45,167 nucleotides of DNA from Coriobacteriia bacterium. Its GTDB lineage: Bacteria; Actinomycetota; Coriobacteriia; Anaerosomatales; SLCP01. Positions 1 to 45,167 of the stretch are shown here, piece after piece. Positions within the stretch are counted from its first letter, which is position 1. Every line of letters starts with the position of its first letter. The notes beneath the pieces were generated by a model. That model did no database searches and was not told the origin of the DNA. It was given only the letters and a program-made list of their open reading frames with translations. The position numbers and the translations under genes were made by a program. The stretch is from assembly GCA_034005175.1 (NCBI GenBank), contig JAVEVF010000001.1:1-45167 (forward strand), given 5' to 3'.

Positions 1-413
1 CCCCGCCGGCATCACCGCCCCGATGACCGGGCGCACCTCCGTCGCCAGTCTCGCACGGTGCACCTGCGCGATGGATGCAGCAGCTACCGGCTCGTACTCA
101 AACGATGCGAAGAGCGTGTCCAACGGGCGCCCGAACTCTCGCTCGATGACCGCCACGATCTCATCGGCTGGCAGTGGGGGTACTCGGTCCTGGAGCTGTT
201 CGAACTCGAACACGTACTCCGGAGGCACGAGATCCGGTCTGACAGAAGCGATCTGCCCGAGCTTGACGAACGCTGGCCCGAGATCTTCAAGAGCCAGCCG
301 CGTCGCCTTGGCAAACGCCGCGCGCCGCACTGCGCTAGGTGCGAGACCAAAGCGCGCCTGCGGCAACGCTCGCAGCCAGTGGGATGCGAAGGTCCGGACG
401 ATAGCGTTGCTGC
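1..413 (-). CDS. ABC1/UbiB-family atypical kinase, N-terminal part (continues beyond window start)
   Basis: Absent from the ORF track because it has no stop in the window. My translation from GTG at 413 reads VSRRSNAIVRTF...LEDLGPAFVKLGQIASVRPDLVPPEYVFEFEQLQDRVPPLPADEI...AAASIAQVHRARL. These are classic ABC1-domain signatures. AGGGAG lies just upstream of the GTG. Confidence 0.75.
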
Positions 414-432
414 GTCTCGACACCGCTGCTCC

Positions 433-786
433 CTATCTGTCAGCTGGCTCGTCGTCCTCGGCAAGCGCCGCGTCAAGCGAGGCTTGCATCGACTCAAGAC
501 GGCCTCGCAACTCGGCGACTTCAAACAGGAGGTCATCGAGTTTCGACTCGACATCGGCCTTCGAACCGGGCGGTTCCATCTCACCCGATGCCAGCTTGGC
601 CTTCAGCCGCTCCTTCTCCGCCGAGATCATGGCTGACAAGCCATCCACGAACGCTTCCGGGCCTGCCTCCATGCTGCCAGGGGCTTGGTCCTCGCCGCGT
701 ACCACTGCAGCCTTCCATCCTTCATCGGCCGTCTCGTGGATTAGAGCCCAGGCCGCCAGGAACTGCATGAACTGATCCTCGGCCAC
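433..786 (-). CDS. hypothetical acidic coiled-coil protein (117 aa)
   Basis: GTG start preceded by GGAGGTGGAAGC. The C-terminal half is heptad-like (AEKERLKAKL...LLFEVAELRGRLESMQASL). It sits directly upstream of and co-directional with the ABC1 kinase. No family recognised. Confidence 0.55.
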   Translation of the reverse strand: MAEDQFMQFLAAWALIHETADEGWKAAVVRGEDQAPGSMEAGPEAFVDGLSAMISAEKERLKAKLASGEMEPPGSKADVESKLDDLLFEVAELRGRLESMQASLDAALAEDDEPADR

Positions 787-870
787 GCTTCCACCTCCGT
801 CTGGAGTCGCTCACCGATATCCTATACGTAGAGTTCATGCCCGGAGCCGCGGCTCCTACACTTCAGCACA

Positions 871-3273
871 TCATGGTTTGCGAGTCAGCAGGCGCATCCC
901 ATTGAAGATCACGAGCAGCGAGACACCCGTGTCTGCGAATACCGCCATCCATAGGGTCGCAACCCCTGCCATGGCGAGTGCCAACACTGCACCTTTGACT
1001 GTGACAGACAGGGCTACGTTCTGCCGGATGATGCTCACTGTGCGCCGTCCGAGCGCCAAGAATCTCGGAATCTGCATGAGGTCATCAGACATGAGAGCCA
1101 CGTCCGCTGTCTCAAGTGCCACGTCACTACCCGCAGCCCCCATGGCGATCCCGAGGTCAGACGCTGCCAGCGCAGGGGCGTCATTGATGCCATCTCCGAT
1201 CATGGCCACGGGACCGAACACCCGCCGCAGATCATCGACAGCTTCGGCCTTCTCGTGGGGCAGCAGCCGGGCCTTGTACTCGCTGACCCCTGACTGAGCT
1301 GCGATAGCGGCGGCTGTACGCTCGTTGTCGCCGGTAAGCATCACGCAGTGCTCCACGCCTCCTGCCCGCAGGCGCTCGATTGAGTCCAGCGCCTCATCCC
1401 GCACCTGATCGGCTACTCCGATCACGCCGATCGCACGCCCTTCCTCCGCAAGTACAAGGACCGTGCGCCCCTCCTCTTCGAGGCCCCTCACCACGGCGCC
1501 AGCATCGTGCTGCGCACGGTGGTCTTCTGCTGCAAACTCGAGGGTGCCCACCGCGTAGGAGACGCCATCGACGACACCTCGGACGCCACCACCCAACACG
1601 TCCTCGTAGCGTGTGACGCGCGCACGGTCACACTGCGGACCAGCTGCCTTCACCACGGCACGTGCCAGCGGGTGGTTGTTGTGTGCCTCGAGGTTGCCTG
1701 CAAGCGCGATCACGCGAGAGGGGTCTGCGCCATCGAGAGGGATGACATCGGTCACCTCAGGCCGACCGGATGTGAGCGTTCCGGTCTTGTCGAAGGCCAC
1801 CACCTTGACGCGCGCCGCCGTCTCCAGATGGATGCCGCCTTTCACCAGCACACCGTCGCGTGTCGCGCGGGTGATAGCCGAGACGATGGAGACCGGCGTC
1901 GAGATGACAAGCGCACACGGGCACGAGATCACGAGTAGGACAAGCGCACGGTACAGCCACACGTCAAACGCTCCCCACGAAGCCCCAAGCGCTGCACCCA
2001 CCAACGGAGGCACCACGGCGATGCCCGCCGCCAACACCACGACGGCAGGCGTGTAGTATCGTGCAAATCGGTCGACGAGCTGTTGTGAGGGCGCCCGTGA
2101 CCCTTGCGCCTCCTCCACAAGGTGGACGATGCGCGCGAGCGTGGACTCTGCCGCCCTCGAGGTCACGCGCACCTCAAGATGCCCGCTTGTGTTGAGCGAC
2201 CCTGCGTACACGACATCCTGAACGCTCTTGTTGACCGGCACCGACTCACCGGTGATGGGCGACTCGTCGACCGCAGACATGCCGCTTTCAACGATCCCGT
2301 CAAGCGGGATACGCTCACCTGGCCGCACGGAGATGAGCTCACCTGGCAGGACTCCAGACGCCAGGACTTCGCGCTCTCGGCCCTCGCGCGATGTGCGAGC
2401 CACTGGTGGGCTGAGCTCCATCAGGTCACGAATCGAGCGGCGTGTGCGTGCCAAGGAGCGCGATTCAAGCAGTCCGCCCAGTGAGAAGAGGAAGACCACC
2501 ACTGCCCCCTCGGCCCACTGCCCGATAGCCGCCGCACCGATCACAGCGATGGTCATGAGCACGTTCATGTCGAGCACATGCGCACGAACAGACGCCAACG
2601 CGCGGCGCAAGATAAGCGAGCCGCCGCTCGCAGTGGCAGCTGCGAACGCCATCACAGAGGCCGTGTTCGCCCACCCTGCCGCAGCCCTGCTCAGCACCCA
2701 TGCCAGCACGATGAGTGCTCCGGATACGGTGGTTGATAGCGTGTGGCCATGCACCTCCCACCAGCTAGGCGCGATGGGCACCTCGACCTCTACGACCTCA
2801 GGAGTCATCAATGGCTCGATACGATAACCGGCAGAGCGCACGATCTCCAGAGCACGAGTACGCGGATCGCTCTGAGAATCATACTCAAGCACCATGAGTC
2901 CACTTGCGAAGTTGACGTCGGCAGAGATGACTCCAGGGATACGCTTTACGGACTTGGCCACGGTCCGTGCGCAGTCGGGTCAATCCAGGCCGCTAAGCCG
3001 ATAGGACACGTGTGCCACGCCGGCACCGATCTCCAGGGCTAGTGTTTCAACCGCCGAGCGCAATACCTCCTCAGGCACCTCGTTGGGATCGTAGGTGACA
3101 GAGATCGTCCGGCCATCGGGATCAATGAGAGCGCGATGCACCCCTTCCATCGCGGTGACAGCCACGCGCAACCGCTCGTCACACTCCGCACACTGCACCT
3201 CATCGCCCAGAGGTGACGCAAGCGCGACCTCGGCGGTCTGAAGTGGTGTCATCGAAGCTGACTCGATGCTCAT
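871..3273 (-). CDS. cadA: P1B-2 type (Zn/Cd/Pb) heavy-metal translocating P-type ATPase, read through one in-frame TGA at 2980-2982 (about 800 codons)
   Basis: Track ORFs 871-2961 and 2980-3273 share one frame and are separated only by TGA plus 6 codons. Motifs: SCPCALVISTP, DKTGTLT, GDGINDAP, and TM8 WMAVFADTG as in ZntA/CadA. The N-terminus has a CAEC domain and then YRLSGLD-TGA-PDCARTVAKSVKRIPGVISADVNF, which aligns with the ZntA-type motif GMDCxxCA. The ATG at 3273 overlaps the arsR-type stop (ATGA). Confidence 0.85.
2940..2973 (-). other. candidate bacterial SECIS-like stem-loop downstream of the in-frame UGA
   Basis: RNA UGCGC-ACGGAC-[CGUGGCCAA]-GUCCGU-AAA-GCGUA. The upper stem is 6 bp (2963-2968 with 2948-2953). 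The lower stem is 5 bp (2969-2973 with 2940-2944), with a 3-nt AAA bulge between them. The stem starts 6 nt after the UGA and the 9-nt apical loop starts 18 nt after it. The loop contains GU/GG. Confidence 0.45.
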
Positions 3274-3644
3274 CGACGCTCCCCTGCGTGCGCAAGCCCT
3301 TGGGCAAGCAAGCTCTCTACGTGCGCATCGGCGAGCCGGTACACCACGTGCTTCCCGTCGCGTTTGGAGGTCACAAGACCCCTATCACGCAACAGGCGAA
3401 GCTGGTGGCTCGCGGCCGACTGCGTGACACCGATGGCAGCAGCGAGATCGCAGACACACTGGTCGCCAACGGAAAGCACCCAGAGAATGCGCAGGCGCGT
3501 GGGGTCAGAGAGCGTGTCGAAGATGCGTGCCGTCGACTCGAAATGAGCGGCATCGGGAAGCTCTTCTTCTCCATGAACAATCGGCTGCGGGCCGCTGGCC
3601 ACAGAACCGCAAGAGCGGTGAGGCTTATATGAACGTGTGCTCAT
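3270..3644 (-). CDS. ArsR/SmtB-family metalloregulator (CadC/ArsR-like, CVC site)
   Basis: FDTLSDPTRLRILWVLSVGDQCVCDLAAAIGVTQSAASHQLRLLRDRGLV is the winged-helix core, with the alpha3 CVCD metal site. I place the start at ATG 3644 (MSTRSYKPHRSCGS...) because a consensus promoter sits immediately upstream. The track start at 3749 looks over-extended. Confidence 0.85.
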   Translation of the reverse strand: MSTRSYKPHRSCGSVASGPQPIVHGEEELPDAAHFESTARIFDTLSDPTRLRILWVLSVGDQCVCDLAAAIGVTQSAASHQLRLLRDRGLVTSKRDGKHVVYRLADAHVESLLAQGLAHAGERR

Positions 3645-3655
3645 ACGTTCATATA
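3626..3655. promoter_or_regulatory. 11-8-11 perfect inverted repeat, candidate ArsR/SmtB operator
   Basis: TATATGAACGT (3626-3636), 8 nt, ACGTTCATATA (3645-3655). It overlaps the -10 element and the ATG of the regulator. The TATA..GAAC / GTTC..TATA arms resemble known SmtB/CzrA/CadC-type operators. Confidence 0.6.
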
Positions 3656-3680
3656 TATGCTGCACGGCGAGCGCTGTCAA
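3652..3680 (-). promoter_or_regulatory. sigma70-type promoter giving a probably leaderless arsR-ATPase transcript
   Basis: Minus strand reads TTGACA (3680-3675), a 17 nt spacer, TATATA (3657-3652), 7 nt, then ATG (3644). Confidence 0.6.
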
Positions 3681-3801
3681 CCTCGTCCGTGGCCACCCTG
3701 GTGAAAGAGACGTGCTCGAACCCGATGGCCGCCGTGCCCGCATGGCCAACCTGGCTCGCGTGTTCTTCCTCTGCTATGTGTCGGGCAGCGGCCTGCTCGG
3801 C

Positions 3802-4659
3802 TTACTCGGCTTCTACCGCCACAGCGATGCCGGGAGCGGGTGAGCCATGCGCATCTCCCGCATCGTCATGGCCGTGGCCGGGCTTGACCTCTAGCTCTCG
3901 GAGACCGAAGAAGTCCAGGCTGCACGGAATGTCGATGGTGAGCGAGAGATAGAAATGCGCGGTCACCATGAGGATGAAGAGCCAGTTGATGACGTAGTGG
4001 AACATGCGCATCCACCAACCCGCGAGGTCCGTGCTGCCGAGCAACGCGCCCAACCACCAGCCCACGAGCAGATCACGCGGACTGTAACCAAAGATGAATG
4101 GAACGGTGACAAGCGCGAAGCCAGTGAAGACCTGCGCAACCATCAGCACAAGGAAGATGAGGTAGACCAGCTTCTGCATCACGTTGTACTTCGCGATGTG
4201 CGGCTTGTAGTTGCTGAGGTACGCGTAGAACTTCGCCACAGCGATCAAGCTCGCCATATCCTCTCGGCCAACCGCGAATTCGCGCCAGTCCTTGCCCTTG
4301 GAGAAGAACGCGTACCAGATTCTCCAGAGCAGCGTGATCGTCACGATGACCATCGCAACGTAATGCACGTAACGCATCGCCACTCTGCCCCCATCGAAGA
4401 AGGGGAACCGAATGTACATGCCGGTGAATGCGAGGGCGAGGATGCACACCATGTGGATGAAGTGAATGACCTTGGGCTGGGCGGGAATAGCCACATCGTG
4501 ATCGGGCCACTGGCCCTCGAACCATCTCTTCTGGAACCTGCCGGTGATGATGTCGAAGGCGAAATGCACGGTGAGCGCCACAAGCATGAAGGCGTACACC
4601 ACGACAAACGCCACATCGATCCATACGTTGAGCACGGTCAAGTCCATGATGTCCCCCAT
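3802..4659 (-). CDS. polytopic membrane protein, cytochrome b561 / Ni-Fe-hydrogenase b-type cytochrome-like, with a His/Asp-rich C-terminal tail
   Basis: Several hydrophobic helices carry conserved-looking His residues (HFAFDI, HFIHMVCILA, YVHYVAMV, FHYVINWLFILMVTAHFY). The tail is KPGHGHDDAGDAHGS. The family assignment is from memory of PF01292-like proteins and is not verified. Confidence 0.5.
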   Translation of the reverse strand: MGDIMDLTVLNVWIDVAFVVVYAFMLVALTVHFAFDIITGRFQKRWFEGQWPDHDVAIPAQPKVIHFIHMVCILALAFTGMYIRFPFFDGGRVAMRYVHYVAMVIVTITLLWRIWYAFFSKGKDWREFAVGREDMASLIAVAKFYAYLSNYKPHIAKYNVMQKLVYLIFLVLMVAQVFTGFALVTVPFIFGYSPRDLLVGWWLGALLGSTDLAGWWMRMFHYVINWLFILMVTAHFYLSLTIDIPCSLDFFGLRELEVKPGHGHDDAGDAHGSPAPGIAVAVEAE

Positions 4660-4877
4660 ACTCCGATCGCCGGGTACCCGACATCCCCGTCGCCTGTGTG
4701 GACTCGGCGACTGAAAACCGCCAACGTGTGCTGTTCTCTGTTTCGAGGCGTTTCGCGCTATTCCTGCTGTGTCTGCCTCAAGACACCGCTAAGACGGTAT
4801 CACGAGCTCGGGTCGTGGTCGATGGGGGAATATTCATTCTGATGCATTGAATCAATCCTCTGAAGGTGGAAGCGATC

Positions 4878-5483
4878 ATGGAGCCAATCGCGAAGCGCAC
4901 CGTAGTGAGTGTCGTGTCTGCTGTGGTGGCAACCGCCCTGATCGTCGGGCTGGCGGTCTGGGTGGTAATGAACGGCCAGCTCATACGTGTCAAGACACAG
5001 GCCGAGCAGGACGCCGCCCGCATAGAGACGCTGGAGTCCGAGGTGCAATCATTGACCGTGGCGCTGTCAGCCAAGGTCGAAGAACCCGCTGCTGAAGATG
5101 GTCGCTTCTTCTGCTTCATCACTCAGGCGCGTTGGTCGGGAAGCCGTCCCGAGCTCACCGTGGACTACGCACAGCTTCTTACCGGTGCGCAAGCTGCTGC
5201 TGCCGCTGCCGCTGCGGGCGAGGAGTCCCCTCCCCCAAACGATTACTTCATCGTGAACACAAACCCGCGCTTGCGAACATTTCCCGCAGATTCCGCGATG
5301 AGGGTGCGCATGACGAGCTCCGCCGAGGGCTCTGTGCCAGACGGTTACAGCATGACGTTTGGCGAGTGGTTTGATGCGTACTCTGGAATGTCGGGGACCT
5401 TCCCCACCATAAGCAAGGTCCCGTATTGGATCACGATCAGGACCGGGACGATCACCGCTATCGAAGAACAGTACCTGCCGTAA
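4878..5483 (+). CDS. membrane-anchored hypothetical protein (N-terminal TM helix, coiled coil, poly-Ala linker, C-terminal globular domain)
   Basis: GAAGGTGGAAG lies 7 nt before ATG 4878; the track's GTG at 4866 is also possible. The TM helix is VVSVVSAVVATALIVGLAVWVV. No family recognised. Confidence 0.6.
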   Translation: MEPIAKRTVVSVVSAVVATALIVGLAVWVVMNGQLIRVKTQAEQDAARIETLESEVQSLTVALSAKVEEPAAEDGRFFCFITQARWSGSRPELTVDYAQLLTGAQAAAAAAAAGEESPPPNDYFIVNTNPRLRTFPADSAMRVRMTSSAEGSVPDGYSMTFGEWFDAYSGMSGTFPTISKVPYWITIRTGTITAIEEQYLP

Positions 5484-5508
5484 ACCTTGCGGGGATCCAA
5501 GCGAAACG

Positions 5509-7578
5509 TCAGCGACGTCTACGCGCGCCGTATCCGCTGCCTTTGCGTGCGCCTTGCTTGAGACGCCCAAGCACCTCATCGGCGGTCGTGGACTCGATCT
5601 CAGTACGCAGCTTCACCACTTGGTCACGCAACCGCGCGGCTTGTTCGAAATCCAGTGAATCGGCGGCCTGCGCCATGTCCTCCTCCAACGTCGAGATCAA
5701 CCGCATGACCTCATCTCTGGGCAGTTTCGCAAGTTCGCGGGCTGCTTCTGCAGCGGTGGTGAGCTCGGCCTCCCCTTCCCGCACGTACTGCACGATATCG
5801 GCGATGGCTTTACGAATCGTCTGAGGCTCGATGTCATGCGCCTCGTTGTATGACATCTGCAATGCGCGGCGTCGGTTGGTCTCTTCGATGGCGAGGCGCA
5901 TCGAGTCCGTGACTCGATCGGCATACATGATGACCTGGCCTGAGACATTCCGAGCCGCTCGCCCGATTGTCTGAATGAGGCTGCGGTAGTTGCGCAGAAA
6001 GCCTTCCTTGTCGGCATCAAGGATGGCAACGAGAGAGACCTCAGGGAGATCGAGACCCTCACGCAGCAGATTGATGCCGACGAGACAATCAAACGTGCCG
6101 AGACGCAGGTCTCTGAGGATCTCCACACGCTCAAGCGTGCCGATGTCCGAGTGCAGGTAGCGCACCTTCAGCCCCTGCTCGAAGAGGTAATCGGTGAGGT
6201 CCTCCGCCATGCGCTTCGTGAGTGTCGTGACAAGCACGCGCTCCCCGTGTTCCACCCGCTGTCGCACCTCTTCGATGAGGTCGTCGACCTGGCCTTTCAT
6301 GGGCCGAACAACGACCTCGGGGTCAACGAGACCTGTGGGTCGGATGATCTGCTCCACCACCTGCGTGGAGACTGAGAGTTCGTAATCACCCGGCGTGGCG
6401 GACACGTAGATGAACTGGCGCACCCGCTGCTCAAACTCGTCGAAACGAAGCGGCCGGTTGTCGAGCGCGCTCGGCAGCCGAAAGCCGTGCTCTACAAGCG
6501 TGAGCTTGCGGCTGCGGTCCCCTTCATGCATGCCGCGAATCTGCGGGACAGTGACATGCGACTCATCAATGAAGCACACGAAATCGTCGGGGAAGTAGTC
6601 GATGAGCGTGTTTGGCGGGTCGCCCGCGGCGCGCCCATCGAGATGACGTGAGTAGTTCTCGATGCCCGAGCAGAATCCCATCGTCTCAAGCATCTCGAGA
6701 TCGTAGTTCACACGCATCTCGAGCCGTTGCGCTTCCAAGAGCTTGCCCTCGGCTTTCAGTTCTCCGAGGCGTACTCGCAACTCCTCCCGGATGGTGTTCA
6801 AGGCAGCCGCGAGCTTGTCTGGCGCCGTGACATAGTGGGTGGCCGGCCAGATAGGAAGCCACTTGTAGCCAAGGAGGACCTCTCCGGTGAGCTGGTCGAC
6901 CTCGGCGATGGACTCGACTTCGTCTCCGAAGAACTCCACACGCACCGGATGGTCGGCATATGGAGGGAAGACATCGATGACATCCCCGCGCACGCGGAAA
7001 CTGCCGCGCTGTAGCTCGTAGTCGTTCCGGTCGTACTGTATCTCGATGAGGTCGCGGATGAGGCGATCACGCTCATAGTCCTCGCCTGCTGAGAGAAACG
7101 CCGCCATGCCTGCGTAGTCCTCCGGCGACCCGATTCCGTAGATGCATGACACGCTTGCGACAACCACGACGTCGCGCCGAGAGAGCAACGCCGCCGTCGC
7201 TGCATGACGAAGCTTCTCCACCTCCTCGTTGATGGATGCGTCCTTTTCGATGAAGGTATCGGTGGTGGGGACGTAAGCTTCTGGCTGGTAGTAATCGTAG
7301 TAGGAGACGAAGTACACGACTGCGTTATCGGCCATGAACTCGCGCAGCTCGGCGGCAAGCTGCGCTGCGAGGGTCTTGTTGGGCGCCATGATGAGCGCAG
7401 GCCTCTGAACCTCTTCGATGACCTTGGCCATCGTGTAGGTCTTCCCTGAGCCGGTGACTCCCAGCAGGGTCTGGTAGCGCTGCCCTTCGCGAATCCCGTC
7501 CGCAAGCTCATCGATGGCTTTCGGTTGGTCTCCGGCAGGCTCGAATGCTGCTTGCACCTTCAGCCGGATGTTGCTCAC
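5509..7578 (-). CDS. uvrB: excinuclease ABC subunit B
   Basis: [26 protein letters not shown], helicase motifs and the C-terminal UVR domain ([20 protein letters not shown]). The likely start is GTG 7578, preceded by GGAGCGGAGG and overlapping the slt stop (GTGA). The track start at 7599 is an alternative. Confidence 0.97.
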
Positions 7579-8174
7579 TGGTTGCCTCCGCTCCACCACG
7601 GGAACGCGTCTGGGTAGATCTCCTCATACCGCTCTTTCGCCCGCACGACGCGAACAACAAAATGGCGCGTCTCAGGAAACGTAATGGCATCACGTATATC
7701 CCCACCCTGCGCCACCCAGTCATCAGCGTTGCGCAAGCCCGCGTTGTATGCGGCAAGCGCGACCTCGACCTCGTGGTAGCGTTCCACGAGGTAGCGCAGG
7801 TAGGCGGTCCCGTACTCGATATTAGTGGCGGGGTCTGCAAGCGATGCGCCGCTCACGAACTCCTCGCTTACGATGGCACGCGCGCGCAAGTCCTCTGCGG
7901 TCGCGGGCATCACCTGCATGAGCCCCACCGCGCCAACACGTGACACCCGCTCGGGGTCGAACCCTGACTCGGCGTTGATCACGGCGGCCACAAGATAGGG
8001 GTTCACCTCATGACGCATCGCCGAGGCAGAGATCTCCTCCGTGAACGCAAGCGGGTAGTAGAGACGCTGAAACCATGCTGGCCCGCGCAGGGCGCTGAAC
8101 GCAAGCAGGCCGAAGCCCATCACCACGAGCAGCAGGGCCACTCGGTGGGCTGCCCAAGGCCTACTGCGGCGCAT
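7575..8174 (-). CDS. lytic transglycosylase (SLT domain), N-terminal membrane anchor
   Basis: [30 protein letters not shown]...AYNAG is the SLT catalytic motif set. The N-terminus has a hydrophobic helix. Confidence 0.85.
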
Positions 8175-8772
8175 CAGCTATCACCTCGTCCCAGTAGCGC
8201 TCGAGCGCTTCCTGGAACTCGGTGAGGCTGCCCTCGTTGCGAATCACTTCATCAGCCATCTCTTCACGCTGCGCATCGGTGGCCTGGCATCTGATGCGAG
8301 CGCGCACGTCGGCCTCGTCCATGCCTGCCTCCACCGCGCGCCCGATACGCAGATTCTCAGGCGCCGAGATGGCAAGCACACGCTCGGCGAGCTCACCGAA
8401 GACCGGTGCCTCCACGAGAAGGGGGACATCAAGCACGACTACCCGCGGCGGATTGAGCAGCAGCCCCATGTCTCTTAGCCCCGGGCCGACTTCGCGCAAG
8501 ATAGCGGGGTGCACGATAGCGTTGAGCCGTCGCGCGCGTTCCGGTGATGAGAAGACTGTCGCTGCAAGCTTGCGACGATCGATCGTGCCACCGTCTTCAA
8601 GCACCCCTGCACCGAACTCCGCCACGATCTGATCGTGCACCGGCATCCCGGGTGCGAGATGCCGCTTGGCGATGTCGTCGAGCGAGAGCACGACCGCACC
8701 GCGCGCACGGAACACCTCCGCGGCGGTGGTCTTGCCGGCGCCGATACCGCCGGTGAGCGCGATCACGTACAT
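8161..8772 (-). CDS. coaE: dephospho-CoA kinase
   Basis: MYVIALTGGIGAGKTT P-loop and typical length. It lies between rpsA and uvrB, as in Actinomycetota. Confidence 0.9.
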   Translation of the reverse strand: MYVIALTGGIGAGKTTAAEVFRARGAVVLSLDDIAKRHLAPGMPVHDQIVAEFGAGVLEDGGTIDRRKLAATVFSSPERARRLNAIVHPAILREVGPGLRDMGLLLNPPRVVVLDVPLLVEAPVFGELAERVLAISAPENLRIGRAVEAGMDEADVRARIRCQATDAQREEMADEVIRNEGSLTEFQEALERYWDEVIADAPQ

Positions 8773-8792
8773 GTCTCTCCTCCGTTGTGAGC

Positions 8793-8827
8793 GGGGCCGG
8801 ACGTCACGTCTCCGCGCGTCCGGCCCC
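8793..8827 (-). terminator. GC-rich 11-bp hairpin between rpsA and coaE (terminator/attenuator or processing site, no U-tract)
   Basis: GGGGCCGGACG (8793-8803) and CGTCCGGCCCC (8817-8827) are perfect complements with a 13-nt loop. It is located between the rpsA stop (8857) and the coaE start (8772). Confidence 0.4.
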
Positions 8828-8856
8828 CTTCACTCATCACTCAAGAGTAGAGCCGC

Positions 8857-10227
8857 CTATTCCGCAGACTCGCTCTCCTCGGACGCCTCGGCGGGCTCCT
8901 CGGCAGCGGGGGCTTCCTCGACAGGTGCTTCCTCGGTGGCGAGTTCCTCAGCCACTTCTGCGACCTCGGGAATCTCTGCCACCTCCGCCTCTGTCTCGGC
9001 GGGCTCCTCGGTGGCGGGGGCTTCCTCTGCTACCTCTGCTACCTCGACCACCTCTGCTACCTCGGCTACCTCGGCCTCTTCTGCAGCCTCGGGAACCTCG
9101 ATCTCCGCGACCTCAATCACAGTCCCGAGCGCCTCGGCTGCATCCTTCATCGACAGCGATATGCGGCGACGGTCGAGATCGACCTCCTTGACCTTGACCA
9201 TGACGTTCTCGCCGACGGCAGTGACTTGCTCGGGTGTCTCGACATGCTCCTTGGCCATCTCAGAGATGTGCACAAGACCCTCGACACCGTCACCAAGCTC
9301 TACGAACACGCCGAAGGGCACCAACTTCGTCACGCGGCCCTCGATGATCGATCCGACGGGGAACTTCTTGACCAGCTCCTGCCAAGGATCGGGTTGCGTC
9401 TGCTTGAGGCCAAGCGAGATGCGCTCGCGGCTCATATCCACATCGAGGACCTTCACCTCGACCTGCTCACCGACCTTGACGACCTCGGAGGGATGGTTGA
9501 CGTGGCTCCACGAGAGTTCCGAGATGTGCACGAGCCCGTCGATGCCGCCAAGGTCCACGAACGCACCGAAGTCCACGATGCTTGACACCGTACCTGGCAG
9601 GATCTGGCCTTTGGCGAGCTTCTCCAGGATGGCCGCCCGCTCGTGCTTGCGGCCTTCCTCGAGCACAACGCGACGCGAGAGCACGACGTTGTTGCGATTG
9701 CGGTCCATCTCTATGACGCGAGCCTCCAGCCGGTCGCCCATGAACGCAGCAAGATCCTTGACTCGGCGCAGGTCGACAAGGGACGCCGGCAAAAAGCCGC
9801 GCAAACCGATGTCCAGGATGAGACCGCCCTTGACGACCTCGATGACCTCGCCCTCTACGATCTCGGCGGCGTTGAACTTGTCCTCGATCTTCGACCACGC
9901 GCGTTCGTACTCGGCGCGCTTCTTGGAGAGGATGAGCCGGCCGTCCTTGTCCTCCTTCTGAAGGACGAGAGCCTCGACCGAGTCGCCGAGAGACACGACA
10001 TCAGCAGGATCGACGTCCTTGCGGATGGAGAGCTCACGGGCCGGGATGACACCTTCGGACTTGTAGCCGATGTCGAGAAGCACCTCGTCACGTTCAACCT
10101 TGACGATCGTGCCGCTGACGAGATCACCTTCATCGAAGTCGGTCATGGTGCCGTCGATGAGGGCGTGCATCTCCTCGTCGGTGTACTCCTCGTGCTGAAT
10201 GACCGTGCCGTTGTCCTGCTCACTCAC
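8857..10227 (-). CDS. rpsA: 30S ribosomal protein S1 with a repetitive acidic C-terminal tail
   Basis: Four S1 domains (GTIVKVERDEVLLDIGYKSEG..., GEVIEVVKGGLILDIG..., GTVSSIVDFGAFVDLGGIDGLVHISE, GRVTKLVPFGVFVELGDGVEGLVHISE). GTG start. The tail is rich in E/A/V repeats. Confidence 0.97.
   Translation of the reverse strand: MSEQDNGTVIQHEEYTDEEMHALIDGTMTDFDEGDLVSGTIVKVERDEVLLDIGYKSEGVIPARELSIRKDVDPADVVSLGDSVEALVLQKEDKDGRLILSKKRAEYERAWSKIEDKFNAAEIVEGEVIEVVKGGLILDIGLRGFLPASLVDLRRVKDLAAFMGDRLEARVIEMDRNRNNVVLSRRVVLEEGRKHERAAILEKLAKGQILPGTVSSIVDFGAFVDLGGIDGLVHISELSWSHVNHPSEVVKVGEQVEVKVLDVDMSRERISLGLKQTQPDPWQELVKKFPVGSIIEGRVTKLVPFGVFVELGDGVEGLVHISEMAKEHVETPEQVTAVGENVMVKVKEVDLDRRRISLSMKDAAEALGTVIEVAEIEVPEAAEEAEVAEVAEVVEVAEVAEEAPATEEPAETEAEVAEIPEVAEVAEELATEEAPVEEAPAAEEPAEASEESESAE
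8866..9110. repeat. imperfect in-frame tandem/dispersed repeats encoding the (E-A/V-A-E)n tail of S1
   Basis: The unit ctcggcgggctcctcggNNgcgggggcttcctc occurs twice (about 8888 and about 8994). ctgctacct/cggctacct units are reiterated at 9030-9075. Confidence 0.6.
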
Positions 10228-10275
10228 TGTGGGGTGGCCCCTTTCCTGAAACGGGGCCCTCCGGTCATGTACAGT

Positions 10276-10330
10276 CGTCGCCTACAGGTCCGCCGATCGC
10301 CCAGATCGGCATGGTCCGTCGCCTACAGGT
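10276..10330. repeat. 14-nt exact direct repeat flanking a 7-bp hairpin in the rpsA 5' leader region
   Basis: CGTCGCCTACAGGT occurs at 10276-10289 and 10317-10330. The hairpin GCCGATC/GATCGGC (10292-10310) lies between the copies. Confidence 0.5.
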
Positions 10331-10443
10331 GTCATGCATACATGTCGGGGGCCAATATTGCCATGACCGCAGGATCCTTCTCCCCGCAGCCAAACCTATA
10401 TGTTACTCGACCGTGTCGGGTGGCGCCAGTACATTTGGCATGC

Positions 10444-13107
10444 TCACTTAGCGCTCGCCCAGTCCGGCCCGCTCGCGACATCCACCACCAGAGGAACGGA
10501 GAGACCCACGACGCCCGACATCGCCTCGCGCACAAGCGCCGAGAGCGCGTTGATCTCTTCGGGTGGCGACTCGAACACGAGCTCATCGTGGACCTGCAGA
10601 ACAAGCCGGGAGGCAAACCCCTCTTCTCTGAGCCGGCGGTCGACTTCGATCATGGCGAGCTTCATGATATCGGCAGCGGTACCCTGCATCGGATGGTTCA
10701 TGGCGGTGCGCTCGCCGAACGAGCGCAGGTTGAAGTTGCTGCTCCTGAGTTCTGGGATTCGGCGCTTGCGGCCGAACATGGTGGTGGATACGCCCGTGCG
10801 GTGCGCTTCGGAGACACACTCGTCAAGAAACGTCCGCACTCCCGGATAAGCCGCGTAGTAACGGTCGATCATCCCTTGTGCCTCTGCCCGCTCGATCTTA
10901 AGCGTCTCCGCAAGCCCGTGAGCGCTCTGCCCGTACACGATGCCGAAGTTCACCGCTTTTGCGCGGCTGCGCTGAGCTGTCTCCACCTGATCGATGGCAA
11001 CGCCGAACACTCGTGCGGCAGTGGCTGCATGGAAATCCTCCCCGCTGGTGAATGCTTCGATAAGCCCCTCGTCGCCGGAAAGATGAGCGAGGACGCGAAG
11101 CTCGATCTGCGAGTAGTCGGCGCTCACCATCTGGTGTCCGTCCTCGGCGGGGATGAACGCCGCACGGATGCGGCGTCCGAACTCGGTGCGCACCGGGATA
11201 TTCTGCAGGTTGGGATTGCTGCTGGACAGACGACCCGTCGCGGCCACTGTCTGGTTGAAGGTGGTGTGCAGTCGCCCGTCCTCGGCGATGAGGCGTGGCA
11301 GCGCCTCCAGGTATGTCGAGGTGAGCTTGGCGAGCTCTCGGTAGTCGATGATGAGCTGCGCTATCGGGAAGTCCGCTGCCAGCGTAGTAAGCACCGAGGC
11401 ATCGGTCGAATAACCCGTCTTCGTGCGCTTCGAGGGTGGCAGGCCGAGCTTGTCGAAGAGCACTTCGCCGAGCTGTTTGGGCGAGTCGATATTGAACTCG
11501 GCGCCAGCCTCCTCGAAGATCCGCGCACGCAGCTCGGCGATGCGAGCGCGGGTCTCCTCGGCAAGCGACGTCAGGACTCCGACATCCACCCCGACGCCAA
11601 CGCGCTCCATGCGGGCAAGCACAGGCACAAGCGGCATCTCTATACGAGTGAAACACTCGGCCGAGCCATCCTCGGCAAGCCTTGTTTGAAGAACAGGCGC
11701 GAGCGCCGCAGCAGCGTGGGCCTCGATGGCAGCCCTCCCCTCCTGCGGGCTCGCCTCCCGCAAAGGTGCACCAAGATAGTCCGCAGATAGTGCGTCAAGC
11801 GCATACGAGGAACGGTTCGACTCGAGCAGGTACCCGGCGATCCCGCAATCGAACAGCCTCGTGGGATCCGCTGCATCAAACGAAAGATCGCATCGTCCGT
11901 CTGAAACGGGCACACACATCTCGTGAAGAAGCGGCTTGAGGTCACCGGTCGCGACACGACCTGTGCCCAGCAGCGCCGCGAACCCCTCAGCTGACTCCTC
12001 GCCGCCGAGAAGCGCCACCTCCTCACCGTGCGCGACCGCGAGGTCCCGGCGCACGGCAAACAGCGACTCGGCCGTTCCGTCATCGAGCGCCACTCCAAGC
12101 CACTCACTGGAAGCAGCCCACGATCTGATGTGCTCGGCGGCATCCCGCCCCTCAAGAATCACGCTGGTGCGAACCTCGCCATCTGAACCCTTGTGCTCAT
12201 CGCCGCCGACAGCGGCCTGTGGCATGCGCGCAGCGTCATCCGTCGCAAGGACGCGCTCAAGAAGGGAAGTGAATCGCAACTCGCCGAAGGCCTCAGCCAC
12301 GCGCGATGAGTCGAAACGCCCCCAGTGCACAGAGGCGAGGTCGATGTCGAGCGGGACGTCCCTGCGGATGGTGGCAACTGTGCGGCTGACTCTCGCGTCT
12401 GCAGCGTGCGCGACGAGGTTCTCGCCGAGTCTCCCTTTGATAGTGGGTGCAGCCTCCAGCACAGCATCAAGGCTCCCGTACTGCGCCATGAGCTTAGCCG
12501 CGGTTTTCTCGCCCACGCCCGGGACACCCGGGATGTTGTCGGAAGGATCGCCCTTCAACCCGAGATAGTCGGTGATCTGCGCAGGCGTCACCCCATAGCG
12601 CTCTAGAACTGCGGGCGGATCGTACACCACGATGTCAGTGACGCCCTTACGAGTGCTCACCACATTCACGGTGTCGCTCACGAGCTGCAGCGCATCACGA
12701 TCGCCGGTCACGAGCAGGGCTCGCGTCGCTGACTCCTCTGCCAGCCGCGCGATAGTGCCGAGCACGTCATCGCCCTCCCAGCCCTCCACCTCCAGGATGG
12801 GGACATCAAGCGCCTCGAGCACTCGTTTGACCATAGGGAACTGGACCTTCAACTCATCAGCGGTCGGAGGGCGATGGATCTTGTAGCGCTCAAGAGCCTG
12901 GGTTCGAAAGGCCGGCGTGCCCTTGTCAAACGCCACGACCACGCCATCTGGACGCATCTCCTGCACGAGCTTCACCAGCATGGAGATGAAGCCGAACACC
13001 GCGTTCGTAGGCCTGCCGTCGGGTGCGGTCATCGTGGGGGGGAGCGCATGGAATGCGCGATGGAGCAGACTGTTGCCGTCGATCACGGCGATGGTGCGAG
13101 ACGTCAT
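10444..13107 (-). CDS. polA: DNA polymerase I
   Basis: 5'-nuclease N-terminus (VIDGNSLLHRAFHALP), a 3'-5' exonuclease-like middle region and pol motifs (DYSQIELRVLAH, RSRAKAVNFGIVYG, QVHDELVFE). Confidence 0.97.
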   Translation of the reverse strand: MTSRTIAVIDGNSLLHRAFHALPPTMTAPDGRPTNAVFGFISMLVKLVQEMRPDGVVVAFDKGTPAFRTQALERYKIHRPPTADELKVQFPMVKRVLEALDVPILEVEGWEGDDVLGTIARLAEESATRALLVTGDRDALQLVSDTVNVVSTRKGVTDIVVYDPPAVLERYGVTPAQITDYLGLKGDPSDNIPGVPGVGEKTAAKLMAQYGSLDAVLEAAPTIKGRLGENLVAHAADARVSRTVATIRRDVPLDIDLASVHWGRFDSSRVAEAFGELRFTSLLERVLATDDAARMPQAAVGGDEHKGSDGEVRTSVILEGRDAAEHIRSWAASSEWLGVALDDGTAESLFAVRRDLAVAHGEEVALLGGEESAEGFAALLGTGRVATGDLKPLLHEMCVPVSDGRCDLSFDAADPTRLFDCGIAGYLLESNRSSYALDALSADYLGAPLREASPQEGRAAIEAHAAAALAPVLQTRLAEDGSAECFTRIEMPLVPVLARMERVGVGVDVGVLTSLAEETRARIAELRARIFEEAGAEFNIDSPKQLGEVLFDKLGLPPSKRTKTGYSTDASVLTTLAADFPIAQLIIDYRELAKLTSTYLEALPRLIAEDGRLHTTFNQTVAATGRLSSSNPNLQNIPVRTEFGRRIRAAFIPAEDGHQMVSADYSQIELRVLAHLSGDEGLIEAFTSGEDFHAATAARVFGVAIDQVETAQRSRAKAVNFGIVYGQSAHGLAETLKIERAEAQGMIDRYYAAYPGVRTFLDECVSEAHRTGVSTTMFGRKRRIPELRSSNFNLRSFGERTAMNHPMQGTAADIMKLAMIEVDRRLREEGFASRLVLQVHDELVFESPPEEINALSALVREAMSGVVGLSVPLVVDVASGPDWASAK

Positions 13108-13253
13108 TCGATAAGCCCTTCACGCTATACTGCGGAAGCTGAGAGACGAGTGTGGCTGTGTACCTGGTGATTGTACCCAAGGAGTGCGCGCAAACACGGT
13201 GGCACTAGCGTACGCAGCCCTCGACGAGACGATTCCAGGTGCGGAGGATGCGC

Positions 13254-13832
13254 ATGGGGATGTCTAACTGGGTCGCACCGGCGTTCAACCGTCTCGCTGA
13301 CAGGTGGTCACCGGGAAGTCTCGAGGAGATCGTGGAGTGGATGCGGCCGTTCGTCCCCGCGGGCGGACACCTCATCGACGTCGGCGGCGGGACCGGTGCT
13401 CTCGCGGTGAAGCTCGCACGCTCCCTTGAAGCCGACGTGACTGTGCTGGATCCCACCCCTGAGATGCTTCGCTACGTCCCTGAGGATCCGCGCGTTCATC
13501 CCGTGCTCGGCAACGCGGAAGCGATGGTGTTTGAAGACGGCTCGGCCGATGCCGTGCTCGTCTCCGACGCATTCCACCACTTCCGCGACCAACCCCGTGC
13601 GGCTAACGAGTTCTCACGCGTTGTGCGTCCCGGTGGCGGGGTGATCGTGCTTGAGCTCGACCCGCGCCCCTGGTACATGCGGATCATCGTCGTCGGAGAG
13701 AAGCTCCTCGGTGAACCAGGTGCGTTCTACACGCCTGAGCAGATGTGCGCGTTCTTCCGAGAGCACGGCATCGACGGAACCTGCGATGTCATACGCGGCG
13801 CATCGTACAAGTTCACTGGGACCGTACGCTGA
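13254..13832 (+). CDS. class I SAM-dependent methyltransferase
   Basis: LIDVGGGTGALAVKLA (motif I) and a Methyltransf_11-like layout. GGAGGA lies 5 nt before ATG 13254; the track start is GTG 13239. Confidence 0.8.
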   Translation: MGMSNWVAPAFNRLADRWSPGSLEEIVEWMRPFVPAGGHLIDVGGGTGALAVKLARSLEADVTVLDPTPEMLRYVPEDPRVHPVLGNAEAMVFEDGSADAVLVSDAFHHFRDQPRAANEFSRVVRPGGGVIVLELDPRPWYMRIIVVGEKLLGEPGAFYTPEQMCAFFREHGIDGTCDVIRGASYKFTGTVR

Positions 13833-13866
13833 GACGAGCGCCAGCGCAGCAATCGCGTGCCTCACT

Positions 13867-15204
13867 CTAGAGGACCGAGAGGTACTTGTCCCTCTCCCAT
13901 GTGGTCACATAGGCGTTGTACTCGTCCCACTCGGCTCTCTTGTTCTCGACGAAGAACCGGTGGATATGGTCGCCAAGTATGTCTCTCATAGCTTCGGACT
14001 CTTCGAAGAGGGTGATGGCTGCGCCGAGGTTTTCCGGCAGCACCCGCACGCCAGCTGCAGAAAGCTCTTCCTCGGTCATGCTGAAGATGTTGTTCGTAGC
14101 CTCGGCTGGAAGCTCGAGGCCCTCTTCGATGCCCTTTAGACCCGCACCAAGCATTACGGCAAACGCGAGATAGGGGTTAGCGGCGGGATCCGGCGACCTC
14201 AACTCCACACGAGTCGCGTCTTCTTTCCCCGGCTTGTACATGGGCACACGCACCATGGCCGAGCGGTTCTGGCGCGCCCACGTCACATACACGGGAGCTT
14301 CATAGCCTGGCACGAGGCGCTTGTAGGAGTTCACGAACTGGTTCGTGACCGCGCAGAACTCCGGTGCGTACTTCAGAAGGCCGGCAATGTAAGCCTTCCC
14401 CACCTCGGAAAGGTCGTAGCCCTGCGGGTCATCGGGATCGAAGAACGCATTTCCGTCCTTGTCGAACAGGCTCTGGTGCGTGTGCATGCCTGATCCGTTC
14501 ACGCCCTGGATGGGCTTGGGCATGAAGGTGGCGTACACGCCGTTTGCGTGTGCGATCTCCTTGACCGTGAGGCGATACGTCATGACGCTGTCCGCCATCG
14601 TGAGAGCGTCGCTGTACCTCAGGTCGATCTCGTGCTGTGACGGTGCGACTTCGTGGTGGGAGTACTCCACAGGGATGCCGAGCTTCTCGAGCGCGAGCAC
14701 GGTATCGCGGCGCAGGTCCGAGGCGACATCAAGCGGCGTGAGATCGAAGTAGCCGCCCCTGTCGAGCACCTCGGTTCCGTTCGAGTCCGCGAAATAGAAG
14801 AACTCGAGCTCCGGTCCCACGAACATCGTGAAGCCCATGTCCGCAGCCTTGTTCAGTGTGCGCTTGAGCGCATACCGAGGATCGCCATTGAACGGCCTGC
14901 CATCCGGCGTGGTGATGTCGCAGAACATCCGTGCCACACCGCCTTCCTCGGGGCGCCAGGGCAGCAGCTGGAAGGTGGACGGGTCAGGGAAGGCGATCAT
15001 GTCGGATTCCTGGATGCGCGTGAAGCCGTCGATCGAAGAACCGTCGAATCCCATGCCCTCCTCAAAAGCCGTCTCAACCTCGGTGTCGGTGACAGCAAAG
15101 CTCTTCAAGAACCCGAGCACGTCTGTGAACCAGAACCTCACGAAGCGAACGCCGCGCTCCTCAAGGATCTTCAGCACATCGTCTTTGCCTGGTGCTATCG
15201 CCAT
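13867..15204 (-). CDS. glnA: glutamine synthetase type I
   Basis: MAIAPGKDDVLKILEERGVRFVRFWFTDVLG..., NGSGMHTHQS, and the ATP-site region KPGKEDATRVELRSPD. The start is set at ATG 15204, preceded by GAGGAGG. The track's 15330 start adds 42 implausible residues. Confidence 0.95.
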   Translation of the reverse strand: MAIAPGKDDVLKILEERGVRFVRFWFTDVLGFLKSFAVTDTEVETAFEEGMGFDGSSIDGFTRIQESDMIAFPDPSTFQLLPWRPEEGGVARMFCDITTPDGRPFNGDPRYALKRTLNKAADMGFTMFVGPELEFFYFADSNGTEVLDRGGYFDLTPLDVASDLRRDTVLALEKLGIPVEYSHHEVAPSQHEIDLRYSDALTMADSVMTYRLTVKEIAHANGVYATFMPKPIQGVNGSGMHTHQSLFDKDGNAFFDPDDPQGYDLSEVGKAYIAGLLKYAPEFCAVTNQFVNSYKRLVPGYEAPVYVTWARQNRSAMVRVPMYKPGKEDATRVELRSPDPAANPYLAFAVMLGAGLKGIEEGLELPAEATNNIFSMTEEELSAAGVRVLPENLGAAITLFEESEAMRDILGDHIHRFFVENKRAEWDEYNAYVTTWERDKYLSVL

Positions 15205-15352
15205 GCTTATGTACCTCCTCGGCCAATCGACGACCATGTCGATTACCGGCGATTCTCCCACATCTTGGCCTATGTGGGTGCGAACAGGGTGGGATCGGCG
15301 TTGCAGGTATCGAGACGCGCCCTGCAACACGCTGCGGTGGCGGATGCTCTTG

Positions 15353-16711
15353 TCACCGCAAGAGCAGCTGTGACGCGAAGAAGAAGTAGATGGCTAGCCC
15401 TGCCGCATCGGCGATGGATGTGATGAGCGGGCTTGAGGCAACCGCCGGATCCTGACCTACTTTCGTGAAGATGAATGGCAGCGAGACGCCGATGAGGTTG
15501 GACACGATGACGATGCACGTCATGGAAAGCGCCACGACGACCCCTACCATCACATCGCCACGGAACAGGCCGAGGAAGAAGCTCCCCACAGCAAGCGTCA
15601 GACCCAACATCACCCCCACCGCGATCTCTTTGGCGAACGTCGAGGCCCACTGTCCCATTGTGACGTCATCGGTGACGAGTGCGCGCACCATCATCATGGC
15701 CGACTGAGAGCCCGTGTTCCCCCCCGTGGCGATGAGCAAGGGGATGAAAAACGCCAGCGCGATGGCGGCGGATAGCACCTCTTGATATGCGCTGATGATG
15801 CCGGAGGAGATCAGGTTCACGAGCAAGAGGATCGCAAGCCAGCCGATGCGCTTGGTGAACAGCTCGAACACGCTCAGACGAACGTAGCTCTGGCGCAGTG
15901 GCGTGACCGACGCCGTGCGGTGCACGTCTTCGGTGACCTCTTCTTCCAACACATCGAAGATGTCGTCTGCGGTCACGATGCCGATGAGCACGCCCGCCGA
16001 GTCGACAACCGGCAGCGCGACAGTGTCGTGGCGTTGTATCTCGCGGACCGCCTCCTCCTGGTCGTCGAAGGCCATCACCTTCGCGTGCACCGGCTCCATC
16101 ACCTCGCCCACGAGCTGGTCGGGTTCGGCGAAGATCAACCGCCTGAGTTCGCACACTCCTTCGAGGCGCCATGCTCGATCGGTCACGTACACCACGTCGA
16201 TTGTCTCAGAATCCCGTCCACGCTCTCGGACGTGCTCCAGCGCGTGCTCGATCGTCCACTCGGGCCTGATGGCCACGTAATCTGTGGTGGCGAGGCGGCC
16301 CACGCTCTCCTCGGGATACCCGAGCAGCTGCCGCACCTCGGCGAGGTCGTCGGCATCAAGCAGGTTCAGGAGCTTCTGCGTGATCTCGCCCGGAAGCTCT
16401 TCGAAGAGCTCCGTGCGGTTGTCGGGTGCCATCGATGCGAGAAGGCGCCGAGTCTCCCGGTCGGTGAGCCCGCCGAGGATGACGTCTTGCTCGGGCCGAT
16501 CCAGATACGGGAAGACCTCGTCAGAGAGGTCCCGCGGCAACAGTCTGAAGATGAGCAGCCGCTCGGGCATCTCCACGCCCTCGAGGAGATCCGCCACCTC
16601 AGGCACGGACATCTCGGCGAGGAATCGGCGCACCGCAAGCCATTCTTCTCCATCGATGAGGATGCGCACGTGTTCGCGAGCTTCCTCTTCTGTGGGTGTC
16701 TCAGCGGTCAC
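15353..16711 (-). CDS. mgtE: magnesium transporter MgtE
   Basis: MgtE N-domain, tandem CBS domains, and a TM domain with ATGGNTGSQSA. The start is set at GTG 16711, 6 nt after GAGGAGG. Confidence 0.93.
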   Translation of the reverse strand: MTAETPTEEEAREHVRILIDGEEWLAVRRFLAEMSVPEVADLLEGVEMPERLLIFRLLPRDLSDEVFPYLDRPEQDVILGGLTDRETRRLLASMAPDNRTELFEELPGEITQKLLNLLDADDLAEVRQLLGYPEESVGRLATTDYVAIRPEWTIEHALEHVRERGRDSETIDVVYVTDRAWRLEGVCELRRLIFAEPDQLVGEVMEPVHAKVMAFDDQEEAVREIQRHDTVALPVVDSAGVLIGIVTADDIFDVLEEEVTEDVHRTASVTPLRQSYVRLSVFELFTKRIGWLAILLLVNLISSGIISAYQEVLSAAIALAFFIPLLIATGGNTGSQSAMMMVRALVTDDVTMGQWASTFAKEIAVGVMLGLTLAVGSFFLGLFRGDVMVGVVVALSMTCIVIVSNLIGVSLPFIFTKVGQDPAVASSPLITSIADAAGLAIYFFFASQLLLR

Positions 16712-16846
16712 AGCACACCTCCTCGCAGCTCGACAGCCGGTTTCGACCCGACTGTGTACTTTACCCCTCCGGTCCGCCAGCGGCGAGTGCGTACGTCCGC
16801 TAGCGACCACGCGGTTCCTCGGATACAATCTGCTGGCAACGTATCA

Positions 16847-16933
16847 GCCCGGGTGGCGGAACAGGCAGACGCGCCGGTCTCAAAAACCGGTTCCTTCACG
16901 GGAGTGCGGGTTCGATCCCCGCCCCGGGCACCA
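16847..16933 (+). tRNA. tRNA-Leu (anticodon CAA), CCA encoded
   Basis: Hand-folded. The acceptor GCCCGGG/CCCGGGC is perfect. The anticodon stem is CCGGT/ACCGG with loop CUCAAAA. There is a long variable arm (UUCCUUCACGGGAGU), T-arm GCGGG-UUCGAUC-CCCGC, discriminator A and CCA. Confidence 0.92.
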
Positions 16934-17023
16934 GCATCCTCGACTGCAGCCGGCACGGCTTCGCAAGCCAGGCAGACATCGGTGCCCTCAGCGCACACCA
17001 ACAACGTCCTTCACCCTTTGCGC

Positions 17024-17054
17024 CGAACACCCGTTCGACACGAACACCTGTTCG
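17024..17054. promoter_or_regulatory. two tandem LexA (SOS/Cheo) boxes overlapping the putative helicase promoter
   Basis: CGAACacccGTTCG (17024-17037) and CGAACacctGTTCG (17041-17054) both fit CGAAC-N4-GTTCG perfectly. They overlap a candidate promoter: TTCGAC (17034-17039), an 18 nt spacer, TAGACT (17058-17063). Confidence 0.65.
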
Positions 17055-17099
17055 CGCTAGACTGGACTCGTCCCGCTCCCACGTTGCCGAGGAGTCGCG

Positions 17100-19175
17100 A
17101 TGGATGGCCCGTCCCCCGCACCGTCCGCATGCACCAACAGCATCCACGCGTCGCTCGACAGCCGCCAGCTCAAGGCGGTAGTGCACGGCGATGGGCCCCT
17201 GCTCATCCTCGCAGGGGCCGGAACCGGCAAGACGATGGCGCTCGCGCACAGGGTGGCATACCTCATCGAGCGTGGTGCGGATCCCAGGCGTATCCTCTTG
17301 CTCACGTTCACGCGCAGGGCGGCAAGAGAGATGATCTCGCGGGTGGAGTCCATCTTGAGGGCAAGCGGCTTTCCCGCGCGCGCACAGGCAGCGGTGTTCG
17401 GCGGGACCTTCCACTCGGTGGCGGCGCGCCTTTTGCGCGCACATGCGCGCGACGTGGGTCTCGCATCCTCGTTCACCATACTCGACCGAGCGGATGCAGA
17501 AGATCTCATGCAGCTGTGCAGGACTGAGCTTGACCTTGCGCCTCTCGATGGTCGCCGGTTCCCGCAGAAGTCGACGTGTCTGGACATCTACAGCCGTTGT
17601 GTGAACTCCAACGCACCGCTCAAAGAGGTGCTACAACACCGCTTTCCCTGGTGTAGCGAGTGGCAAGACGGTCTGGCAGCGCTGTTCGACCTCTACACCG
17701 ACGGCAAGGCCTCGCAGCACGTTCTCGACTACGATGACCTCCTCCTGTTCTTCTACGGTCTGCTGGAATCAAGCGCGGGAGAGCGTGTGCGCCGGCGTTT
17801 CGACCACGTGCTTGTCGACGAATACCAGGACACCAACGTTCTGCAAGCCGAGATCCTCTCGGCTCTTCGGCCTGATGGCAGCGGGGTCACGGCAGTAGGA
17901 GATGACGCACAAGCAATCTATTCGTTTCGCGCCGCCACAGTGCGAAACATCCTCGATTTCGAGTGCCGATTCCCATCCGCGCATGTCATCACGTTGGAGC
18001 GCAGTTTTCGTTCTACCGCACCCATTCTCGCAGTGGGAAACACGCTCATGAGCGAGGCTGCCGAGAAGAGAGAGAAGACGCTCTTCTCGCAGCGAGCAGG
18101 CGGCGCCACGCCCGAGCTTGTCACGTGTTCCGATGAGAACGAGCAGGCGTCCTGGGTGGCCGAGCGAGTGCTGGCGAAGCGTGAGGAAGGCATAGCTCTG
18201 CAGCGCCAAGCTGTCCTCTTTCGTGCGGCACATCATGGGGTAGCGCTAGAGATGGAACTAGCTCACCGAGATATCCCCTTCGTGAAGTACGGCGGCTTGA
18301 AGTTCATCGAGTCCGCTCACGTGAAGGATCTCCTAGCGTTTCTGCGACTGGCCGAGAACCCGCTTGACCGCACCGCTGCGCTGCGAGTGTTGTGCTTGCT
18401 GCCTGGAATCGGCCCGAGGAAGGCTCTTGCCCTCTCCCATGCGCTGACCGAGGCAAACGGCGATTTCAAGGCGGTCGCTGGCCTCTCGGTCCCTGTGGCT
18501 GCGGCCTCGGCGTGGGCTGAGTTCCTAACACTCATGAGCGACCTCGCACACACCGCAGCTGACGATCTGGCCGCCCAAGTGCATGCGGCGCGCGTCTTCT
18601 ACGGCCCCCTCTGCCGCGTTCGCTACGATTCACCCGAGCCGCGACTCGGCGATCTGGAACGCATCGAAGCCACCGCCTCGCGGTTCCCGACGCGTGCGGC
18701 GCTCCTCGCCGACCTCGCGCTCGACCCGCCGGCGTACACGCAAGACCTCGCAGGCCCCCCGCTCCTCGATGAGGAGTACCTCGTGCTGTCGACCATTCAC
18801 TCCGCGAAAGGTTTGGAGTTTGACTGCGTGTACGTCATCCATGCCGCTGACGGCAATATCCCCTCCGATATGTCCTGCGGAAGCGCCGAGGAGATCGACG
18901 AGGAGCGGCGGCTGCTCTACGTCGCATGCACCCGCGCGCGTGACTGGCTTACGGTCACGGTCCCCCTGCGCTACTACGTTCAGCCGTCCGGCGGGTCCGA
19001 TCGCCACGGCTATGCACAGCCATCCCGCTTCCTAACGCCTGCAGTGCGTTCATGCTTCTCTGAGGTGCAGACATGCGCGCGCACACAAACAGCACCCGAG
19101 GGTGCGAGCGCAGCGTGTGTCTCGGCGGACCCACGCGCGGCGATACGCGAGCTCTGGCGCGGCGACACCGCCTAG
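17100..19175 (+). CDS. UvrD/Rep/PcrA-family ATP-dependent DNA helicase
   Basis: LAGAGTGKT (motif I), VDEYQDTN (motif II), TIHSAKGLEF and LLYVACTRARD (motifs V/VI). GGAG lies before the ATG. Confidence 0.9.
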   Translation: MDGPSPAPSACTNSIHASLDSRQLKAVVHGDGPLLILAGAGTGKTMALAHRVAYLIERGADPRRILLLTFTRRAAREMISRVESILRASGFPARAQAAVFGGTFHSVAARLLRAHARDVGLASSFTILDRADAEDLMQLCRTELDLAPLDGRRFPQKSTCLDIYSRCVNSNAPLKEVLQHRFPWCSEWQDGLAALFDLYTDGKASQHVLDYDDLLLFFYGLLESSAGERVRRRFDHVLVDEYQDTNVLQAEILSALRPDGSGVTAVGDDAQAIYSFRAATVRNILDFECRFPSAHVITLERSFRSTAPILAVGNTLMSEAAEKREKTLFSQRAGGATPELVTCSDENEQASWVAERVLAKREEGIALQRQAVLFRAAHHGVALEMELAHRDIPFVKYGGLKFIESAHVKDLLAFLRLAENPLDRTAALRVLCLLPGIGPRKALALSHALTEANGDFKAVAGLSVPVAAASAWAEFLTLMSDLAHTAADDLAAQVHAARVFYGPLCRVRYDSPEPRLGDLERIEATASRFPTRAALLADLALDPPAYTQDLAGPPLLDEEYLVLSTIHSAKGLEFDCVYVIHAADGNIPSDMSCGSAEEIDEERRLLYVACTRARDWLTVTVPLRYYVQPSGGSDRHGYAQPSRFLTPAVRSCFSEVQTCARTQTAPEGASAACVSADPRAAIRELWRGDTA

Positions 19176-20008
19176 CGGCGGTCGGACTCCAGTGCGTGGT
19201 TCTTGTTGTTGGTGCTGTTCGGGTGGCCGGAGATGAACCTGACCGCATCGGCCACGGAGTCCGTGACGAAGATGCGATCGATATCGGACATCTCAATGGT
19301 GCCCTCGGCTGCCAGGTTATCGCGGAAGAAGTCGATGAGCGGCATCCAGAAATCCCAGCCGAGCGCTACGATGGCGAAGTCCACCATCTTCCCGGTTTGA
19401 ATGAGTGTCAGCGTCTCAAACAGCTCATCGAGCGTGCCAAAGCCGCCTGGCATCACCACGAACGCACATGAGTACTTCAGCAACATGACCTTGCGCACGA
19501 AGAAGTGCTCGAACTCGATGACCCGGTCCACATAGGGGTTCGCGTGTTGCTCGGCGGGAAGATGGATGTTCGCCCCGATGGACAACCCACCCTCTTCTTG
19601 TGCGCCCCTGTTCGCTGCCTCCATGATGCCGGGCCCTGCACCTGTCATCACCGCGTAGCCATTGCGCGCGAGCTCGCGGCCCATCTCTCGCGCAAGCTCG
19701 TAGTAGCGATGCCCCTCGGAGAACCGCGCTGATCCAAAGACCGTGACGGTGGGTTCCTCGATTGACAGGAACTCGAACCCGCGCAAGAACTCAAGGAAGA
19801 CACGCACCGCACTCTCGACGTTGTCTGAGTGCTGTCGTTTGCCCGCAAGGAACTCCGCTTCAACGCCGTACACTTGCTCCAGGAGCGACGCGGGCTGCGG
19901 GGACTTCTCGGATGACGGTTCAGGCGAAGCGGTGTCACGCGTCTCATCACCCACCGGGGCCACACCTCGTTTCACAGCAGAGACGGTCTTCGGGCACAGG
20001 CGGCACAC
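19172..20008 (-). CDS. LOG-family / TIGR00730 Rossmann-fold nucleotide-binding protein
   Basis: VTVFGSARF...GGGPGIMEAANRGA-like region and PGGFGTLDELFE. The exact start is uncertain because the N-terminal 50 aa are low complexity. Confidence 0.8.
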   Translation of the reverse strand: MCRLCPKTVSAVKRGVAPVGDETRDTASPEPSSEKSPQPASLLEQVYGVEAEFLAGKRQHSDNVESAVRVFLEFLRGFEFLSIEEPTVTVFGSARFSEGHRYYELAREMGRELARNGYAVMTGAGPGIMEAANRGAQEEGGLSIGANIHLPAEQHANPYVDRVIEFEHFFVRKVMLLKYSCAFVVMPGGFGTLDELFETLTLIQTGKMVDFAIVALGWDFWMPLIDFFRDNLAAEGTIEMSDIDRIFVTDSVADAVRFISGHPNSTNNKNHALESDRR

Positions 20009-20022
20009 GCGCCGACAATCCT

Positions 20023-20607
20023 TTAGTATCTGTTCGCACCATCGCGTAGGTCAAGCAGATGGCATGATGCCTCGAGCGTGCTCACGAAATAGAAGGCCTC
20101 CTCCAAGGTCCGTCCACGTGCAAACGGACCATGCGTGGCAAGGACGGCAATGGGGTGATCGGCAAGCGCATCTGCCAGCACCACCGCAGCTTCAGGCGAG
20201 CCGACGGTCTGAGCGGCCTGAACTACTGGCACTTCGCCAAGCACATACAACCCCTCGGAGTCGATGGGTTCGACCGCCGAGGAGATCATCGAGCGCCACA
20301 CGGTGTGTATGGTGTGTGCGTGCACCACTGCCTGCGCATCGGTGACCTCGTAGATGGCTCGATGTACCACGATCTCGCGGCTGCACTCCTCGTCGCGTTC
20401 GCACGCGGCCATCTCAGTCCACACGACATCACGTTCTTCAAGGCGCCCGAGCATCGATCCTCGGCGCGTTATGACGATTCGATCTCCGTGACGCTCCGAG
20501 AGGTTGCCGCCGTGACTAGAGACCGCTCCTGTGACAAACAGGTCGCGGCCGATAGCTGAGAACCGCTCGAATGTCGCTCGGCCGATGATAGGGTCAAGTG
20601 CGCTCAC
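20023..20607 (-). CDS. class II aldolase/adducin-family protein (fuculose-P aldolase / MtnB-like)
   Basis: SSHGGNLSERHGDRIVITRRGSMLG...VVHAHTIH. The start is set at GTG 20607 after GGAGAGGAG. The track start at 20796 would overlap the upstream pfk gene by 137 nt. Confidence 0.8.
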   Translation of the reverse strand: MSALDPIIGRATFERFSAIGRDLFVTGAVSSHGGNLSERHGDRIVITRRGSMLGRLEERDVVWTEMAACERDEECSREIVVHRAIYEVTDAQAVVHAHTIHTVWRSMISSAVEPIDSEGLYVLGEVPVVQAAQTVGSPEAAVVLADALADHPIAVLATHGPFARGRTLEEAFYFVSTLEASCHLLDLRDGANRY

Positions 20608-20659
20608 TCCCGCTCCTCTCCCACCTCGCGTGACGACGCCTCGTGGCAAGGATGTGTTC

Positions 20660-21898
20660 TCAGCACTCGGGTTCGGGATGGTCAGTCTTCTGATACTCAA
20701 GAGACCGGGCAAGACGGTACAGGTCGCTGTCACGTTCGATGAGGCGAACGCGTGTCTTGAGCGTCTCGGGGTCGATAAGCTCATCGAAGGGTACATACTT
20801 CAGTTCGAACTGTCTCTCCACGCTCACCATGTGACCGGCGAGCCCCTCGGCGATAAGCGCCCGGTGAGCGCCCACACCAAGCTGAGTGCCGAGCAACACA
20901 TCGTACGCGCTGGGCTCCGCACATCGCGATTCGTATCCGATCTGCTTGTGACGCACCTTCACGCTCGTGCCGGTCTGCTCCACGTATAGCCGTTCCATCT
21001 CTTCGGCGAGCATCTTGCCGATATGGGCCGAGCCCAGCTGGATGTTCCCGTGCTCATCGGTGACGGTGGGCCGTTGCTCATCAGGAAGGATGTCCGCGAG
21101 CCCCTCGGCGACACACACGATACCGTGGCGGCGACCGTCACGCTCGCGCGCCCGCAGGAGGTCCACGAGCTCTTGTGCGGTGGCACGCACGTCGAACACA
21201 CCATCAAAATCCTCCACGGAAAGCATGCGTGTCGCCTCGCCGGCGATGCCCGCGGCATAGGTGAGCCATCCGGCCTTGCGCCCCATGATTTCCAGGACGT
21301 ACCACACACGCGTCGAACGCGCGTCTGCGCCGAGGTTGCGTATCTCGGCAGCAGCGAAATGAGCGGCGGAGAAGAACCCGAACGTCCAATCGATGCCGAA
21401 GTAGTCGTTGTCGATGGTCTTTGGCAGGTGAACGACGGCCAGGCGCCTCAGCCCGGGGTCAAGTTCCTGCATGCGATGCAGGTAGTTGGCGGTCTTCAGC
21501 GTGTCATCCCCGCCGATTGACACGAGCGCATCGATCTCCAGCGCGTCAAACGCGTCGTATACCCGCCGCAGTTTCGCACTCTTCTGCGAGTCTGCGAGGT
21601 CTTCAAGGCTCGCCACCATCTTGCCAGGATTCGCTCGCGAGGTGCGCAACACGATGTCCTTGCGGTTTCTGATCTGTGAGACGTCGTCACGGCGCAGGCA
21701 CGCGTAGTGTTCGCCCTCGACAAGCCGCTCGTCTGGCGAGTAGCGTTCGAGGTTCTCATAGCCATCGAAAAAGCCGATGACCGAGATGCCCGAGTTCAAG
21801 AAGTTCAACGTAGCAGCCGAGATGACCGCGTTGGCTGCGGGCGCGGGCCCGCCGGAGAACAGGATTCCTACCCGCTTGATGCTCTGCGCTCTTGTCAT
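20660..21898 (-). CDS. pfp: 6-phosphofructokinase with PPi-dependent-type signature residues
   Basis: VGILFSGGPAPAANA, SIGGDDTL (Asp where ATP-PFKs have Gly104) and PKTIDND (Lys where ATP-PFKs have Gly124). Confidence 0.85.
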   Translation of the reverse strand: MTRAQSIKRVGILFSGGPAPAANAVISAATLNFLNSGISVIGFFDGYENLERYSPDERLVEGEHYACLRRDDVSQIRNRKDIVLRTSRANPGKMVASLEDLADSQKSAKLRRVYDAFDALEIDALVSIGGDDTLKTANYLHRMQELDPGLRRLAVVHLPKTIDNDYFGIDWTFGFFSAAHFAAAEIRNLGADARSTRVWYVLEIMGRKAGWLTYAAGIAGEATRMLSVEDFDGVFDVRATAQELVDLLRARERDGRRHGIVCVAEGLADILPDEQRPTVTDEHGNIQLGSAHIGKMLAEEMERLYVEQTGTSVKVRHKQIGYESRCAEPSAYDVLLGTQLGVGAHRALIAEGLAGHMVSVERQFELKYVPFDELIDPETLKTRVRLIERDSDLYRLARSLEYQKTDHPEPEC

Positions 21899-21941
21899 GC
21901 GCTATACCCCCAGGTCGCTGTTACCGATCGCACGTCCGCAC

Positions 21942-22910
21942 TCAGCACGCGCCCTCTTCGATGATGCCGATAGCGCGCAACCGCTCGTATCGAGAAGCCA
22001 CCAGCGCATCAGACGGCAAATCACAAAGCGTGTCCAGTGCAGACGCAATGCGTTCGCGCACCGCGTTGAACACGCCGTCAGGTTCACGGTGCGCCCCGCC
22101 GAGCGGTTCGGGGATGATCTCATCGACGATTCCCAAGCCGATGAGGTCCTCGGCGGTCATGGCGAGACAGGTGGCGACATCAGAGGCGCGGCCTGCGTCC
22201 TTATGGAGAATCGACGCACATGCCTCCGGAGTGATCACGGAATAATACGAGTTCTCAAGCATGATAAGCCGATCACCGAAGCCGATGGCAAGCGCGCCTC
22301 CCGAACCGCCCTCACCGATACCCACAGCCACGACGGGCACGCGCAGGCCCGAGAGCAGCTCGAGCGACTCGGCGATCGCCCACGCCTGACCGCGCTCTTC
22401 GGCTTCGATGCCCGGGTATGCACCTGGTGTGTCGATGAGTGTGACAAGCGGCAGCGCGAACTTCTCGGCAAGGCGCATCACACGCATGGCCTTACGGAAG
22501 CCCTCCGGATGCGCCATACCGAAGTTCCACGCGATGTTCTCGCGGACGTTCTTTCCCTTGCGATGGCCCAGGACCACGACTCGACGGCCGCCGATGGTGG
22601 CGAGCGCCGCGACGATGGCCCCGTCGTCGCCGTACACGCGGTCGCCGTGCAGCTCCACCACGTCCGTGAAGATGGCAGCAAGGTAGTCCTGTGCCTTAGG
22701 ACGCTGTGGATGGCGGCTGATCTGCACGCGGTCCCACGGCGAGAGATCCGTATAGGTGCTCTGGCGCAGAGCCTCGACCTCATCTGCCAGCGAGGCGACC
22801 TCGGCGGCAAGCTCGGGGTTCTCCGAAAGATCGAGGCCGAGCAGCTCTTCGAGTCTGCTCTCAAGCTCAGCGAGCGGTCGCTCGAACTCCATGATGTGGC
22901 GCTTCGTCAC
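21942..22910 (-). CDS. accA: acetyl-CoA carboxylase carboxyltransferase alpha subunit
   Basis: Typical AccA core: PLVTLIDTPGAYPGIEAEERGQAWAIA...GEGGSGGALA. Confidence 0.93.
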   Translation of the reverse strand: MTKRHIMEFERPLAELESRLEELLGLDLSENPELAAEVASLADEVEALRQSTYTDLSPWDRVQISRHPQRPKAQDYLAAIFTDVVELHGDRVYGDDGAIVAALATIGGRRVVVLGHRKGKNVRENIAWNFGMAHPEGFRKAMRVMRLAEKFALPLVTLIDTPGAYPGIEAEERGQAWAIAESLELLSGLRVPVVAVGIGEGGSGGALAIGFGDRLIMLENSYYSVITPEACASILHKDAGRASDVATCLAMTAEDLIGLGIVDEIIPEPLGGAHREPDGVFNAVRERIASALDTLCDLPSDALVASRYERLRAIGIIEEGAC

Positions 22911-23788
22911 GATGCCACATCCTTTGCGGCGAGGTAATCAAGAAGCAACGTCACTCGCGACAGCAGCTGTGCGCGCGGCACCACATCATCGATCATGCCG
23001 TGCTCAAGCAGGTACTCCGCAGACTGGAACCCCTTAGGCAGGTGCTGCTTGATTGTCTGCTCTATGACACGGGGGCCTGCAAAACCTACGAGCGCGCCGG
23101 GCTCCGCAAGGATCACATCAGCGAGCACAGCGAATGAAGCGGTCACACCGCCCATGGTGGGGTTGGTGAGCACCGAGATGTAGCCCAAACGCGCCTCGGC
23201 GAACCTGCGCACCGCAGCCGAGGTCTTCGCCATCTGCATGAGCGAGAGCATACCCTCCTGCATGCGCGCACCACCTGACGCCGCGAAGAGCACGACCGCA
23301 CGGCGCTCACTTGTCGCTAGCTCGAAGGCGCGCGCTACTTTCTCGCCGACGGCAGAGCCCATCGAGGCTCCGATGAAGCGGAAGTCCATGGCGCCGAGGA
23401 TGACGGGGTGACCGTCGATAGTGGCGCGCCCGAAGACGATGCCCTCGGTGAGCCCCGAGCGCTCGTGTGCGGACGCGAGGCTTTCTGTGTACGGCTTCGC
23501 TGCCACAAACCCCAGCGGATCGGTGGAGCCCACACCCGCATCGAACTCCTCGAAGGTACCCTCGTCTGCGATGAGCTGCACCCGTTGGTGTGCGGTGAGG
23601 TCGAAGTGGTACTCACAGTGCGGGCACACGCGCATGTTCTCGGCAAGCTGCCCTTCGTACACGATGCGCTTGCACCCCGCGCACTTGTTCCACACGCCAT
23701 CGGCCACCCCTCCTTTGGGGGAGTGTCCGCTTCCAGCACTCGTGTATCGCCGCGCTTCGCGCGCCTTGAACCAGTCAGAGATCGACAT
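22907..23788 (-). CDS. accD: acetyl-CoA carboxylase carboxyltransferase beta subunit (Zn-ribbon N-terminus)
   Basis: CAGCKRIVYEGQLAENMRVCPHCEYH zinc ribbon, followed by the carboxyltransferase domain. It overlaps accA by 4 nt. Confidence 0.93.
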   Translation of the reverse strand: MSISDWFKAREARRYTSAGSGHSPKGGVADGVWNKCAGCKRIVYEGQLAENMRVCPHCEYHFDLTAHQRVQLIADEGTFEEFDAGVGSTDPLGFVAAKPYTESLASAHERSGLTEGIVFGRATIDGHPVILGAMDFRFIGASMGSAVGEKVARAFELATSERRAVVLFAASGGARMQEGMLSLMQMAKTSAAVRRFAEARLGYISVLTNPTMGGVTASFAVLADVILAEPGALVGFAGPRVIEQTIKQHLPKGFQSAEYLLEHGMIDDVVPRAQLLSRVTLLLDYLAAKDVAS

Positions 23789-23830
23789 TGATGCCTCGTG
23801 TCAGACGCCTAACGGAGCCGGCGGCCCGTC

Positions 23831-24787
23831 TTATAGCGAGTAGTCCTCCGCGCCCTCGAAGACCCGGAGTGCGTCCTCGGCGCTGTAGTCGCTCAGAGTG
23901 ATGGCGCTGATGGCTTTCGTCAAGCGCACGGCCTCGTCAAGCGACCTCTGGTGGATGTTGCGCCCAGTCGCGTTGCCCACAGCGCCGCCGACATGGATCT
24001 GCTCCCAGAGCTGTGTGAGGAAGGTCTTCGCGTCAACGGTCGATCCACCGGCGCACACCAGGCCGGTGCGGCCCGAAGCGAGCGAGGCCTGCTCCAGCAG
24101 CTCTGCTGAGGATGCCTGCTCGCTGCCCTTGGGTGGATTCACCTTGACGAAGTCCGCGCCGAGCGCGACCGCGACACCGGCGGCGCCGGCGATGAGGTGA
24201 GCGTCCTTCTCGTTGGCGACGGCTTTGCCCCGCGGGTACATCCACAACACGACAAGCAGGCCAAGAGCGTGGGCGTCCGCGATGAGCTGCCCCGCTTCCA
24301 TCATCATCTGGGACTCGTACTCCGAGCCGATGTAGATGGTGTAGCCGATGCCCACGACGTTCACGCCGTTGTCGCGCAGATCGGCTACGGTCTGGATGTC
24401 GTAGAGCTGTGGCGAGTAGGGATCGTCCTGGTGCTTGGCGGGGTCTTGGCTCGTCTTCACGAGATGGGATTTGCTGTTCATCTTCACCAGGTAGTTGACG
24501 TTCGGGTAGTCCGCCGCGTACTGGGCAACAAGGCCCCGCTGGCCGGCCAGGACACCAACGACACCCTGCGTGCCAATGCGGAAGAGGTGCTCGGGCTCGG
24601 CGTCCTCGATAGCGATGCCCTCGCCGTAGAAGTCATCGTTGAGATGTTCCACCTTCTGGTCGCATGCGAACAGCATAAGGCGACCTGTGCCACGAGTTGC
24701 TTTGAGGTAGTTGTCGACGTAGAGCTCACGCGCCTCAGCAGGAACATCAGCGGGCACACGGACCTGATCACGGGTGATGCTAGGCAT
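23831..24787 (-). CDS. class I (DhnA/FbaB-type) fructose-bisphosphate aldolase family protein
   Basis: DeoC/LacD-type TIM-barrel pattern with GADFVKVNPP (Schiff-base Lys context). CAGGAGGGG lies before the ATG. The family is assigned from memory. Confidence 0.6.
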   Translation of the reverse strand: MPSITRDQVRVPADVPAEARELYVDNYLKATRGTGRLMLFACDQKVEHLNDDFYGEGIAIEDAEPEHLFRIGTQGVVGVLAGQRGLVAQYAADYPNVNYLVKMNSKSHLVKTSQDPAKHQDDPYSPQLYDIQTVADLRDNGVNVVGIGYTIYIGSEYESQMMMEAGQLIADAHALGLLVVLWMYPRGKAVANEKDAHLIAGAAGVAVALGADFVKVNPPKGSEQASSAELLEQASLASGRTGLVCAGGSTVDAKTFLTQLWEQIHVGGAVGNATGRNIHQRSLDEAVRLTKAISAITLSDYSAEDALRVFEGAEDYSL

Positions 24788-24924
24788 CTGAGACCCCTCC
24801 TGGTTTCGATCGGACTTCTCAGGGTGAGCGCGAACTATGCAGTGACGCTCACGATTCAGCTTAGTCGAACAGACAGGTGTTTTCTAGCGAGTAGAGCTGC
24901 CCCGCTCCCGTTGACACCTTCTGT

Positions 24925-25398
24925 CTATGACGCGATGGCCTGAAGTCGTCGCTCTTCCAGTCTCCGCTCGAATTCAGTCGGAGACAAGTCGCCGATCGAT
25001 GAATGGCGCCGGTAGGTGTTGTAGAAGCCCTCGATATAGCGGAAGAGCGCGAACCTCGCCGCGTCCCTCGTTCTGAAGGTGTGACGGTGCACGCACTCCT
25101 TCTTGATGGTCGCCATCACCGACTCGGTGACCGCATCGTCTCCCGGAGCGCCGACGCTGCCCATCGAGGCCAGGATCCCCGACTCCCGAAGCGTCCTGCC
25201 AAACGCCATGGATCGGTATTGAGCGCCGCGATCCGAGTGATGTATCAGTCCGGCAGCAGGCCTGCGCAGTATGGTCGCCATCGAGAGCGCGTCGACGACG
25301 ATGTCTGCCTTGAGGTCGTCTCGCATCGACCAGCCCACGATCTTCTTCGTGGCTGCCTCGGTGTTGTAGTCGACCGAGACACCGCCTGTCCCCCACAT
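24925..25398 (-). mobile_element. IS3-family transposase (OrfB/rve) C-terminal fragment with no N-terminal half and no OrfA
   Basis: KKIVGWSM...LIHHSDRGAQYRS...SMGSVGAPGDDAVTESVMATIKKE...YIEGFYNTYRRHSSIGDLSPTEFE carries the DDE/rve core signatures. The upstream boundary is approximate. Confidence 0.75.
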
Positions 25399-25789
25399 GC
25401 CGCCCGTTATCGACTTGAGCTGGTCGCCATCGTCATAGGTATACTCAGTGGTCCAGCTGCCTGGCCCGATCTTGAGGGTCGAGGCGACGGGCAGGTTCTT
25501 TGCGCCGTCCCATGTGAGCGCCCGTGAGACGTCGACCGCTTCAGGCACGAGAGCGAAGTGTGCCGTGCTCGTAGTGCTTCGAGTCCTCGGTGCGTTTCTC
25601 GACGATCTCGCGCTCGACGGGGGAAGGCTCGCGCTCGACGGGGGGAGCCGAGGCGGATGTCTCGACCGGGAGGTCCAGGGGCGGGGCGGCGAGAGCCGCA
25701 GGGGCTCCTTCGAGGAGCGGTGAGGTCAGAAGGACGAGAGACAGCACGCAGGAGACAGCGCGACCCAGATGCTCGCGGACCCGTTTCAC
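25399..25789 (-). pseudogene. frameshifted N-terminal remnant of a secreted YD-repeat (RHS/WapA-like) protein, fused to the IS3 fragment
   Basis: GAGAGGAGGG then GTG 25789 opens VKRVREHLGRAVSCVLSLVLLTSPLLEGAPAALAAPP (signal peptide), then ...EIVEKRTEDSKHYEHG and a stop at 25541. The adjacent frame continues ...LTWDGAKNLPV...GSWTTEYTYDDGDQLKSITGG (one YD-repeat unit) and runs directly into the transposase sequence. Confidence 0.45.
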
Positions 25790-25919
25790 GAGCCCTCCTC
25801 TCAAGCCTCCTCGCGAAGGCCCCCCGGTGCGGGAAGGCGACAGGCTCCCCGCCGAGCCGCGGATCGAGTTGTCGCATACACCATATGCGACAAGAGGCGC
25901 GAGAGGCCAGGGACCGCCG

Positions 25920-26378
25920 TCAGAGTCCGGCCTTTCGCATCCGGCGGTGCGGCGTCCCGGTTCGCTCGGAGAGGAACTCCTTGCCCTCGGCGACGAACCC
26001 CAATCGCTCGTAAAAGGCAATGACATGTGTGCGGGCGTCGAGCGTGACCTCTGTGCGCCCGGCTATGCGCGCCATGCGTACGAGCGCCTCAACGAGCGCC
26101 GCTCCGATCCCCTCGCCCTGGTGGCCCGGCGCGACCGAGACCTGCGAGATGCGCGAGTCTCCACCCTCCAGCCGGATGCGGGCGTACCCGATGACCGTTC
26201 CGCCGTCGAAGGCCGCAGCATGTCGGAAGGTTCGGGCTTCGATGTCTTCGATGAGCGAGCGAGGTAGGCCCCACTCGCGGTAAAGGGCGTCGTAGCGCAC
26301 CTCGGCCACCTCAACATGCAATGGGGAGGACGGTTCGCTCTCACGGATCTCGAACATCTTCGACAGGCCGCGTTCCAT
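25920..26378 (-). CDS. GNAT-family N-acetyltransferase
   Basis: ISQVSVAPGHQGEGIGAALVEALVRMA...AFYERLGF is the acetyl-CoA binding motif A. The start is taken at ATG 26378, which overlaps the nadE stop (TGATG). Confidence 0.8.
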   Translation of the reverse strand: MERGLSKMFEIRESEPSSPLHVEVAEVRYDALYREWGLPRSLIEDIEARTFRHAAAFDGGTVIGYARIRLEGGDSRISQVSVAPGHQGEGIGAALVEALVRMARIAGRTEVTLDARTHVIAFYERLGFVAEGKEFLSERTGTPHRRMRKAGL

Positions 26379-27988
26379 CAGCTGCGATACCTGTTCGTGA
26401 CGGGGAGCGGGCCGCTGGCAGCAGCGGAGGAAGCGGTTACGCTCACGCCGAGCGGACCCTGGCGGCGCTTGTACTCGGCGGCGTCGACCATCCGGCACAC
26501 TCGTTCCACGCTCTCGCGATCATGTCCTTGCGCGATGATGTGCTCGCGGGACCACCTGTCATCGACGTAGCGCGCGAGAATACCGTCGAGCACATCATAG
26601 GGGGGCAGCGAGTCTTGATCGGTCTGATCCGGCCGCAACTCCGCGCTCGGCGGCTTGGTGAGGATGGCTGAAGGAATGACCTCGGCCTCGCGGTTGCGCC
26701 AACGAGCAAGCTCGTACACCCGCGTCTTGAAGACGTCTTTGAGCGGCGCGAAGCCGCCAACCATGTCGCCGTAAAGCGTCGTGTATCCCACCGAAAGCTC
26801 GCTCTTGTTGCCTGGGGCAAGCACAAGCCAGCCGAACTTGTTCGAGAGCGCCATGAGCAACGTGCCACGCACGCGCGCCTGCAGGTTCTCCTCGGTCACA
26901 TCGGCTGGCAGATCGCCGAAGACCGGGCTGAGAGTAGCAAGAAACGCCGAGAACGCCGGCTCGATGGGAAGCTCGAGTACATCGATGTGCAGGTTCGCGG
27001 CGAGCGCCTCAGCATCGGCCGTGCTTTGGGCTGTGGTGTAGCGCGAGTCCATCATCACCCCATGCACGTGTCGCGGCCCGAGCGCATCAGCTGCGATCGT
27101 CGCCAGGAGCGCGGAGTCCATGCCTCCGGACAGCCCTAACACCACGTCCGTGCAGCGGTTCTTGTGCACGTAGTCGTGCACCCCGACACAGAGCGCACGG
27201 TAAAGCTTCTCCCTCGCCGAGAGAACCGGGCTCATCGGACCGCCTGTGGCGCCTGTGTGCGCGACATCCGCCACGAGCAAGTCCGCGGCGAACGAGGAGG
27301 CTCGACACGCCACCGCTCCAGCTGGAGAGATGATCACCGAACCGCCCTCGAACACCAGCTCGTCTTGTGCGCCCACAAGGTTACAGGAGACAAGCCACGC
27401 TCCGTGGCGACCAGCTGCTTTTCGAAGCGCCTTCTCATGCGCCTCGGTCTCATTCATGCGAAAAGGCCGTGCAGCGAGGTTCACGACGAGCGCGGCGCGC
27501 TCCTCTGTCGCTGTGGGCATCCCCTCGGCAAGTGCTTCATCGGAGATGGCGACCATGACTCTCGTGTCACCCACATCAAACACACCCGTGTCTTCTCCTG
27601 CTGCGAAGTATCGATGCTCTTCGAGCGCCGGGTCATCTGAGGGCACTCGCTTGTGGTAGACGTGCTTGACTCGGCCATCCGCACACAACGCCGCTGCATT
27701 GTAGAGTGTGCCCTCGCCGTGGTCCGCAAAGCCGAGGATCACAGCAGTCTTCGTGCACGCGGCCGCCACGCGTTGCAGCGCATCGCGGTTGTCGGATACG
27801 AACTGCTCGTCGGCGAGCAGGCCCTCAGGCGGGTAGCCGGTAAGCGTCATCTCGGGAAAGACCACGAGTTCGCAGCCCGCGTCTTCAGCCCGGGCAATCG
27901 CCTCAAGCACCTGTTCGGCATTGTCTGTGATGTCGCCGACCACGGTGTTGAGTTGAGCGAGTCCTATGCGCACGTCCTGACCCTTCAT
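26378..27988 (-). CDS. nadE: glutamine-dependent NAD+ synthetase (nitrilase-like domain plus NAD synthase domain)
   Basis: N-terminal CN-hydrolase domain (RIGLAQLNTVVGD...FPEMTLTGYP) and C-terminal LGLSGGMDSAL (PP-loop SGGxDS). Confidence 0.93.
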   Translation of the reverse strand: MKGQDVRIGLAQLNTVVGDITDNAEQVLEAIARAEDAGCELVVFPEMTLTGYPPEGLLADEQFVSDNRDALQRVAAACTKTAVILGFADHGEGTLYNAAALCADGRVKHVYHKRVPSDDPALEEHRYFAAGEDTGVFDVGDTRVMVAISDEALAEGMPTATEERAALVVNLAARPFRMNETEAHEKALRKAAGRHGAWLVSCNLVGAQDELVFEGGSVIISPAGAVACRASSFAADLLVADVAHTGATGGPMSPVLSAREKLYRALCVGVHDYVHKNRCTDVVLGLSGGMDSALLATIAADALGPRHVHGVMMDSRYTTAQSTADAEALAANLHIDVLELPIEPAFSAFLATLSPVFGDLPADVTEENLQARVRGTLLMALSNKFGWLVLAPGNKSELSVGYTTLYGDMVGGFAPLKDVFKTRVYELARWRNREAEVIPSAILTKPPSAELRPDQTDQDSLPPYDVLDGILARYVDDRWSREHIIAQGHDRESVERVCRMVDAAEYKRRQGPLGVSVTASSAAASGPLPVTNRYRS

Positions 27989-28133
27989 GCCACCTCGCGC
28001 CGGAGGCTCCCGCGTCCCATCCCCAGCATATCACCCAGCCCTGCATCGCCGACAGGGTTGAGGCCTGAGCGCGATACCCGCACCGTGAGCCGCGAATCAA
28101 CCAGTGAACCCAACGTGCATCAGGCTGTAAGGG

Positions 28134-28151
28134 TTGTGAACAATCTCACAA
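28134..28151. promoter_or_regulatory. perfect CRP/FNR-family type palindrome TGTGA-N6-TCACA
   Basis: tTGTGAacaatcTCACAa lies in the 265-nt divergent intergenic region between nadE (start 27988) and the small zinc-ribbon ORF (start 28254). Confidence 0.5.
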
Positions 28152-28253
28152 AATACCCCCCTTGTACTGCGGGCTTAAGTCGTGCTAACGTTTGGGGCGC
28201 CTGGTGCCGACGTATGTTCTTGAGAGCATCGCACCGTGTGTGGAGGTAAGTGA

Positions 28254-28394
28254 ATGGTACGCAAGCAGACATGCCCACGCTGCCGCGGAGACCGGTATGT
28301 CCGAGTTGAGAAGCCCACGGGCGCCAAGCACCAGAAGTGCCCCGAGTGCAATGGTTCTGGCTACAAGGTGCAGATCGTACAGCACTTCCGCTAG
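28254..28394 (+). CDS. small zinc-ribbon protein, 46 aa (missing from the ORF track because it is under 60 aa)
   Basis: GGAGGTAAGTGA then ATG. MVRKQTCPRCRGDRYVRVEKPTGAKHQKCPECNGSGYKVQIVQHFR has two CxxC pairs. The second pair is CxxCxGxG, as in DnaJ zinc fingers. Confidence 0.6.
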   Translation: MVRKQTCPRCRGDRYVRVEKPTGAKHQKCPECNGSGYKVQIVQHFR

Positions 28395-28444
28395 CGCGGC
28401 TTTCCGGCTCTCTTCTGCTCCCCTAGATCGCTTGACCCATGGTT

Positions 28445-29689
28445 TCAGTCGCCGGCCAGACCGGCCTCCCTCACGATATCCATGTCCTTGTCGCCTCGTC
28501 CTGAGACATTCACGACCACCACACCATCAGGTCCGAGTTCGGGCGCGAGGCGGGGCAGCAGCGCCAGAGCGTGGCTGCTCTCGATAGCGGGGATGATGCC
28601 CTCGGTGCGGGTCAACAATGCGAACGCCTCGAGCGCCTCGGTGTCGGTGACGGCTTCGTAGCGCACAAGGCCCTCATCCTTCAGATAGCTGTGCTCGGGG
28701 CCTACACCTGGGTAGTCAAGACCTGCCGAGATGGAGTACGCCTCCGCTGGGTTGCCCTCATCGTCCTGCAGCATGTAAGAGTAGAAACCGTGAAGCGTGC
28801 CAGGGGCGCCCTGTGTGAGTGACGCGCCATGCTTGCCGGTCTCGACTCCGAGCCCCGCTGCCTCGGCACCGAATAGACGAGGCCGCTTGTCGGCAGGCAC
28901 CTCACGGAGGAAGGGATAGAACATCCCGATAGCGTTGCTGCCCCCGCCGATGCATGCGATGACCGCGTCGGGCAGGCGCTCCCCGTGACCTTGAAGCTGT
29001 AAGAGGGTCTCCTCACCGATGACCTTCTGAAACTCCCGCACGAGCGCTGGGTAGGGATGGGGCCCCACAGCGCTTCCCAGGACGTAGAAGGTGTCATCAA
29101 CGCGGTCCACCCAGTGGTTCAACGCTGCCGTCACGGCATCAGCGAGCGTTCCGGTCCCCTCGGCGACAGAGACGACCTCGGCACCGAGCAACCGCATCTT
29201 GTAGACGTTCAGCGACTGGCGGCGGATATCCTCAGTGCCCATGAAGACCGCGCACTCAAGCCCCATGAGCGCTGCGGCGGTAGCGGTGGCGACGCCGTGC
29301 TGCCCCGCTCCGGTCTCGGCGATGACGCGCTGCTTTCCCATCCGGCGTGCGAGCAGACACTGCCCGATGGTGTTGTTGATCTTGTGAGCACCTGTGTGGT
29401 TGAGGTCCTCACGCTTCAGGTACACACCGCCGAGGCCCACGGCCTCAGCGAGCCGGTCGGCTCGATACAGCGGCGACGGACGGCCCACGTAGTCGCGCAG
29501 AAGCGCGCCGAACTCCTCGTGAAACGCGGGGTCGGCAAGCGCGGCGTGGAAGGCCTCCTCGAGCTCGGTTAGCGCTGGTTCCACCGTCTCGGGGACGAAC
29601 GTGCCCCCGTAGGGCCCGAAGAAGCCCCTGGCGTCGGGGCTTGAGTATGCCATCTCAACGGAGGGCATGAAGACGTCGCTCACACTCAC
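28445..29689 (-). CDS. trpB: tryptophan synthase beta chain (canonical TrpB1 type)
   Basis: [14 protein letters not shown] (PLP lysine), GAGQHG and [11 protein letters not shown] start after GAGGAGG. Confidence 0.95.
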
Positions 29690-29792
29690 AGTCCTACCTC
29701 CTCATCTGCGGCCTCGCCTGCGGAGGAGAGCCCGCACACCTTCACCGGCGTCAGTACGTTTCGCACCACACCCTCCTCACATGCACACGCGC

Positions 29793-31139
29793 TTATGCGC
29801 CTTCGCACATCGAACCAGCGGCGAAATCATAATCCTCCAGCTGACCGGTGTTGTACGCTTCATACGCCGAGAGGTCGAAGTGACCGTGACCGGATAAGCC
29901 GAACAGGATGGTGCGGTCCTCACCGGCTTCCTGTGCGGCAAGCGCCTCGTCGATCGCGGCACGGATTGCATGGCTGCTTTCTGGTGCCGGCAGGATGCCT
30001 TCTGTGCGCGCAAACGTCACGGCCGCGTCGAAACATGCGTTCTGATGCACCGCGACGGCTTCGATCTCGCCTTCCTTGCGCAGCAGCGAGACCAGTGGCG
30101 AATCGCCGTGATAGCGCAGACCACCTGCATGGATGCCCGCAGGCACGAAGTCGTGCCCGAGCGTGTACATCAGCATCTTCGGCGTCATGCCGGCCTCGTC
30201 GCCAAGGTCGTAGCGGTAGTCGCCGGCGGTTAGCGTCGGGCAGGCCTTGGGCTCCACCGCAAGCAACCGCGCCTTGGTGTGCCCGTCGAGTCGACGCTTG
30301 TAGTACGGGAAGGTCAGACCAGCGAAGTTCGAGCCGCCACCGATACACGCGACGACGACGTCCGGCTCGGCCTGTGCCATCTCCATCTGAACGATGGCTT
30401 CCTCCCCGATGATGGTCTGGTGCAGACAGACGTGATTGAGCACGCTTCCCAGACAGTAGTGGGTGTCCTCGCGCATGGCAGCATCCTCGACAGCTTCTGA
30501 GATGGCGATGCCGAGGCTGCCAAGCGAGTCCGGGTCGAGATCGAGCACGTGACGTCCGGCATTTGTGCGGGTGGATGGCGACGAGATGACCTCGGCACCA
30601 TAGGTCTCCATGAGGATGCGCCGGTAGGGCTTCTGGTCATAGGAGATGCCCACCATGTACACGACACACTCCATACCGTACAGCGCACATGCGATAGAAA
30701 GCGCACTCCCCCACTGCCCCGCGCCGGTCTCGGTGGAGATGCGCTTGATGCCCTCCTGCTTGTTGTAGAAGGCCTGTGGGATGGCGGTGTTGGGCTTGTG
30801 GCTGCCAGCCGGAGACACGCCTTCGTACTTGTAGAAGATCTTCACGCCCTCGGGCAGGCCGAGATGCTTTTCGAGCTGACGGGCGCGGTTGAGCGGTGAG
30901 GGGCGATACGTCCGGTAGACGGCAAGGACCTCCTCGGGAATCTCGATGTAGCGCTCCATCGAGACCTCTTGTTTGATGAGCTCCATCGCAAAGAGGGGGG
31001 CGAGGTCTTCTGGGCCGACGGGTTGATCAGTGGCGGGATGCAGCGACGGGGCAAGCGGTGTGGGCAGATCGGGGTTGATGTTGTACCACTTCGTCGGCAT
31101 CTGTCTTTCATCGAGCACGTAGCGTGTCCTGTCTGCCAT
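29793..31139 (-). CDS. TrpB2-type tryptophan synthase beta-like PLP enzyme
   Basis: [26 protein letters not shown]... is a typical TrpB2 N-terminus. Also SHKPNTA (PLP Lys), GAGQWG and GGGSNFAG. The start is set at ATG 31139 after GAAGGAGGAG. The track start at 31310 would run into the T-box terminator. Confidence 0.9.
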
Positions 31140-31290
31140 GTCGCTCTCCTCCTTCACTCCTACGTCCTGCTTCTCCGATGTGCTCGGATCTCGTGCCCAT
31201 GCGTGGCCCTGTCGCGCTTGCCCGACATGCAGGCTGCACGCGAACGCAGACATGACGCACATCCCTTCTGAGAGGGAGTGAGGAGCCCAG

Positions 31291-31328
31291 AAATACAAAT
31301 AACCCCTCATCCCTCAAGGGACGAGAGG
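31291..31328 (-). terminator. intrinsic terminator of the T-box leader
   Basis: RNA CCUCUCGUCCC-UUGA-GGGAUGAGGGG forms 11 bp including G-U pairs, followed by UUAUUUGUAUUU. The 5' arm can alternatively pair within the antiterminator that contains the T-box sequence. Confidence 0.8.
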
Positions 31329-31620
31329 TCATCTCGCGGTACCACCCTTGTTGCTCACCTCTTACGAGGTAAGCCACTTGTCCTGACGGTACGTGGACTG
31401 GACTGCGCCGCTGTAATCAATCGTGCGGCGCTGCAATCCGAATACCCGGCCCCTTGTATCGGTGGGGATCCGCCGGGACTAATGGGCGCTTTGCACCGTT
31501 GTCCTCGGTACCTCAGGGGTCCATTCCCTCCGGTCGCTCACGTCGGTTTCCACCAGCCACCGACTCTCTCCGCTTCGCGTCCGGGGTACTCCTCCCCCTC
31601 ATGGGCTCATATCCGATTGT
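31291..31620 (-). promoter_or_regulatory. T-box riboswitch leader, tryptophan specifier (UGG)
   Basis: On the minus-strand RNA, in the canonical order: AGAGAG bulge (31569-31564), distal loop GGCUGGUGGAAA (31558-31547), specifier loop GAA-UGG-A (UGG at 31523-31521), T-box sequence AACAAGGGUGGUACCGCGAG (31352-31333), then the terminator. A candidate promoter lies upstream: TTGCGG (31657-31652), an 18 nt spacer, TACACT (31633-31628). Confidence 0.85.
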
Positions 31621-31719
31621 GCGGGCGAGTGTACCACCGTGCGAAGGATTGCCGCAAGCGCGGTCGACGATGCAGGTCATCCCCAGTCTTTGCCACACGC
31701 CTGCGTGCTTGCGGTCCGC

Positions 31720-32460
31720 CTAGGGGACAGCGGGCTTGCCTCGCACCTTCTCACGCATGACCAGGCCGATGAAGCGCGCGTTTCCAACGAGATACCGGCG
31801 CCACATCCGTCTCGGCTCTTGTGCGAATCGGTAGAACCACTCAAGTCCTGAGCGCTGCATCCACGCAGGTGCTCTCCGGGTGACTCCCGCTATCACATCG
31901 AAGCTGCCCCCGACGCCCATGGCGAACACAGGACCCATATCGCGAAGATGCTCGGCGAGGAAGTACTCCTTCTTGGGGCTTGAGATGCCGACGAACACCA
32001 GCTTTGCGTGGGAGTCCTTGATTGTGCGTGCGACCTGCCAGCCGTCGTCGAAGTAGCCGTTTTGCTGCCCGGCCACCACGAGCCTGGGATGCTGTGCGGT
32101 CAATCGGGTGACACACGACTCCAGCACCTCATCCCGCGCACCGAGGAAATACACCGGCCACCCGCGCTGCTCGGCCTCGGCGAGCAACCGTGCCATGAGG
32201 TCGATGCCTGCGACTCGCTCTGGGACATCAAGGCCGAGCACCCTCCCGGCCCACACGATCGACTGCCCGTCGGCGCTTACGATGTCGCAGCCGGAAACCA
32301 CGCTGTGCAATCTGCGGTCGTCGTGCATCATGATTACCTTGCCCGCGTTAAGGACCACGTGCTGAGCGGCTTGTTGTCGCTCGGCCAGCTCGACGCATGC
32401 ATCGACCGTCTCATCCATCGTGAGCAGGTCGAGCGGCACTCCGAATATCTCACCTCTCAT
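31720..32460 (-). CDS. WecB/TagA/CpsF-family (GT26) glycosyltransferase
   Basis: IFGVPLDLLTMDETVDACVE...VVLNAGKVIMMHDD...DIVSADGQSIVWA...FLGAR...VGISSPKKE. The start is probably ATG 32460; the track start is 32481. Confidence 0.85.
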   Translation of the reverse strand: MRGEIFGVPLDLLTMDETVDACVELAERQQAAQHVVLNAGKVIMMHDDRRLHSVVSGCDIVSADGQSIVWAGRVLGLDVPERVAGIDLMARLLAEAEQRGWPVYFLGARDEVLESCVTRLTAQHPRLVVAGQQNGYFDDGWQVARTIKDSHAKLVFVGISSPKKEYFLAEHLRDMGPVFAMGVGGSFDVIAGVTRRAPAWMQRSGLEWFYRFAQEPRRMWRRYLVGNARFIGLVMREKVRGKPAVP

Positions 32461-33640
32461 AGCGAACCACTCCCGCAGCACGAGCGACAGCTTCTTCCAG
32501 AGGGTCTCGACGTCCTGCGTTCAGCAGCCCGAGGGAGGCTTCGCCGAGCGCCCAATGAGCGTCACCCCACCGCACGAAGTGCCGTTTGTCCGTCCAAGAG
32601 CGGTGTTTCTGGTAGTACGTGACGCCTGATTGCCCCTCGACAAGGTGCTTCTTGGTCCATGAGGCCACGCGCCGAGCCACATCGCCGGTGTCAAACCCCC
32701 AGCTCGCCAGTCGTGCCGCTACATCCACCGCGGTGCCCGCGCTGTGAATGTCATAGGGGTAAGGACGTGTCGGGTAGTACTTCGGCTCACCCTCGGGTCC
32801 GAAGAAATCGTGCACCCAGTGCTCGACCCCTCTCCTCAGAGCGTCGTGCACTGCTTCATCGCCGCTTGCCAGCCATACCTGAAGCAGCCCGTCGAGGTTG
32901 TACGCGGTATGGAAGTTGTCCGCCCAACCGAGCGATGCTCCTTCCCCATACGGCCATGACCCGTCGTCACGCTGCGCATGCATGCTTGTCTGCGCGCACT
33001 GAAGCCCCGTACTCACTCGGCCGGTATCCGATGCCAATGCCCCCGCCATGGCGACGAGCCCAGCGCCAAGGAAGTTGGCGTTGTGTATCAGGCGATCGCT
33101 CGTGAGCGTATACATGAACCGTGGTGTGGGAGCGCAGGTTAGCATGCGCTCTTGCAGGAAGTCGGCCGCCGCACTCATTCGCTCGAGATGCTGCGCATCA
33201 CGTGCCACAGCCGCAGCGCTGCCGAATCCCCGCCCGACGAACACGGTCGCGATAAGATTGGGAGAACCGGACGGGTAGAACGCCCAGCGCGTCTGGACAT
33301 CGAACTCGTAGCCCCACCCGCCACCGTCCATGCGCGCGATAGTCTCGTCCGCGCCAAGCTGCTCGGCCAGCAAGCGAACCTCCTCCGAGCCCCCAGTCTC
33401 ACTCGCATACCTGCTTGTTGCTGTGAGATATGCCCCCAGCGTCTTGGCCATCATGAACGCTTCCACACCAAGCACGCCAGAGAGGTCGATAGGACTTCGC
33501 TTCCGAGCCTGAATAACAGCCTGACGCATACGCGGGTGAGAGCGCACGAACGCCGGCACGCGACTACCTCGCAGCGCATCATATGGGTCTCGGCCCGAAT
33601 AGACCCCCACCTGCCGCTCGCCCCCTCGACCCATCGTCAC
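32450..33640 (-). CDS. conserved hypothetical protein of polysaccharide clusters (possibly alpha/alpha-toroid fold)
   Basis: Globular 396 aa protein with Trp-rich motifs (DGSWPYGEGASLGWADNFHTAYNLDGLLQVW). I recall similar proteins in EPS loci but cannot name a family with confidence. Confidence 0.55.
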   Translation of the reverse strand: MTMGRGGERQVGVYSGRDPYDALRGSRVPAFVRSHPRMRQAVIQARKRSPIDLSGVLGVEAFMMAKTLGAYLTATSRYASETGGSEEVRLLAEQLGADETIARMDGGGWGYEFDVQTRWAFYPSGSPNLIATVFVGRGFGSAAAVARDAQHLERMSAAADFLQERMLTCAPTPRFMYTLTSDRLIHNANFLGAGLVAMAGALASDTGRVSTGLQCAQTSMHAQRDDGSWPYGEGASLGWADNFHTAYNLDGLLQVWLASGDEAVHDALRRGVEHWVHDFFGPEGEPKYYPTRPYPYDIHSAGTAVDVAARLASWGFDTGDVARRVASWTKKHLVEGQSGVTYYQKHRSWTDKRHFVRWGDAHWALGEASLGLLNAGRRDPLEEAVARAAGVVRYER

Positions 33641-33871
33641 CTATCGATCCCTGACTACACCCAGGTTAGCGCACGCGTCTGACTTCGCACCAGCAGCCTA
33701 CCCAACCACATGCCATCTGGCTGCGCAGGACGTCCTGATACTCGCCGCCTCAACCATCGGGCGCTACACTGTAGTCCGCGTGCCTTCAGGTACTACGGCT
33801 CGTAAACCGATACTCGCTACAGGGCGACCATGACGGCGCCTCAGGACGGATAGGATAGGAGGCGGACGGCG

Positions 33872-35401
33872 TTGGAAGTCAGGCGGTACATCGATGTCAT
33901 CAAAGAGCGATGGCGCTACATTTTCGCAGCCATCGTCATCATCACCGGTTCCACCCTCCTGTTCAGTCTGGTGCAAGAGCCGGTCTACCAAGGTGAGACC
34001 AGAGTCCTCCTGACCGCGCAGAACCCAGGTACGCTCCTTGCGCAGCTACAGCTCACTGCCGAGAAAGAGGTGCAGACACAGGTCAATCTCATCACGCTGC
34101 GGCCCCTCCTCGAACAAGTCATCGAATCCCAATCGCTTGGTATCACGCCAGACGACTTGAACAAACGGGTAACGGTGACAGGCGTGGTGAACACGAGCCT
34201 GATCTCCATTCGGGTCAAGGACAACGACGCCGAGCGCGCAGCAGCCATCGCGAATGGGTTGGCAGAGGCGTACGTGAACTGGTCACGCACGCTTAAGCGC
34301 GCAAGCATCGCGGCCGCCGCAGAGCAGATCGAGATACAGCTTGCCGATGTCCAAAAGGAAGTGCAGGCGCTCGTCAACACAAAGGTCAGTGCGGATCAAG
34401 CGGCTTCACACCAGGCGCGGGTCGAGACAGCGCTCGCGCGACAAGCCGCACTCGCGGCACAGCTCGAGCAACTGAAGATCAGCGAACAGCTCGAGGTCGG
34501 ATCGGCGAGCATAGTGGCTCCAGCCACGGTTGACACAGAAGCCATCTCTCCCAAACCTACGCGCAACACGGTGCTTGCGTTCGTGGTCAGCACGCTGTTT
34601 GGTGTAGGCCTTGCGTTCATAGTCGACTACCTTGACGACACCATCGGCTCGGCGGACGAAGCAGCAGCGATTTACGGCGCGCCCATCCTCGGCCAGATCC
34701 CCGTTCTTGATTCTGCGGAGAACAGCACACGCGCTCTGGCGGTGTTCGACAGCTCACGAAGCCCGATGACAGAGTCGTATCGCCTGCTGCGCAGCAGCCT
34801 TGAGTACGTGAACTTCGAGCACGACTTCAAGACCCTCATCGTGACATCGGCTACGCCAGCAGAGGGCAAGTCAACGGTCGCTGCCAATCTCGCTGCTGTG
34901 CTGGCCAGGGCCGGGAATAAGACCGTGCTGCTCGAGGCAGACTTCGTGCGGCCCGTGACCCACGAGTTCTTTGGCGTGGGCCGTGAAGTGGGGCTCTCAA
35001 ATGTGCTCACTGGTGCTATCGATGTTCACAAAGCACTGAAACGGCCTGAAGATCTCGAGAACCTCTGGGTGCTTACGGCTGGATCCATGCCGCCGAACTC
35101 AAGTGAGCTGCTGGGCTCGGAGACGATGAAGCGCACTGTCGCCTCGCTTGCCGAATGGGCGGACTGGATCATCGTTGACACTCCCCCCAACCTGGCTGTG
35201 GCAGACACCACGGCGGTGGCCCGATGGACAGACGGCGTCATGTTGGTGATTCGGGAAGGCTCCACCACCCGCGTCGCAGCGCGGAGCAGTCTCGAAGCGC
35301 TCGGCAACATCGGGGCGAAGCTGGTAGGGGTTGTGATCACGGGCGCACAAGACGACAAGATCAGCCGCGGTTCGTACGCGAGCTACTTCCCCTCATCGTA
35401 G
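33872..35401 (+). CDS. polysaccharide co-polymerase (Wzz domain) fused to a BY-kinase (CpsD/Wze-like tyrosine autokinase)
   Basis: N-terminal RRYIDVIKERWRYIFAAIVIITG TM helix, then coiled coil and a second TM helix. C-terminal VTSATPAEGKSTVAANLA (Walker A), ADFVRP (A') and WIIVDTPP (B). The tail has SYASYF tyrosines. TTG start after GGAGG. Confidence 0.88.
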   Translation: MEVRRYIDVIKERWRYIFAAIVIITGSTLLFSLVQEPVYQGETRVLLTAQNPGTLLAQLQLTAEKEVQTQVNLITLRPLLEQVIESQSLGITPDDLNKRVTVTGVVNTSLISIRVKDNDAERAAAIANGLAEAYVNWSRTLKRASIAAAAEQIEIQLADVQKEVQALVNTKVSADQAASHQARVETALARQAALAAQLEQLKISEQLEVGSASIVAPATVDTEAISPKPTRNTVLAFVVSTLFGVGLAFIVDYLDDTIGSADEAAAIYGAPILGQIPVLDSAENSTRALAVFDSSRSPMTESYRLLRSSLEYVNFEHDFKTLIVTSATPAEGKSTVAANLAAVLARAGNKTVLLEADFVRPVTHEFFGVGREVGLSNVLTGAIDVHKALKRPEDLENLWVLTAGSMPPNSSELLGSETMKRTVASLAEWADWIIVDTPPNLAVADTTAVARWTDGVMLVIREGSTTRVAARSSLEALGNIGAKLVGVVITGAQDDKISRGSYASYFPSS

Positions 35402-35410
35402 GCACAGCCG

Positions 35411-37708
35411 ATGGTGAATCAGCCCTCTATGCAAACCAAACCCGAGGAGACGACTACCTCGCGACGCGGAGCGATGGAGCTGTTCGTCGGATCGGCAGGT
35501 CGTCTCCTCGTCAGCGGATTGGGCGCCATCGTTATCGCGGCTCTTGTCGGCCCATCCCACAAAGGAACCCTTGCCACGCTGGCAGCAGTCTCATGGATGG
35601 TCTCGGTCATTCTCGGCATGGGTATGGACGGAACCGTGCGCTACTATTTGGCCACCCGAGACTGGACGGTACAGCAGACGAACACGGTGATTGTCGGGGC
35701 GACGTCCCTGACGGCGCTGATCGCCTTCGCCGGATTCAAGGCCTTTGCAATCCTCATGCCGAATAGCATCCTCGCGGATCTCACCACCACTCAGCTCACC
35801 ATAGCCACCGCTACGAGCCTCCTTGGCCGTCTCACTGGACCGGCCCTGGTCGCGATACGCAGGTTCAGCTTCTACGCGAAGTTGGCTCTCGTGGCGGCAT
35901 TTGTGAACCCCGCTGCATTCCTCCTGCTCAGACTCGCTGGAGTAAGCCCCCTCCAGTCCGCCTTGTGGGGTTATCTCAGTGCCGATATCGCCCTTGCCCT
36001 CCCAGGGGCTTTTCGCCTCCTCGCAATCGCAGGGTGGCGGTTCAGCCGTCCGACTGACCTGCGTGGCGCCGTATGGTACAGCCTGCGCTCCTTTGGAACG
36101 AACCTGTTCAGCATGGCGAATCTACGCCTGGATGTGGTGCTGTTGCGCTCGCTTTCCACCACCGCCGCCACGGGTGCGTACTCGTTAGCAGCGCAGTTCT
36201 CCGAGGTCGTGTGGCTGGTGCCAAGCTCCGTAGGCGTGGCCTCGTTTCCTGAGATTGCTGAGAAAGGTCACGACGACGGCCAGTGGACCGCGCGCAACTC
36301 ACGCCTCGTGACTGCGCTCAGTACGCTCGCTGCCATCCTGGCGGGGGCAGCTGCGTCTGTGCTCATCGTGTTCTTCATGCCCGCGTATCGCAGCGGTCTG
36401 TCCGCATTGTGGCTCTTGATGCCCGGCACGATCGCAGTCTCCATATCGCAGATCCTGTTGCACGACCTCAACGCGCGAGGGCTTCCTGAGGCAAACACCC
36501 TCGGCGCTGCAGCGGCCCTCGTCGTCACGATCGCAGGAGGGCTCCTCCTCATCCCACCATTTGGACTGGTAGGCGCCGCGATCGTCTCGAGCATTGCCTA
36601 CAGCGTGAATGCGAGTGTCCTCGCAGCATACTTCGTAAAGACCACCTCTTGCCCGGTCAGACTCCTCCTGCCCGGATTCAAGGATCTGTGGGGGGCATTT
36701 GCGCTTGCGCTAAGGGTGGTGCGCGAATTCATGGGGAGCAAGTCTTCCGAAACGACACCAAGTGCGCCCTCGGATGCTGCACGATCTTGCAGGATGACAC
36801 CTTCATCGATGCGGCGGCGGCAGTTTGCATTCCTTCGCTGGTCGGGACTCCCCCTGCTCATGCGCGAGATCGTCCAACGCCGGCGCGTGACGATCATCAA
36901 CTACCACGAGGTCGGCCCTCAGCTGCTCGACCGGCATCTTTCAATCCTGGGCGCACGATACAACTTCATCACACTCGAAGAGTACGTAGCAGCCATGCAT
37001 GACAGCACACCTAGATCGCTGCCCCCGAAATCACTTGTCATCACCATCGATGACGGCCACAAGTCCGTGACCGGACTTGCTGATGTCTTTCGCAAACATG
37101 GTGTTCGACCCACGGTGTTCTTGTGCAGTGGTCTGATCGATACCACCCGCCGGTTCTGGTGGACGATGGTACCCGACTACAGCGAGGTTGAGCGACTCAA
37201 GGACCTGTCCAACGCCGAACGACTCGAGGCCCTCACATCATGGGGCTTCTCTGAGACCCAAGAGTACGCGGAGCGCACGTCAATCAACTGTGAAGAGATC
37301 GCGTCCACACGAGACGTGTTCGACTTCCAGGCACACTCAGTCTTTCATCCCATGCTGACGACGTGTGCTGATGAGTGCTGCCAGCGGGAGATCTACGAAT
37401 CCAAGACCGATCTTCAGCAGCTTTGCGATCTTGACGTCTGGGCATTCGCGTATCCCGGGGGCTCGTACGCTGACCGTGAGGCCGACTACGTGCGGAATGC
37501 AGGGTATGCGTGTGCTGTGACATGCGATGCTGGATTCAACGATCTCGACACCGATCCCTTTCGTCTCAGGCGGGTAGGAATGGGCGCTTGGGAAGGTGCC
37601 TGCGCGGAGACGGAGCACGACCATCTCTTAATCGACAAGAATGAGATCATTGCACGCGCATCAGGGGTCCCTGCCCTGCTCGCGCAGATGGTGTCAGAGC
37701 GCCAGTGA
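35411..37708 (+). CDS. fusion protein: Wzx-type oligosaccharide flippase (MOP superfamily, about 440 aa) plus NodB-type polysaccharide deacetylase (about 300 aa)
   Basis: The N-terminal half is polytopic with about 12 hydrophobic helices of Polysacc_synt type. The C-terminal half has VITIDDGHKSV (the TFDDG-type motif), HSVFHP and YPGGSY, typical of polysaccharide deacetylases. It is a single uninterrupted ORF. Confidence 0.8.
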   Translation: MVNQPSMQTKPEETTTSRRGAMELFVGSAGRLLVSGLGAIVIAALVGPSHKGTLATLAAVSWMVSVILGMGMDGTVRYYLATRDWTVQQTNTVIVGATSLTALIAFAGFKAFAILMPNSILADLTTTQLTIATATSLLGRLTGPALVAIRRFSFYAKLALVAAFVNPAAFLLLRLAGVSPLQSALWGYLSADIALALPGAFRLLAIAGWRFSRPTDLRGAVWYSLRSFGTNLFSMANLRLDVVLLRSLSTTAATGAYSLAAQFSEVVWLVPSSVGVASFPEIAEKGHDDGQWTARNSRLVTALSTLAAILAGAAASVLIVFFMPAYRSGLSALWLLMPGTIAVSISQILLHDLNARGLPEANTLGAAAALVVTIAGGLLLIPPFGLVGAAIVSSIAYSVNASVLAAYFVKTTSCPVRLLLPGFKDLWGAFALALRVVREFMGSKSSETTPSAPSDAARSCRMTPSSMRRRQFAFLRWSGLPLLMREIVQRRRVTIINYHEVGPQLLDRHLSILGARYNFITLEEYVAAMHDSTPRSLPPKSLVITIDDGHKSVTGLADVFRKHGVRPTVFLCSGLIDTTRRFWWTMVPDYSEVERLKDLSNAERLEALTSWGFSETQEYAERTSINCEEIASTRDVFDFQAHSVFHPMLTTCADECCQREIYESKTDLQQLCDLDVWAFAYPGGSYADREADYVRNAGYACAVTCDAGFNDLDTDPFRLRRVGMGAWEGACAETEHDHLLIDKNEIIARASGVPALLAQMVSERQ

Positions 37709-37733
37709 TGACTCTCCGTGCGCCGTCTGAGGG

Positions 37734-38399
37734 CTAATCGCGCTCCTCGGCAATGTGAGAGAAGATGCGACTGTCCTCCTGCGCCGTCTCGGTGAGCGGA
37801 CGCATGTTCTCGTCGATCAGCCGCTCTCCTTCGAACCTGAATGTAGTGAGGGTGAGGTTAGGCAACCTGTGCGCCATCGCCTCACGCCATGTCTCACCGC
37901 GCAAGAACCCATGCAGCTGCAGCAGGAACACCTCATGTGATGCAACCAGCACCCGACGTCCACGGTGCTCGCTCCAGAGGTACTGCATGAACTCCTCGGC
38001 GCGCTTTCTCAGGGCGGGAAAGGTCTCCCCTCCAGGCGGGTTCAGCGAGTGGAAGTCCCCCGCTATCTTGAAGTAGCGGATGACGGGTCGCACATCTTCG
38101 ACCTCGTCAGAAGTGAGACCTTGCATCGCACCGTAATCGCGCTCGACACACAGATCACAAGGAACGATCCGCCCCGCGGGGCCTACGAGCAACCGTGCGG
38201 TATCCAAAGCGCGCCTGAGCGGTGAACTCACCGTGACATCGATGGCCTCGTGCAGGCTGTGCGCCGCATCGAGCGCGTCTTGCGCTCCCTTCTCGTTCAA
38301 GGGCACATCAATCGACCCCGCGTAGCGGCGTTGCATGTTGAAGTCGGTCTGCCCGTGCCTGACCGTCATCACCACGGTCTCGCTATCCACGGCCCACAC
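37734..38399 (-). CDS. histidine phosphatase superfamily protein (cofactor-dependent phosphoglycerate-mutase-like)
   Basis: VMTVRHGQTDFN (RHG motif), SSPLRRA, ERDYGAMQG and ASHEV. The start is uncertain: GTG 38399 overlaps the upstream gene by 17 nt, and ATG 38369 is an alternative. Confidence 0.85.
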   Translation of the reverse strand: MWAVDSETVVMTVRHGQTDFNMQRRYAGSIDVPLNEKGAQDALDAAHSLHEAIDVTVSSPLRRALDTARLLVGPAGRIVPCDLCVERDYGAMQGLTSDEVEDVRPVIRYFKIAGDFHSLNPPGGETFPALRKRAEEFMQYLWSEHRGRRVLVASHEVFLLQLHGFLRGETWREAMAHRLPNLTLTTFRFEGERLIDENMRPLTETAQEDSRIFSHIAEERD

Positions 38400-39606
38400 C
38401 CGCGAGGCGCAGGAGGTGGTTCAACCGCATGATGGACGAGTAATCGCTGAGCAGCGGCCCAATCTTAATGTACGGAACGCTGTACTCGCATGTCGCGTCG
38501 CAGACGTACGTCGACTCGGTGCTGATCGACCGGTGTGAGGTGATGGGAAGCAACCCACCAGCCTGTGCCGCCTCTATGGCCGCACGGGTCGCAGAGACGC
38601 TGCCCGCTTGGTTCGGCTTGATGAGCACAGCAGTGCTGTGCCCTTCTCTTGCGCCTCGCTCTATGCGAGCTGATTCCGAGACATACAGGTTGTCACCGAT
38701 GGTGATGCATCTGCCATTGCAGCGCTTGGTAATCTCCACCCAGCCCTCGAGATCCTCCTCGTGAAACGGGTCTTCAAGAAAGCCGAGCGAGTACTCCTCG
38801 ATGACCTCAAGCCAGTACGTCACAGACTCTTCTGTGGTGCGTTGAGTGCCATCAGTGATGGCGAACACGTAGCCCTCAGAGGTTCGCAGGTCGGTCGCCG
38901 AAGCATCAATCATGAGGTCATAGTCCTTGCGCAAGCCCAGCTCCTCAAGCACCTCTGCAAGAAACGCGAGGGGCGCGTGCGCAGTCCTCGGGCCGACGAT
39001 GCTCACCGGATTGCCATTCACCACGCTCTTCTCGCACATGAGCAAGCGTTGCTTGACGAGCTCTTGCACTTGCCCATGCTCCGCGACGGTCTTCATGAGA
39101 TCATCACTCTTGGGGACAATGATGAACTCCTGAAAGTCGCTCAGCACAGGATTCGTGTATGCGTGTGAGCCGCCGTTCAATACATTCATGCACAGCCGTG
39201 GGAGCTTGCAGCCCTCGGGCATCTTCAAGAGTCCGGCTTCGCGCCAAGCATCGAAATAGGCGGCTGAGAGCGCAAAACACGTGTTCTTGCCAAAATGACC
39301 GGCGCGTTTGGCAATGAGCTTATCGAAACCGGCCTGCGTGGCGACATCCGCAAGCTCGCCATCGGCACGCATCGAGTCCACCACCACACGGGGATCCACC
39401 GGTAAACCGTGGTCCTCATGGATGCCGATCGTCTCCCCTCGCGAGGTCGAACCGATGCCGCAAGCTCCGTCTTGCAGTTCGATGATGAACTCGACTGTTC
39501 GCCCCATGTGCGAATCGAAGATCGTGCGGTATCCGATCGAGTGGACTCCTGTTCCCTGCATAGCCCCGCCTCTGTGTCCGCCTTCTGCAGTGTGCGACAG
39601 TGTCAC
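38383..39606 (-). CDS. divergent enolase-family paralogue
   Basis: By-eye alignment to enolase: IGYRTIFDSHMGRTVEFIIEL (compare IIDSRGNPTVE), MNVLNGGSHA, QEFIIVP, IDASATD, LEDPFHEED, IGDNLYVS, LIKPNQAGS, TSHRSISTES and YIKIGP. The start may be ATG 39561 (MQGTGVHSIGY) rather than GTG 39606. Confidence 0.8.
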   Translation of the reverse strand: MTLSHTAEGGHRGGAMQGTGVHSIGYRTIFDSHMGRTVEFIIELQDGACGIGSTSRGETIGIHEDHGLPVDPRVVVDSMRADGELADVATQAGFDKLIAKRAGHFGKNTCFALSAAYFDAWREAGLLKMPEGCKLPRLCMNVLNGGSHAYTNPVLSDFQEFIIVPKSDDLMKTVAEHGQVQELVKQRLLMCEKSVVNGNPVSIVGPRTAHAPLAFLAEVLEELGLRKDYDLMIDASATDLRTSEGYVFAITDGTQRTTEESVTYWLEVIEEYSLGFLEDPFHEEDLEGWVEITKRCNGRCITIGDNLYVSESARIERGAREGHSTAVLIKPNQAGSVSATRAAIEAAQAGGLLPITSHRSISTESTYVCDATCEYSVPYIKIGPLLSDYSSIMRLNHLLRLAGVGRG

Positions 39607-39700
39607 TCCCTGATTCTCGGTTCGTACCCAAGAATCACCACATTATCTTGACGGTGCCGCTTGCGAGAGAACCCCGTCTGCGAGCTCTGAGCCCATCAAG

Positions 39701-41038
39701 CTAGTCCGAGGATTCAGGCGGGTCCGAGTTGATCACGTAGCGCAGTGCCTTGCCCGAAGACGAGCGCTCCACCTGATCGGTGATGCTGAGAGTGAAATCA
39801 AAAGCATTCTGCCACTTGTCATGCTGTGACTTGAGGAACCGAGCCCCCAGAGTATCGTCATACTCCGCTCTCGGTACGACACGAAACTCCAGGCTGCCCG
39901 CTTTGTCCTGAACGATTTGCACGCCGTGGACGTAATCGAGCAGGAGCTCAAGATCGATACAGATGCCTGGCACCTTCGTTCCCATGTGTGTTGTGAGGTA
40001 CTCCTGTTCTCGGCCCTCGATGCTTTGAAGAACGCCATCTGTGATCTCGCCGAAATCTTGCGTGCGATACCGAATGAGCGGCATGACCTCGTTCCAGTAC
40101 GAGGTCCCCACGATCTCCTGTCCGCCCCAGGCGTGGGCTCGGTTCTCAGAGTGCCCATAGACAGGCTCGAGCACATACGAGATCCCCTCACCGCTCCAGC
40201 GGCCCCATGCGAGACTGCTGCGCTCGCTAAGCCCGTAGTGGAAGATGACGGGAACACCCGCGAATGCTTCCTCGGCCAGACGCAGTTGGCGCTCGGTAAC
40301 CTCCTCGGATGCCAGCAGTATGGCTTTCACGCTGGGAAGGGCGAAGCCGGACCTTCTCATGTAATCGGCAAGGTACTCGAATCCGCTCGGATATGAATGG
40401 ATGAACTCGGGAGCGAACTTTTGGAACTCGTCGCAGATGTGGACCACCCAGCGTTCGTTGAGATGGCTGGGTGAGACAAGGAGGCGGTTCCCCCACCGTG
40501 AAGATGGCTCGCGATCCAGGGGTTTTGCCCCCTCAAAGCCGATCCGAGCTATCCGTGCGTTTCTTGAATAGCCGGCCTTGCCCCAGCCGTAATGGATGAA
40601 GGCCGCCTCCGCCGATTGGTCGAAACGGCTCCGGTACAGCCTGATCGGACGCCCCGTAGACCCCCCTGTCCGCACTTGATAAAGGCGCCGGGGATTGTGT
40701 GTCTTGGCGACAAAGGCCTCGGGGTCACGCATGATGTCGTTCTTGCTCAGATAAGGAAAGCGCGTCAGTACCTCATGCGCGTTTTGCGCATCGATCTCAC
40801 CGGGCGCGACGTCAAGGTCGAGCTCCCGATAGTATGGTACTTGAGTGAGTGCGACACGAAGCACGCTCGCCAAGCGACTACCGAGAGCAAGTGAGATGTC
40901 CTCGCCGCTCTCGGCCCTCTTCAGCATCTCTTGCACCTCGAAGTAGGGTCGAGAATAGGCAAGCCGCGCTGGCAGATGGTTCATGGCCTCCAGCGCCGCC
41001 AAACGCACCCTTGGATCCTGTTTGATCTTGCTGAGCAT
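39701..41038 (-). CDS. CapK/PaaK-like adenylate-forming enzyme (phenylacetate-CoA ligase / F390 synthetase family)
   Basis: VPYYRELDLD...FPYLSKNDI...VRTGGSTGRPIRLY (the T/SGSTGxP adenylation loop). The length fits the family. The start is taken at ATG 41038; the track start is 41077. Confidence 0.75.
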   Translation of the reverse strand: MLSKIKQDPRVRLAALEAMNHLPARLAYSRPYFEVQEMLKRAESGEDISLALGSRLASVLRVALTQVPYYRELDLDVAPGEIDAQNAHEVLTRFPYLSKNDIMRDPEAFVAKTHNPRRLYQVRTGGSTGRPIRLYRSRFDQSAEAAFIHYGWGKAGYSRNARIARIGFEGAKPLDREPSSRWGNRLLVSPSHLNERWVVHICDEFQKFAPEFIHSYPSGFEYLADYMRRSGFALPSVKAILLASEEVTERQLRLAEEAFAGVPVIFHYGLSERSSLAWGRWSGEGISYVLEPVYGHSENRAHAWGGQEIVGTSYWNEVMPLIRYRTQDFGEITDGVLQSIEGREQEYLTTHMGTKVPGICIDLELLLDYVHGVQIVQDKAGSLEFRVVPRAEYDDTLGARFLKSQHDKWQNAFDFTLSITDQVERSSSGKALRYVINSDPPESSD

Positions 41039-41261
41039 CTGTCCTGCCCTTGTATCTTGTGTCCGATCGCACTGCACTTATGAGGCGGGCGATATCTGCC
41101 CCTCTACAACCTCATCGGAATACATAGCGCATCGCTTCAGTAAAAAGTGCTGGTTGCAGGGGAGAGCCTCTTGTCCACGCGTGTTCATGGGCTACTATTG
41201 GCACATCCGCATCACACAGTGCTTGGCGCCGACCGTCTCCACCCTAGACCTGCGCCAAGTC

Positions 41262-42461
41262 ATGAAACCAATGGAGCTGAGTACCTCGACTACGCCCCGT
41301 CCACAGTGGAGGATTGTCCCATATCCTGGCCTTGAGGGTCTGCAGCAGCTTCGGGAAGACTGGCAGCGGCTCACAGAACAGCTCCCCTTCCAGTCGGCGT
41401 TTCACTCGTACGCAGCCATGGAGGCGTACCTTCGCCACCTGTGCCCCAGCCCTGAGACATTCACGTGTTTTGCGCTGACAGACGGTCAGGCGATTCGCGC
41501 TATCTGTCCACTGGAACGGTCCACGCAGCGCCTCTTCGGTGCCCGTGTCACCGTGTGGAAGTTCTCTCGGCATGCCCACTGGTCGATCGCCGATGCCATC
41601 TGCCCGCAAGGCGAGGTGCGTCAATGCCTTGTGCGGCACCTGGTCAACCATCTCCGTGCGACAGAAGGGACCGCGTCGTTGCTTGAAATCGGCCCTGTTG
41701 CAGACTACTCGGCGCTCCTCGATGGACTGACTGCTCTTGGGGCACATGAGTACTGCACAGACGTCATGTGGCAATCAAGTGTCATCGACTGCCGTCAGCC
41801 ATTTGCCGAGATCGAGGCCTCGCTCACGAAGACAGCCCGGCAGAGCAGGCGCCGGGCGCACAAGCGGCTCGCAAAGCTTGACGATGTTGCCTGGGTACGG
41901 GCGAGCTCTGGAGCCGCCCTGGATGCCGAGTTCGAGTCGTTTCTCTCCGTGGAAGCATCGGGTTGGAAGGGCCCGCAGGGTACGGGAACCGCTGTCGCGT
42001 GCCATCCCGAGCTTGTCGCTTACTACCGGGATCTCATACACGCAATGGCAGAAACCGGCGATTGCGACATCTTCTCGCTGTATGCTGAGGGACGGTGCAT
42101 CGCCTCTCAGATTGACGTCAAAGGGCGGGAGGAATGCGTTGCGCTCAAGGCCGGGTATGACGAATCCTACTCGGTCGTCACGCCTGGCAAACTCGTTGAC
42201 GAGGCAATGATCGAGCACTGTTGCGGCGACGCTTCTTCCGGACGGATCAACTTCCTCACAGAAATCGAATGGCTTCGAGGATGGAACGCGACCACGGTCC
42301 CTGTTACGCAGACGCATGTGTCTATCACGCGTGTACGTGGAAGACTACTCGTCGCGCTCTTCCACCTTCAGCGACTCGTGCGTGCCGCAGCTCTACGATA
42401 CCGAGAGCGCACAGCAAGAAGAGACCAGGCGCGCGGGCGTAAGCCCGCGGGGAAGAACTGA
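41262..42461 (+). CDS. CelD/BcsL-like GNAT (Acetyltransf_6, FemAB-like fold) transferase
   Basis: LQQLREDWQRL...FQSAFHSYAAMEAY... and C-terminal FESFLSVEASGWKGPQGTG...FSLYAEGRCIASQIDV...ALKAGYDESYSVVTPGKL. The start at ATG 41262 is tentative because there is no clear RBS. The track start at 40983 overlaps the divergent gene. Confidence 0.65.
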   Translation: MKPMELSTSTTPRPQWRIVPYPGLEGLQQLREDWQRLTEQLPFQSAFHSYAAMEAYLRHLCPSPETFTCFALTDGQAIRAICPLERSTQRLFGARVTVWKFSRHAHWSIADAICPQGEVRQCLVRHLVNHLRATEGTASLLEIGPVADYSALLDGLTALGAHEYCTDVMWQSSVIDCRQPFAEIEASLTKTARQSRRRAHKRLAKLDDVAWVRASSGAALDAEFESFLSVEASGWKGPQGTGTAVACHPELVAYYRDLIHAMAETGDCDIFSLYAEGRCIASQIDVKGREECVALKAGYDESYSVVTPGKLVDEAMIEHCCGDASSGRINFLTEIEWLRGWNATTVPVTQTHVSITRVRGRLLVALFHLQRLVRAAALRYRERTARRDQARGRKPAGKN

Positions 42462-42468
42462 CATCACC

Positions 42469-43638
42469 TCAGAGGCGCTTGAGGCTCGCAAGCCCCGACG
42501 TGCGCTCCATCTTCTCAATCACTGCATCAGGCGCATATCGCCTGATGCGCGAGACCAGGAGCCGACGGACTGCGTCTCTTCCAGATGCGAGACGCCCAGC
42601 AAATGAGCGACCATAGCACGTCACCTCATGCATCTGCGCGATATTCTTCGTGAAGCGCTGCTTATACGCAGACACACCCACCCCGAGGTTGAATGCCGAA
42701 CACCCTTCATCTATCGCATTTTCGAAAGCGTAGCCGAACATCACATTTCCCACGTGATGCGGGGCCCAGGATTCGTCGTAAGCGGTCTTGTACCCGATCA
42801 TCTTGTCACGGTGTCGAGCCTGCCAGATAAAGGCTATGCGTTGCCCGTCGACGGTGAGAAAACTGAATCTGAGTTGTCCGCGTGCAAGAAACGCCTCGCT
42901 CGCTGAGCGCAGCATAGACGCGTAACGCGCAGACACCTCATATGGGTGGCTGTATCGCGTGCTCATCCCTCGTTCGAACATTCGCAGCGCATCTGCAAGC
43001 GCAACCGGTAGGTCCTCACACCGCAAGATATGCTCTACCCCAACAGCACCTGCGGATTCGAGCTCTCTGCGCCATCGCCTGATTCGACTGCGCTCCCGAC
43101 TCGACATCTGTTGCAGAAACTGCTCCCACGTCGGCGATAGCACGACCTCGGGACATGCGACGGATTCTCCGACGGTAAAGCGGCCACACAAGCCACATGA
43201 TCCCAGTTCGGCAAGGATGCTGAGGAAGGGGCTGTCTTCGTGCATCCTACGAAATGCGAACACATCCCATTCCCGCCGACTCGACATCAACCACGTGCGC
43301 AGCGCTTCAAGCGCCTCAGCTTCATGTGCGGGGTCCACCAGACAATCGAGCTGCGTGGCTCCCAGCGCGTCACCCATGAAGCCAAGATGTCGTGGACGCA
43401 AAAGACTTCCCTTGCCGTGCACATACGCAGGTAAGATGCCGACGAGCGCCCCAGTCTGAGCATCGCGGACGCACGCAATCTGCATGCGGTCGGCTTCGCC
43501 GGCGTAGCCTTTCCACCATGCTTCTAGCCACTCGTGCACCAGAAAGACGCTGGACATGCGGCTGCACTCGACAAGCCGGTTCCACTCGTCCTTGAGCCCC
43601 AGAAAACCCTCAAGCGTATCTATCAGATGTACGCGCAT
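42469..43638 (-). CDS. second CelD/BcsL-like GNAT (Acetyltransf_6, FemAB-like fold) transferase
   Basis: MRVHLIDTLEGFLGLKDEWNRLVECSRMSSVFLVHEWLEAWWKGY is a typical N-terminus for this family. The C-terminus has FSFLTVDGQRIAFIWQARHRDKMIGYKTAYDESWAPHHVGNV. Confidence 0.7.
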   Translation of the reverse strand: MRVHLIDTLEGFLGLKDEWNRLVECSRMSSVFLVHEWLEAWWKGYAGEADRMQIACVRDAQTGALVGILPAYVHGKGSLLRPRHLGFMGDALGATQLDCLVDPAHEAEALEALRTWLMSSRREWDVFAFRRMHEDSPFLSILAELGSCGLCGRFTVGESVACPEVVLSPTWEQFLQQMSSRERSRIRRWRRELESAGAVGVEHILRCEDLPVALADALRMFERGMSTRYSHPYEVSARYASMLRSASEAFLARGQLRFSFLTVDGQRIAFIWQARHRDKMIGYKTAYDESWAPHHVGNVMFGYAFENAIDEGCSAFNLGVGVSAYKQRFTKNIAQMHEVTCYGRSFAGRLASGRDAVRRLLVSRIRRYAPDAVIEKMERTSGLASLKRL

Positions 43639-43721
43639 GCAGCGATTATACTCACAGACAAGGCAACCTGTTTCCGGCCGTGCCGCGAAACTCGCGCGCC
43701 GACAAGGACGGAGTGCTATCT

Positions 43722-44795
43722 GTGAAATCGAACCGTGTTGTGCATATCGGGCCATCTGTATCGGCTCGTGGCGGTATCGCCCGAGTCATACGCGGCTTGC
43801 TTGACTCCCCGCTCGCCGAGGAATACGAGCTGACCTCGGTCAGCACCGTCTCCCAGCACACAGGGAGCGTTCGCTTGATGGCGTTTCCCCTTGCTATCGC
43901 CCGGCTTACGTGGATGTTCATCATCTCCAAGCCGGCCGCCGTCCACGTGCACACTGCATCATGGGGAAGCTTCCCCCGCAAGAGGCTCGTGGTGGGACTT
44001 GCACATCTCTTTGGCGTGCCGGTGATCTTGCACATACATGGAGGTGCTTTCGCCCGGTACCTGCAACAACGCTCCTCTCGCGAGCAGGCGGTGCGGCGCA
44101 CGCTCCAGCGGTGTTGTGTGGTGATCGCACTCTCTGAGCAGCTCAAAGAGCGCCTCCTAGCCCTCGTTCCGGATGCAGATATCCGCGTGATCCCCAATTC
44201 AGTGGATATCCCCGTGTCACCCGCCCACAACACCAGCAGCGCGCACATGATCTTCGTCGGTCGGCCAGTGTCTGAGAAGGGCATATATGAGCTTCTCGAT
44301 GCCATGAGCGGCATCGTTGAGCAGTACCCCGCTGCCACCCTCGAGATCGCTGGCAATGATGAAGGTGGGGGCCTGGCGTCAAGACTGCGGGACCTGGCAC
44401 TGGAAGGAAACGTGCGGATGTGCGGCTGGCTCGGCAGCGCGGCACTTCATGAGGCATACAGTAGGAGCTCGATATTCGTCCTACCGTCACACATCGAAGC
44501 CATGCCGGTGTCTTTGCTGGAGGCCATGTCTTACGGATTGGCATGCGTGGCGACACCAGTGGGCGCGGTTCCTGACATCATCACCGATGGTGACAACGGC
44601 ATCATCATACCTGTCAACGACTCGCGTGCACTCACAGCGGCACTCAAGACCCTGCTCGCCGATGAGCAACTGCGTTTCGACCTCGGTGAGCATGCGCGAG
44701 CAACGATTATCGCGCACTATTCGCTAGCACGCACTGCTGACCTTATCGGCGGGGTTTACGCTGTTTGTGGCGTCAAGAAAGGTCGCGCCGGGTGA
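43722..44795 (+). CDS. GT4-family (Glycos_transf_1) glycosyltransferase
   Basis: VVHIGPSVSARGGIARV at the N-terminus. The C-terminus has FVGRPVSEKG...FVLPSHIEAMPVSLLEAMSYGLACVATPVGAVPDII (the EX7E region). The start is tentatively GTG 43722 after GGAG. Confidence 0.85.
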   Translation: MKSNRVVHIGPSVSARGGIARVIRGLLDSPLAEEYELTSVSTVSQHTGSVRLMAFPLAIARLTWMFIISKPAAVHVHTASWGSFPRKRLVVGLAHLFGVPVILHIHGGAFARYLQQRSSREQAVRRTLQRCCVVIALSEQLKERLLALVPDADIRVIPNSVDIPVSPAHNTSSAHMIFVGRPVSEKGIYELLDAMSGIVEQYPAATLEIAGNDEGGGLASRLRDLALEGNVRMCGWLGSAALHEAYSRSSIFVLPSHIEAMPVSLLEAMSYGLACVATPVGAVPDIITDGDNGIIIPVNDSRALTAALKTLLADEQLRFDLGEHARATIIAHYSLARTADLIGGVYAVCGVKKGRAG

Positions 44796-45167
44796 CACGG
44801 CCATCCCGCGCGCAAGTCCCACTAGCATCGCCATGGCAAGGCTGGCGCTGAGATAGAACGCCATCCCATTGAAGATCGCCATCACGATGTAGGCAAGACC
44901 GATCACGAAGACGAGCTCACCAACGTCTCGCACCTTCGCCGAGCTGCGAGGATCATGCAACAAACGCGGTCCCGGTGCGACAAGCCAACCCACCGTCAAC
45001 AGATGCAAGAACAGCAGACCTACTCCACCGGTGACCAGGAACTCCAGAAAGTCGTTGTGCGCCCAAAGCTCGCTGCCGCTGACGGCAGCAAAAGCCTGTA
45101 TACTGCCGGCCGCACCCTGCCCCAGCAACAACCTTCCTGCCGAGGCAGTCGCCGAGTTCCACAGGGT
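44724..45167 (-). CDS. O-antigen ligase/polymerase (Wzy_C domain) membrane protein, C-terminal part (continues beyond window end)
   Basis: ELWAHNDFLEFLVTGGVGLLFLHLL matches the HN-x-YL/FL-E-x-G motif, flanked by hydrophobic helices. The reading frame is open to the window edge. The 3' end overlaps the convergent GT4 gene by about 72 nt. Confidence 0.7.
   Translation of the reverse strand, partial: TLWNSATASAGRLLLGQGAAGSIQAFAAVSGSELWAHNDFLEFLVTGGVGLLFLHLLTVGWLVAPGPRLLHDPRSSAKVRDVGELVFVIGLAYIVMAIFNGMAFYLSASLAMAMLVGLARGMAVSPGATFLDATNSVNPADKVSSAC

Follow-up and report, generated by a model that had tools for sequence, protein, structure and literature searches.

A conserved in-frame UGA, very probably a selenocysteine codon, in the metal-binding domain of a heavy-metal ATPase from uncultured Coriobacteriia

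We predict that a heavy-metal transporter gene from an uncultured Coriobacteriia bacterium (contig JAVEVF010000001.1, positions 1 to 45,167; this whole stretch of 45,167 nucleotides is called the window below) encodes a single Zn/Cd/Pb-type P1B export ATPase of about 800 residues, and that UGA at codon 98 is likely decoded as selenocysteine (Sec) by means of a hairpin in the coding sequence. The in-frame UGA is conserved opposite Cys, and it is followed by a conserved hairpin with co-varying pairs. Judged by these comparative data, the TGA is very probably a conserved Sec codon with its own RNA hairpin signal, as a preliminary description of this DNA had proposed; every sequence-level test suggested there that we ran favoured selenocysteine. 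The pump is of a known kind, already predicted in other bacteria. What is new is a large, unannotated clade of such pumps from uncultured Coriobacteriia.

Results

Layout of the read-through gene

The complete read-through gene occupies positions 871..3273 on the minus strand and was delimited by its frame and motifs and by matches to PF00122, PF00702, PF00403, TIGR01525 and TIGR01512. It comprises 800 codons and a terminal TGA stop, and frame and motif reading found one internal stop only, the in-frame TGA at 2980..2982 (minus strand). The layout reported earlier was confirmed: an ORF of 97 aa (3273..2980, minus strand) that ends in this TGA (2982-2980) and an ORF of 696 aa with a called GTG start (2961..871, minus strand) lie in the same frame, separated by the TGA and six sense codons (PDCART). 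The read-through peptide at the junction is ...VSYRLSGLD-[TGA]-PDCARTVAKSV.... From the N-terminus, the product contains an HMA-like CxxC domain, an HMA domain with the UxxC motif, a core of eight transmembrane segments (TM) with CPC and DxG(x)7N, and the DKTGT and GDGINDAP motifs. The rest of the gene had been described as intact, and CPC, DKTGT, GDGINDAP and ADTG were indeed all found in the read-through product.

With Cys substituted at the TGA, PF00403 (Pfam HMA) matches residues 91-150 (2824..3003, minus strand; profile positions 2-61 of 62), and codon 98 is therefore inside this second HMA domain, at the first metal-ligand position of a GLD-U-PD-C loop (U98-P-D-C101). The domain also matched PDB sequences of CopA, ATP7B, PacS, ZntA (1MWY, 4UMV) and CadA (2AJ0), in which the substituted Cys aligns to the first Cys of G-M-x-C-x-x-C. 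The Pfam and PDB alignments thus agree with the earlier placement of the TGA at the first metal-ligand Cys of the HMA fold. A second stretch of HMA match marks an N-terminal HMA-like domain 1 (3019..3216, minus strand) with an ordinary CxxC motif (C28-A-E-C31). The separately called upstream ORFs of relatives (87-99 aa) have PF00403 matches, and domain 1 is missing altogether in some relatives (loci L010, L015 and L016).

Assignment of the pump to the Zn/Cd/Pb class

The product scored 589.6 bits against TIGR01525, the heavy metal translocating P-type ATPase model (cut-off 346.25), and 504.6 bits against TIGR01512 (cut-off 313.5). Signature motifs read directly from the sequence are SCPCALV, ADTGVSLLVIFN, FDKTGTLT, NHPLA and GDGINDAP. 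In the P1B classification, motifs are linked to metal specificity, and the combination found here, CPC in TM6, DxG(x)7N in the last TM, DKTGT, HP and GDGINDAP, is that of subclass P1B-2 (Zn, Cd and Pb), the specificity that we predict for this pump. The ZntA equivalog models were below their cut-offs (NF033775, 539 versus 1240 bits; NF008262, 602 versus 1005 bits), and the ATPase is therefore not an orthologue of enterobacterial ZntA, though it belongs to the same subfamily.

With the P1B-2 ATPases ZntA and CadA (E. coli ZntA 1MWY, Shigella ZntA 4UMV, Listeria CadA 2AJ0) the product shares the HMA fold, a loop of the G-x-D-C-x-x-C type including the Asp, the P1B-2 motifs, a TIGR01512 score above cut-off, and an ArsR/SmtB regulator with a palindromic putative operator. 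It differs from the all-Cys ZntA and CadA proteins in that its first ligand is encoded by UGA and in having the extra N-terminal HMA-like CxxC domain.

The regulator gene (3270..3644, minus strand) encodes an ArsR/SmtB-family metalloregulator of 124 aa from an ATG at 3644, with a score of 97.8 bits against NF033788 (cut-off 55) and a match to PF01022; its homologues are 124-129 aa long. The ATGA overlap noted earlier is real, the arsR stop at 3272-3270 overlapping the ATPase ATG at 3273-3271. A 14-2-14 inverted repeat, TATATGAACGTaTG-AG-CAcACGTTCATATA, spans the arsR start (3626..3655), and the same palindrome is found at the same place in three relatives (L007, L008 and L014); it is likely the ArsR/SmtB operator of the operon. 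An HTH_5/ArsR-SmtB regulator and an inverted-repeat candidate operator upstream of the transporter are the arrangement of ArsR/SmtB operons, and the genes would form a repressed unit resembling cadCA or czrAB, with the palindrome as operator and a pump whose translation is coupled to that of the regulator.

Conservation of the UGA among relatives

We compared the window with 10 loci with called homologs and with 80 metagenome loci, which were fetched by patterns blind to the codon (GLDxPDCAR and GV[IVT]xAD[VL]NFA). Fifty-one of the 80 were of the Sec type, giving 62 Sec-type loci with 57 distinct sequences. The homologous codon is TGA in 62 of 62, far more often than chance would allow, and the flanking peptide GLD-U-PDCAR is invariant, at ATPase identities among relatives as low as 57%. 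The other 29 metagenome loci have TGC or TGT at this codon, and Cys occupies the column in 47 of the best 120 protein matches. Occurrence of TGC/TGT and TGA in one column is a classical Sec/Cys pair, and the outcome corresponds to the ortholog check proposed at the outset: the more distant relatives have Cys there, and numerous independent contigs have TGA. The TGA form predominates among the sampled close relatives, which are OPB41/Anaerosomatales-like Coriobacteriia. A neighbor-joining tree of 119 ATPases, which is too crude for reliable event counts, implies about seven switches between Sec and Cys and places the window in a clade of 28 members that are all Sec forms. When genome contigs were searched with the full protein, only distant ATPases of 31-40% identity were found, none with TGA at the CxxC motif. 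The gene order ArsR, ATPase, 117-aa ORF, UbiB, NadE is kept in relatives.

A candidate SECIS hairpin downstream of the UGA

Folding, RNAalifold and covariation delimit a candidate bacterial SECIS hairpin at 2941..2973 (minus strand), which is nt 10-42 counted from the U of UGA. Its upper stem ACGGAC/GUCCGU (2968-2963 and 2953-2948) closes a 9-nt apical loop, CGUGGCCAA (2962-2954), and a lower stem GCGC/GCGU is set off by a 3-nt bulge. The 33-nt element has a predicted energy of -11.4 kcal/mol; the 23-nt upper hairpin alone, at -7.3 kcal/mol, is borderline. In the published bSECIS model, the apical loop has 3-9 nt and the upper stem 4-16 bp (PMC13188914 Fig. 2), the UGA-to-apical-loop spacing is 16-37 nt and the minimum free energy is -7.5 kcal/mol or lower (PMC13188914). 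The window lies inside all of these ranges (9-nt loop, 6-bp upper stem, 17-nt spacing, the energy of the 33-nt element) and also has the loop sequence of that model, G at loop position 2 and then U (PMC13188914). Searches of Rfam at gathering and E<=10 thresholds gave no SECIS family match at the site. The stability of single-sequence folds 3' of the TGA was not significantly above that of shuffles (z = -0.5 to -1.4), and only the comparative data therefore carry weight for the hairpin.

In each of the 57 distinct TGA forms, 5-9 bp (median 6) pair without interruption, the 5' arm of this stem reaching to nt 19-21 after the U of UGA, and the loop measures 3-9 nt. The hairpin is absent from the Cys forms, in which the median stem is 2 bp (Mann-Whitney p = 1.9e-12 versus TGA forms; p-values overstate independence here because the compared sequences are phylogenetically related). 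The SECIS check called for by the preliminary description thus separates the two groups: every TGA form has a SECIS-like hairpin, canonically spaced, and the Cys forms have none. Resampling of synonymous codons gave a mean stem of 3.7 +/- 0.24 bp, compared to 6.3 bp observed. Around the UGA, synonymous-codon identity rises to 0.62-0.70 (8-codon windows whose first codon lies between 1 codon before and 7 codons after the UGA), compared to 0.45 +/- 0.09 gene-wide; part of the nucleotide conservation is protein-driven, because a large part of the 5' arm and of the loop start falls within codons for invariant amino acids (C-A-R-T-V).

The stem exists in two versions. Class A has CGGAC/GUCCG and a 9-nt loop, and class B has CGCAC/GUGCG or CGCGC/GCGCG and a loop of 3-5 nt. 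Loops begin with C-G-U-G in the window and 46 class-A sequences, and those of class B are CGUGA/CGUGG or GUG. Across both versions, the synonymous third base of an Arg codon (CGG versus CGC) matches its pairing partner in 57 of 57 sequences. RNAalifold recovered the same six pairs as in the window from 16 class-A sequences, class A alone being invariant, and recovered the hairpin in class B with compensatory A-U to G-C changes.

In E. coli fdhF and fdnG, the SECIS element is a SelB-binding stem-loop just 3' of the UGA. Common to those elements and the element described here are a coding-sequence hairpin that begins about 11 nt after the UGA and an apical-loop G-U at about nt 22-24 from the U of UGA. 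The two differ in that the sequences are unrelated, that the loop in the clade of the window has 9 nt (class A) or 3-5 nt (class B), and that SelB binding in this clade is putative.

Discussion

Decoding of the UGA

In the mechanism we propose, UGA at codon 98 would be read as Sec, and the second cytosolic HMA domain would have a U-x-x-C loop for metal binding, in which the selenolate may serve as a metal ligand. The recoding signal would be the coding-sequence hairpin, with a 5' arm from 11-12 nt after the UGA and an apical loop (CGUG...) from nt 21. A complex of SelB, GTP and Sec-tRNASec, bound to this hairpin, would win the competition with RF2 at UGA-C, a weak stop; the base after the UGA is C in all TGA forms.

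Sequence data can indicate that the codon is translated but not which residue goes in, and the UGA could in principle be read through by near-cognate insertion of Trp or Cys, or by a Cys-charged tRNASec-like tRNA, with the hairpin as a generic read-through stimulator. We consider this improbable. The absence of selA, selB, selD and tRNA-Sec from the 45-kb contig (Pfam on 30 ORFs, ARAGORN) and from the 96 loci (ARAGORN for tRNA) fits such a reading. However, homologues have Cys at precisely this codon, both the G-U in the loop and the geometry of the hairpin fit the SelB-type bSECIS model, and lists of UxxC selenoproteins from Sec-decoding bacteria include the TIGR01525 ATPase family. Moreover, Cys could be encoded more simply by a plain TGC, and this is the solution of 29 of the 80 loci. 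The literature on OPB41/Anaerosomatales contains nothing decisive about Sec machinery; in other Coriobacteriia, among them Eggerthella, Slackia heliotrinireducens and Cryptobacterium, the Sec-decoding trait has been recorded (supplement of PMC5029168).

Alternatively, the TGA could be a genuine stop, as it is annotated by gene callers including those of JGI and NCBI, which report two ORFs: a soluble metal-binding protein of about 97 aa would be followed by an N-terminally shortened ATPase starting at a GTG about 18-21 nt downstream. This arrangement is very improbable. The six in-frame codons from the TGA to the GTG are invariant as PDCAR(T/A/S) in 57 of 57 distinct sequences, and the stop would fall inside the HMA domain, separating strand beta-1 from the metal-binding loop. 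In L010, L015 and L016, the supposed upstream protein has only about 20 residues, and the called starts of the downstream protein differ by contig (MAKSV, MKQIPGV, VVRADV, MVLEYD). True stops vary, whereas this codon is TGA in all 62 loci: in ten orthologues the ATPase gene terminates with TAG (5), TGA (4) or TAA (1) and the internal codon is always TGA, and only 58% of long ORFs in the examined loci end in TGA. Although the TGA is one base away from TGC or TGT, a sequencing or assembly error or a decaying pseudogene is already refuted by the comparative data, the TGA being shared by 57 distinct sequences that come from numerous independent metagenomes and MAGs, the remaining gene, operon and synteny being intact, and the homolog loci of relatives having no further disabling lesions, which bears out the earlier argument against a decaying pseudogene and answers the check for other lesions proposed with it.

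Relation to known selenoproteins

Reading of the codon as Sec would place the pump in a family that has been predicted repeatedly. The preliminary description mentioned that UxxC variants of metal-handling proteins had been predicted as selenoproteins, and this is right: the UxxC ATPases of TIGR01525 form an established family of predicted selenoproteins. They appear in surveys of prokaryotic selenoproteomes of 2007 (PMC1976440), 2008 (PMC2398784), 2022 (PMC9312934) and 2026 (PMC13188914), and that of 2016 (PMC5029168) lists 32 genes from 25 organisms. We found no biochemically verified selenoprotein for this family in the literature. Like the published members (e.g., ABB15669.1), the product described here scores above the TIGR01525 cut-off, has a single predicted Sec at the first position of UxxC in an N-terminal metal-binding domain, and is predicted from a Sec/Cys pair and a downstream hairpin. 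It differs in its lineage, the uncultured OPB41/Anaerosomatales-like Coriobacteriia, which are not named as carriers of UxxC ATPases in the surveys cited above.

Another selenoprotein family with an HMA-like fold and Sec in the metal-binding loop is NF041115, 'UxxU metal-binding (seleno)protein', a small, putative mercuric-reductase-related metal-binding protein (PMC13188914). The match of the HMA domain in the window to this model is sub-threshold (47 bits versus a cut-off of 95). NF041115 proteins stand alone, have about 74 residues and contain two Sec residues (UxxU), whereas the domain in the window is fused to a pump and would contain one (UxxC).

We also scanned the window for other ORFs split by TGA. 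The roughly 110 candidates are noise at 62% GC, and no second selenoprotein gene was recognised among them; the coding-like ones were rejected as antisense to Pfam-supported genes.

Possible roles of a selenolate in the pump

To our knowledge, nearly all characterised selenoproteins are redox enzymes. In the predicted pump, Sec would instead replace a metal ligand in the regulatory and acquisition domain of a transporter. The clade provides dozens of natural Sec/Cys pairs in which the effect of a selenolate on metal affinity and selectivity could be tested, and SelB-SECIS recognition in Actinomycetota could be studied on the two versions of its hairpin, a clean natural dataset in which a synonymous Arg codon co-varies.

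A broader proposal, which we regard as speculative and rather unlikely, is that an order-level lineage of subsurface and anaerobic Coriobacteriia has long had a selenolate fixed in the cytosolic metal-capture domain of a housekeeping Zn/Cd/Pb pump, with two SECIS hairpins kept by compensatory synonymous changes. If this were so, Sec would give the pump a property beyond those of Cys and would have a putative non-redox, metal-ligand role in a membrane transporter. Sec might, for example, let the site capture very soft metals (Hg, Cd, Pb) when their free concentrations are far lower, make it resistant to oxidation or sulfide, or enable the pump to handle metal-selenium species. Alternatively, a UGA and SECIS at codon ~20-98 could make synthesis of the pump depend on selenium supply.

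Consequences for annotation

All database entries that we met for this clade (JGI, ENA, Logan and NCBI) are split into an orphan 'HMA' ORF of about 97 aa and a truncated ATPase that lacks the metal-binding loop. A Sec-aware rule for TIGR01525 and TIGR01512, keyed on G-L-D-U-P-D-C-A-R and the hairpin, would repair these annotations; the split affects at least 71 of the best 120 matches.

An interrupted frame in a P-type ATPase gene

An 800-codon reading frame runs along the minus strand of the window (3273 to 871), with a single interruption, a TGA at 2982-2980. Because the frame is broken there, ORF lists give two pieces on this strand, one of 97 amino acids (3273-2980) that ends at the in-frame TGA and one of 696 amino acids with a GTG start (2961-871), separated by six in-frame sense codons (PDCART). 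These coordinates agree with the preliminary description, whose factual statements were all confirmed and which had proposed a selenocysteine (Sec) at the first metal-ligand cysteine of a Zn/Cd P-type ATPase. Read through the TGA, the peptide is ...AHVSYRLSGLD-[UGA]-PDCARTVAKSVKRIPGVISADVNFASGLMVLEYD... When the TGA is replaced by Cys, residues 91-150 match the Pfam heavy-metal-associated (HMA) domain (PF00403, profile positions 2-61 of 62), and the substituted residue aligns with the first Cys of G-M-x-C-x-x-C in the PDB sequence matches, namely the HMA domains of CopA, ATP7B, PacS, ZntA (1MWY, 4UMV) and CadA (2AJ0), which places the codon at the proposed ligand position.

The remainder of this heavy-metal P-type ATPase is intact, as had also been stated, with E1-E2_ATPase and Hydrolase domains, the motifs SCPCALV, FDKTGTLT, NHPLA, GDGINDAP and ADTGVSLLVIFN, and scores of 589.6 bits against TIGR01525 (cut-off 346) and 504.6 bits against the cadmium family TIGR01512 (cut-off 313.5). 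Ahead of the putative Sec-containing domain, at the N-terminus, lies an additional HMA-like domain whose CxxC is of the ordinary kind (CAEC; 3019-3216, minus strand). This additional domain is absent from some related loci (L010, L015, L016), and others (L012, L039, L062) have an extra Cys-type HMA domain placed after the Sec-type domain. Since the N-terminal HMA make-up varies among relatives, the Sec-bearing domain is the constant element.

Conservation of the TGA codon

The window is a complete JGI metagenome contig of 45,167 bp. The closest named relatives of the ATPase are 'Coriobacteriia bacterium' and 'Anaerosomatales bacterium', and the UvrB encoded in the window shares 79-92% identity with proteins from MAGs labelled as Coriobacteriia, Coriobacteriales or Actinomycetota. 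Among the 120 best ATPase matches, 71 are called as proteins of ~680-720 amino acids (or ~770) that start just past the CxxC position with (M/V)AKSV..., and 47 are full-length with Cys in the TGA column. DNA was examined for nine shortened matches (58-76% identity), and in all nine the codon at exactly the homologous position is TGA, with (Y/W)-x-(L/V/I)-x-G-L-D encoded before it and P-D-C-A-R after it. The homologous TGA is kept whether or not the first HMA-like domain is present, and whether or not the N-terminal part has a further HMA domain of the Cys type. A scan of metagenome contigs with the codon-free patterns GLDxPDCAR and GV[IVT]xAD[VL]NFA yielded 80 loci, 51 with TGA and 29 with TGC or TGT at this codon. 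In total, TGA was found in 62 loci (57 distinct sequences), and TAA or TAG in none.

An ordinary stop codon is rejected as an explanation: the terminal stops of this gene in ten orthologues are mixed (TAG in five, TGA in four, TAA in one) and TGA terminates 58% of long ORFs in the examined loci, whereas the internal codon is always TGA. A pseudogene, which could not give a constant internal TGA across 62 loci, is likewise rejected. Sequencing error is dismissed by the 62 loci with TGA and none with TAA or TAG, while the terminal stop varies.

NCBI, JGI and ENA gene calls all cut the ATPase homologues at the UGA (proteins P0017, P0022, P0044, P0093, P0102, P0109 and others), and the called start codons of the shortened proteins vary between contigs. 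This truncation is a systematic annotation error that affects at least 71 of the best 120 matches.

A candidate SECIS hairpin

Every TGA form reads UGA-CCN-GAY-UGY-GCN-CGS-RCC-GUG, followed by the complement of the CGSRC segment. In 46 of the 57 distinct sequences, including that of the window, (A/G)CGGAC and GUCCG(U/C) form a stem that is closed by the 9-nt loop CGUGGCCAA (class A). Ten sequences instead have CGCAC/GUGCG or CGCGC/GCGCG as the stem and CGUGA, CGUGG or GUG as a loop of 3-5 nt (class B), and one (L062) has the stem GCGCGGUC/GGCCGCGC. At the third, synonymous position of the Arg codon, the base is complementary to its partner in 57 of 57 sequences, as G with C in 47 and as C with G in ten. 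RNAalifold recovered both hairpins, with A-U to G-C compensatory pairs in class B.

In TGA forms, the median length of the uninterrupted stem closing a loop that starts at nt 20-22 is 6 bp, compared to 2 bp in the 24 Cys forms (Mann-Whitney p = 1.9e-12), and 300 trials of synonymous-codon resampling gave stems averaging 3.7 +/- 0.24 (maximum 4.4) against the observed 6.3, although these statistics overstate independence because the sequences are related. The contrast between TGA and Cys forms is nonetheless qualitatively complete. Synonymous-codon identity among ten orthologues reaches 0.62-0.70 in 8-codon windows whose start lies between one codon upstream and seven codons downstream of the UGA, compared to 0.45 +/- 0.09 gene-wide. 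In TGA forms, C always follows the UGA, and in E. coli UGA-C is the context in which RF2 terminates least efficiently. The G-U at nt 22-23, counted from the U of the UGA, is presumably placed much like G23-U24 in the fdhF SECIS of E. coli.

The window element (2973-2941, minus strand; -11.4 kcal/mol) has its upper stem at 2968-2963/2953-2948 and its apical loop at 2962-2954, 17 nt from the UGA. It lies within all four constraints published for bSECIS elements, the hairpins 3' of UGA that are bound by SelB: an apical loop of 3-9 nt on a stem of 4-16 bp, G at loop position 1 or 2 with G or U next to it on the 3' side, a UGA-to-loop spacing of 16-37 nt, and an MFE of -7.5 kcal/mol or lower (PMC13188914). 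Folded as a single sequence, it does not exceed shuffled versions in stability (z = -0.5 to -1.4), and an Rfam search at the hairpin matched no family. The comparative patterns show that codon 98 is translated and selected jointly with the RNA structure.

Relation to known selenoproteins and proposed mechanism

Features of this kind are already known from computational surveys, as the preliminary description had suggested. The UxxC ATPase selenoprotein family (annotated with pfam00122, COG2217 ZntA and TIGR01525; example ABB15669.1 of Carboxydothermus hydrogenoformans) was listed among known families with seven Cys homologues in the Olavius dataset (PMC1976440), with one Sec and 882 Cys sequences in GOS (PMC2398784), and with 32 genes in 25 organisms (PMC5029168). 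Review tables include the family and implicate it in heavy-metal resistance, leaving its roles for future study (PMC9312934, PMC13188914); none of these surveys and reviews reports experimental verification. The window gene has the tested defining features of the family, namely a TIGR01525 score above the cut-off and a single putative Sec in a UxxC motif. Its domain matches NF041115, a known family of small HMA-like UxxU selenoproteins, below threshold. The gene is not an equivalog of enterobacterial ZntA because NF033775 and NF008262 score under their cut-offs.

Our analysis adds a large, consistently mis-annotated ATPase clade in uncultured Coriobacteriia, an invariant signature, GLD-U-PDCAR, and two SECIS versions joined by compensatory synonymous change. 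In this clade, most of the close relatives sampled have the Sec form. In a crude NJ tree, the window falls within a clade of 28 that is purely of the Sec type, and the tree points to several Sec/Cys switches.

The selenocysteine interpretation of the in-frame TGA is supported. We propose that the single gene encodes a single ~85-kDa pump, with SelB carrying Sec-tRNASec binding the hairpin and selenocysteine being inserted at codon 98. The product would have a U-x-x-C loop in its second cytosolic HMA domain, beside a conserved Asp that is typical of divalent-metal (Zn/Cd/Pb) sites; the selenolate at residue 98 would bind metal, and the pumped metal may be Zn, Cd or Pb. No selA, selB, selD or tRNA-Sec was found in the 45-kb contig or in the related loci examined. 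Indirect support comes from several other Coriobacteriia for which the Sec-decoding trait is recorded, namely Eggerthella lenta, Slackia heliotrinireducens, Cryptobacterium curtum and Collinsella aerofaciens (PMC5029168 supplement); the published description of cultured OPB41 strains is silent on Sec decoding.

Operon and neighbourhood

Upstream of the pump is a gene for an ArsR/SmtB metalloregulator (NF033788, 97.8 bits, cut-off 55), whose TGA stop overlaps the pump ATG as ATGA, in agreement with the translational coupling described earlier. A near-perfect 14-2-14 palindrome, TATATGAACGT..ACGTTCATATA (3626-3655), spans the arsR ATG (3644-3642) and is found at the equivalent place in three related loci. 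Given this position, the arsR mRNA may be leaderless or have a very short leader; a consensus scan found no sigma-70-like promoter. The regulator would repress the operon at the palindrome, with metal as inducer.

Related loci share the order ArsR, ATPase, ~117-aa ORF, UbiB and NadE-like. An ORF of 113-121 amino acids directly follows the ATPase in every related locus (window 433-786, minus strand; L007 5176-5529, L008 5177-5530, L009 3808-4161, L012 5363-5704, L014 5109-5474), without a Pfam or NCBIfam match, and a UbiB/ABC1-family kinase gene is always next, so that the two form a conserved gene pair adjoining the pump. Just upstream of the arsR-ATPase operon, the window (3802-4659, minus strand) and its closest relative (L007, 1327-2172) have a gene for a cytochrome b561 / Ni_hydr_CYTB family membrane protein; other relatives have a PEP-utilising enzyme gene in its place. 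Elsewhere in the window, a T-box leader (RF00230; 31314-31611, minus strand), scoring 95.4 bits, just over the gathering score of 93, lies immediately 5' of a gene for a 505-aa PLP-dependent (PALP) enzyme (29793-31310), which is followed by a second PALP gene (28445-29689).

Follow-up and report, generated by a model that had tools for sequence, protein, structure and literature searches.

In the 45,167-nucleotide stretch of DNA analysed here (hereafter the window), a bulged hairpin lies on the minus strand shortly after an in-frame UGA codon in a gene for a heavy-metal P1B-type ATPase, a pump that exports zinc and cadmium. We consider it very probable, on the basis of sequence comparison, that this hairpin is a bacterial SECIS element (bSECIS) within the coding region of the ATPase, and that the UGA is read as selenocysteine (Sec). 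We regard the ATPase as a new addition to the selenoproteins already known as 'cation-transporting ATPase, UxxC', and as a well-supported but ordinary example of that family. The first-pass annotation had read the hairpin as a SECIS; this reading is supported by a comparison of orthologues that carry TGA with orthologues that carry a Cys codon, and not by tests of folding energy.

The ATPase gene and its in-frame UGA

The gene is a complete CDS of 800 codons (871..3273, minus strand) encoding a P1B-type heavy-metal ATPase of the Zn/Cd/Pb type with a CPC motif, and its translation is uninterrupted apart from a single TGA at codon 98. The product matches the Pfam families E1-E2_ATPase, Hydrolase and HMA, and scores 589.6 bits against NCBIfam TIGR01525, for which the cutoff is 346.25. 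The UGA (2980..2982, minus strand), the predicted Sec codon, stands where the HMA (heavy-metal-associated) domain would have the first Cys of its CxxC motif, giving GLD-U-PDC-A. This domain (Pfam PF00403; 2824..3003, minus strand; residues 91-150, E = 1.1e-18) was matched by Pfam straight across codon 98. From position 2982 the minus-strand RNA reads UGA CCC GAC UGC GCA CGG ACC GUG GCC AAG UCC GUA AAG CGU AUC and is translated as U-P-D-C-A-R-T-V-A-K-S-V-K-R-I; the hairpin codes for the CxxC loop of the HMA domain and the start of its helix alpha-1.

At the column of the UGA, TGA is found in 31 orthologues, and TGC or TGT in eight near orthologues and in most of the distant ones. The Asp codon directly 5' of it (2983..2985, minus strand) is GAT in 31/31 TGA genes versus GAC in 8/8 Cys genes. 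This invariant GAU before the UGA, together with the C that follows it, indicates that the local context is also under selection.

An alternative genetic code in which TGA is a sense codon was considered and rejected, because TGA terminates five of the seven large genes in the window. A scan for further split ORFs joined by a TGA recovered, besides the ATPase gene, only spurious GC-rich ORFs.

A gene for an ArsR/SmtB-family metalloregulator (3270..3749, minus strand; Pfam HTH_5, NCBIfam NF033788) precedes the ATPase gene. Its stop codon overlaps the ATPase start codon (ATGA at 3270-3273), and the two genes are therefore probably members of a single operon; their synteny is conserved in seven further loci (L161-L167). 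The true start of the regulator gene probably lies downstream of the TTG that opens the longest ORF, as its homologues are 124-128 aa long.

Fold and geometry of the hairpin

The hairpin (2973-2940, minus strand) is both the MFE and the centroid structure returned by RNAfold, with an energy of -13.4 to -13.5 kcal/mol, and these structures reproduce the pairing of 11 bp interrupted by a 3-nt bulge that the first-pass annotation had drawn. The lower helix (UGCGC/GCGUA) pairs 2973-2969 with 2944-2940, and the upper helix (ACGGAC/GUCCGU) pairs 2968-2963 with 2953-2948. They are capped by an apical loop of 9 nt, CGUGGCCAA (2962-2954), which reads C-G-U-G-G-C-C-A-A and so has G at position 2, followed by U. 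The distances given earlier were also all correct: in the MFE fold the UGA is followed after 6 nt by the 5' arm of the lower helix (2969..2973, minus strand), and the loop, with its G and GU, begins at the 18th nucleotide, leaving 17 nt between UGA and loop and placing the loop G 19 nt after the UGA.

A bulge had further been ascribed to the upper stem. The asymmetric AAA bulge does exist in the MFE fold (2947-2945, forming with the lower-helix 3' arm GCGUA at 2944-2940 the segment 2940..2947, minus strand), but its place is on the 3' strand at the junction of the two helices, and its geometry is not conserved in the orthologues. The lower helix is present in most orthologues with other sequences or registers (e.g. 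CUGC/GCAG), and is presumably unwound when the UGA occupies the A site. Only the upper stem-loop, ACGGAC CGUGGCCAA GUCCGU (2948..2968, minus strand), forms the conserved core; it starts 11 nt after the UGA, consists of 6 bp and a 9-nt loop with GU at loop positions 2-3, and has a fold energy of -6.6 kcal/mol. The hairpin was unmatched in Rfam, both in a scan of the window at gathering thresholds and in a permissive scan of 2880-3040; we saw no sign of a bacterial SECIS model in that database.

Generic bSECIS rules and folding energy

According to published rules, a bSECIS has a loop of 3-9 nt, an upper stem of 4-16 bp, a spacing of 16-37 nt between UGA and loop, a G in the first two loop positions that is usually followed by G or U, and an energy of -7.5 kcal/mol or lower (PMC13188914). 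The hairpin is a stem-loop in the coding region directly 3' of a UGA, with a 9-nt loop that has GU at positions 2-3, a 6-bp upper stem, a spacing of 17 nt and an energy below this threshold. A second source gives '~20 nt' and a '6-8 bp stem' (PMC4605307); here, the loop G is 19 nt after the UGA. The earlier statement that the hairpin fits the bSECIS description thus holds. This match needs to be interpreted cautiously, however, as the generic criteria are permissive in GC-rich DNA: 225 of the 1435 TGA trinucleotides in the window (15.7%; 62% GC) pass them, and a match adds little.

Folding energy distinguishes the hairpin no better. Its z-score is -1.16 to -1.25, and 22-25 of 200 dinucleotide shuffles fold equally well. 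The first-pass annotation had called the structure non-trivial given the codons from which it is built, and had proposed a comparison with synonymous shuffles. The outcome was marginal: resampling of synonymous codons gave P = 0.09-0.12 for the whole hairpin and P = 0.021 for a position-specific upper helix whose loop holds GU at nt 22-23. By energy alone the claim is therefore not upheld, and it is the orthologue comparison below that clearly bears it out. The experimentally established SECIS of E. coli fdhF has a z-score of -1.33, similar to that of the hairpin; as an authentic element scores alike, we treated the energy test as uninformative and dropped it as a criterion.

Comparison of TGA and Cys orthologues

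Detection of generic bSECIS elements in the MFE folds of orthologues proved noisy (22/31 pass), because longer windows pick up alternative folds, and was replaced by a position-specific helix measure. Where the helix does appear in the MFE fold of an orthologue, the spacing between UGA and loop is 17-18 nt. A hairpin is possible at the site in all 31 TGA orthologues, which are of the Coriobacteriia type. We found that a helix of at least 6 bp, positioned 11 nt after the UGA and with GU at the start of its loop, is present in 30/31 TGA orthologues but in none of the eight Cys orthologues (TGC/TGT), which share the amino-acid context CPDCAR(T/S)V. The position-specific helix has a median energy of -8.8 kcal/mol in TGA orthologues and -1.35 kcal/mol in Cys orthologues (P = 5e-5 by Mann-Whitney test, uncorrected for phylogeny). 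The loop GU occurs in 31/31 TGA orthologues, although the same two bases begin a Val codon.

Synonymous sites show the same division. Among 19 TGA sequences with a median amino-acid identity of 58%, synonymous differences occur at a rate of 0.50 over the gene as a whole but of 0.00-0.14 in codons +5 to +10, and the eight 8-codon windows with the lowest rates anywhere in the gene are all located between -1 and +6 from the Sec codon. The same codons are unconstrained in the Cys orthologues (0.62 versus 0.54 gene-wide). Thus, the comparison of TGA with Cys orthologues that the first-pass annotation had suggested came out in favour of a SECIS, with the synonymous sites frozen in TGA genes only. 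The site provides a Sec/Cys pair, and a structure that is conserved in TGA genes beyond what the protein needs and, with one exception, is absent from Cys genes.

That exception is L097, a Bacillota Cys orthologue (TGT) in which the hairpin seen in its TGA relatives persists, an observation that a recent switch of codon would account for. A hairpin shared with Cys orthologues had been named beforehand as the observation that would count against a SECIS, and it was encountered only in this one gene of another clade, and in 0/8 of the near Cys orthologues. The TGA orthologues from Bacillota have other stems again, with GGU or AGUU in the loop.

The stems differ among subclades (CGGAC/GUCCG, CGCGCC/GGCGCG, CGCACC/GGUGCG and GCGCAC/GUGCGU). 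Covariation amounts to one double change from G-C to A-U in one subgroup, and 25 of 500 shuffles were as good. In the window's own subgroup the stem is invariant, and what is seen there is therefore conservation and no covariation. A metagenome scan yielded relatives at 57% identity or less only.

Alternative explanations

The hairpin could be a functionless by-product of a GC-rich genome and of the conserved residues in the CxxC loop and helix alpha-1 of the HMA domain. The z-score of only about -1.2, the resampling result for the whole hairpin (P = 0.09-0.12) and the 15.7% of TGA triplets in the window that pass the generic rules all agree with this, and in the AVGAS subgroup helices of fair stability (null mean -6 to -8 kcal/mol) already follow from the amino acids alone. 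However, the eight Cys orthologues encode the same CPDCAR(T/S)V context without forming the helix and vary freely at the synonymous sites (0.62) that TGA orthologues freeze (0-0.14 versus 0.50) in what is the most constrained stretch of the gene. This explanation is largely refuted by the helix and synonymous data from the orthologues, and we consider it highly improbable. The case for a true stop codon comes from annotation and codon usage. Gene callers predict the 3' part of the ATPase alone (645-696 aa), all of them splitting the gene at this point; truncation at the UGA or beyond it affects all of the best 18 database matches (P0001-P0018), beginning with the truncated ATPase P0001, as well as the JGI gene call for the window itself; the metal-binding domain at the N-terminus is annotated as a separate small 'HMA' gene of 93-97 aa or is missing; and no other stop codon is as common in the window as TGA. 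Termination would then leave an N-terminal fragment of 97 aa, with the ATPase restarting at the GTG at 2961 and the hairpin serving to couple termination to reinitiation, or serving nothing. A stop here would interrupt the HMA fold halfway through the metal-binding motif, at a point that the Pfam match spans, and the first start codon downstream sits within helix alpha-1. The UGA is placed exactly at the Cys of the homologues, reading frame and amino-acid conservation are unbroken on both sides of it in 31 independent assemblies, and a UxxC selenoprotein family has already been recognised. A true stop is accordingly, in our judgement, most improbable.

It is likewise very unlikely that the hairpin drives SelB-independent read-through of the UGA by a near-cognate tRNA (Trp, Cys or Arg), or makes use of a non-canonical factor. 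In line with such read-through, neither the 45-kb window nor the flanks of 30 TGA loci yielded any Sec genes, and the GAU before and the C after the UGA form a selected context, as in read-through signals. Against this, the geometry follows that of the fdhF element almost nucleotide for nucleotide (it starts at nt 15, with GU at nt 22-23); a UGA in place of the codon for a metal- or redox-active Cys is the hallmark of Sec; and 25 organisms that use Sec are listed as having a selenoprotein of the same family. A bSECIS that directs Sec insertion remains the reading that we prefer.

Proposed mechanism and Sec machinery

For this organism we infer SelB binding, Sec insertion and the presence of selA, selB, selC and selD, with a mechanism modelled on the established SelB of E. 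coli and Moorella. A complex of SelB, GTP and Sec-tRNA(Sec) would recognise the GU on the 5' side of the apical loop and so bind the upper stem-loop (2968-2948, minus strand). A ribosome with the UGA (2982-2980) in its A site would melt the lower helix, which is only 6 nt downstream, while the upper stem-loop, 11 nt downstream, would stay at the mRNA entrance and tether SelB there. With SelB so tethered, Sec-tRNA(Sec) is proposed to outcompete RF2. Sec would then become the first ligand of the U-x-x-C motif in the N-terminal HMA domain, giving a full-length pump of 800 residues. Neither the 45-kb window nor the 30 TGA loci contained a tRNA-Sec detectable by ARAGORN, and selA, selB and selD were found neither in the window nor in the flanks of these loci. 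About 30 genes of the window were scanned against NCBIfam, and only housekeeping genes were found.

Wider implications

A broader joint reading is possible for this uncultured Coriobacteriia-type lineage, although we hold it only tentatively: the signal for recoding may reach further than the canonical hairpin, the SECIS may co-evolve with the protein helix that it encodes while undergoing turnover within a conserved domain, and Sec may be retained lineage-wide as a metal ligand of the regulatory N-terminal domain of a Zn/Cd/Pb-type pump. The extended signal is where we place the difference between GAU (31/31 Sec genes) and GAC (8/8 Cys genes). With regard to co-evolution, the 3' arm occurs in two registers among the orthologues, one giving a 9-nt loop and the other a 3-5-nt loop, and the amino acids of HMA helix alpha-1 differ according to the register. 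If Sec is indeed retained across the lineage, this would point to a specific chemical role (binding of thiophilic metals such as Hg or Cd, or redox gating) and not to sporadic substitution.

The ATPase gene appears to be misannotated everywhere, as gene callers routinely split the UxxC pump in two. Recognition of the UGA and the SECIS would restore an 800-residue selenoprotein, here and also in at least 30 related assemblies and several Bacillota isolates. The locus reveals no new mechanism, and the type of selenoprotein is already known. It does offer a clean natural experiment, in which Sec and Cys orthologues share the same amino-acid context, and a probable example of a SECIS overlaid on a protein-coding helix, one that tests of synonymous constraint detect and tests of folding energy cannot.

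Comparison with known systems

The SECIS of E. coli fdhF, whose sequence was verified in 5413 genomes, resembles the hairpin in several respects. Both lie in the coding region directly 3' of an in-frame UGA that is followed by C; in both, an upper stem-loop with a 6-bp upper helix starts 11 nt after the UGA (nt 15 counted from its U), GU is found on the 5' side of the loop (nt 22-23 here and 23-24 in fdhF), and a lower helix reaches towards the UGA. The energies are also similar (-13.5 kcal/mol here and -14.9 kcal/mol in fdhF). The two elements differ in their loops, which comprise 9 nt (CGUGGCCAA) here and 4 nt (GGUC) in fdhF, and in the bulged U of the 5' strand of the upper helix, which is absent here, so that the upper helix is uninterrupted and the sole irregularity is the non-conserved AAA on the 3' side between the helices. 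They differ also in their host proteins, a metal pump and a formate dehydrogenase, respectively. Thus, under a narrow definition of the fdhF type, the hairpin shares the 11-nt placement but has neither the bulged U nor a GGUC-type loop; among the orthologues, a GGUC loop is found in L008 only. With the bSECIS consensus of Zhang and Gladyshev (bSECISearch; PMC13188914), by comparison, the hairpin agrees in all constraints.

At the protein level, the UxxC motif is listed for the selenoprotein family of cation-transporting ATPases E1-E2 (TIGR01525; PMC13188914). Like the members of the UxxC ATPase selenoprotein family described in 2016 (PMC5029168), the protein is a P1B-ATPase that scores above the TIGR01525 cutoff and has its predicted Sec as the first residue of the motif in the HMA domain (GLD-U-PDC-A). 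It differs from them in coming from a Coriobacteriia-type lineage known from metagenome-assembled genomes, and in that the Sec form appears to be the rule among its closest relatives, the best 18 matches being truncated at the same point. The NF041115 ('UxxU_metal_bind') and CopZ/MerP-type HMA proteins likewise combine an HMA fold with Sec in the metal-binding motif. They are, however, stand-alone proteins with a UxxU motif, whereas here a UxxC motif is carried by an HMA domain fused to a pump, and this domain matches NF041115 only weakly (47 bits, below the family cutoff of 95 bits).

An in-frame UGA at a metal-binding cysteine

The gene at 871-3273 on the minus strand (ATG at 3273, stop at 871) forms an unbroken frame of 800 codons, among which codon 98 (2982-2980) is the sole in-frame UGA. 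With Cys put for UGA, its product matches the Pfam domains E1-E2_ATPase, Hydrolase and HMA and scores 590 bits against NCBIfam TIGR01525 (cutoff 346); the top named NCBIfam models are Zn/Cd/Pb pumps. Judging from these matches, the product is a P1B-type heavy-metal ATPase. Codon 98 lies inside the Pfam HMA match (residues 91-150), where UGA takes the first Cys position of the metal-binding motif, GLD-U-PDC-A. Two HMA stretches are found in the product by Pfam; a second, degenerate HMA-like stretch, with a C-A-E-C motif at residues 25-28 (3190-3201, minus strand), lies 5' of the Sec-containing domain. As TGA is the ordinary stop codon in five of the seven large genes of the window, the genetic code is standard.

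DNA of relatives was taken from genomes, metagenomes and exact protein look-up, and the motif codon was then read. TGA in the context GLD*PDCAR occurs in 31 Coriobacteriia-type sequences, the window counted, and TGC or TGT in GLDCPDCAR in eight near orthologues; the predicted Sec form is predominant among close relatives, in a lineage known from metagenome-assembled genomes. That 31 independent assemblies all keep an in-frame TGA between intact, conserved flanks argues strongly for read-through of the UGA; by analogy, the inserted residue would be Sec.

Annotation has systematically obscured this gene. The 18 best protein matches (P0001-P0018; 66-76% identity, ~695 aa) all start just past the UGA position and have no HMA annotation, and full-length homologues with HMA are only 50-57% identical to the window ATPase. 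The window's own JGI gene call is 645 aa, and the closest homologues are annotated at 693-710 aa, without HMA. In the seven closest orthologues (L161-L167), gene callers cut at the TGA, so that an 'HMA' protein of 76-97 aa is called separately from an ATPase of 695-710 aa. Such misannotation of a UxxC ATPase gene is among the less ordinary points of the locus.

Genomic setting

An ArsR/SmtB metalloregulator (3749-3270, minus strand) lies 5' of the ATPase; its stop and the ATPase start share ATGA at 3270-3273 (minus strand), which suggests a translationally coupled operon of regulator and pump. The gene order cytochrome b, ArsR, HMA fragment, ATPase is common to the window and the seven closest orthologues. 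A more extended order (PolA, ribosomal protein S1, CoaE, lytic transglycosylase, UvrB, cytochrome b561, ArsR, ATPase) is common to 3802-13107 of the window and 1-9982 of L163, a 370-kb contig from another sample, which marks the locus as chromosomal and vertically inherited, not carried on a mobile metal-resistance island. Housekeeping genes in the window comprise UvrB, S1, PolA, GlnA, MgtE, AccA, AccD, NadE and TrpB. None of selA, selB, selD or tRNA-Sec was found within the 45-kb window or the flanks of 30 TGA loci.

Directly 3' of the ATPase is a 117-aa ORF (433-786, minus strand) with no family match; its position is taken by a 117-120-aa ORF in each of the six closest orthologous loci reaching past the ATPase (for example L161 5670-6023 and L163 12177-12530). 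Elsewhere on the minus strand, a T-box leader (31314-31611; 95 bits, gathering score 93) lies 5' of a TrpB-like PLP enzyme gene (29793-31310), with a canonical trpB (28445-29689) next in line. The ORF at 24925-25548 (minus strand) aligns solely with the C-terminal part (positions 242-369 of 369) of an IS3-family transposase profile; it probably represents a remnant of an IS or one half of a transposase split by a frameshift.

Structure and folding energy of the hairpin

The minus-strand RNA from 2982 down reads UGA CCC GAC UGC GCA CGG ACC GUG GCC AAG UCC GUA AAG CGU AUC, and the first-pass annotation had proposed a SECIS-like bulged hairpin at 2940-2982. The minimum-energy and centroid folds from RNAfold are the same (-13.5 kcal/mol) and match that proposal exactly: a lower helix, UGCGC/GCGUA, within 2973-2940; an upper helix, ACGGAC/GUCCGU, within 2968-2948; an apical loop of 9 nt (CGUGGCCAA); and AAA, 3 nt on the 3' side, between the helices (all minus strand). 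The claimed spacing also holds, UGA being separated from the stem by 6 nt and from the loop by 17 nt.

The further claim that so good a structure is not trivially expected fails on energy. The hairpin has a z-score of -1.16 to -1.25, 22-25 of 200 dinucleotide shuffles fold equally well, and so, over the whole hairpin, do 9-12% of sequences recoded synonymously for that peptide; the position-specific helix of the window has P = 0.021 under synonymous resampling. For calibration we used the E. coli fdhF SECIS, whose sequence was found at 100% identity in the fdhF genes of 5413 genomes. This proven element gives z = -1.33 and is equalled by 22 of 200 shuffles; the energy test, which the first-pass annotation had proposed, thus has no power to tell a genuine SECIS from background, and a negative outcome is no argument against the hypothesis. 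Likewise, the window hairpin agrees, as had been claimed, with every published bSECIS criterion (loop 3-9 nt, stem 4-16 bp, spacing 16-37 nt, MFE -7.5 or lower, G within the first two loop positions; PMC13188914), yet in this window, with its 62% GC, the sequence 3' of TGA trinucleotides does the same in 225 cases out of 1435, so that the fit alone is weak evidence.

The hairpin in TGA and Cys orthologues

We scored, in each sequence, the best uninterrupted helix closing a 3-9-nt loop that contains the GU of the Val codon (nt 22-23, counting from the U of UGA). A helix of at least 6 bp was found in 30 of the 31 TGA sequences, the sole exception (L008) having a hairpin of irregular form whose loop is GGUC, and in none of the eight Cys sequences (one has 5 bp, the rest 3 or fewer). 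Median helix energies are -8.8 and -1.35 kcal/mol, respectively (P = 5e-5 by Mann-Whitney test, without phylogeny correction).

Stems differ among subclades. The window's type, CGGAC/GUCCG, closes a 9-nt loop over the peptide T-V-x-K-S; CGCGCC/GGCGCG closes a 3-nt loop over A-V-G-A-S; in CGCACC/GGUGCG a G-C pair has become A-U by a double change, with Thr in place of Ala and, to match, a synonymous Gly change, GGC to GGU; and GCGCAC/GUGCGU closes a 5-nt loop. The 5' arm starts at a constant nucleotide across subclades and the 3' arm uses two registers, each tied to a different helix alpha-1 sequence, which is likewise out of the ordinary. Some lower helix is present in most orthologues, but it varies in sequence, register and bulge; the AAA, put forward as a SECIS feature, is accordingly judged incidental.

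Synonymous constraint was assessed in 19 TGA sequences from the subgroup to which the window gene belongs (median pairwise protein identity 58%). Identical amino acids have differing codons in 50% of comparisons gene-wide, and in 0-14% at codons +5 to +10 from the Sec codon (Arg CGG, Thr ACC, Val GUG, Ala, Lys AAG, Ser UCC). When the whole gene is scanned in 8-codon windows, the eight with the lowest values all fall within -1 to +6. A second TGA subgroup has zero synonymous variation at +5, +6 and +9. Over +5 to +10, the rate in Cys orthologues is 0.62 (0.54 for the whole gene), with Arg as CGC, CGG, CGA or CGU. This contrast places the conservation in the RNA; it goes with the TGA state, and low divergence does not explain it. 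Together with the TGA-Cys comparison it supports the SECIS interpretation, and we consider it very likely that the hairpin is a functional SECIS.

The Asp codon preceding UGA (2983-2985, minus strand), a further unusual point, is GAU in 31/31 TGA orthologues and GAC in 8/8 Cys orthologues, and the base 3' of UGA is C in every case. These may form an extended recoding or anti-termination context, which would be lineage-specific, as the TGA genes of Bacillota have ACC or CAC before UGA.

Bacillota relatives

Seven Bacillota heavy-metal ATPase sequences have TGA in place of the same HMA cysteine (L043, L056 and L058, each at 2974; L101, 496; L032, 2980; L096, 98; L060, 633), including those of isolates such as Evansella vedderi DSM 9768, Bacillus fonticola CS13 (complete genome CP052135) and Aquibacillus salsiterrae. 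Their hairpins begin ~11-13 nt past UGA, on stems unrelated to the Coriobacteriia type (CUGCUC-AGGUU-GAGCAG and GUGCCGC-CAAGUUGGA-GCGGCAC). Absence of the hairpin from Cys orthologues has a caveat here: L097, with TGT (Cys) at 2680, retains its TGA relatives' hairpin nearly nucleotide for nucleotide. Over the 60 nt past the codon it agrees with L032 at 57/60 and with L096 at 56/60 (93-95%), compared with ~89% over the rest of the gene. L097 looks like a recent Sec-to-Cys or Cys-to-Sec codon switch with the SECIS still intact.

Comparison with known selenoproteins and SECIS elements

A cation-transporting ATPase E1-E2 (UxxC) selenoprotein family was listed by Zhang and Gladyshev in 2007 (PMC1976440), was counted by Peng et al. 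in 2016 in 25 organisms (32 proteins; PMC5029168) and appears in a 2026 review (PMC13188914). The window gene has both defining features of this family and its hairpin all sequence-level features of the bSECIS model; we therefore regard it as a new member of the known UxxC ATPase selenoproteins.

Bacterial SECIS hairpins have 6-8-bp stems and a conserved loop G ~20 nt 3' of UGA (PMC4605307), and on the ribosome's approach the lower part of the helix unwinds (PMC13188914). The position of the window's lower helix, just 6 nt past UGA, and its poor conservation fit such unwinding, and the function is assigned to the upper stem-loop (2968-2948), which would be the functional SECIS part, binding SelB and directing Sec insertion at the UGA. 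The geometry of the window hairpin matches that of the SelB-dependent archetype. As in fdhF, the upper stem-loop begins 11 nt past the codon (nt 15, counting from the U of UGA), the helix has 6 bp, and GU lies on the 5' side of the loop (nt 22-23 in the window, nt 23-24 in fdhF); unlike fdhF, the window hairpin has no comparable bulged U.

Follow-up and report, generated by a model that had tools for sequence, protein, structure and literature searches.

On the minus strand of the window, as the whole stretch of 45,167 nt analyzed here is called, a first-pass annotation had recognized a complete T-box riboswitch of the terminator type at 31291-31620, specific for tRNA-Trp and placed in an Actinomycetota-like context ahead of two trpB paralogues. 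The locus raises the question of whether a leader of this kind is present in such a genome and, if so, how it came to stand in front of only two trp genes. Covariance-model and gene matches, the fold, and related leaders all bear the proposal out: the element is very probably a class I (transcriptional) T-box riboswitch specific for tRNA-Trp, with a leader inherited from an ancestor that had a full trp operon. It is ordinary in kind and involves no new mechanism.

Identity and fold of the leader

RF00230, the Rfam T-box covariance model, matches window positions 31611-31314 (minus strand) at 95.4 bits with an E-value of 8e-20, and the alignment is full length, spanning model positions 1-219 of 219. 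The margin over the gathering score of 93 bits is small, at 2.4 bits. This leader was the sole cis-regulatory RNA called in the 45-kb window by an Rfam scan, and the transcript leader, estimated to run from ~31621 to 31286, agrees with the range originally proposed. The hallmark elements listed by the first-pass annotation were all recovered in order on the minus strand, each where it had been placed, in the RF00230 alignment, and every class I feature of RF00230 that is open to computational test is present in the window leader.

To assess the fold, 14 homologous leaders were aligned with MAFFT, the pairs that Rfam assigns to the window leader were carried over to this alignment, and the pairs were counted. 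Standard pairs filled 93.0% of cells, compared with 85.1% in shuffles and 36-54% with slid partners, and 19 pairs had changes on both sides; none of 500 shuffles reached any of five measures, a count in which the structure was taken from one of the aligned sequences, the window leader. Compensatory pairs were concentrated in Stem I (eight, with helices 1-3 and 5 being 92-100% paired), Stem II (three, with 93.9% paired), and Stem III (six of seven pairs, with 96.9% paired). A three-pair segment in the middle of Stem I, helix 4, was only 24% paired, and the consensus pairing fails there in this clade.

Stem I occupies 31605-31511 according to the pairs of the Rfam alignment and comprises a K-turn at its base (AUGA...UGAG), the specifier loop, the AG bulge, and the distal loop. 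The AG bulge, GGAGAGAG, is at roughly 31572-31565 on the minus strand, and GGCUGGUGGAA, at 31558-31548 on the same strand, is the distal loop. Among the 14 leaders, AGAGAG is invariant and GGUGGAA nearly invariant, and the two elements probably form the platform for the tRNA elbow. The specifier loop reads GAA-UGG-A, with the tryptophan codon UGG (31523-31521) in its canonical place at the 3′ end of the loop and the purine A following at 31520. All 14 leaders have GAAUGG(A/G) without exception, as do the related loci L005, L013, L033, and L057, which upholds the reading of UGG as a specifier for tryptophan seated in the Stem I specifier loop.

Stem II (31508-31473) is followed by the Stem IIA/B pseudoknot (31472-31450), in which the loop CCCC pairs with GGGG by the Rfam pairs, the two together covering 31508-31450. 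The CCCC/GGGG pairing is present and invariant in the 14 leaders, an invariance that carries no weight, as a motif from this region was the search key for the metagenome leaders and the set was partly selected by it. Stem III lies at 31374-31353. The T-box sequence, AACAAGGGUGGUACCGCGAG, is at 31352-31333 (minus strand), and the antiterminator, at 31348-31317 by the Rfam pairs, presents the T-box bulge UGGUACC (31344-31338), in which U at 31341 is the base positioned to pair with the tRNA discriminator. The nine pairs of the antiterminator are 100% paired in the 14 leaders and nearly invariant, leaving covariation silent there.

Between Stem IIA/B and Stem III, outside the Rfam consensus, the window leader has an extra hairpin (31446-31388) closed by GGUAU/GUACC. 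Rfam treats this region as an insertion of ~70 nt at a place where its consensus is an unpaired linker, and it is because the model skips the hairpin that RF00230 scores fall near the threshold. Folded alone, the hairpin has an energy of -27.0 kcal/mol, and an equivalent with the same closing helix and a distal part variable in length and sequence occurs in 15 of 17 related leaders, including L013 and L057 from Chloroflexota. As a feature common to the clade and to some Chloroflexota Trp T-boxes, it may be of interest for structural work on T-boxes.

Terminator, promoter, and discriminator pairing

A hairpin of 17 pairs (31334-31297) followed by GUAUUUCUGG was identified by terminator scan as an intrinsic terminator, which with its U-rich tail spans 31334-31286 on the minus strand. 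Its energy of -27.2 kcal/mol confirms the strong terminator that had been described, with the qualification that the U tail, UUAUUUGUAUUU, is interrupted. In a scan of 4 kb, five terminator sites were called against 1.5 expected from shuffles, and the T-box terminator was the strongest of them. Terminator and antiterminator share the strand 31334-31317, and the terminator is the more stable structure (-27.2 kcal/mol compared with -8.7 kcal/mol for the consensus structure of the antiterminator and -13.0 kcal/mol for its best fold), which is the usual energy relationship in T-boxes. A comparable hairpin and U tract were found in 13 of 14 leaders, L082 being left out as the wrong region had been excised. 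This count comes from folding each sequence separately, which was used in place of a column-based pair count, where differing loop lengths misalign the 3′ strand.

Upstream of the leader, a putative -35 hexamer (TTGCGG, 31657-31652) and a putative -10 hexamer (TACACT, 31633-31628) can be read on the minus strand, with transcription expected to start at ~31622-31620. In all 14 leaders, 17-19 nt separate a TTGCGC/TTGACA-like hexamer from a TAnnnT hexamer downstream of it; L003, L004, and L090 share the exact TACACT of the window, and the remaining leaders have TAnnnT. A strict sigma-70 scan did not call the -35 hexamer TTGCGG.

The first-pass annotation had counted as an oddity that the discriminator-pairing base is U, so that pairing with a tRNA-Trp carrying G73 would be a G-U wobble. 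The U at 31341 is present as described, but it is not odd: U is found opposite G73 in 46% of Trp T-boxes in TBDB (PMC7778990), and in the clade the variable base of UGGN is C in 11 of 14 leaders and U in three (the window, L081, and L091), never A or G. The UGGU of the window is one C-to-U transition away from the UGGC of its relatives. Since G73 alone among discriminators can pair with C as well as with U, the restriction to these two bases fits G73, which is the predicted discriminator of the host tRNA-Trp. No tRNA-Trp gene was found in the 45-kb window, in 80 genome loci, or in 11 metagenome loci, the last containing only a tRNA-Thr.

Host and related leaders

Among representative genomes of 185,579 species, the closest TrpB2 sequences, at 87-91% identity, belong to metagenome-assembled genomes labelled Anaerosomatales, Coriobacteriia, or Actinomycetota, Anaerosomatales being an order within Coriobacteriia, which is a class of the phylum Actinomycetota. 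The next matches, at 60-66%, are from Chloroflexota, Clostridia, Proteobacteria, and other Actinomycetota. Because its closest TrpB2 relatives are Anaerosomatales and Coriobacteriia genomes, the host is placed, by sequence, in Actinomycetota as a Coriobacteriia-like organism.

The window leader is 82% identical to that of L003 and 78% identical to that of L004, both of which head a full trp operon. A survey of related genomes found the same leader in at least 13 other contigs of an Anaerosomatales/Coriobacteriia-like clade, normally before the full trp operon. A Trp T-box ahead of trpB paralogues had been thought unusual for such a genome; the leader itself is evidently not isolated, and the unusual trait is the reduced operon behind it. 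Besides L003 and L004, these contigs include 11 from metagenomes that were retrieved by exact matches to 23 nt of the pseudoknot region, which is thereby biased. All 11 of their leaders match RF00230 at full length with 72-102 bits, and seven of them (72-92 bits) score under the gathering threshold. With more than half of the metagenome leaders of the clade below the Rfam threshold, routine annotation will miss most of them. Together these leaders document a family of terminator-type Trp T-boxes in a Coriobacteriia-like branch of Actinomycetota.

One related locus, L005, is labelled Eubacteriales, and horizontal transfer from Firmicutes was considered as an explanation and rejected. L005 has the identical operon order, including nadE, and 64.5% GC, which makes a wrong label on a member of this clade the likelier explanation.

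Reduction of the trp operon

In the relatives (L001, L002, L003, L004, L005, and L086), the leader is followed by trpE-trpGD-trpC-trpB2-trpF-trpB1-trpA and then by a small convergent gene and nadE; in L085, the leader stands directly before trpB2. The order in the window is T-box-trpB2-trpB1, and five of the seven operon genes have been lost. The specifier amino acid matches the regulated genes in both situations, UGG (Trp) preceding trpB2 and trpB1 in the window and the full trp operon in the relatives. By this comparison, the leader was probably inherited from an Anaerosomatales/Coriobacteriia-like ancestor with the arrangement trpE-trpGD-trpC-trpB2-trpF-trpB1-trpA.

Collinearity with L003 extends over the leader (L003 74-437, window 31639-31274), trpB2 with the first ~50 nt of trpF (L003 4524-5955, window 31153-29720), trpB1 (L003 6527-7788, window 29712-28445), the region after trpA (L003 8648-8890, window 28398-28158), and nadE onwards (L003 9246-11251, window 27974-25969). 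What the window lacks relative to L003 is precisely trpE-trpGD-trpC, most of trpF except its ends, and trpA, which leaves three gaps at gene boundaries and amounts to three deletions: trpE/GD/C, trpF, and trpA. No trace of trpE, trpGD, trpC, or trpA was detected in the 45-kb window (tblastn E >0.4, the best match to trpA anywhere in the window having E 0.43), and trpF persists only as a remnant. For the upstream glycosyltransferase, no synteny with the relatives was found.

The leader and trpB2 blocks are separated in the window by a spacer of 120 nt (31273-31154, minus strand), likely the scar of the trpE-trpGD-trpC deletion. Homology to the leaders of the relatives stops at 31274 and restarts 14 nt before the trpB2 start. 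The spacer has no detectable homologue, and compared with the trpE 5′ and trpC 3′ regions of the relatives it scores no better than shuffles. The first-pass annotation had remarked on the ~150 nt between terminator and trpB2 as a second oddity; the gap is real, and its sequence is most likely a deletion scar, an unalignable junction joined to the retained ribosome-binding site of trpB2 (GGAGG) at the place where trpE-trpGD-trpC are missing.

The first gene after the leader, trpB2 (31139-29793, minus strand), encodes a TrpB-like PLP enzyme of 448 aa (NF009057, 715.7 bits) that is 91% identical to that of L003 over its full length. The last gene of the reduced operon, trpB1 (29689-28445, minus strand), encodes a canonical tryptophan synthase beta subunit of 414 aa (TIGR00263, 583.4 bits) with 88.6% identity to L003, and no trpA follows it. 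Neither gene has internal stop codons, and dN/dS relative to the relatives is 0.05-0.10 for trpB2 and 0.07-0.08 for trpB1, values averaged over the whole divergence that cannot show selection continuing after the deletions. Between the two genes, the trpF remnant (29769-29686, minus strand) is an in-frame stretch of 27 codons, composed of the first ~18 and last ~8, as seen from its translation, from alignment to both ends of L003 trpF, and from a tblastn match to trpF residues 1-22. Its stop codon overlaps the trpB1 start (GTGA). The in-frame remnant and the preserved GTGA overlap argue for real deletions under selection for trpB1 expression and against misassembly. The window thus shows reductive evolution in progress: five genes are gone, and what has been kept is the sensor RNA with its promoter, the two TrpB paralogues, and even the translational-coupling junction. 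Look-ups by exact protein sequence had no record of TrpB2 or TrpB1 and found the aldolase and NadE only on short Logan contigs from SRR25572339, none of which extends to the trp locus, so that no second assembly of this locus came to light.

Proposed mechanism and alternative explanations

The sequences establish membership in the RF00230 family, the fold, the specifier, the alternative helices, the gene content with its deletions, and the intactness of the coding sequences; tRNA binding, the outcome of antitermination, the transcription start, and the part played by the module in indole salvage are predictions from sequence. Transcription would start at the conserved promoter near 31621, after which Stem I would offer its UGG specifier to the anticodon of tRNA-Trp and the distal platform of AG bulge and loop would touch the tRNA elbow. 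If the tRNA-Trp is uncharged, its free NCCA end would pair with the UGGU bulge and stabilize an antiterminator that is otherwise weak (about -9 to -13 kcal/mol), allowing RNA polymerase to proceed into trpB2-trpB1. With charged tRNA-Trp, the terminator (-27 kcal/mol) would form and transcription would stop near 31290.

After the deletions, the T-box would control only the final step of tryptophan synthesis, with two enzymes that make tryptophan from indole and serine. TrpB2 paralogues able to act independently of TrpA have been linked to indole salvage (Hiyama et al. 2014, cited in PMC11085991). It is conceivable, although somewhat short of probable, that the genome belongs to a tryptophan auxotroph left with nothing but an indole-to-tryptophan salvage module, TrpB2 and a TrpB1 lacking TrpA, in which the ancestral T-box has been kept and salvage is turned on by uncharged tRNA-Trp. 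If so, this would be a riboswitch that has outlived its biosynthetic operon and been re-used for salvage, and the organism would depend on indole from neighboring organisms. From the reduced operon one can predict that this uncultured anaerobe is a tryptophan auxotroph dependent on indole.

The scope of the gene loss is that of the visible 45 kb of the genome, and trpE/G/D/C/F/A could lie elsewhere. The reduced gene order might be an artifact of assembly or binning, or the missing genes might be located at another site, so that the T-box would preside over part of a complete pathway, as it does in Dehalococcoides. There are indeed trp regulons that are split and in which a trpB-like gene has a T-box of its own (PMC2494555; also L013 and L033), and the arrangement of L085, with its leader directly before trpB2, could be read in the same way. 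The three separate gaps, however, fall exactly at gene boundaries, the in-frame trpF remnant keeps the overlap with the trpB1 start, and the full order is kept in five related genome loci and in L086, such that moving five genes out of three positions would be an uneconomical assumption; this explanation is accordingly unlikely. A further possibility is that the leader is itself a relic, persisting by inertia after operon decay with its regulatory function lost, and that the scar and the replacement of C by U opposite the discriminator are early signs of decay. The loss of five of seven operon genes, the presence of UGGU instead of UGGC, which the window shares with just two of the other 13 clade members, and the 120 nt after the terminator that cannot be aligned would all accord with such a history. 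It is nevertheless quite improbable: no conserved T-box element is damaged and the RF00230 match exceeds the threshold, differences from the relatives in Stems I, II, and III preserve pairing, the promoter, terminator, and trpB2 ribosome-binding site are retained, U at the discriminator-pairing position is common in working Trp T-boxes (PMC7778990), and trpB2 and trpB1 are intact with dN/dS below 0.1.

The phylum of the host also invites the idea that the leader is a class II T-box of the actinobacterial ileS type, acting on translation through a 3′ hairpin that would hide the ribosome-binding site, and the first T-boxes described in Actinomycetota were in fact translational ileS leaders (PMC1262725). 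The window leader, by comparison, has a full-length Stem I with AG bulge and distal loop, its hairpin is followed by a U-rich tract, and the same hairpin in the relatives precedes trpE at a distance. The defining class II feature, a 3′ helix that sequesters the Shine-Dalgarno sequence, is absent: the trpB2 GGAGG and start codon are outside the hairpin, ~145-160 nt downstream of it. Because the ribosome-binding site lies so far beyond the hairpin, the translational mode is excluded in practice, with a negligible probability left to it. A class I T-box acting on transcription and carried over from a complete trp operon is therefore the preferred reading of this leader.

Comparison with known T-boxes

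The class I T-boxes of Firmicutes gathered in RF00230 have their elements arranged as in the window leader, with the K-turn, the specifier followed by a purine, the AG bulge and distal loop, Stem II, the Stem IIA/B pseudoknot, Stem III, the UGGNACC bulge, and the competing terminator. Examples in that phylum include the tyrS and glyQS leaders of Bacillus subtilis and the Trp T-boxes before trpE or rtpA. The window leader differs from these in its host, a high-GC, Coriobacteriia-like actinobacterium, and in the extra hairpin between Stem IIA/B and Stem III. Many trp operons of Firmicutes carry tandem T-boxes, whereas the window has a single T-box and an operon reduced to trpB2-trpB1.

Dehalococcoides offers a precedent for a T-box placed immediately before a trpB-like gene: Trp T-boxes have been reported there in front of both trpE and such a gene (Wels et al. 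2008, PMC2494555). The Trp T-boxes of Chloroflexota are like that of the window in having a Trp specifier and a trpB-like (TrpB2) gene directly behind the leader, as in L013 and L033, where leaders with GAAUGG and UGGC are immediately upstream of TrpB2, and L013 and L057 also share with the window the extra GGGUA...UACC hairpin. Chloroflexota are nonetheless another phylum, and the window T-box came to adjoin trpB2 secondarily, through the trpE-trpGD-trpC deletion; collinearity with L003 gives no sign that the window T-box began as a separate regulon.

Within Actinomycetota, the ileS T-boxes of Mycobacterium and Streptomyces share with the window leader the phylum and the principle of sensing uncharged tRNA. 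They are Ile-specific and sequester the Shine-Dalgarno sequence, in contrast to the full-length Stem I, terminator output, and Trp specifier of the window. Sherwood and colleagues are said to have described, in 2015, a shortened Stem I for the actinobacterial ileS T-boxes. The statement in the first-pass annotation that actinobacterial T-boxes are mainly ileS leaders acting on translation agrees with an early survey of Actinobacteria (Seliverstov et al. 2005, PMC1262725), in which all T-boxes were translational ileS leaders and there were "no classical T-boxes". A transcription-attenuating T-box is known from the his operon of Corynebacterium glutamicum (cited in PMC9413887). It is a precedent for such control over an amino-acid biosynthesis operon in Actinomycetota and differs from the window leader in amino acid, class, and operon. 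The literature searched, a body from which key reviews and the TBDB tables were absent, yielded no description of Trp T-boxes in Coriobacteriia. That literature describes mainly translational ileS T-boxes for Actinomycetota, and to these the window adds a Trp T-box of the terminator type.

Surroundings of the shrunken trp operon

Compared with L003, the related locus with full operon order used as the collinear reference, the window carries about 1.2 kb of additional DNA at 24802-25968, between nadE/acetyltransferase and the aldolase gene. Within it, a minus-strand ORF (24925-25548) codes for the C-terminal portion of an IS3-family transposase, with rve domains and an NF033516 score of 145.9 bits, below the cutoff of 160. 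This extra segment with its transposase part is a sign of local rearrangement close to the shrunken trp operon. An exopolysaccharide-type locus occupies 31720-37708, on the upstream side of the leader, with genes for a WecB/TagA/CpsF glycosyltransferase, a Wzz/tyrosine-kinase-like protein, and a polysaccharide deacetylase. No counterpart of the glycosyltransferase and its adjoining ORF was found in the related loci, and thus the trp locus is bounded differently from its relatives on this side too. The sole tRNA in the window is a plus-strand tRNA-Leu (16847-16933), with anticodon CAA and a long variable arm.

Public reads exist from the window's organism, since sequences identical to its aldolase and NadE occur on two short Logan contigs of run SRR25572339, L092 and L093.

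Related leaders in other gene settings and assemblies

Homologous leaders on metagenome contigs occur in other gene settings as well. On contig L084, a clade-type Trp T-box leader (464-762) is followed on the plus strand not by a trp gene but by a gene for a FolE2-type GTP cyclohydrolase I (778-1443). The FolE2 gene looks 5′-truncated because the profile match begins only at position 52 of 260, and the arrangement could mark the junction of a rearrangement or stem from a chimeric contig. Contig L085 represents a more distant clade member, with a TrpB2 67% identical, and has the leader (2900-3176) directly ahead of trpB2 (3300-3829), which lies about 90 nt past the terminator. The contig stops within trpB2, and the adjacency could reflect either an operon reduction that occurred independently or a trpB2 regulon of its own.

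A locus labelled as uncultured Eubacteriales (L005, CAYMAN010000007.1) has the same leader and operon order (trpE-GD-C-B2-F-B1-A, then nadE) as Anaerosomatales-type loci, and resembles them in its GC content of 64.5%. Either the taxonomic label of this metagenome-assembled genome is probably wrong, or the entire locus was transferred.

Rfam-based annotation under-calls the T-boxes of this clade: RF00230 scores are 72-92 bits, under the gathering score of 93, in seven of the 11 metagenome homologues, and at that threshold RF00230 gave no report for the leaders of related loci L003 and L004.

A small zinc-ribbon ORF downstream of the operon

A plus-strand ORF of 46 amino acids (28254-28394) faces the end of the trp operon in convergent orientation and encodes a zinc ribbon of the pattern CxxC...CxxCxGxG, and the DNA of this interval is about 81% identical to that of related loci L001 and L003. 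The ORF product weakly resembles the DnaJ cysteine-rich domain (E 1.9e-5) and Anti-TRAP (E 7.6e-3), in both cases below Pfam cutoffs, and this likeness is probably just that of a common zinc-ribbon fold.

Follow-up and report, generated by a model that had tools for sequence, protein, structure and literature searches.

The window, a 45,167-nucleotide stretch from a Coriobacteriia MAG, carries an enolase-like gene and a histidine phosphatase gene inside a glycan locus with the following features:

31720–32481, minus strand: WecG/TagA/CpsF-family glycosyltransferase (PF03808, E 2.4e-60)
32450–33640, minus strand: soluble 396-aa protein with no assigned function (homologue in a Methanomassiliicoccales MAG)
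33872–35401, plus strand: Wzz chain-length determinant fused to a BY-tyrosine kinase (TIGR01007, 151 bits, above cut-off)
35411–37708, plus strand: Wzx-like flippase domain fused to a polysaccharide deacetylase domain (PF01522, E 3.2e-14; hydropathy)
37734–38399, minus strand: histidine phosphatase (PF00300 His_Phos_1, E 3.9e-35)
38383–39561, minus strand: enolase-family paralogue (PF00113 Enolase_C, E 2.3e-32)
39701–41038, minus strand: CapK/PaaK-type adenylate-forming ligase (PaaK structures, E 1e-7; weak AMP-binding match)
40983–42461, plus strand: FemAB/GNAT-like transferase, divergent from the ligase gene (PF13480, E 4.8e-19)
42469–43755, minus strand: second FemAB/GNAT-like transferase (PF13480, E 3.7e-24; weak FemAB_like match)
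43680–44795, plus strand: GT4-type glycosyltransferase, clustering with Glyco_transf_4 and Glycos_transf_1 genes of L001 and other loci

The WecG/TagA/CpsF gene is the left boundary of the glycan locus, and the T-box leader to its left (31314–31611) begins a separate operon. The adjacent 396-aa protein displays neither transmembrane segments nor Pfam matches above cut-off; its homologue in the Methanomassiliicoccales MAG (L013:3840-5018, E 1.4e-16) adjoins an enolase-like/phosphatase/CapK trio. Domain profile searches place Wzz and GNVR domains in the kinase fusion protein. The flippase/deacetylase fusion is composed of a Wzx-like part (residues ~1–480) with at least nine hydrophobic segments, which is homologous to Polysacc_synt genes of loci L003 and L009, and a deacetylase domain spanning residues 537–701. 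A previous sequence-only reading of this DNA had proposed a Wzx/Wzy-type locus. The Wzx-like domain, the Wzz/BY-kinase and the WecG and GT4 transferases agree with this proposal, but no Wzy was found up to the contig end. The same reading had called attention to a flanking deacetylase and two FemAB/CelD-like transferases; all three are present here, but at other loci with the gene pair a FemAB-like gene or a deacetylase turns up only now and then, without being conserved. The PF13480 protein encoded at 40983–42461 is likely the transferase of an activated group. Phosphonate genes were seen neither in the window nor in the annotated loci.

All three co-directional minus-strand genes predicted for the centre of the locus are present as open reading frames. 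The stop codon of the enolase-like gene (TAG, 38383–38385) overlaps the start of the phosphatase gene, and the two are translationally coupled. The spacing between the ligase gene and the enolase-like gene amounts to 94–139 nt, and a pattern scan of the minus strand between 37.5 and 41.4 kb detected no terminator-like sites. The open frame of the enolase-like gene reaches 39606, with the probable start at ATG 39561 giving a product of 392 aa that is identical to database protein P0001.

The AF2 model of the enolase-like protein (pLDDT 92.3, pTM 0.92) displays the two-domain enolase fold, with an N-terminal capping domain and a TIM-like barrel. A Foldseek search of the PDB gave nothing but enolases among the 50 best matches (TM 0.79–0.87, 22–27% identity). 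The protein falls short of the cut-offs of TIGR01060, the glycolytic enolase equivalog (154 versus 300 bits), and of Enolase_N (16.8 versus 35). Family members from archaea and distant bacteria share 45–50% identity with each other but only 22–30% with canonical enolases, and NCBI labels them 'hypothetical protein' or 'enolase C-terminal domain-like protein'. We found no published account of the family.

Within the active site (E. coli numbering), the Mg2+ ligands Asp246, Glu290 and Asp317 and the base Lys342 are found in 72/72 family members. An alignment of these 72 sequences moreover shows His159, Glu168, Asp291, Lys393 and the phosphate-binding His370-Arg371-Ser372 to be invariant, along with the four residues named before. 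The hydroxyl residue at the second-metal position of the lid loop is likewise kept from glycolytic enolases such as E. coli Eno and M. tuberculosis Eno (7e4f/7cll). In contrast to these enzymes, the general acid Glu209 of the GDEGG motif (Glu211 in yeast) is replaced by Asn in 67 and by His in 5 of the 72 members and is never Glu or Asp. Asp318 is Asn in 69/72, and Ala41 is Glu in 71/71, which places a new invariant Glu in the lid loop beside the lid-loop Thr. Further differences are a 3-residue insertion after GGxHA, the pairing with a phosphatase and a sporadic distribution. A phmmer comparison with the E204A mutant of M. tuberculosis enolase (7e4f) revealed no acidic residue opposite the catalytic Glu204. 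Since the family keeps the other site residues but has Asn or His in place of the catalytic Glu, together with a newly acquired invariant lid-loop Glu, the enolase-like enzyme, judged by its sequence, is very probably not a housekeeping enolase; the earlier call of a diverged, dedicated paralogue is thus supported. Simple interconversion of 2-phosphoglycerate (2-PG) and PEP is improbable as well, because the general acid is absent from every member.

The second gene of the pair encodes, by sequence, a branch 1 histidine phosphatase of the short PhoE/CobC/PspA type. With 121.7 bits, the PF00300 match exceeds its cut-off (21.7), and among solved structures PhoE fits best (2.5e-17), followed by PspA and GpgP (E 9e-11), with dPGM at about 1e-9. 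None of the NCBIfam equivalog cut-offs is reached. Assignment to the dPGM family, for which the criteria were the family cut-offs, a chain of ~250 aa and an insert and C-terminal tail specific to mutases, was rejected: the cut-offs are missed (51 bits for the best dPGM model versus 82–421), the cassette phosphatases comprise 208–221 aa instead of ~250 aa, and PhoE/PspA match better. Hence the histidine phosphatase domain recognized in the sequence-only reading stands, but its dPGM-like character does not, and with a phosphatase in place of a mutase the idea of two consecutive glycolytic steps falls. Across 72 phosphatase sequences, Arg14, His15, Arg63 and Glu86 are conserved in at least 95%. 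The cassette enzyme thereby shares the catalytic RHG motif, Arg and Glu, as well as a length of ~208 aa, with PhoE/PspA/CobC/GpgP; the second catalytic His of the window protein is supplied by SHEVF. The cassette phosphatase differs from these relatives in its own invariant residues, His117, Glu125 and Arg133, and in its coupling to the enolase-like gene.

For the third gene, sequence matches assign the product to the PaaK/CapK-type adenylate-forming enzymes (ANL superfamily, COG1541), as had been proposed. The protein comprises 445 aa from the annotated start at 41038, with an open frame extending to 41077; PaaK structures match residues 62–345, NF045666 gives 69 bits and AMP-binding 20 bits, the latter under the cut-off. 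Homologues 39–53% identical carry PF27533 CapK_C in precomputed annotation. The sources name the protein 'phenylacetate--CoA ligase family'; the phenylacetate--CoA ligase PaaK equivalog itself was rejected (TIGR02155, 25.7 bits versus 646).

Comparison across genomes revealed that the conserved unit is the pair of enolase-like and phosphatase genes and not the triad. In 75/76 informative loci the phosphatase gene is the immediate downstream neighbour of the enolase-like gene, the sole exception being L064. A pattern scan of 185,579 species representatives detected the enolase-like family in only 69, a sporadic occurrence that extends over both bacteria and archaea. The pair is spread over more than 12 phyla and two archaeal orders, with carriers in Actinomycetota, Chloroflexota, Acidobacteriota, Bacteroidota, Planctomycetota, Bacillota, Patescibacteria, Methanomassiliicoccales, Methanoregula and others. 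Cultured carriers include Geothrix rubra, Geothrix limicola and Aggregatilinea lenta.

A recognized ATP-dependent carboxylate ligase accompanies the pair in 48/76 loci, mostly at position +2 or -1. The ligases are of RimK (12), TupA (12), CapK (11), AsnB-like (9), Ddl-like (2) and ATPgrasp_ST (1) type, so that the neighbouring ligase is interchangeable among at least six unrelated types, of which CapK is merely one. The expected co-occurrence of the full triad is therefore borne out in part: it recurs in Actinomycetota, Methanomassiliicoccales, Bacteroidales and Dehalogenimonas, but the Bacteroidales triad sits outside glycan clusters. A Methanomassiliicoccus locus (L002) closely resembles the window, combining the pair, a CapK-like gene, PF13480 genes that come after pair and ligase, and Wzx. 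Linkage to glycan genes in other genomes, on which the sequence-only reading had staked its proposal, was observed: among the 51 loci with a length of at least 15 kb, two or more clustered glycan genes are present in at least 21. In two Patescibacteria, an M14 carboxypeptidase gene and a Ddl-like ligase gene flank the pair, an arrangement which recalls VanH/VanA/VanX, whose logic is the supply of a D-2-hydroxy acid.

Two known systems offer parallels. PhpH, the carboxyphosphonoenolpyruvate synthase of the phosphinothricin pathway, partners the phosphoglycerate-mutase-family protein PhpG and is likewise a recruited enolase paralogue; however, PhpG/PhpH are set apart, by description, by their Streptomyces phosphonate natural-product context, as opposed to glycan loci and ligases in anaerobes and archaea. 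The phpH gene illustrates how an enolase recruited into a biosynthetic cluster acts on a phosphoglycerate analogue (PMC4748306). For the HS:2 capsule of C. jejuni, a phosphorylated small unit, the ATP-grasp ligase Cj1438C and the phosphatase Cj1435 have been described (PMC11800379). This module (Cj1436/Cj1437, Cj1438C, Cj1435) would share with the cassette a glycolysis-derived phosphorylated three-carbon unit, as proposed here, a dedicated phosphatase and the decoration of a surface polysaccharide, and Cj1438C is a ligase of the TupA type found at 12 loci with the pair. In contrast to the cassette, with its enolase-fold maker and histidine-type phosphatase, the C. jejuni module uses an amine from PLP enzymes and a HAD-type phosphatase.

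From the residue pattern and the gene context we tentatively propose, at slightly less than even confidence, that the pair turns PEP or 2-PG into a dephosphorylated three-carbon hydroxy acid, which is then ligated onto a glycan at the expense of ATP. The enolase-fold enzyme would bind two Mg2+ and a 2-phospho-carboxylate, and its retained Lys would remove or return the C2 proton. Together with the phosphatase it would act on PEP or 2-PG to yield a free three-carbon 2-hydroxy acid. The simplest product would be glycerate and the alternative a 3-substituted lactate, the identity of the acid being conjecture. An ATP-dependent ligase, in the window the CapK/PaaK-type adenylating enzyme, would couple the three-carbon unit to an acceptor, probably a polysaccharide amino sugar that the flippase-fused deacetylase domain has freed, with the two FemAB/GNAT-like proteins as candidate transferases. 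In outline, the earlier suggestion of a three-carbon acid that is made, carboxyl-activated and installed thus survives as the simplest reading.

Several observations count against this pathway. Since 2-PG is already a central metabolite, a dedicated enolase for glycerate is not obviously needed, and with the general acid gone a simple hydration or dehydration becomes less plausible. The position of the Bacteroidales trio off glycan clusters and the lack of a phosphatase at L064 are counted on the same side. Moreover, the window ligase may activate something generic, e.g. a uronic acid, instead of the cassette product, because it is closer to CapK-like proteins from pair-free loci, e.g. Clostridium carnis (42–45% identity), than to several pair-linked ones (merely 21–30%).

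Replacement of the 3-OH general acid/base in all 72 members, with every binder of the 2-phospho-carboxylate kept, and the new invariant lid-loop Glu would also suit an enzyme that adds a non-water nucleophile (ammonia or an amine, sulfite, a thiol) to C3 of PEP, or eliminates one in reverse. The phosphatase would convert the resulting 3-X-2-phospholactate to a 3-X-lactate, e.g. isoserine, which the ligases would join via its amine to a carboxylate, e.g. of a uronic acid, or via its own carboxylate. An ammonia lyase, methylaspartase, is already known within the enolase superfamily. The logic further resembles that of coenzyme M synthesis, where phosphosulfolactate synthase ComA adds a nucleophile to PEP and the 2-phospho-3-X-lactate is dephosphorylated by the phosphatase ComB. 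The likeness is one of logic alone: the folds are unrelated, Pfam and NCBIfam scans revealed no homology, and ComA/ComB serve a cofactor pathway and not a glycan locus. We know of no glycan bearing isoserine or sulfolactate, which speaks against this chemistry. GNAT genes neighbour the pair in L004 and L068, so that an amine product would fit better there than the proposed hydroxy acid, and in C. carnis the CapK-like gene and an AlaDh_PNT gene stand alongside a UDP-sugar dehydrogenase gene; however, among the 76 loci just one has a UDP-sugar 6-dehydrogenase no more than 10 kb from the pair. A capsule TupA-like ATP-grasp enzyme does activate a sugar carboxylate and accept a phosphorylated amine (PMC11800379). 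With the sequence data putting no constraint on the nucleophile, we consider this explanation unlikely, if worth weighing.

Lower still in our estimation stands a 2-PG racemase or epimerase, in which the enolase-like enzyme would enolize and reprotonate 2-PG and the phosphatase would release L-glycerate, an isomer the cell otherwise lacks. The C2 base and the means of enolate stabilization are intact while the acid for the leaving group is gone, and yeast enolase E211Q mutants behave accordingly, retaining C2 proton exchange but losing dehydration. Racemization would also account for the need of a dedicated enzyme. On the other hand, no second base on the opposite face was identified, and the new Glu has been placed from sequence alone.

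Equally improbable is an inverted order in which ligation of the phospho-acid precedes dephosphorylation, the phosphatase using a glycan- or conjugate-bound phospho-intermediate as its substrate in the final step. GpgP, a His_Phos_1 enzyme among the solved relatives, dephosphorylates glucosyl-3-phosphoglycerate, and the published C. jejuni order has Cj1438C followed by Cj1435 (PMC11800379); however, the phosphatase is tightly coupled to the enolase-like gene and not to the variable ligase, which suggests consecutive small-molecule steps.

Ordinary glycolytic enolase and phosphoglycerate mutase paralogues, either boosting PEP/2-PG for the cluster or serving as housekeeping copies, are very improbable: fold, metal site and base are intact and precursor-supply paralogues are frequent in biosynthetic clusters (PMC4748306), but the absence of the catalytic acid, the TIGR01060 score, dPGM equivalog cut-offs all missed by more than 200 bits, the short phosphatase type, the family's closer identity to itself than to canonical enolases, the NCBI names and the rarity among species representatives all speak against them.

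Beyond the proposed pathway, it is conceivable, although on balance doubtful, that the cassette represents a second widespread family, with new 2-phospho-three-carbon chemistry, in an enolase subgroup to which a single reaction is usually ascribed, be it racemization of 2-PG or the attack of a non-water nucleophile on PEP. Via its phosphatase, this family would supply an unrecognized building block for surface glycans and other conjugates in numerous uncultured bacterial phyla and methanogen-related archaea.

If the proposed reading is true, the enolase subgroup would gain a second family with the diagnostic signature Glu209Asn, Ala41Glu and Asp318Asn, and testable candidates would become available for the route by which three-carbon acid decorations reach glycans. 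One example of such a decoration, cited here with no link shown between the cassette and this organism, is the N-glyceroyl group of Tannerella forsythia, the genetic basis of which has been termed 'elusive' (PMC6120980, PMC5378307). The enolase-like and phosphatase genes would then constitute a portable two-gene cassette, which many lineages have attached to differing ATP-dependent ligases.

The three co-directional minus-strand genes described in the sequence-only reading are real, as judged by their open reading frames and domain matches:

37734–38399, minus strand: histidine phosphatase (PF00300, E 3.9e-35)
38383–39561, minus strand: enolase-family protein (PF00113, E 2.3e-32)
39701–41038, minus strand: PaaK/CapK-type adenylating enzyme

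The stop codon of the enolase-like gene overlaps the start of the phosphatase gene, and a pattern scan of the minus strand detected no terminator-like sites inside the three genes. The CapK-like gene and the divergent first PF13480 gene share up to 95 nt at the 5' ends of their open frames (40983–41077). Therefore, at least one start codon must be located further in, and the control region between them must be very short.

Conservation was analyzed in 78 loci, nine found by exact protein look-up (the window contig included) and 69 by a scan of one genome per species, with genes selected from all open reading frames under homology weighting. In 75 of these loci the enolase-like gene is directly followed by a His_Phos_1 gene, typically with a gap of −22 to +8 nt. 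Two loci are truncated by contig ends, and a Caldisericota locus is the only further one in which the phosphatase is absent. The conserved unit is thus the pair of enolase-like and phosphatase genes. The triad as such recurs in four lineages, but only the pair is constant, while the third gene varies. Two apparent enolase-phosphatase fusions (L073:8975–11752 and L074:3216–4817; L numbers denote the compared loci) were rejected as frameshift artefacts, since the C-terminal enolase motifs lie in another frame and the ORF is spuriously extended upstream.

The phosphatase of the pair is of a short type (median 208 aa) with intact catalytic residues and invariant residues of its own. The earlier designation as dPGM-like could not be maintained: the protein stays below every dPGM cut-off and is closest to PhoE, PspA, CobC and GpgP.

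The enolase copy, by comparison, is as diverged as had been proposed. Against the enolase equivalog TIGR01060 it reaches 154 bits, with a cut-off of 300, and profile searches scarcely pick up its N-terminal domain. AlphaFold2 modelling with 68 family members as input gave a confident structure (pLDDT 92.3) that confirmed the enolase fold; it matches glycolytic enolases only, with TM-scores of 0.79–0.87 at 22–27% identity. Members from Coriobacteriia, Chloroflexota, Planctomycetota, Aminicenantes, Acidobacteriota and Methanomassiliicoccales are 45–50% identical, which, judged by sequence comparison, is not the pattern of a housekeeping gene. In the NCBI annotation they appear either as 'hypothetical protein' or as 'enolase C-terminal domain-like protein'. 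Among 72,556 plasmids, tblastn returned canonical enolases only, at about 29–30% identity.

Family members from 72 loci (72 sequences) were aligned with E. coli enolase, whose numbering is used here. The metal ligands Asp246, Glu290 and Asp317, the base Lys342 and the phosphate binders His370-Arg371-Ser372 are invariant, as are His159, Glu168, Asp291 and Lys393. In contrast, the general acid Glu209 (Glu211 in yeast) is replaced in all 72 members, by Asn in 67 and by His in five. Moreover, Asp318 is changed to Asn in 69 members, and an invariant Glu, corresponding to Ala in E. coli, precedes the second-metal Ser/Thr of the lid loop. The residues for binding a 2-phospho-carboxylate and for abstracting its C2 proton are therefore intact, whereas the part of the site facing the C3 substituent has been rebuilt. 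Fold and metal site place the protein within the enolase subgroup. It nevertheless differs from glycolytic enolase in two defining characters, having lost the general acid and scoring below the family cut-off, and constitutes a distinct family.

An ATP-dependent carboxylate ligase is found beside the pair in 48 of 76 loci, usually at position +2 or −1. These ligases are unrelated or only distantly related to each other:

Carboxylate ligases beside the pair
RimK-like ATP-grasp: 12 loci
TupA-like ATP-grasp: 12 loci
CapK/PaaK-like: 11 loci
AsnB-like: 9 loci
Ddl-like ATP-grasp: 2 loci
ATPgrasp_ST: 1 locus

The exact triad is present in Actinomycetota (L010, L062), Methanomassiliicoccales (L002, L013, L048), Bacteroidales (L047, L052, L056, L063) and Dehalogenimonas (L077); the L002 copy resembles that of the window in that PF13480 genes and a Wzx come after it. 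The pair-linked CapK-like genes fall into different subfamilies. The window copy shares 42–45% identity with CapK-like proteins of loci lacking the pair, e.g. in Clostridium carnis, and only 21–30% with the copies of Bacteroidales, L010 and L077, so that the ligase must have been recruited repeatedly. Occasional further neighbours of the pair are GNATs, hexapeptide acyltransferases, a methyltransferase, and PGA_cap and AlaDh_PNT proteins. NCBIfam yielded no specific names for the partner ligases or for the AlaDh_PNT and PGA_cap proteins.

In five of the loci with the pair (L025, L031, L042, L045, L049), the AlaDh_PNT-family dehydrogenase adjoins a TupA or RimK ligase. A homologue (L079:5693–6652, E 1e-37 to 1e-43) occurs in Clostridium carnis, in a glycan locus without the pair, where it accompanies a CapK-like ligase and a UDP-sugar dehydrogenase. 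The AlaDh_PNT protein may represent another, independent module that supplies glycan decorations. In two Patescibacteria loci (L067:3830–7892 and L070:8817–12885) the pair has an M14 zinc carboxypeptidase on one side and a D-Ala-D-Ala-ligase-like ATP-grasp protein on the other, with an ABC-2 exporter upstream and a PLP decarboxylase downstream, a layout that recalls VanH, VanA and VanX.

The proposed linkage to glycan loci is supported. At least 21 of 51 large loci (15 kb or more), a count that represents a lower bound, are clear glycan loci with two or more clustered glycan genes. However, in the Bacteroidales the trio is kept as a unit among unrelated, non-glycan genes that vary between loci, including methylmalonyl-CoA decarboxylase subunits, CotH, an MFS transporter, trehalase and peptidases; there its product may not be a polysaccharide decoration. 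The window itself is organized as follows:

1–28 kb: housekeeping genes, including uvrB, coaE, rpsA, polA, glnA, mgtE, accA/D and pfk
28445–29689: second PALP gene, after the TrpB-like gene
29793–31310: TrpB-like PLP gene, directly downstream of the T-box leader (715 bits on NF009057)
31314–31611, minus strand: T-box leader (Rfam RF00230, 95.4 bits, barely over the gathering score of 93)
31720–32481: WecG/TagA transferase, first gene of the glycan locus, which extends to the contig end
35411–37708, plus strand: 765-aa protein combining a Wzx-like flippase domain and a polysaccharide deacetylase domain
Flanks of the triad: Wzz/BY-kinase, GT4 and two PF13480 FemAB/GNAT-like proteins

The T-box leader and the two TrpB-like PLP genes form a tRNA-sensed amino-acid operon of their own, which delimits the glycan locus on the left; the locus therefore begins at the WecG/TagA transferase, and the two genes were rejected as part of the module. 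Across the glycan locus the G+C content dips slightly, from about 0.63 to 0.59. The deacetylase domain and both PF13480 proteins are present as the sequence-only reading had described, the former fused to the flippase, an unusual architecture. At least nine hydrophobic segments are present in the flippase part, which shares homology with the Polysacc_synt genes of L003 and L009. No Wzy was found within the window.

A 396-aa soluble protein (32450–33640, minus strand) without a Pfam family has a homologue (L013:3840–5018, E 1.4e-16) two genes away from the trio in a Methanomassiliicoccales MAG; it may be an additional accessory protein of the module. Between the housekeeping genes, a 207-aa integrase-core (rve) fragment (24925–25548, minus strand) is probably an insertion-sequence remnant. 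A DeoC/LacD-family aldolase is encoded two genes upstream of the pair in two Geothrix-related genomes of the Holophagaceae (L046:6840–7760, L054:6801–7751); its window homologue (23831–24787, minus strand) is 14 kb away, and this is probably coincidental.

The retained active-site residues suggest a 2-phospho-C3 carboxylate (2-PG or PEP) as substrate, the coupled phosphatase suggests that the phosphate is removed, and the recurrent ligases suggest that the product or a phospho-intermediate enters an ATP-dependent condensation. We hold this general model, in which a C3 acid is made, dephosphorylated and ligated, with somewhat less than even confidence. In its simplest form, 2-PG or PEP would pass from the enolase-like enzyme to the phosphatase to give glycerate. 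In the window, the CapK-like enzyme would then adenylate glycerate, and the deacetylase would expose the sugar amine that receives it; the PF13480 proteins are candidates for the transfer. The earlier scheme of CapK activation and installation on the glycan agrees with this, and overall the earlier interpretation is supported in part. Plain glycerate is the weak point, since cells already contain 2-PG and the enzyme lacks the general acid.

Three alternatives are retained for these reasons. Ligation could precede dephosphorylation, the order seen with Cj1438C and Cj1435 of C. jejuni (PMC11800379), whose amidation system is the nearest precedent in capsule for the logic of the module. Alternatively, another nucleophile might be added to PEP, by analogy with ComA/ComB, or 2-PG might be racemised. 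Uronic-acid amidation as a general role was considered and not adopted, because a UDP-sugar dehydrogenase is found near the pair in only one of 76 loci. The replaced general acid, the missed TIGR01060 and dPGM cut-offs and the cross-phylum identity make it unlikely that the genes simply supply precursors or have a housekeeping role.

For a recruited enolase, the nearest functional precedent is phpH of phosphinothricin biosynthesis (PMC4748306). For Tannerella, the genes behind N-glyceroyl decoration are reported to be unknown (PMC5378307, PMC6120980), and no link between this organism and the pair emerged. In the literature no description of the enolase-like family, or of its cassette with the phosphatase, was found. 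Interest centres on the pair itself, a cassette that is widespread and uncharacterised and that bears a diagnostic signature in its active site.
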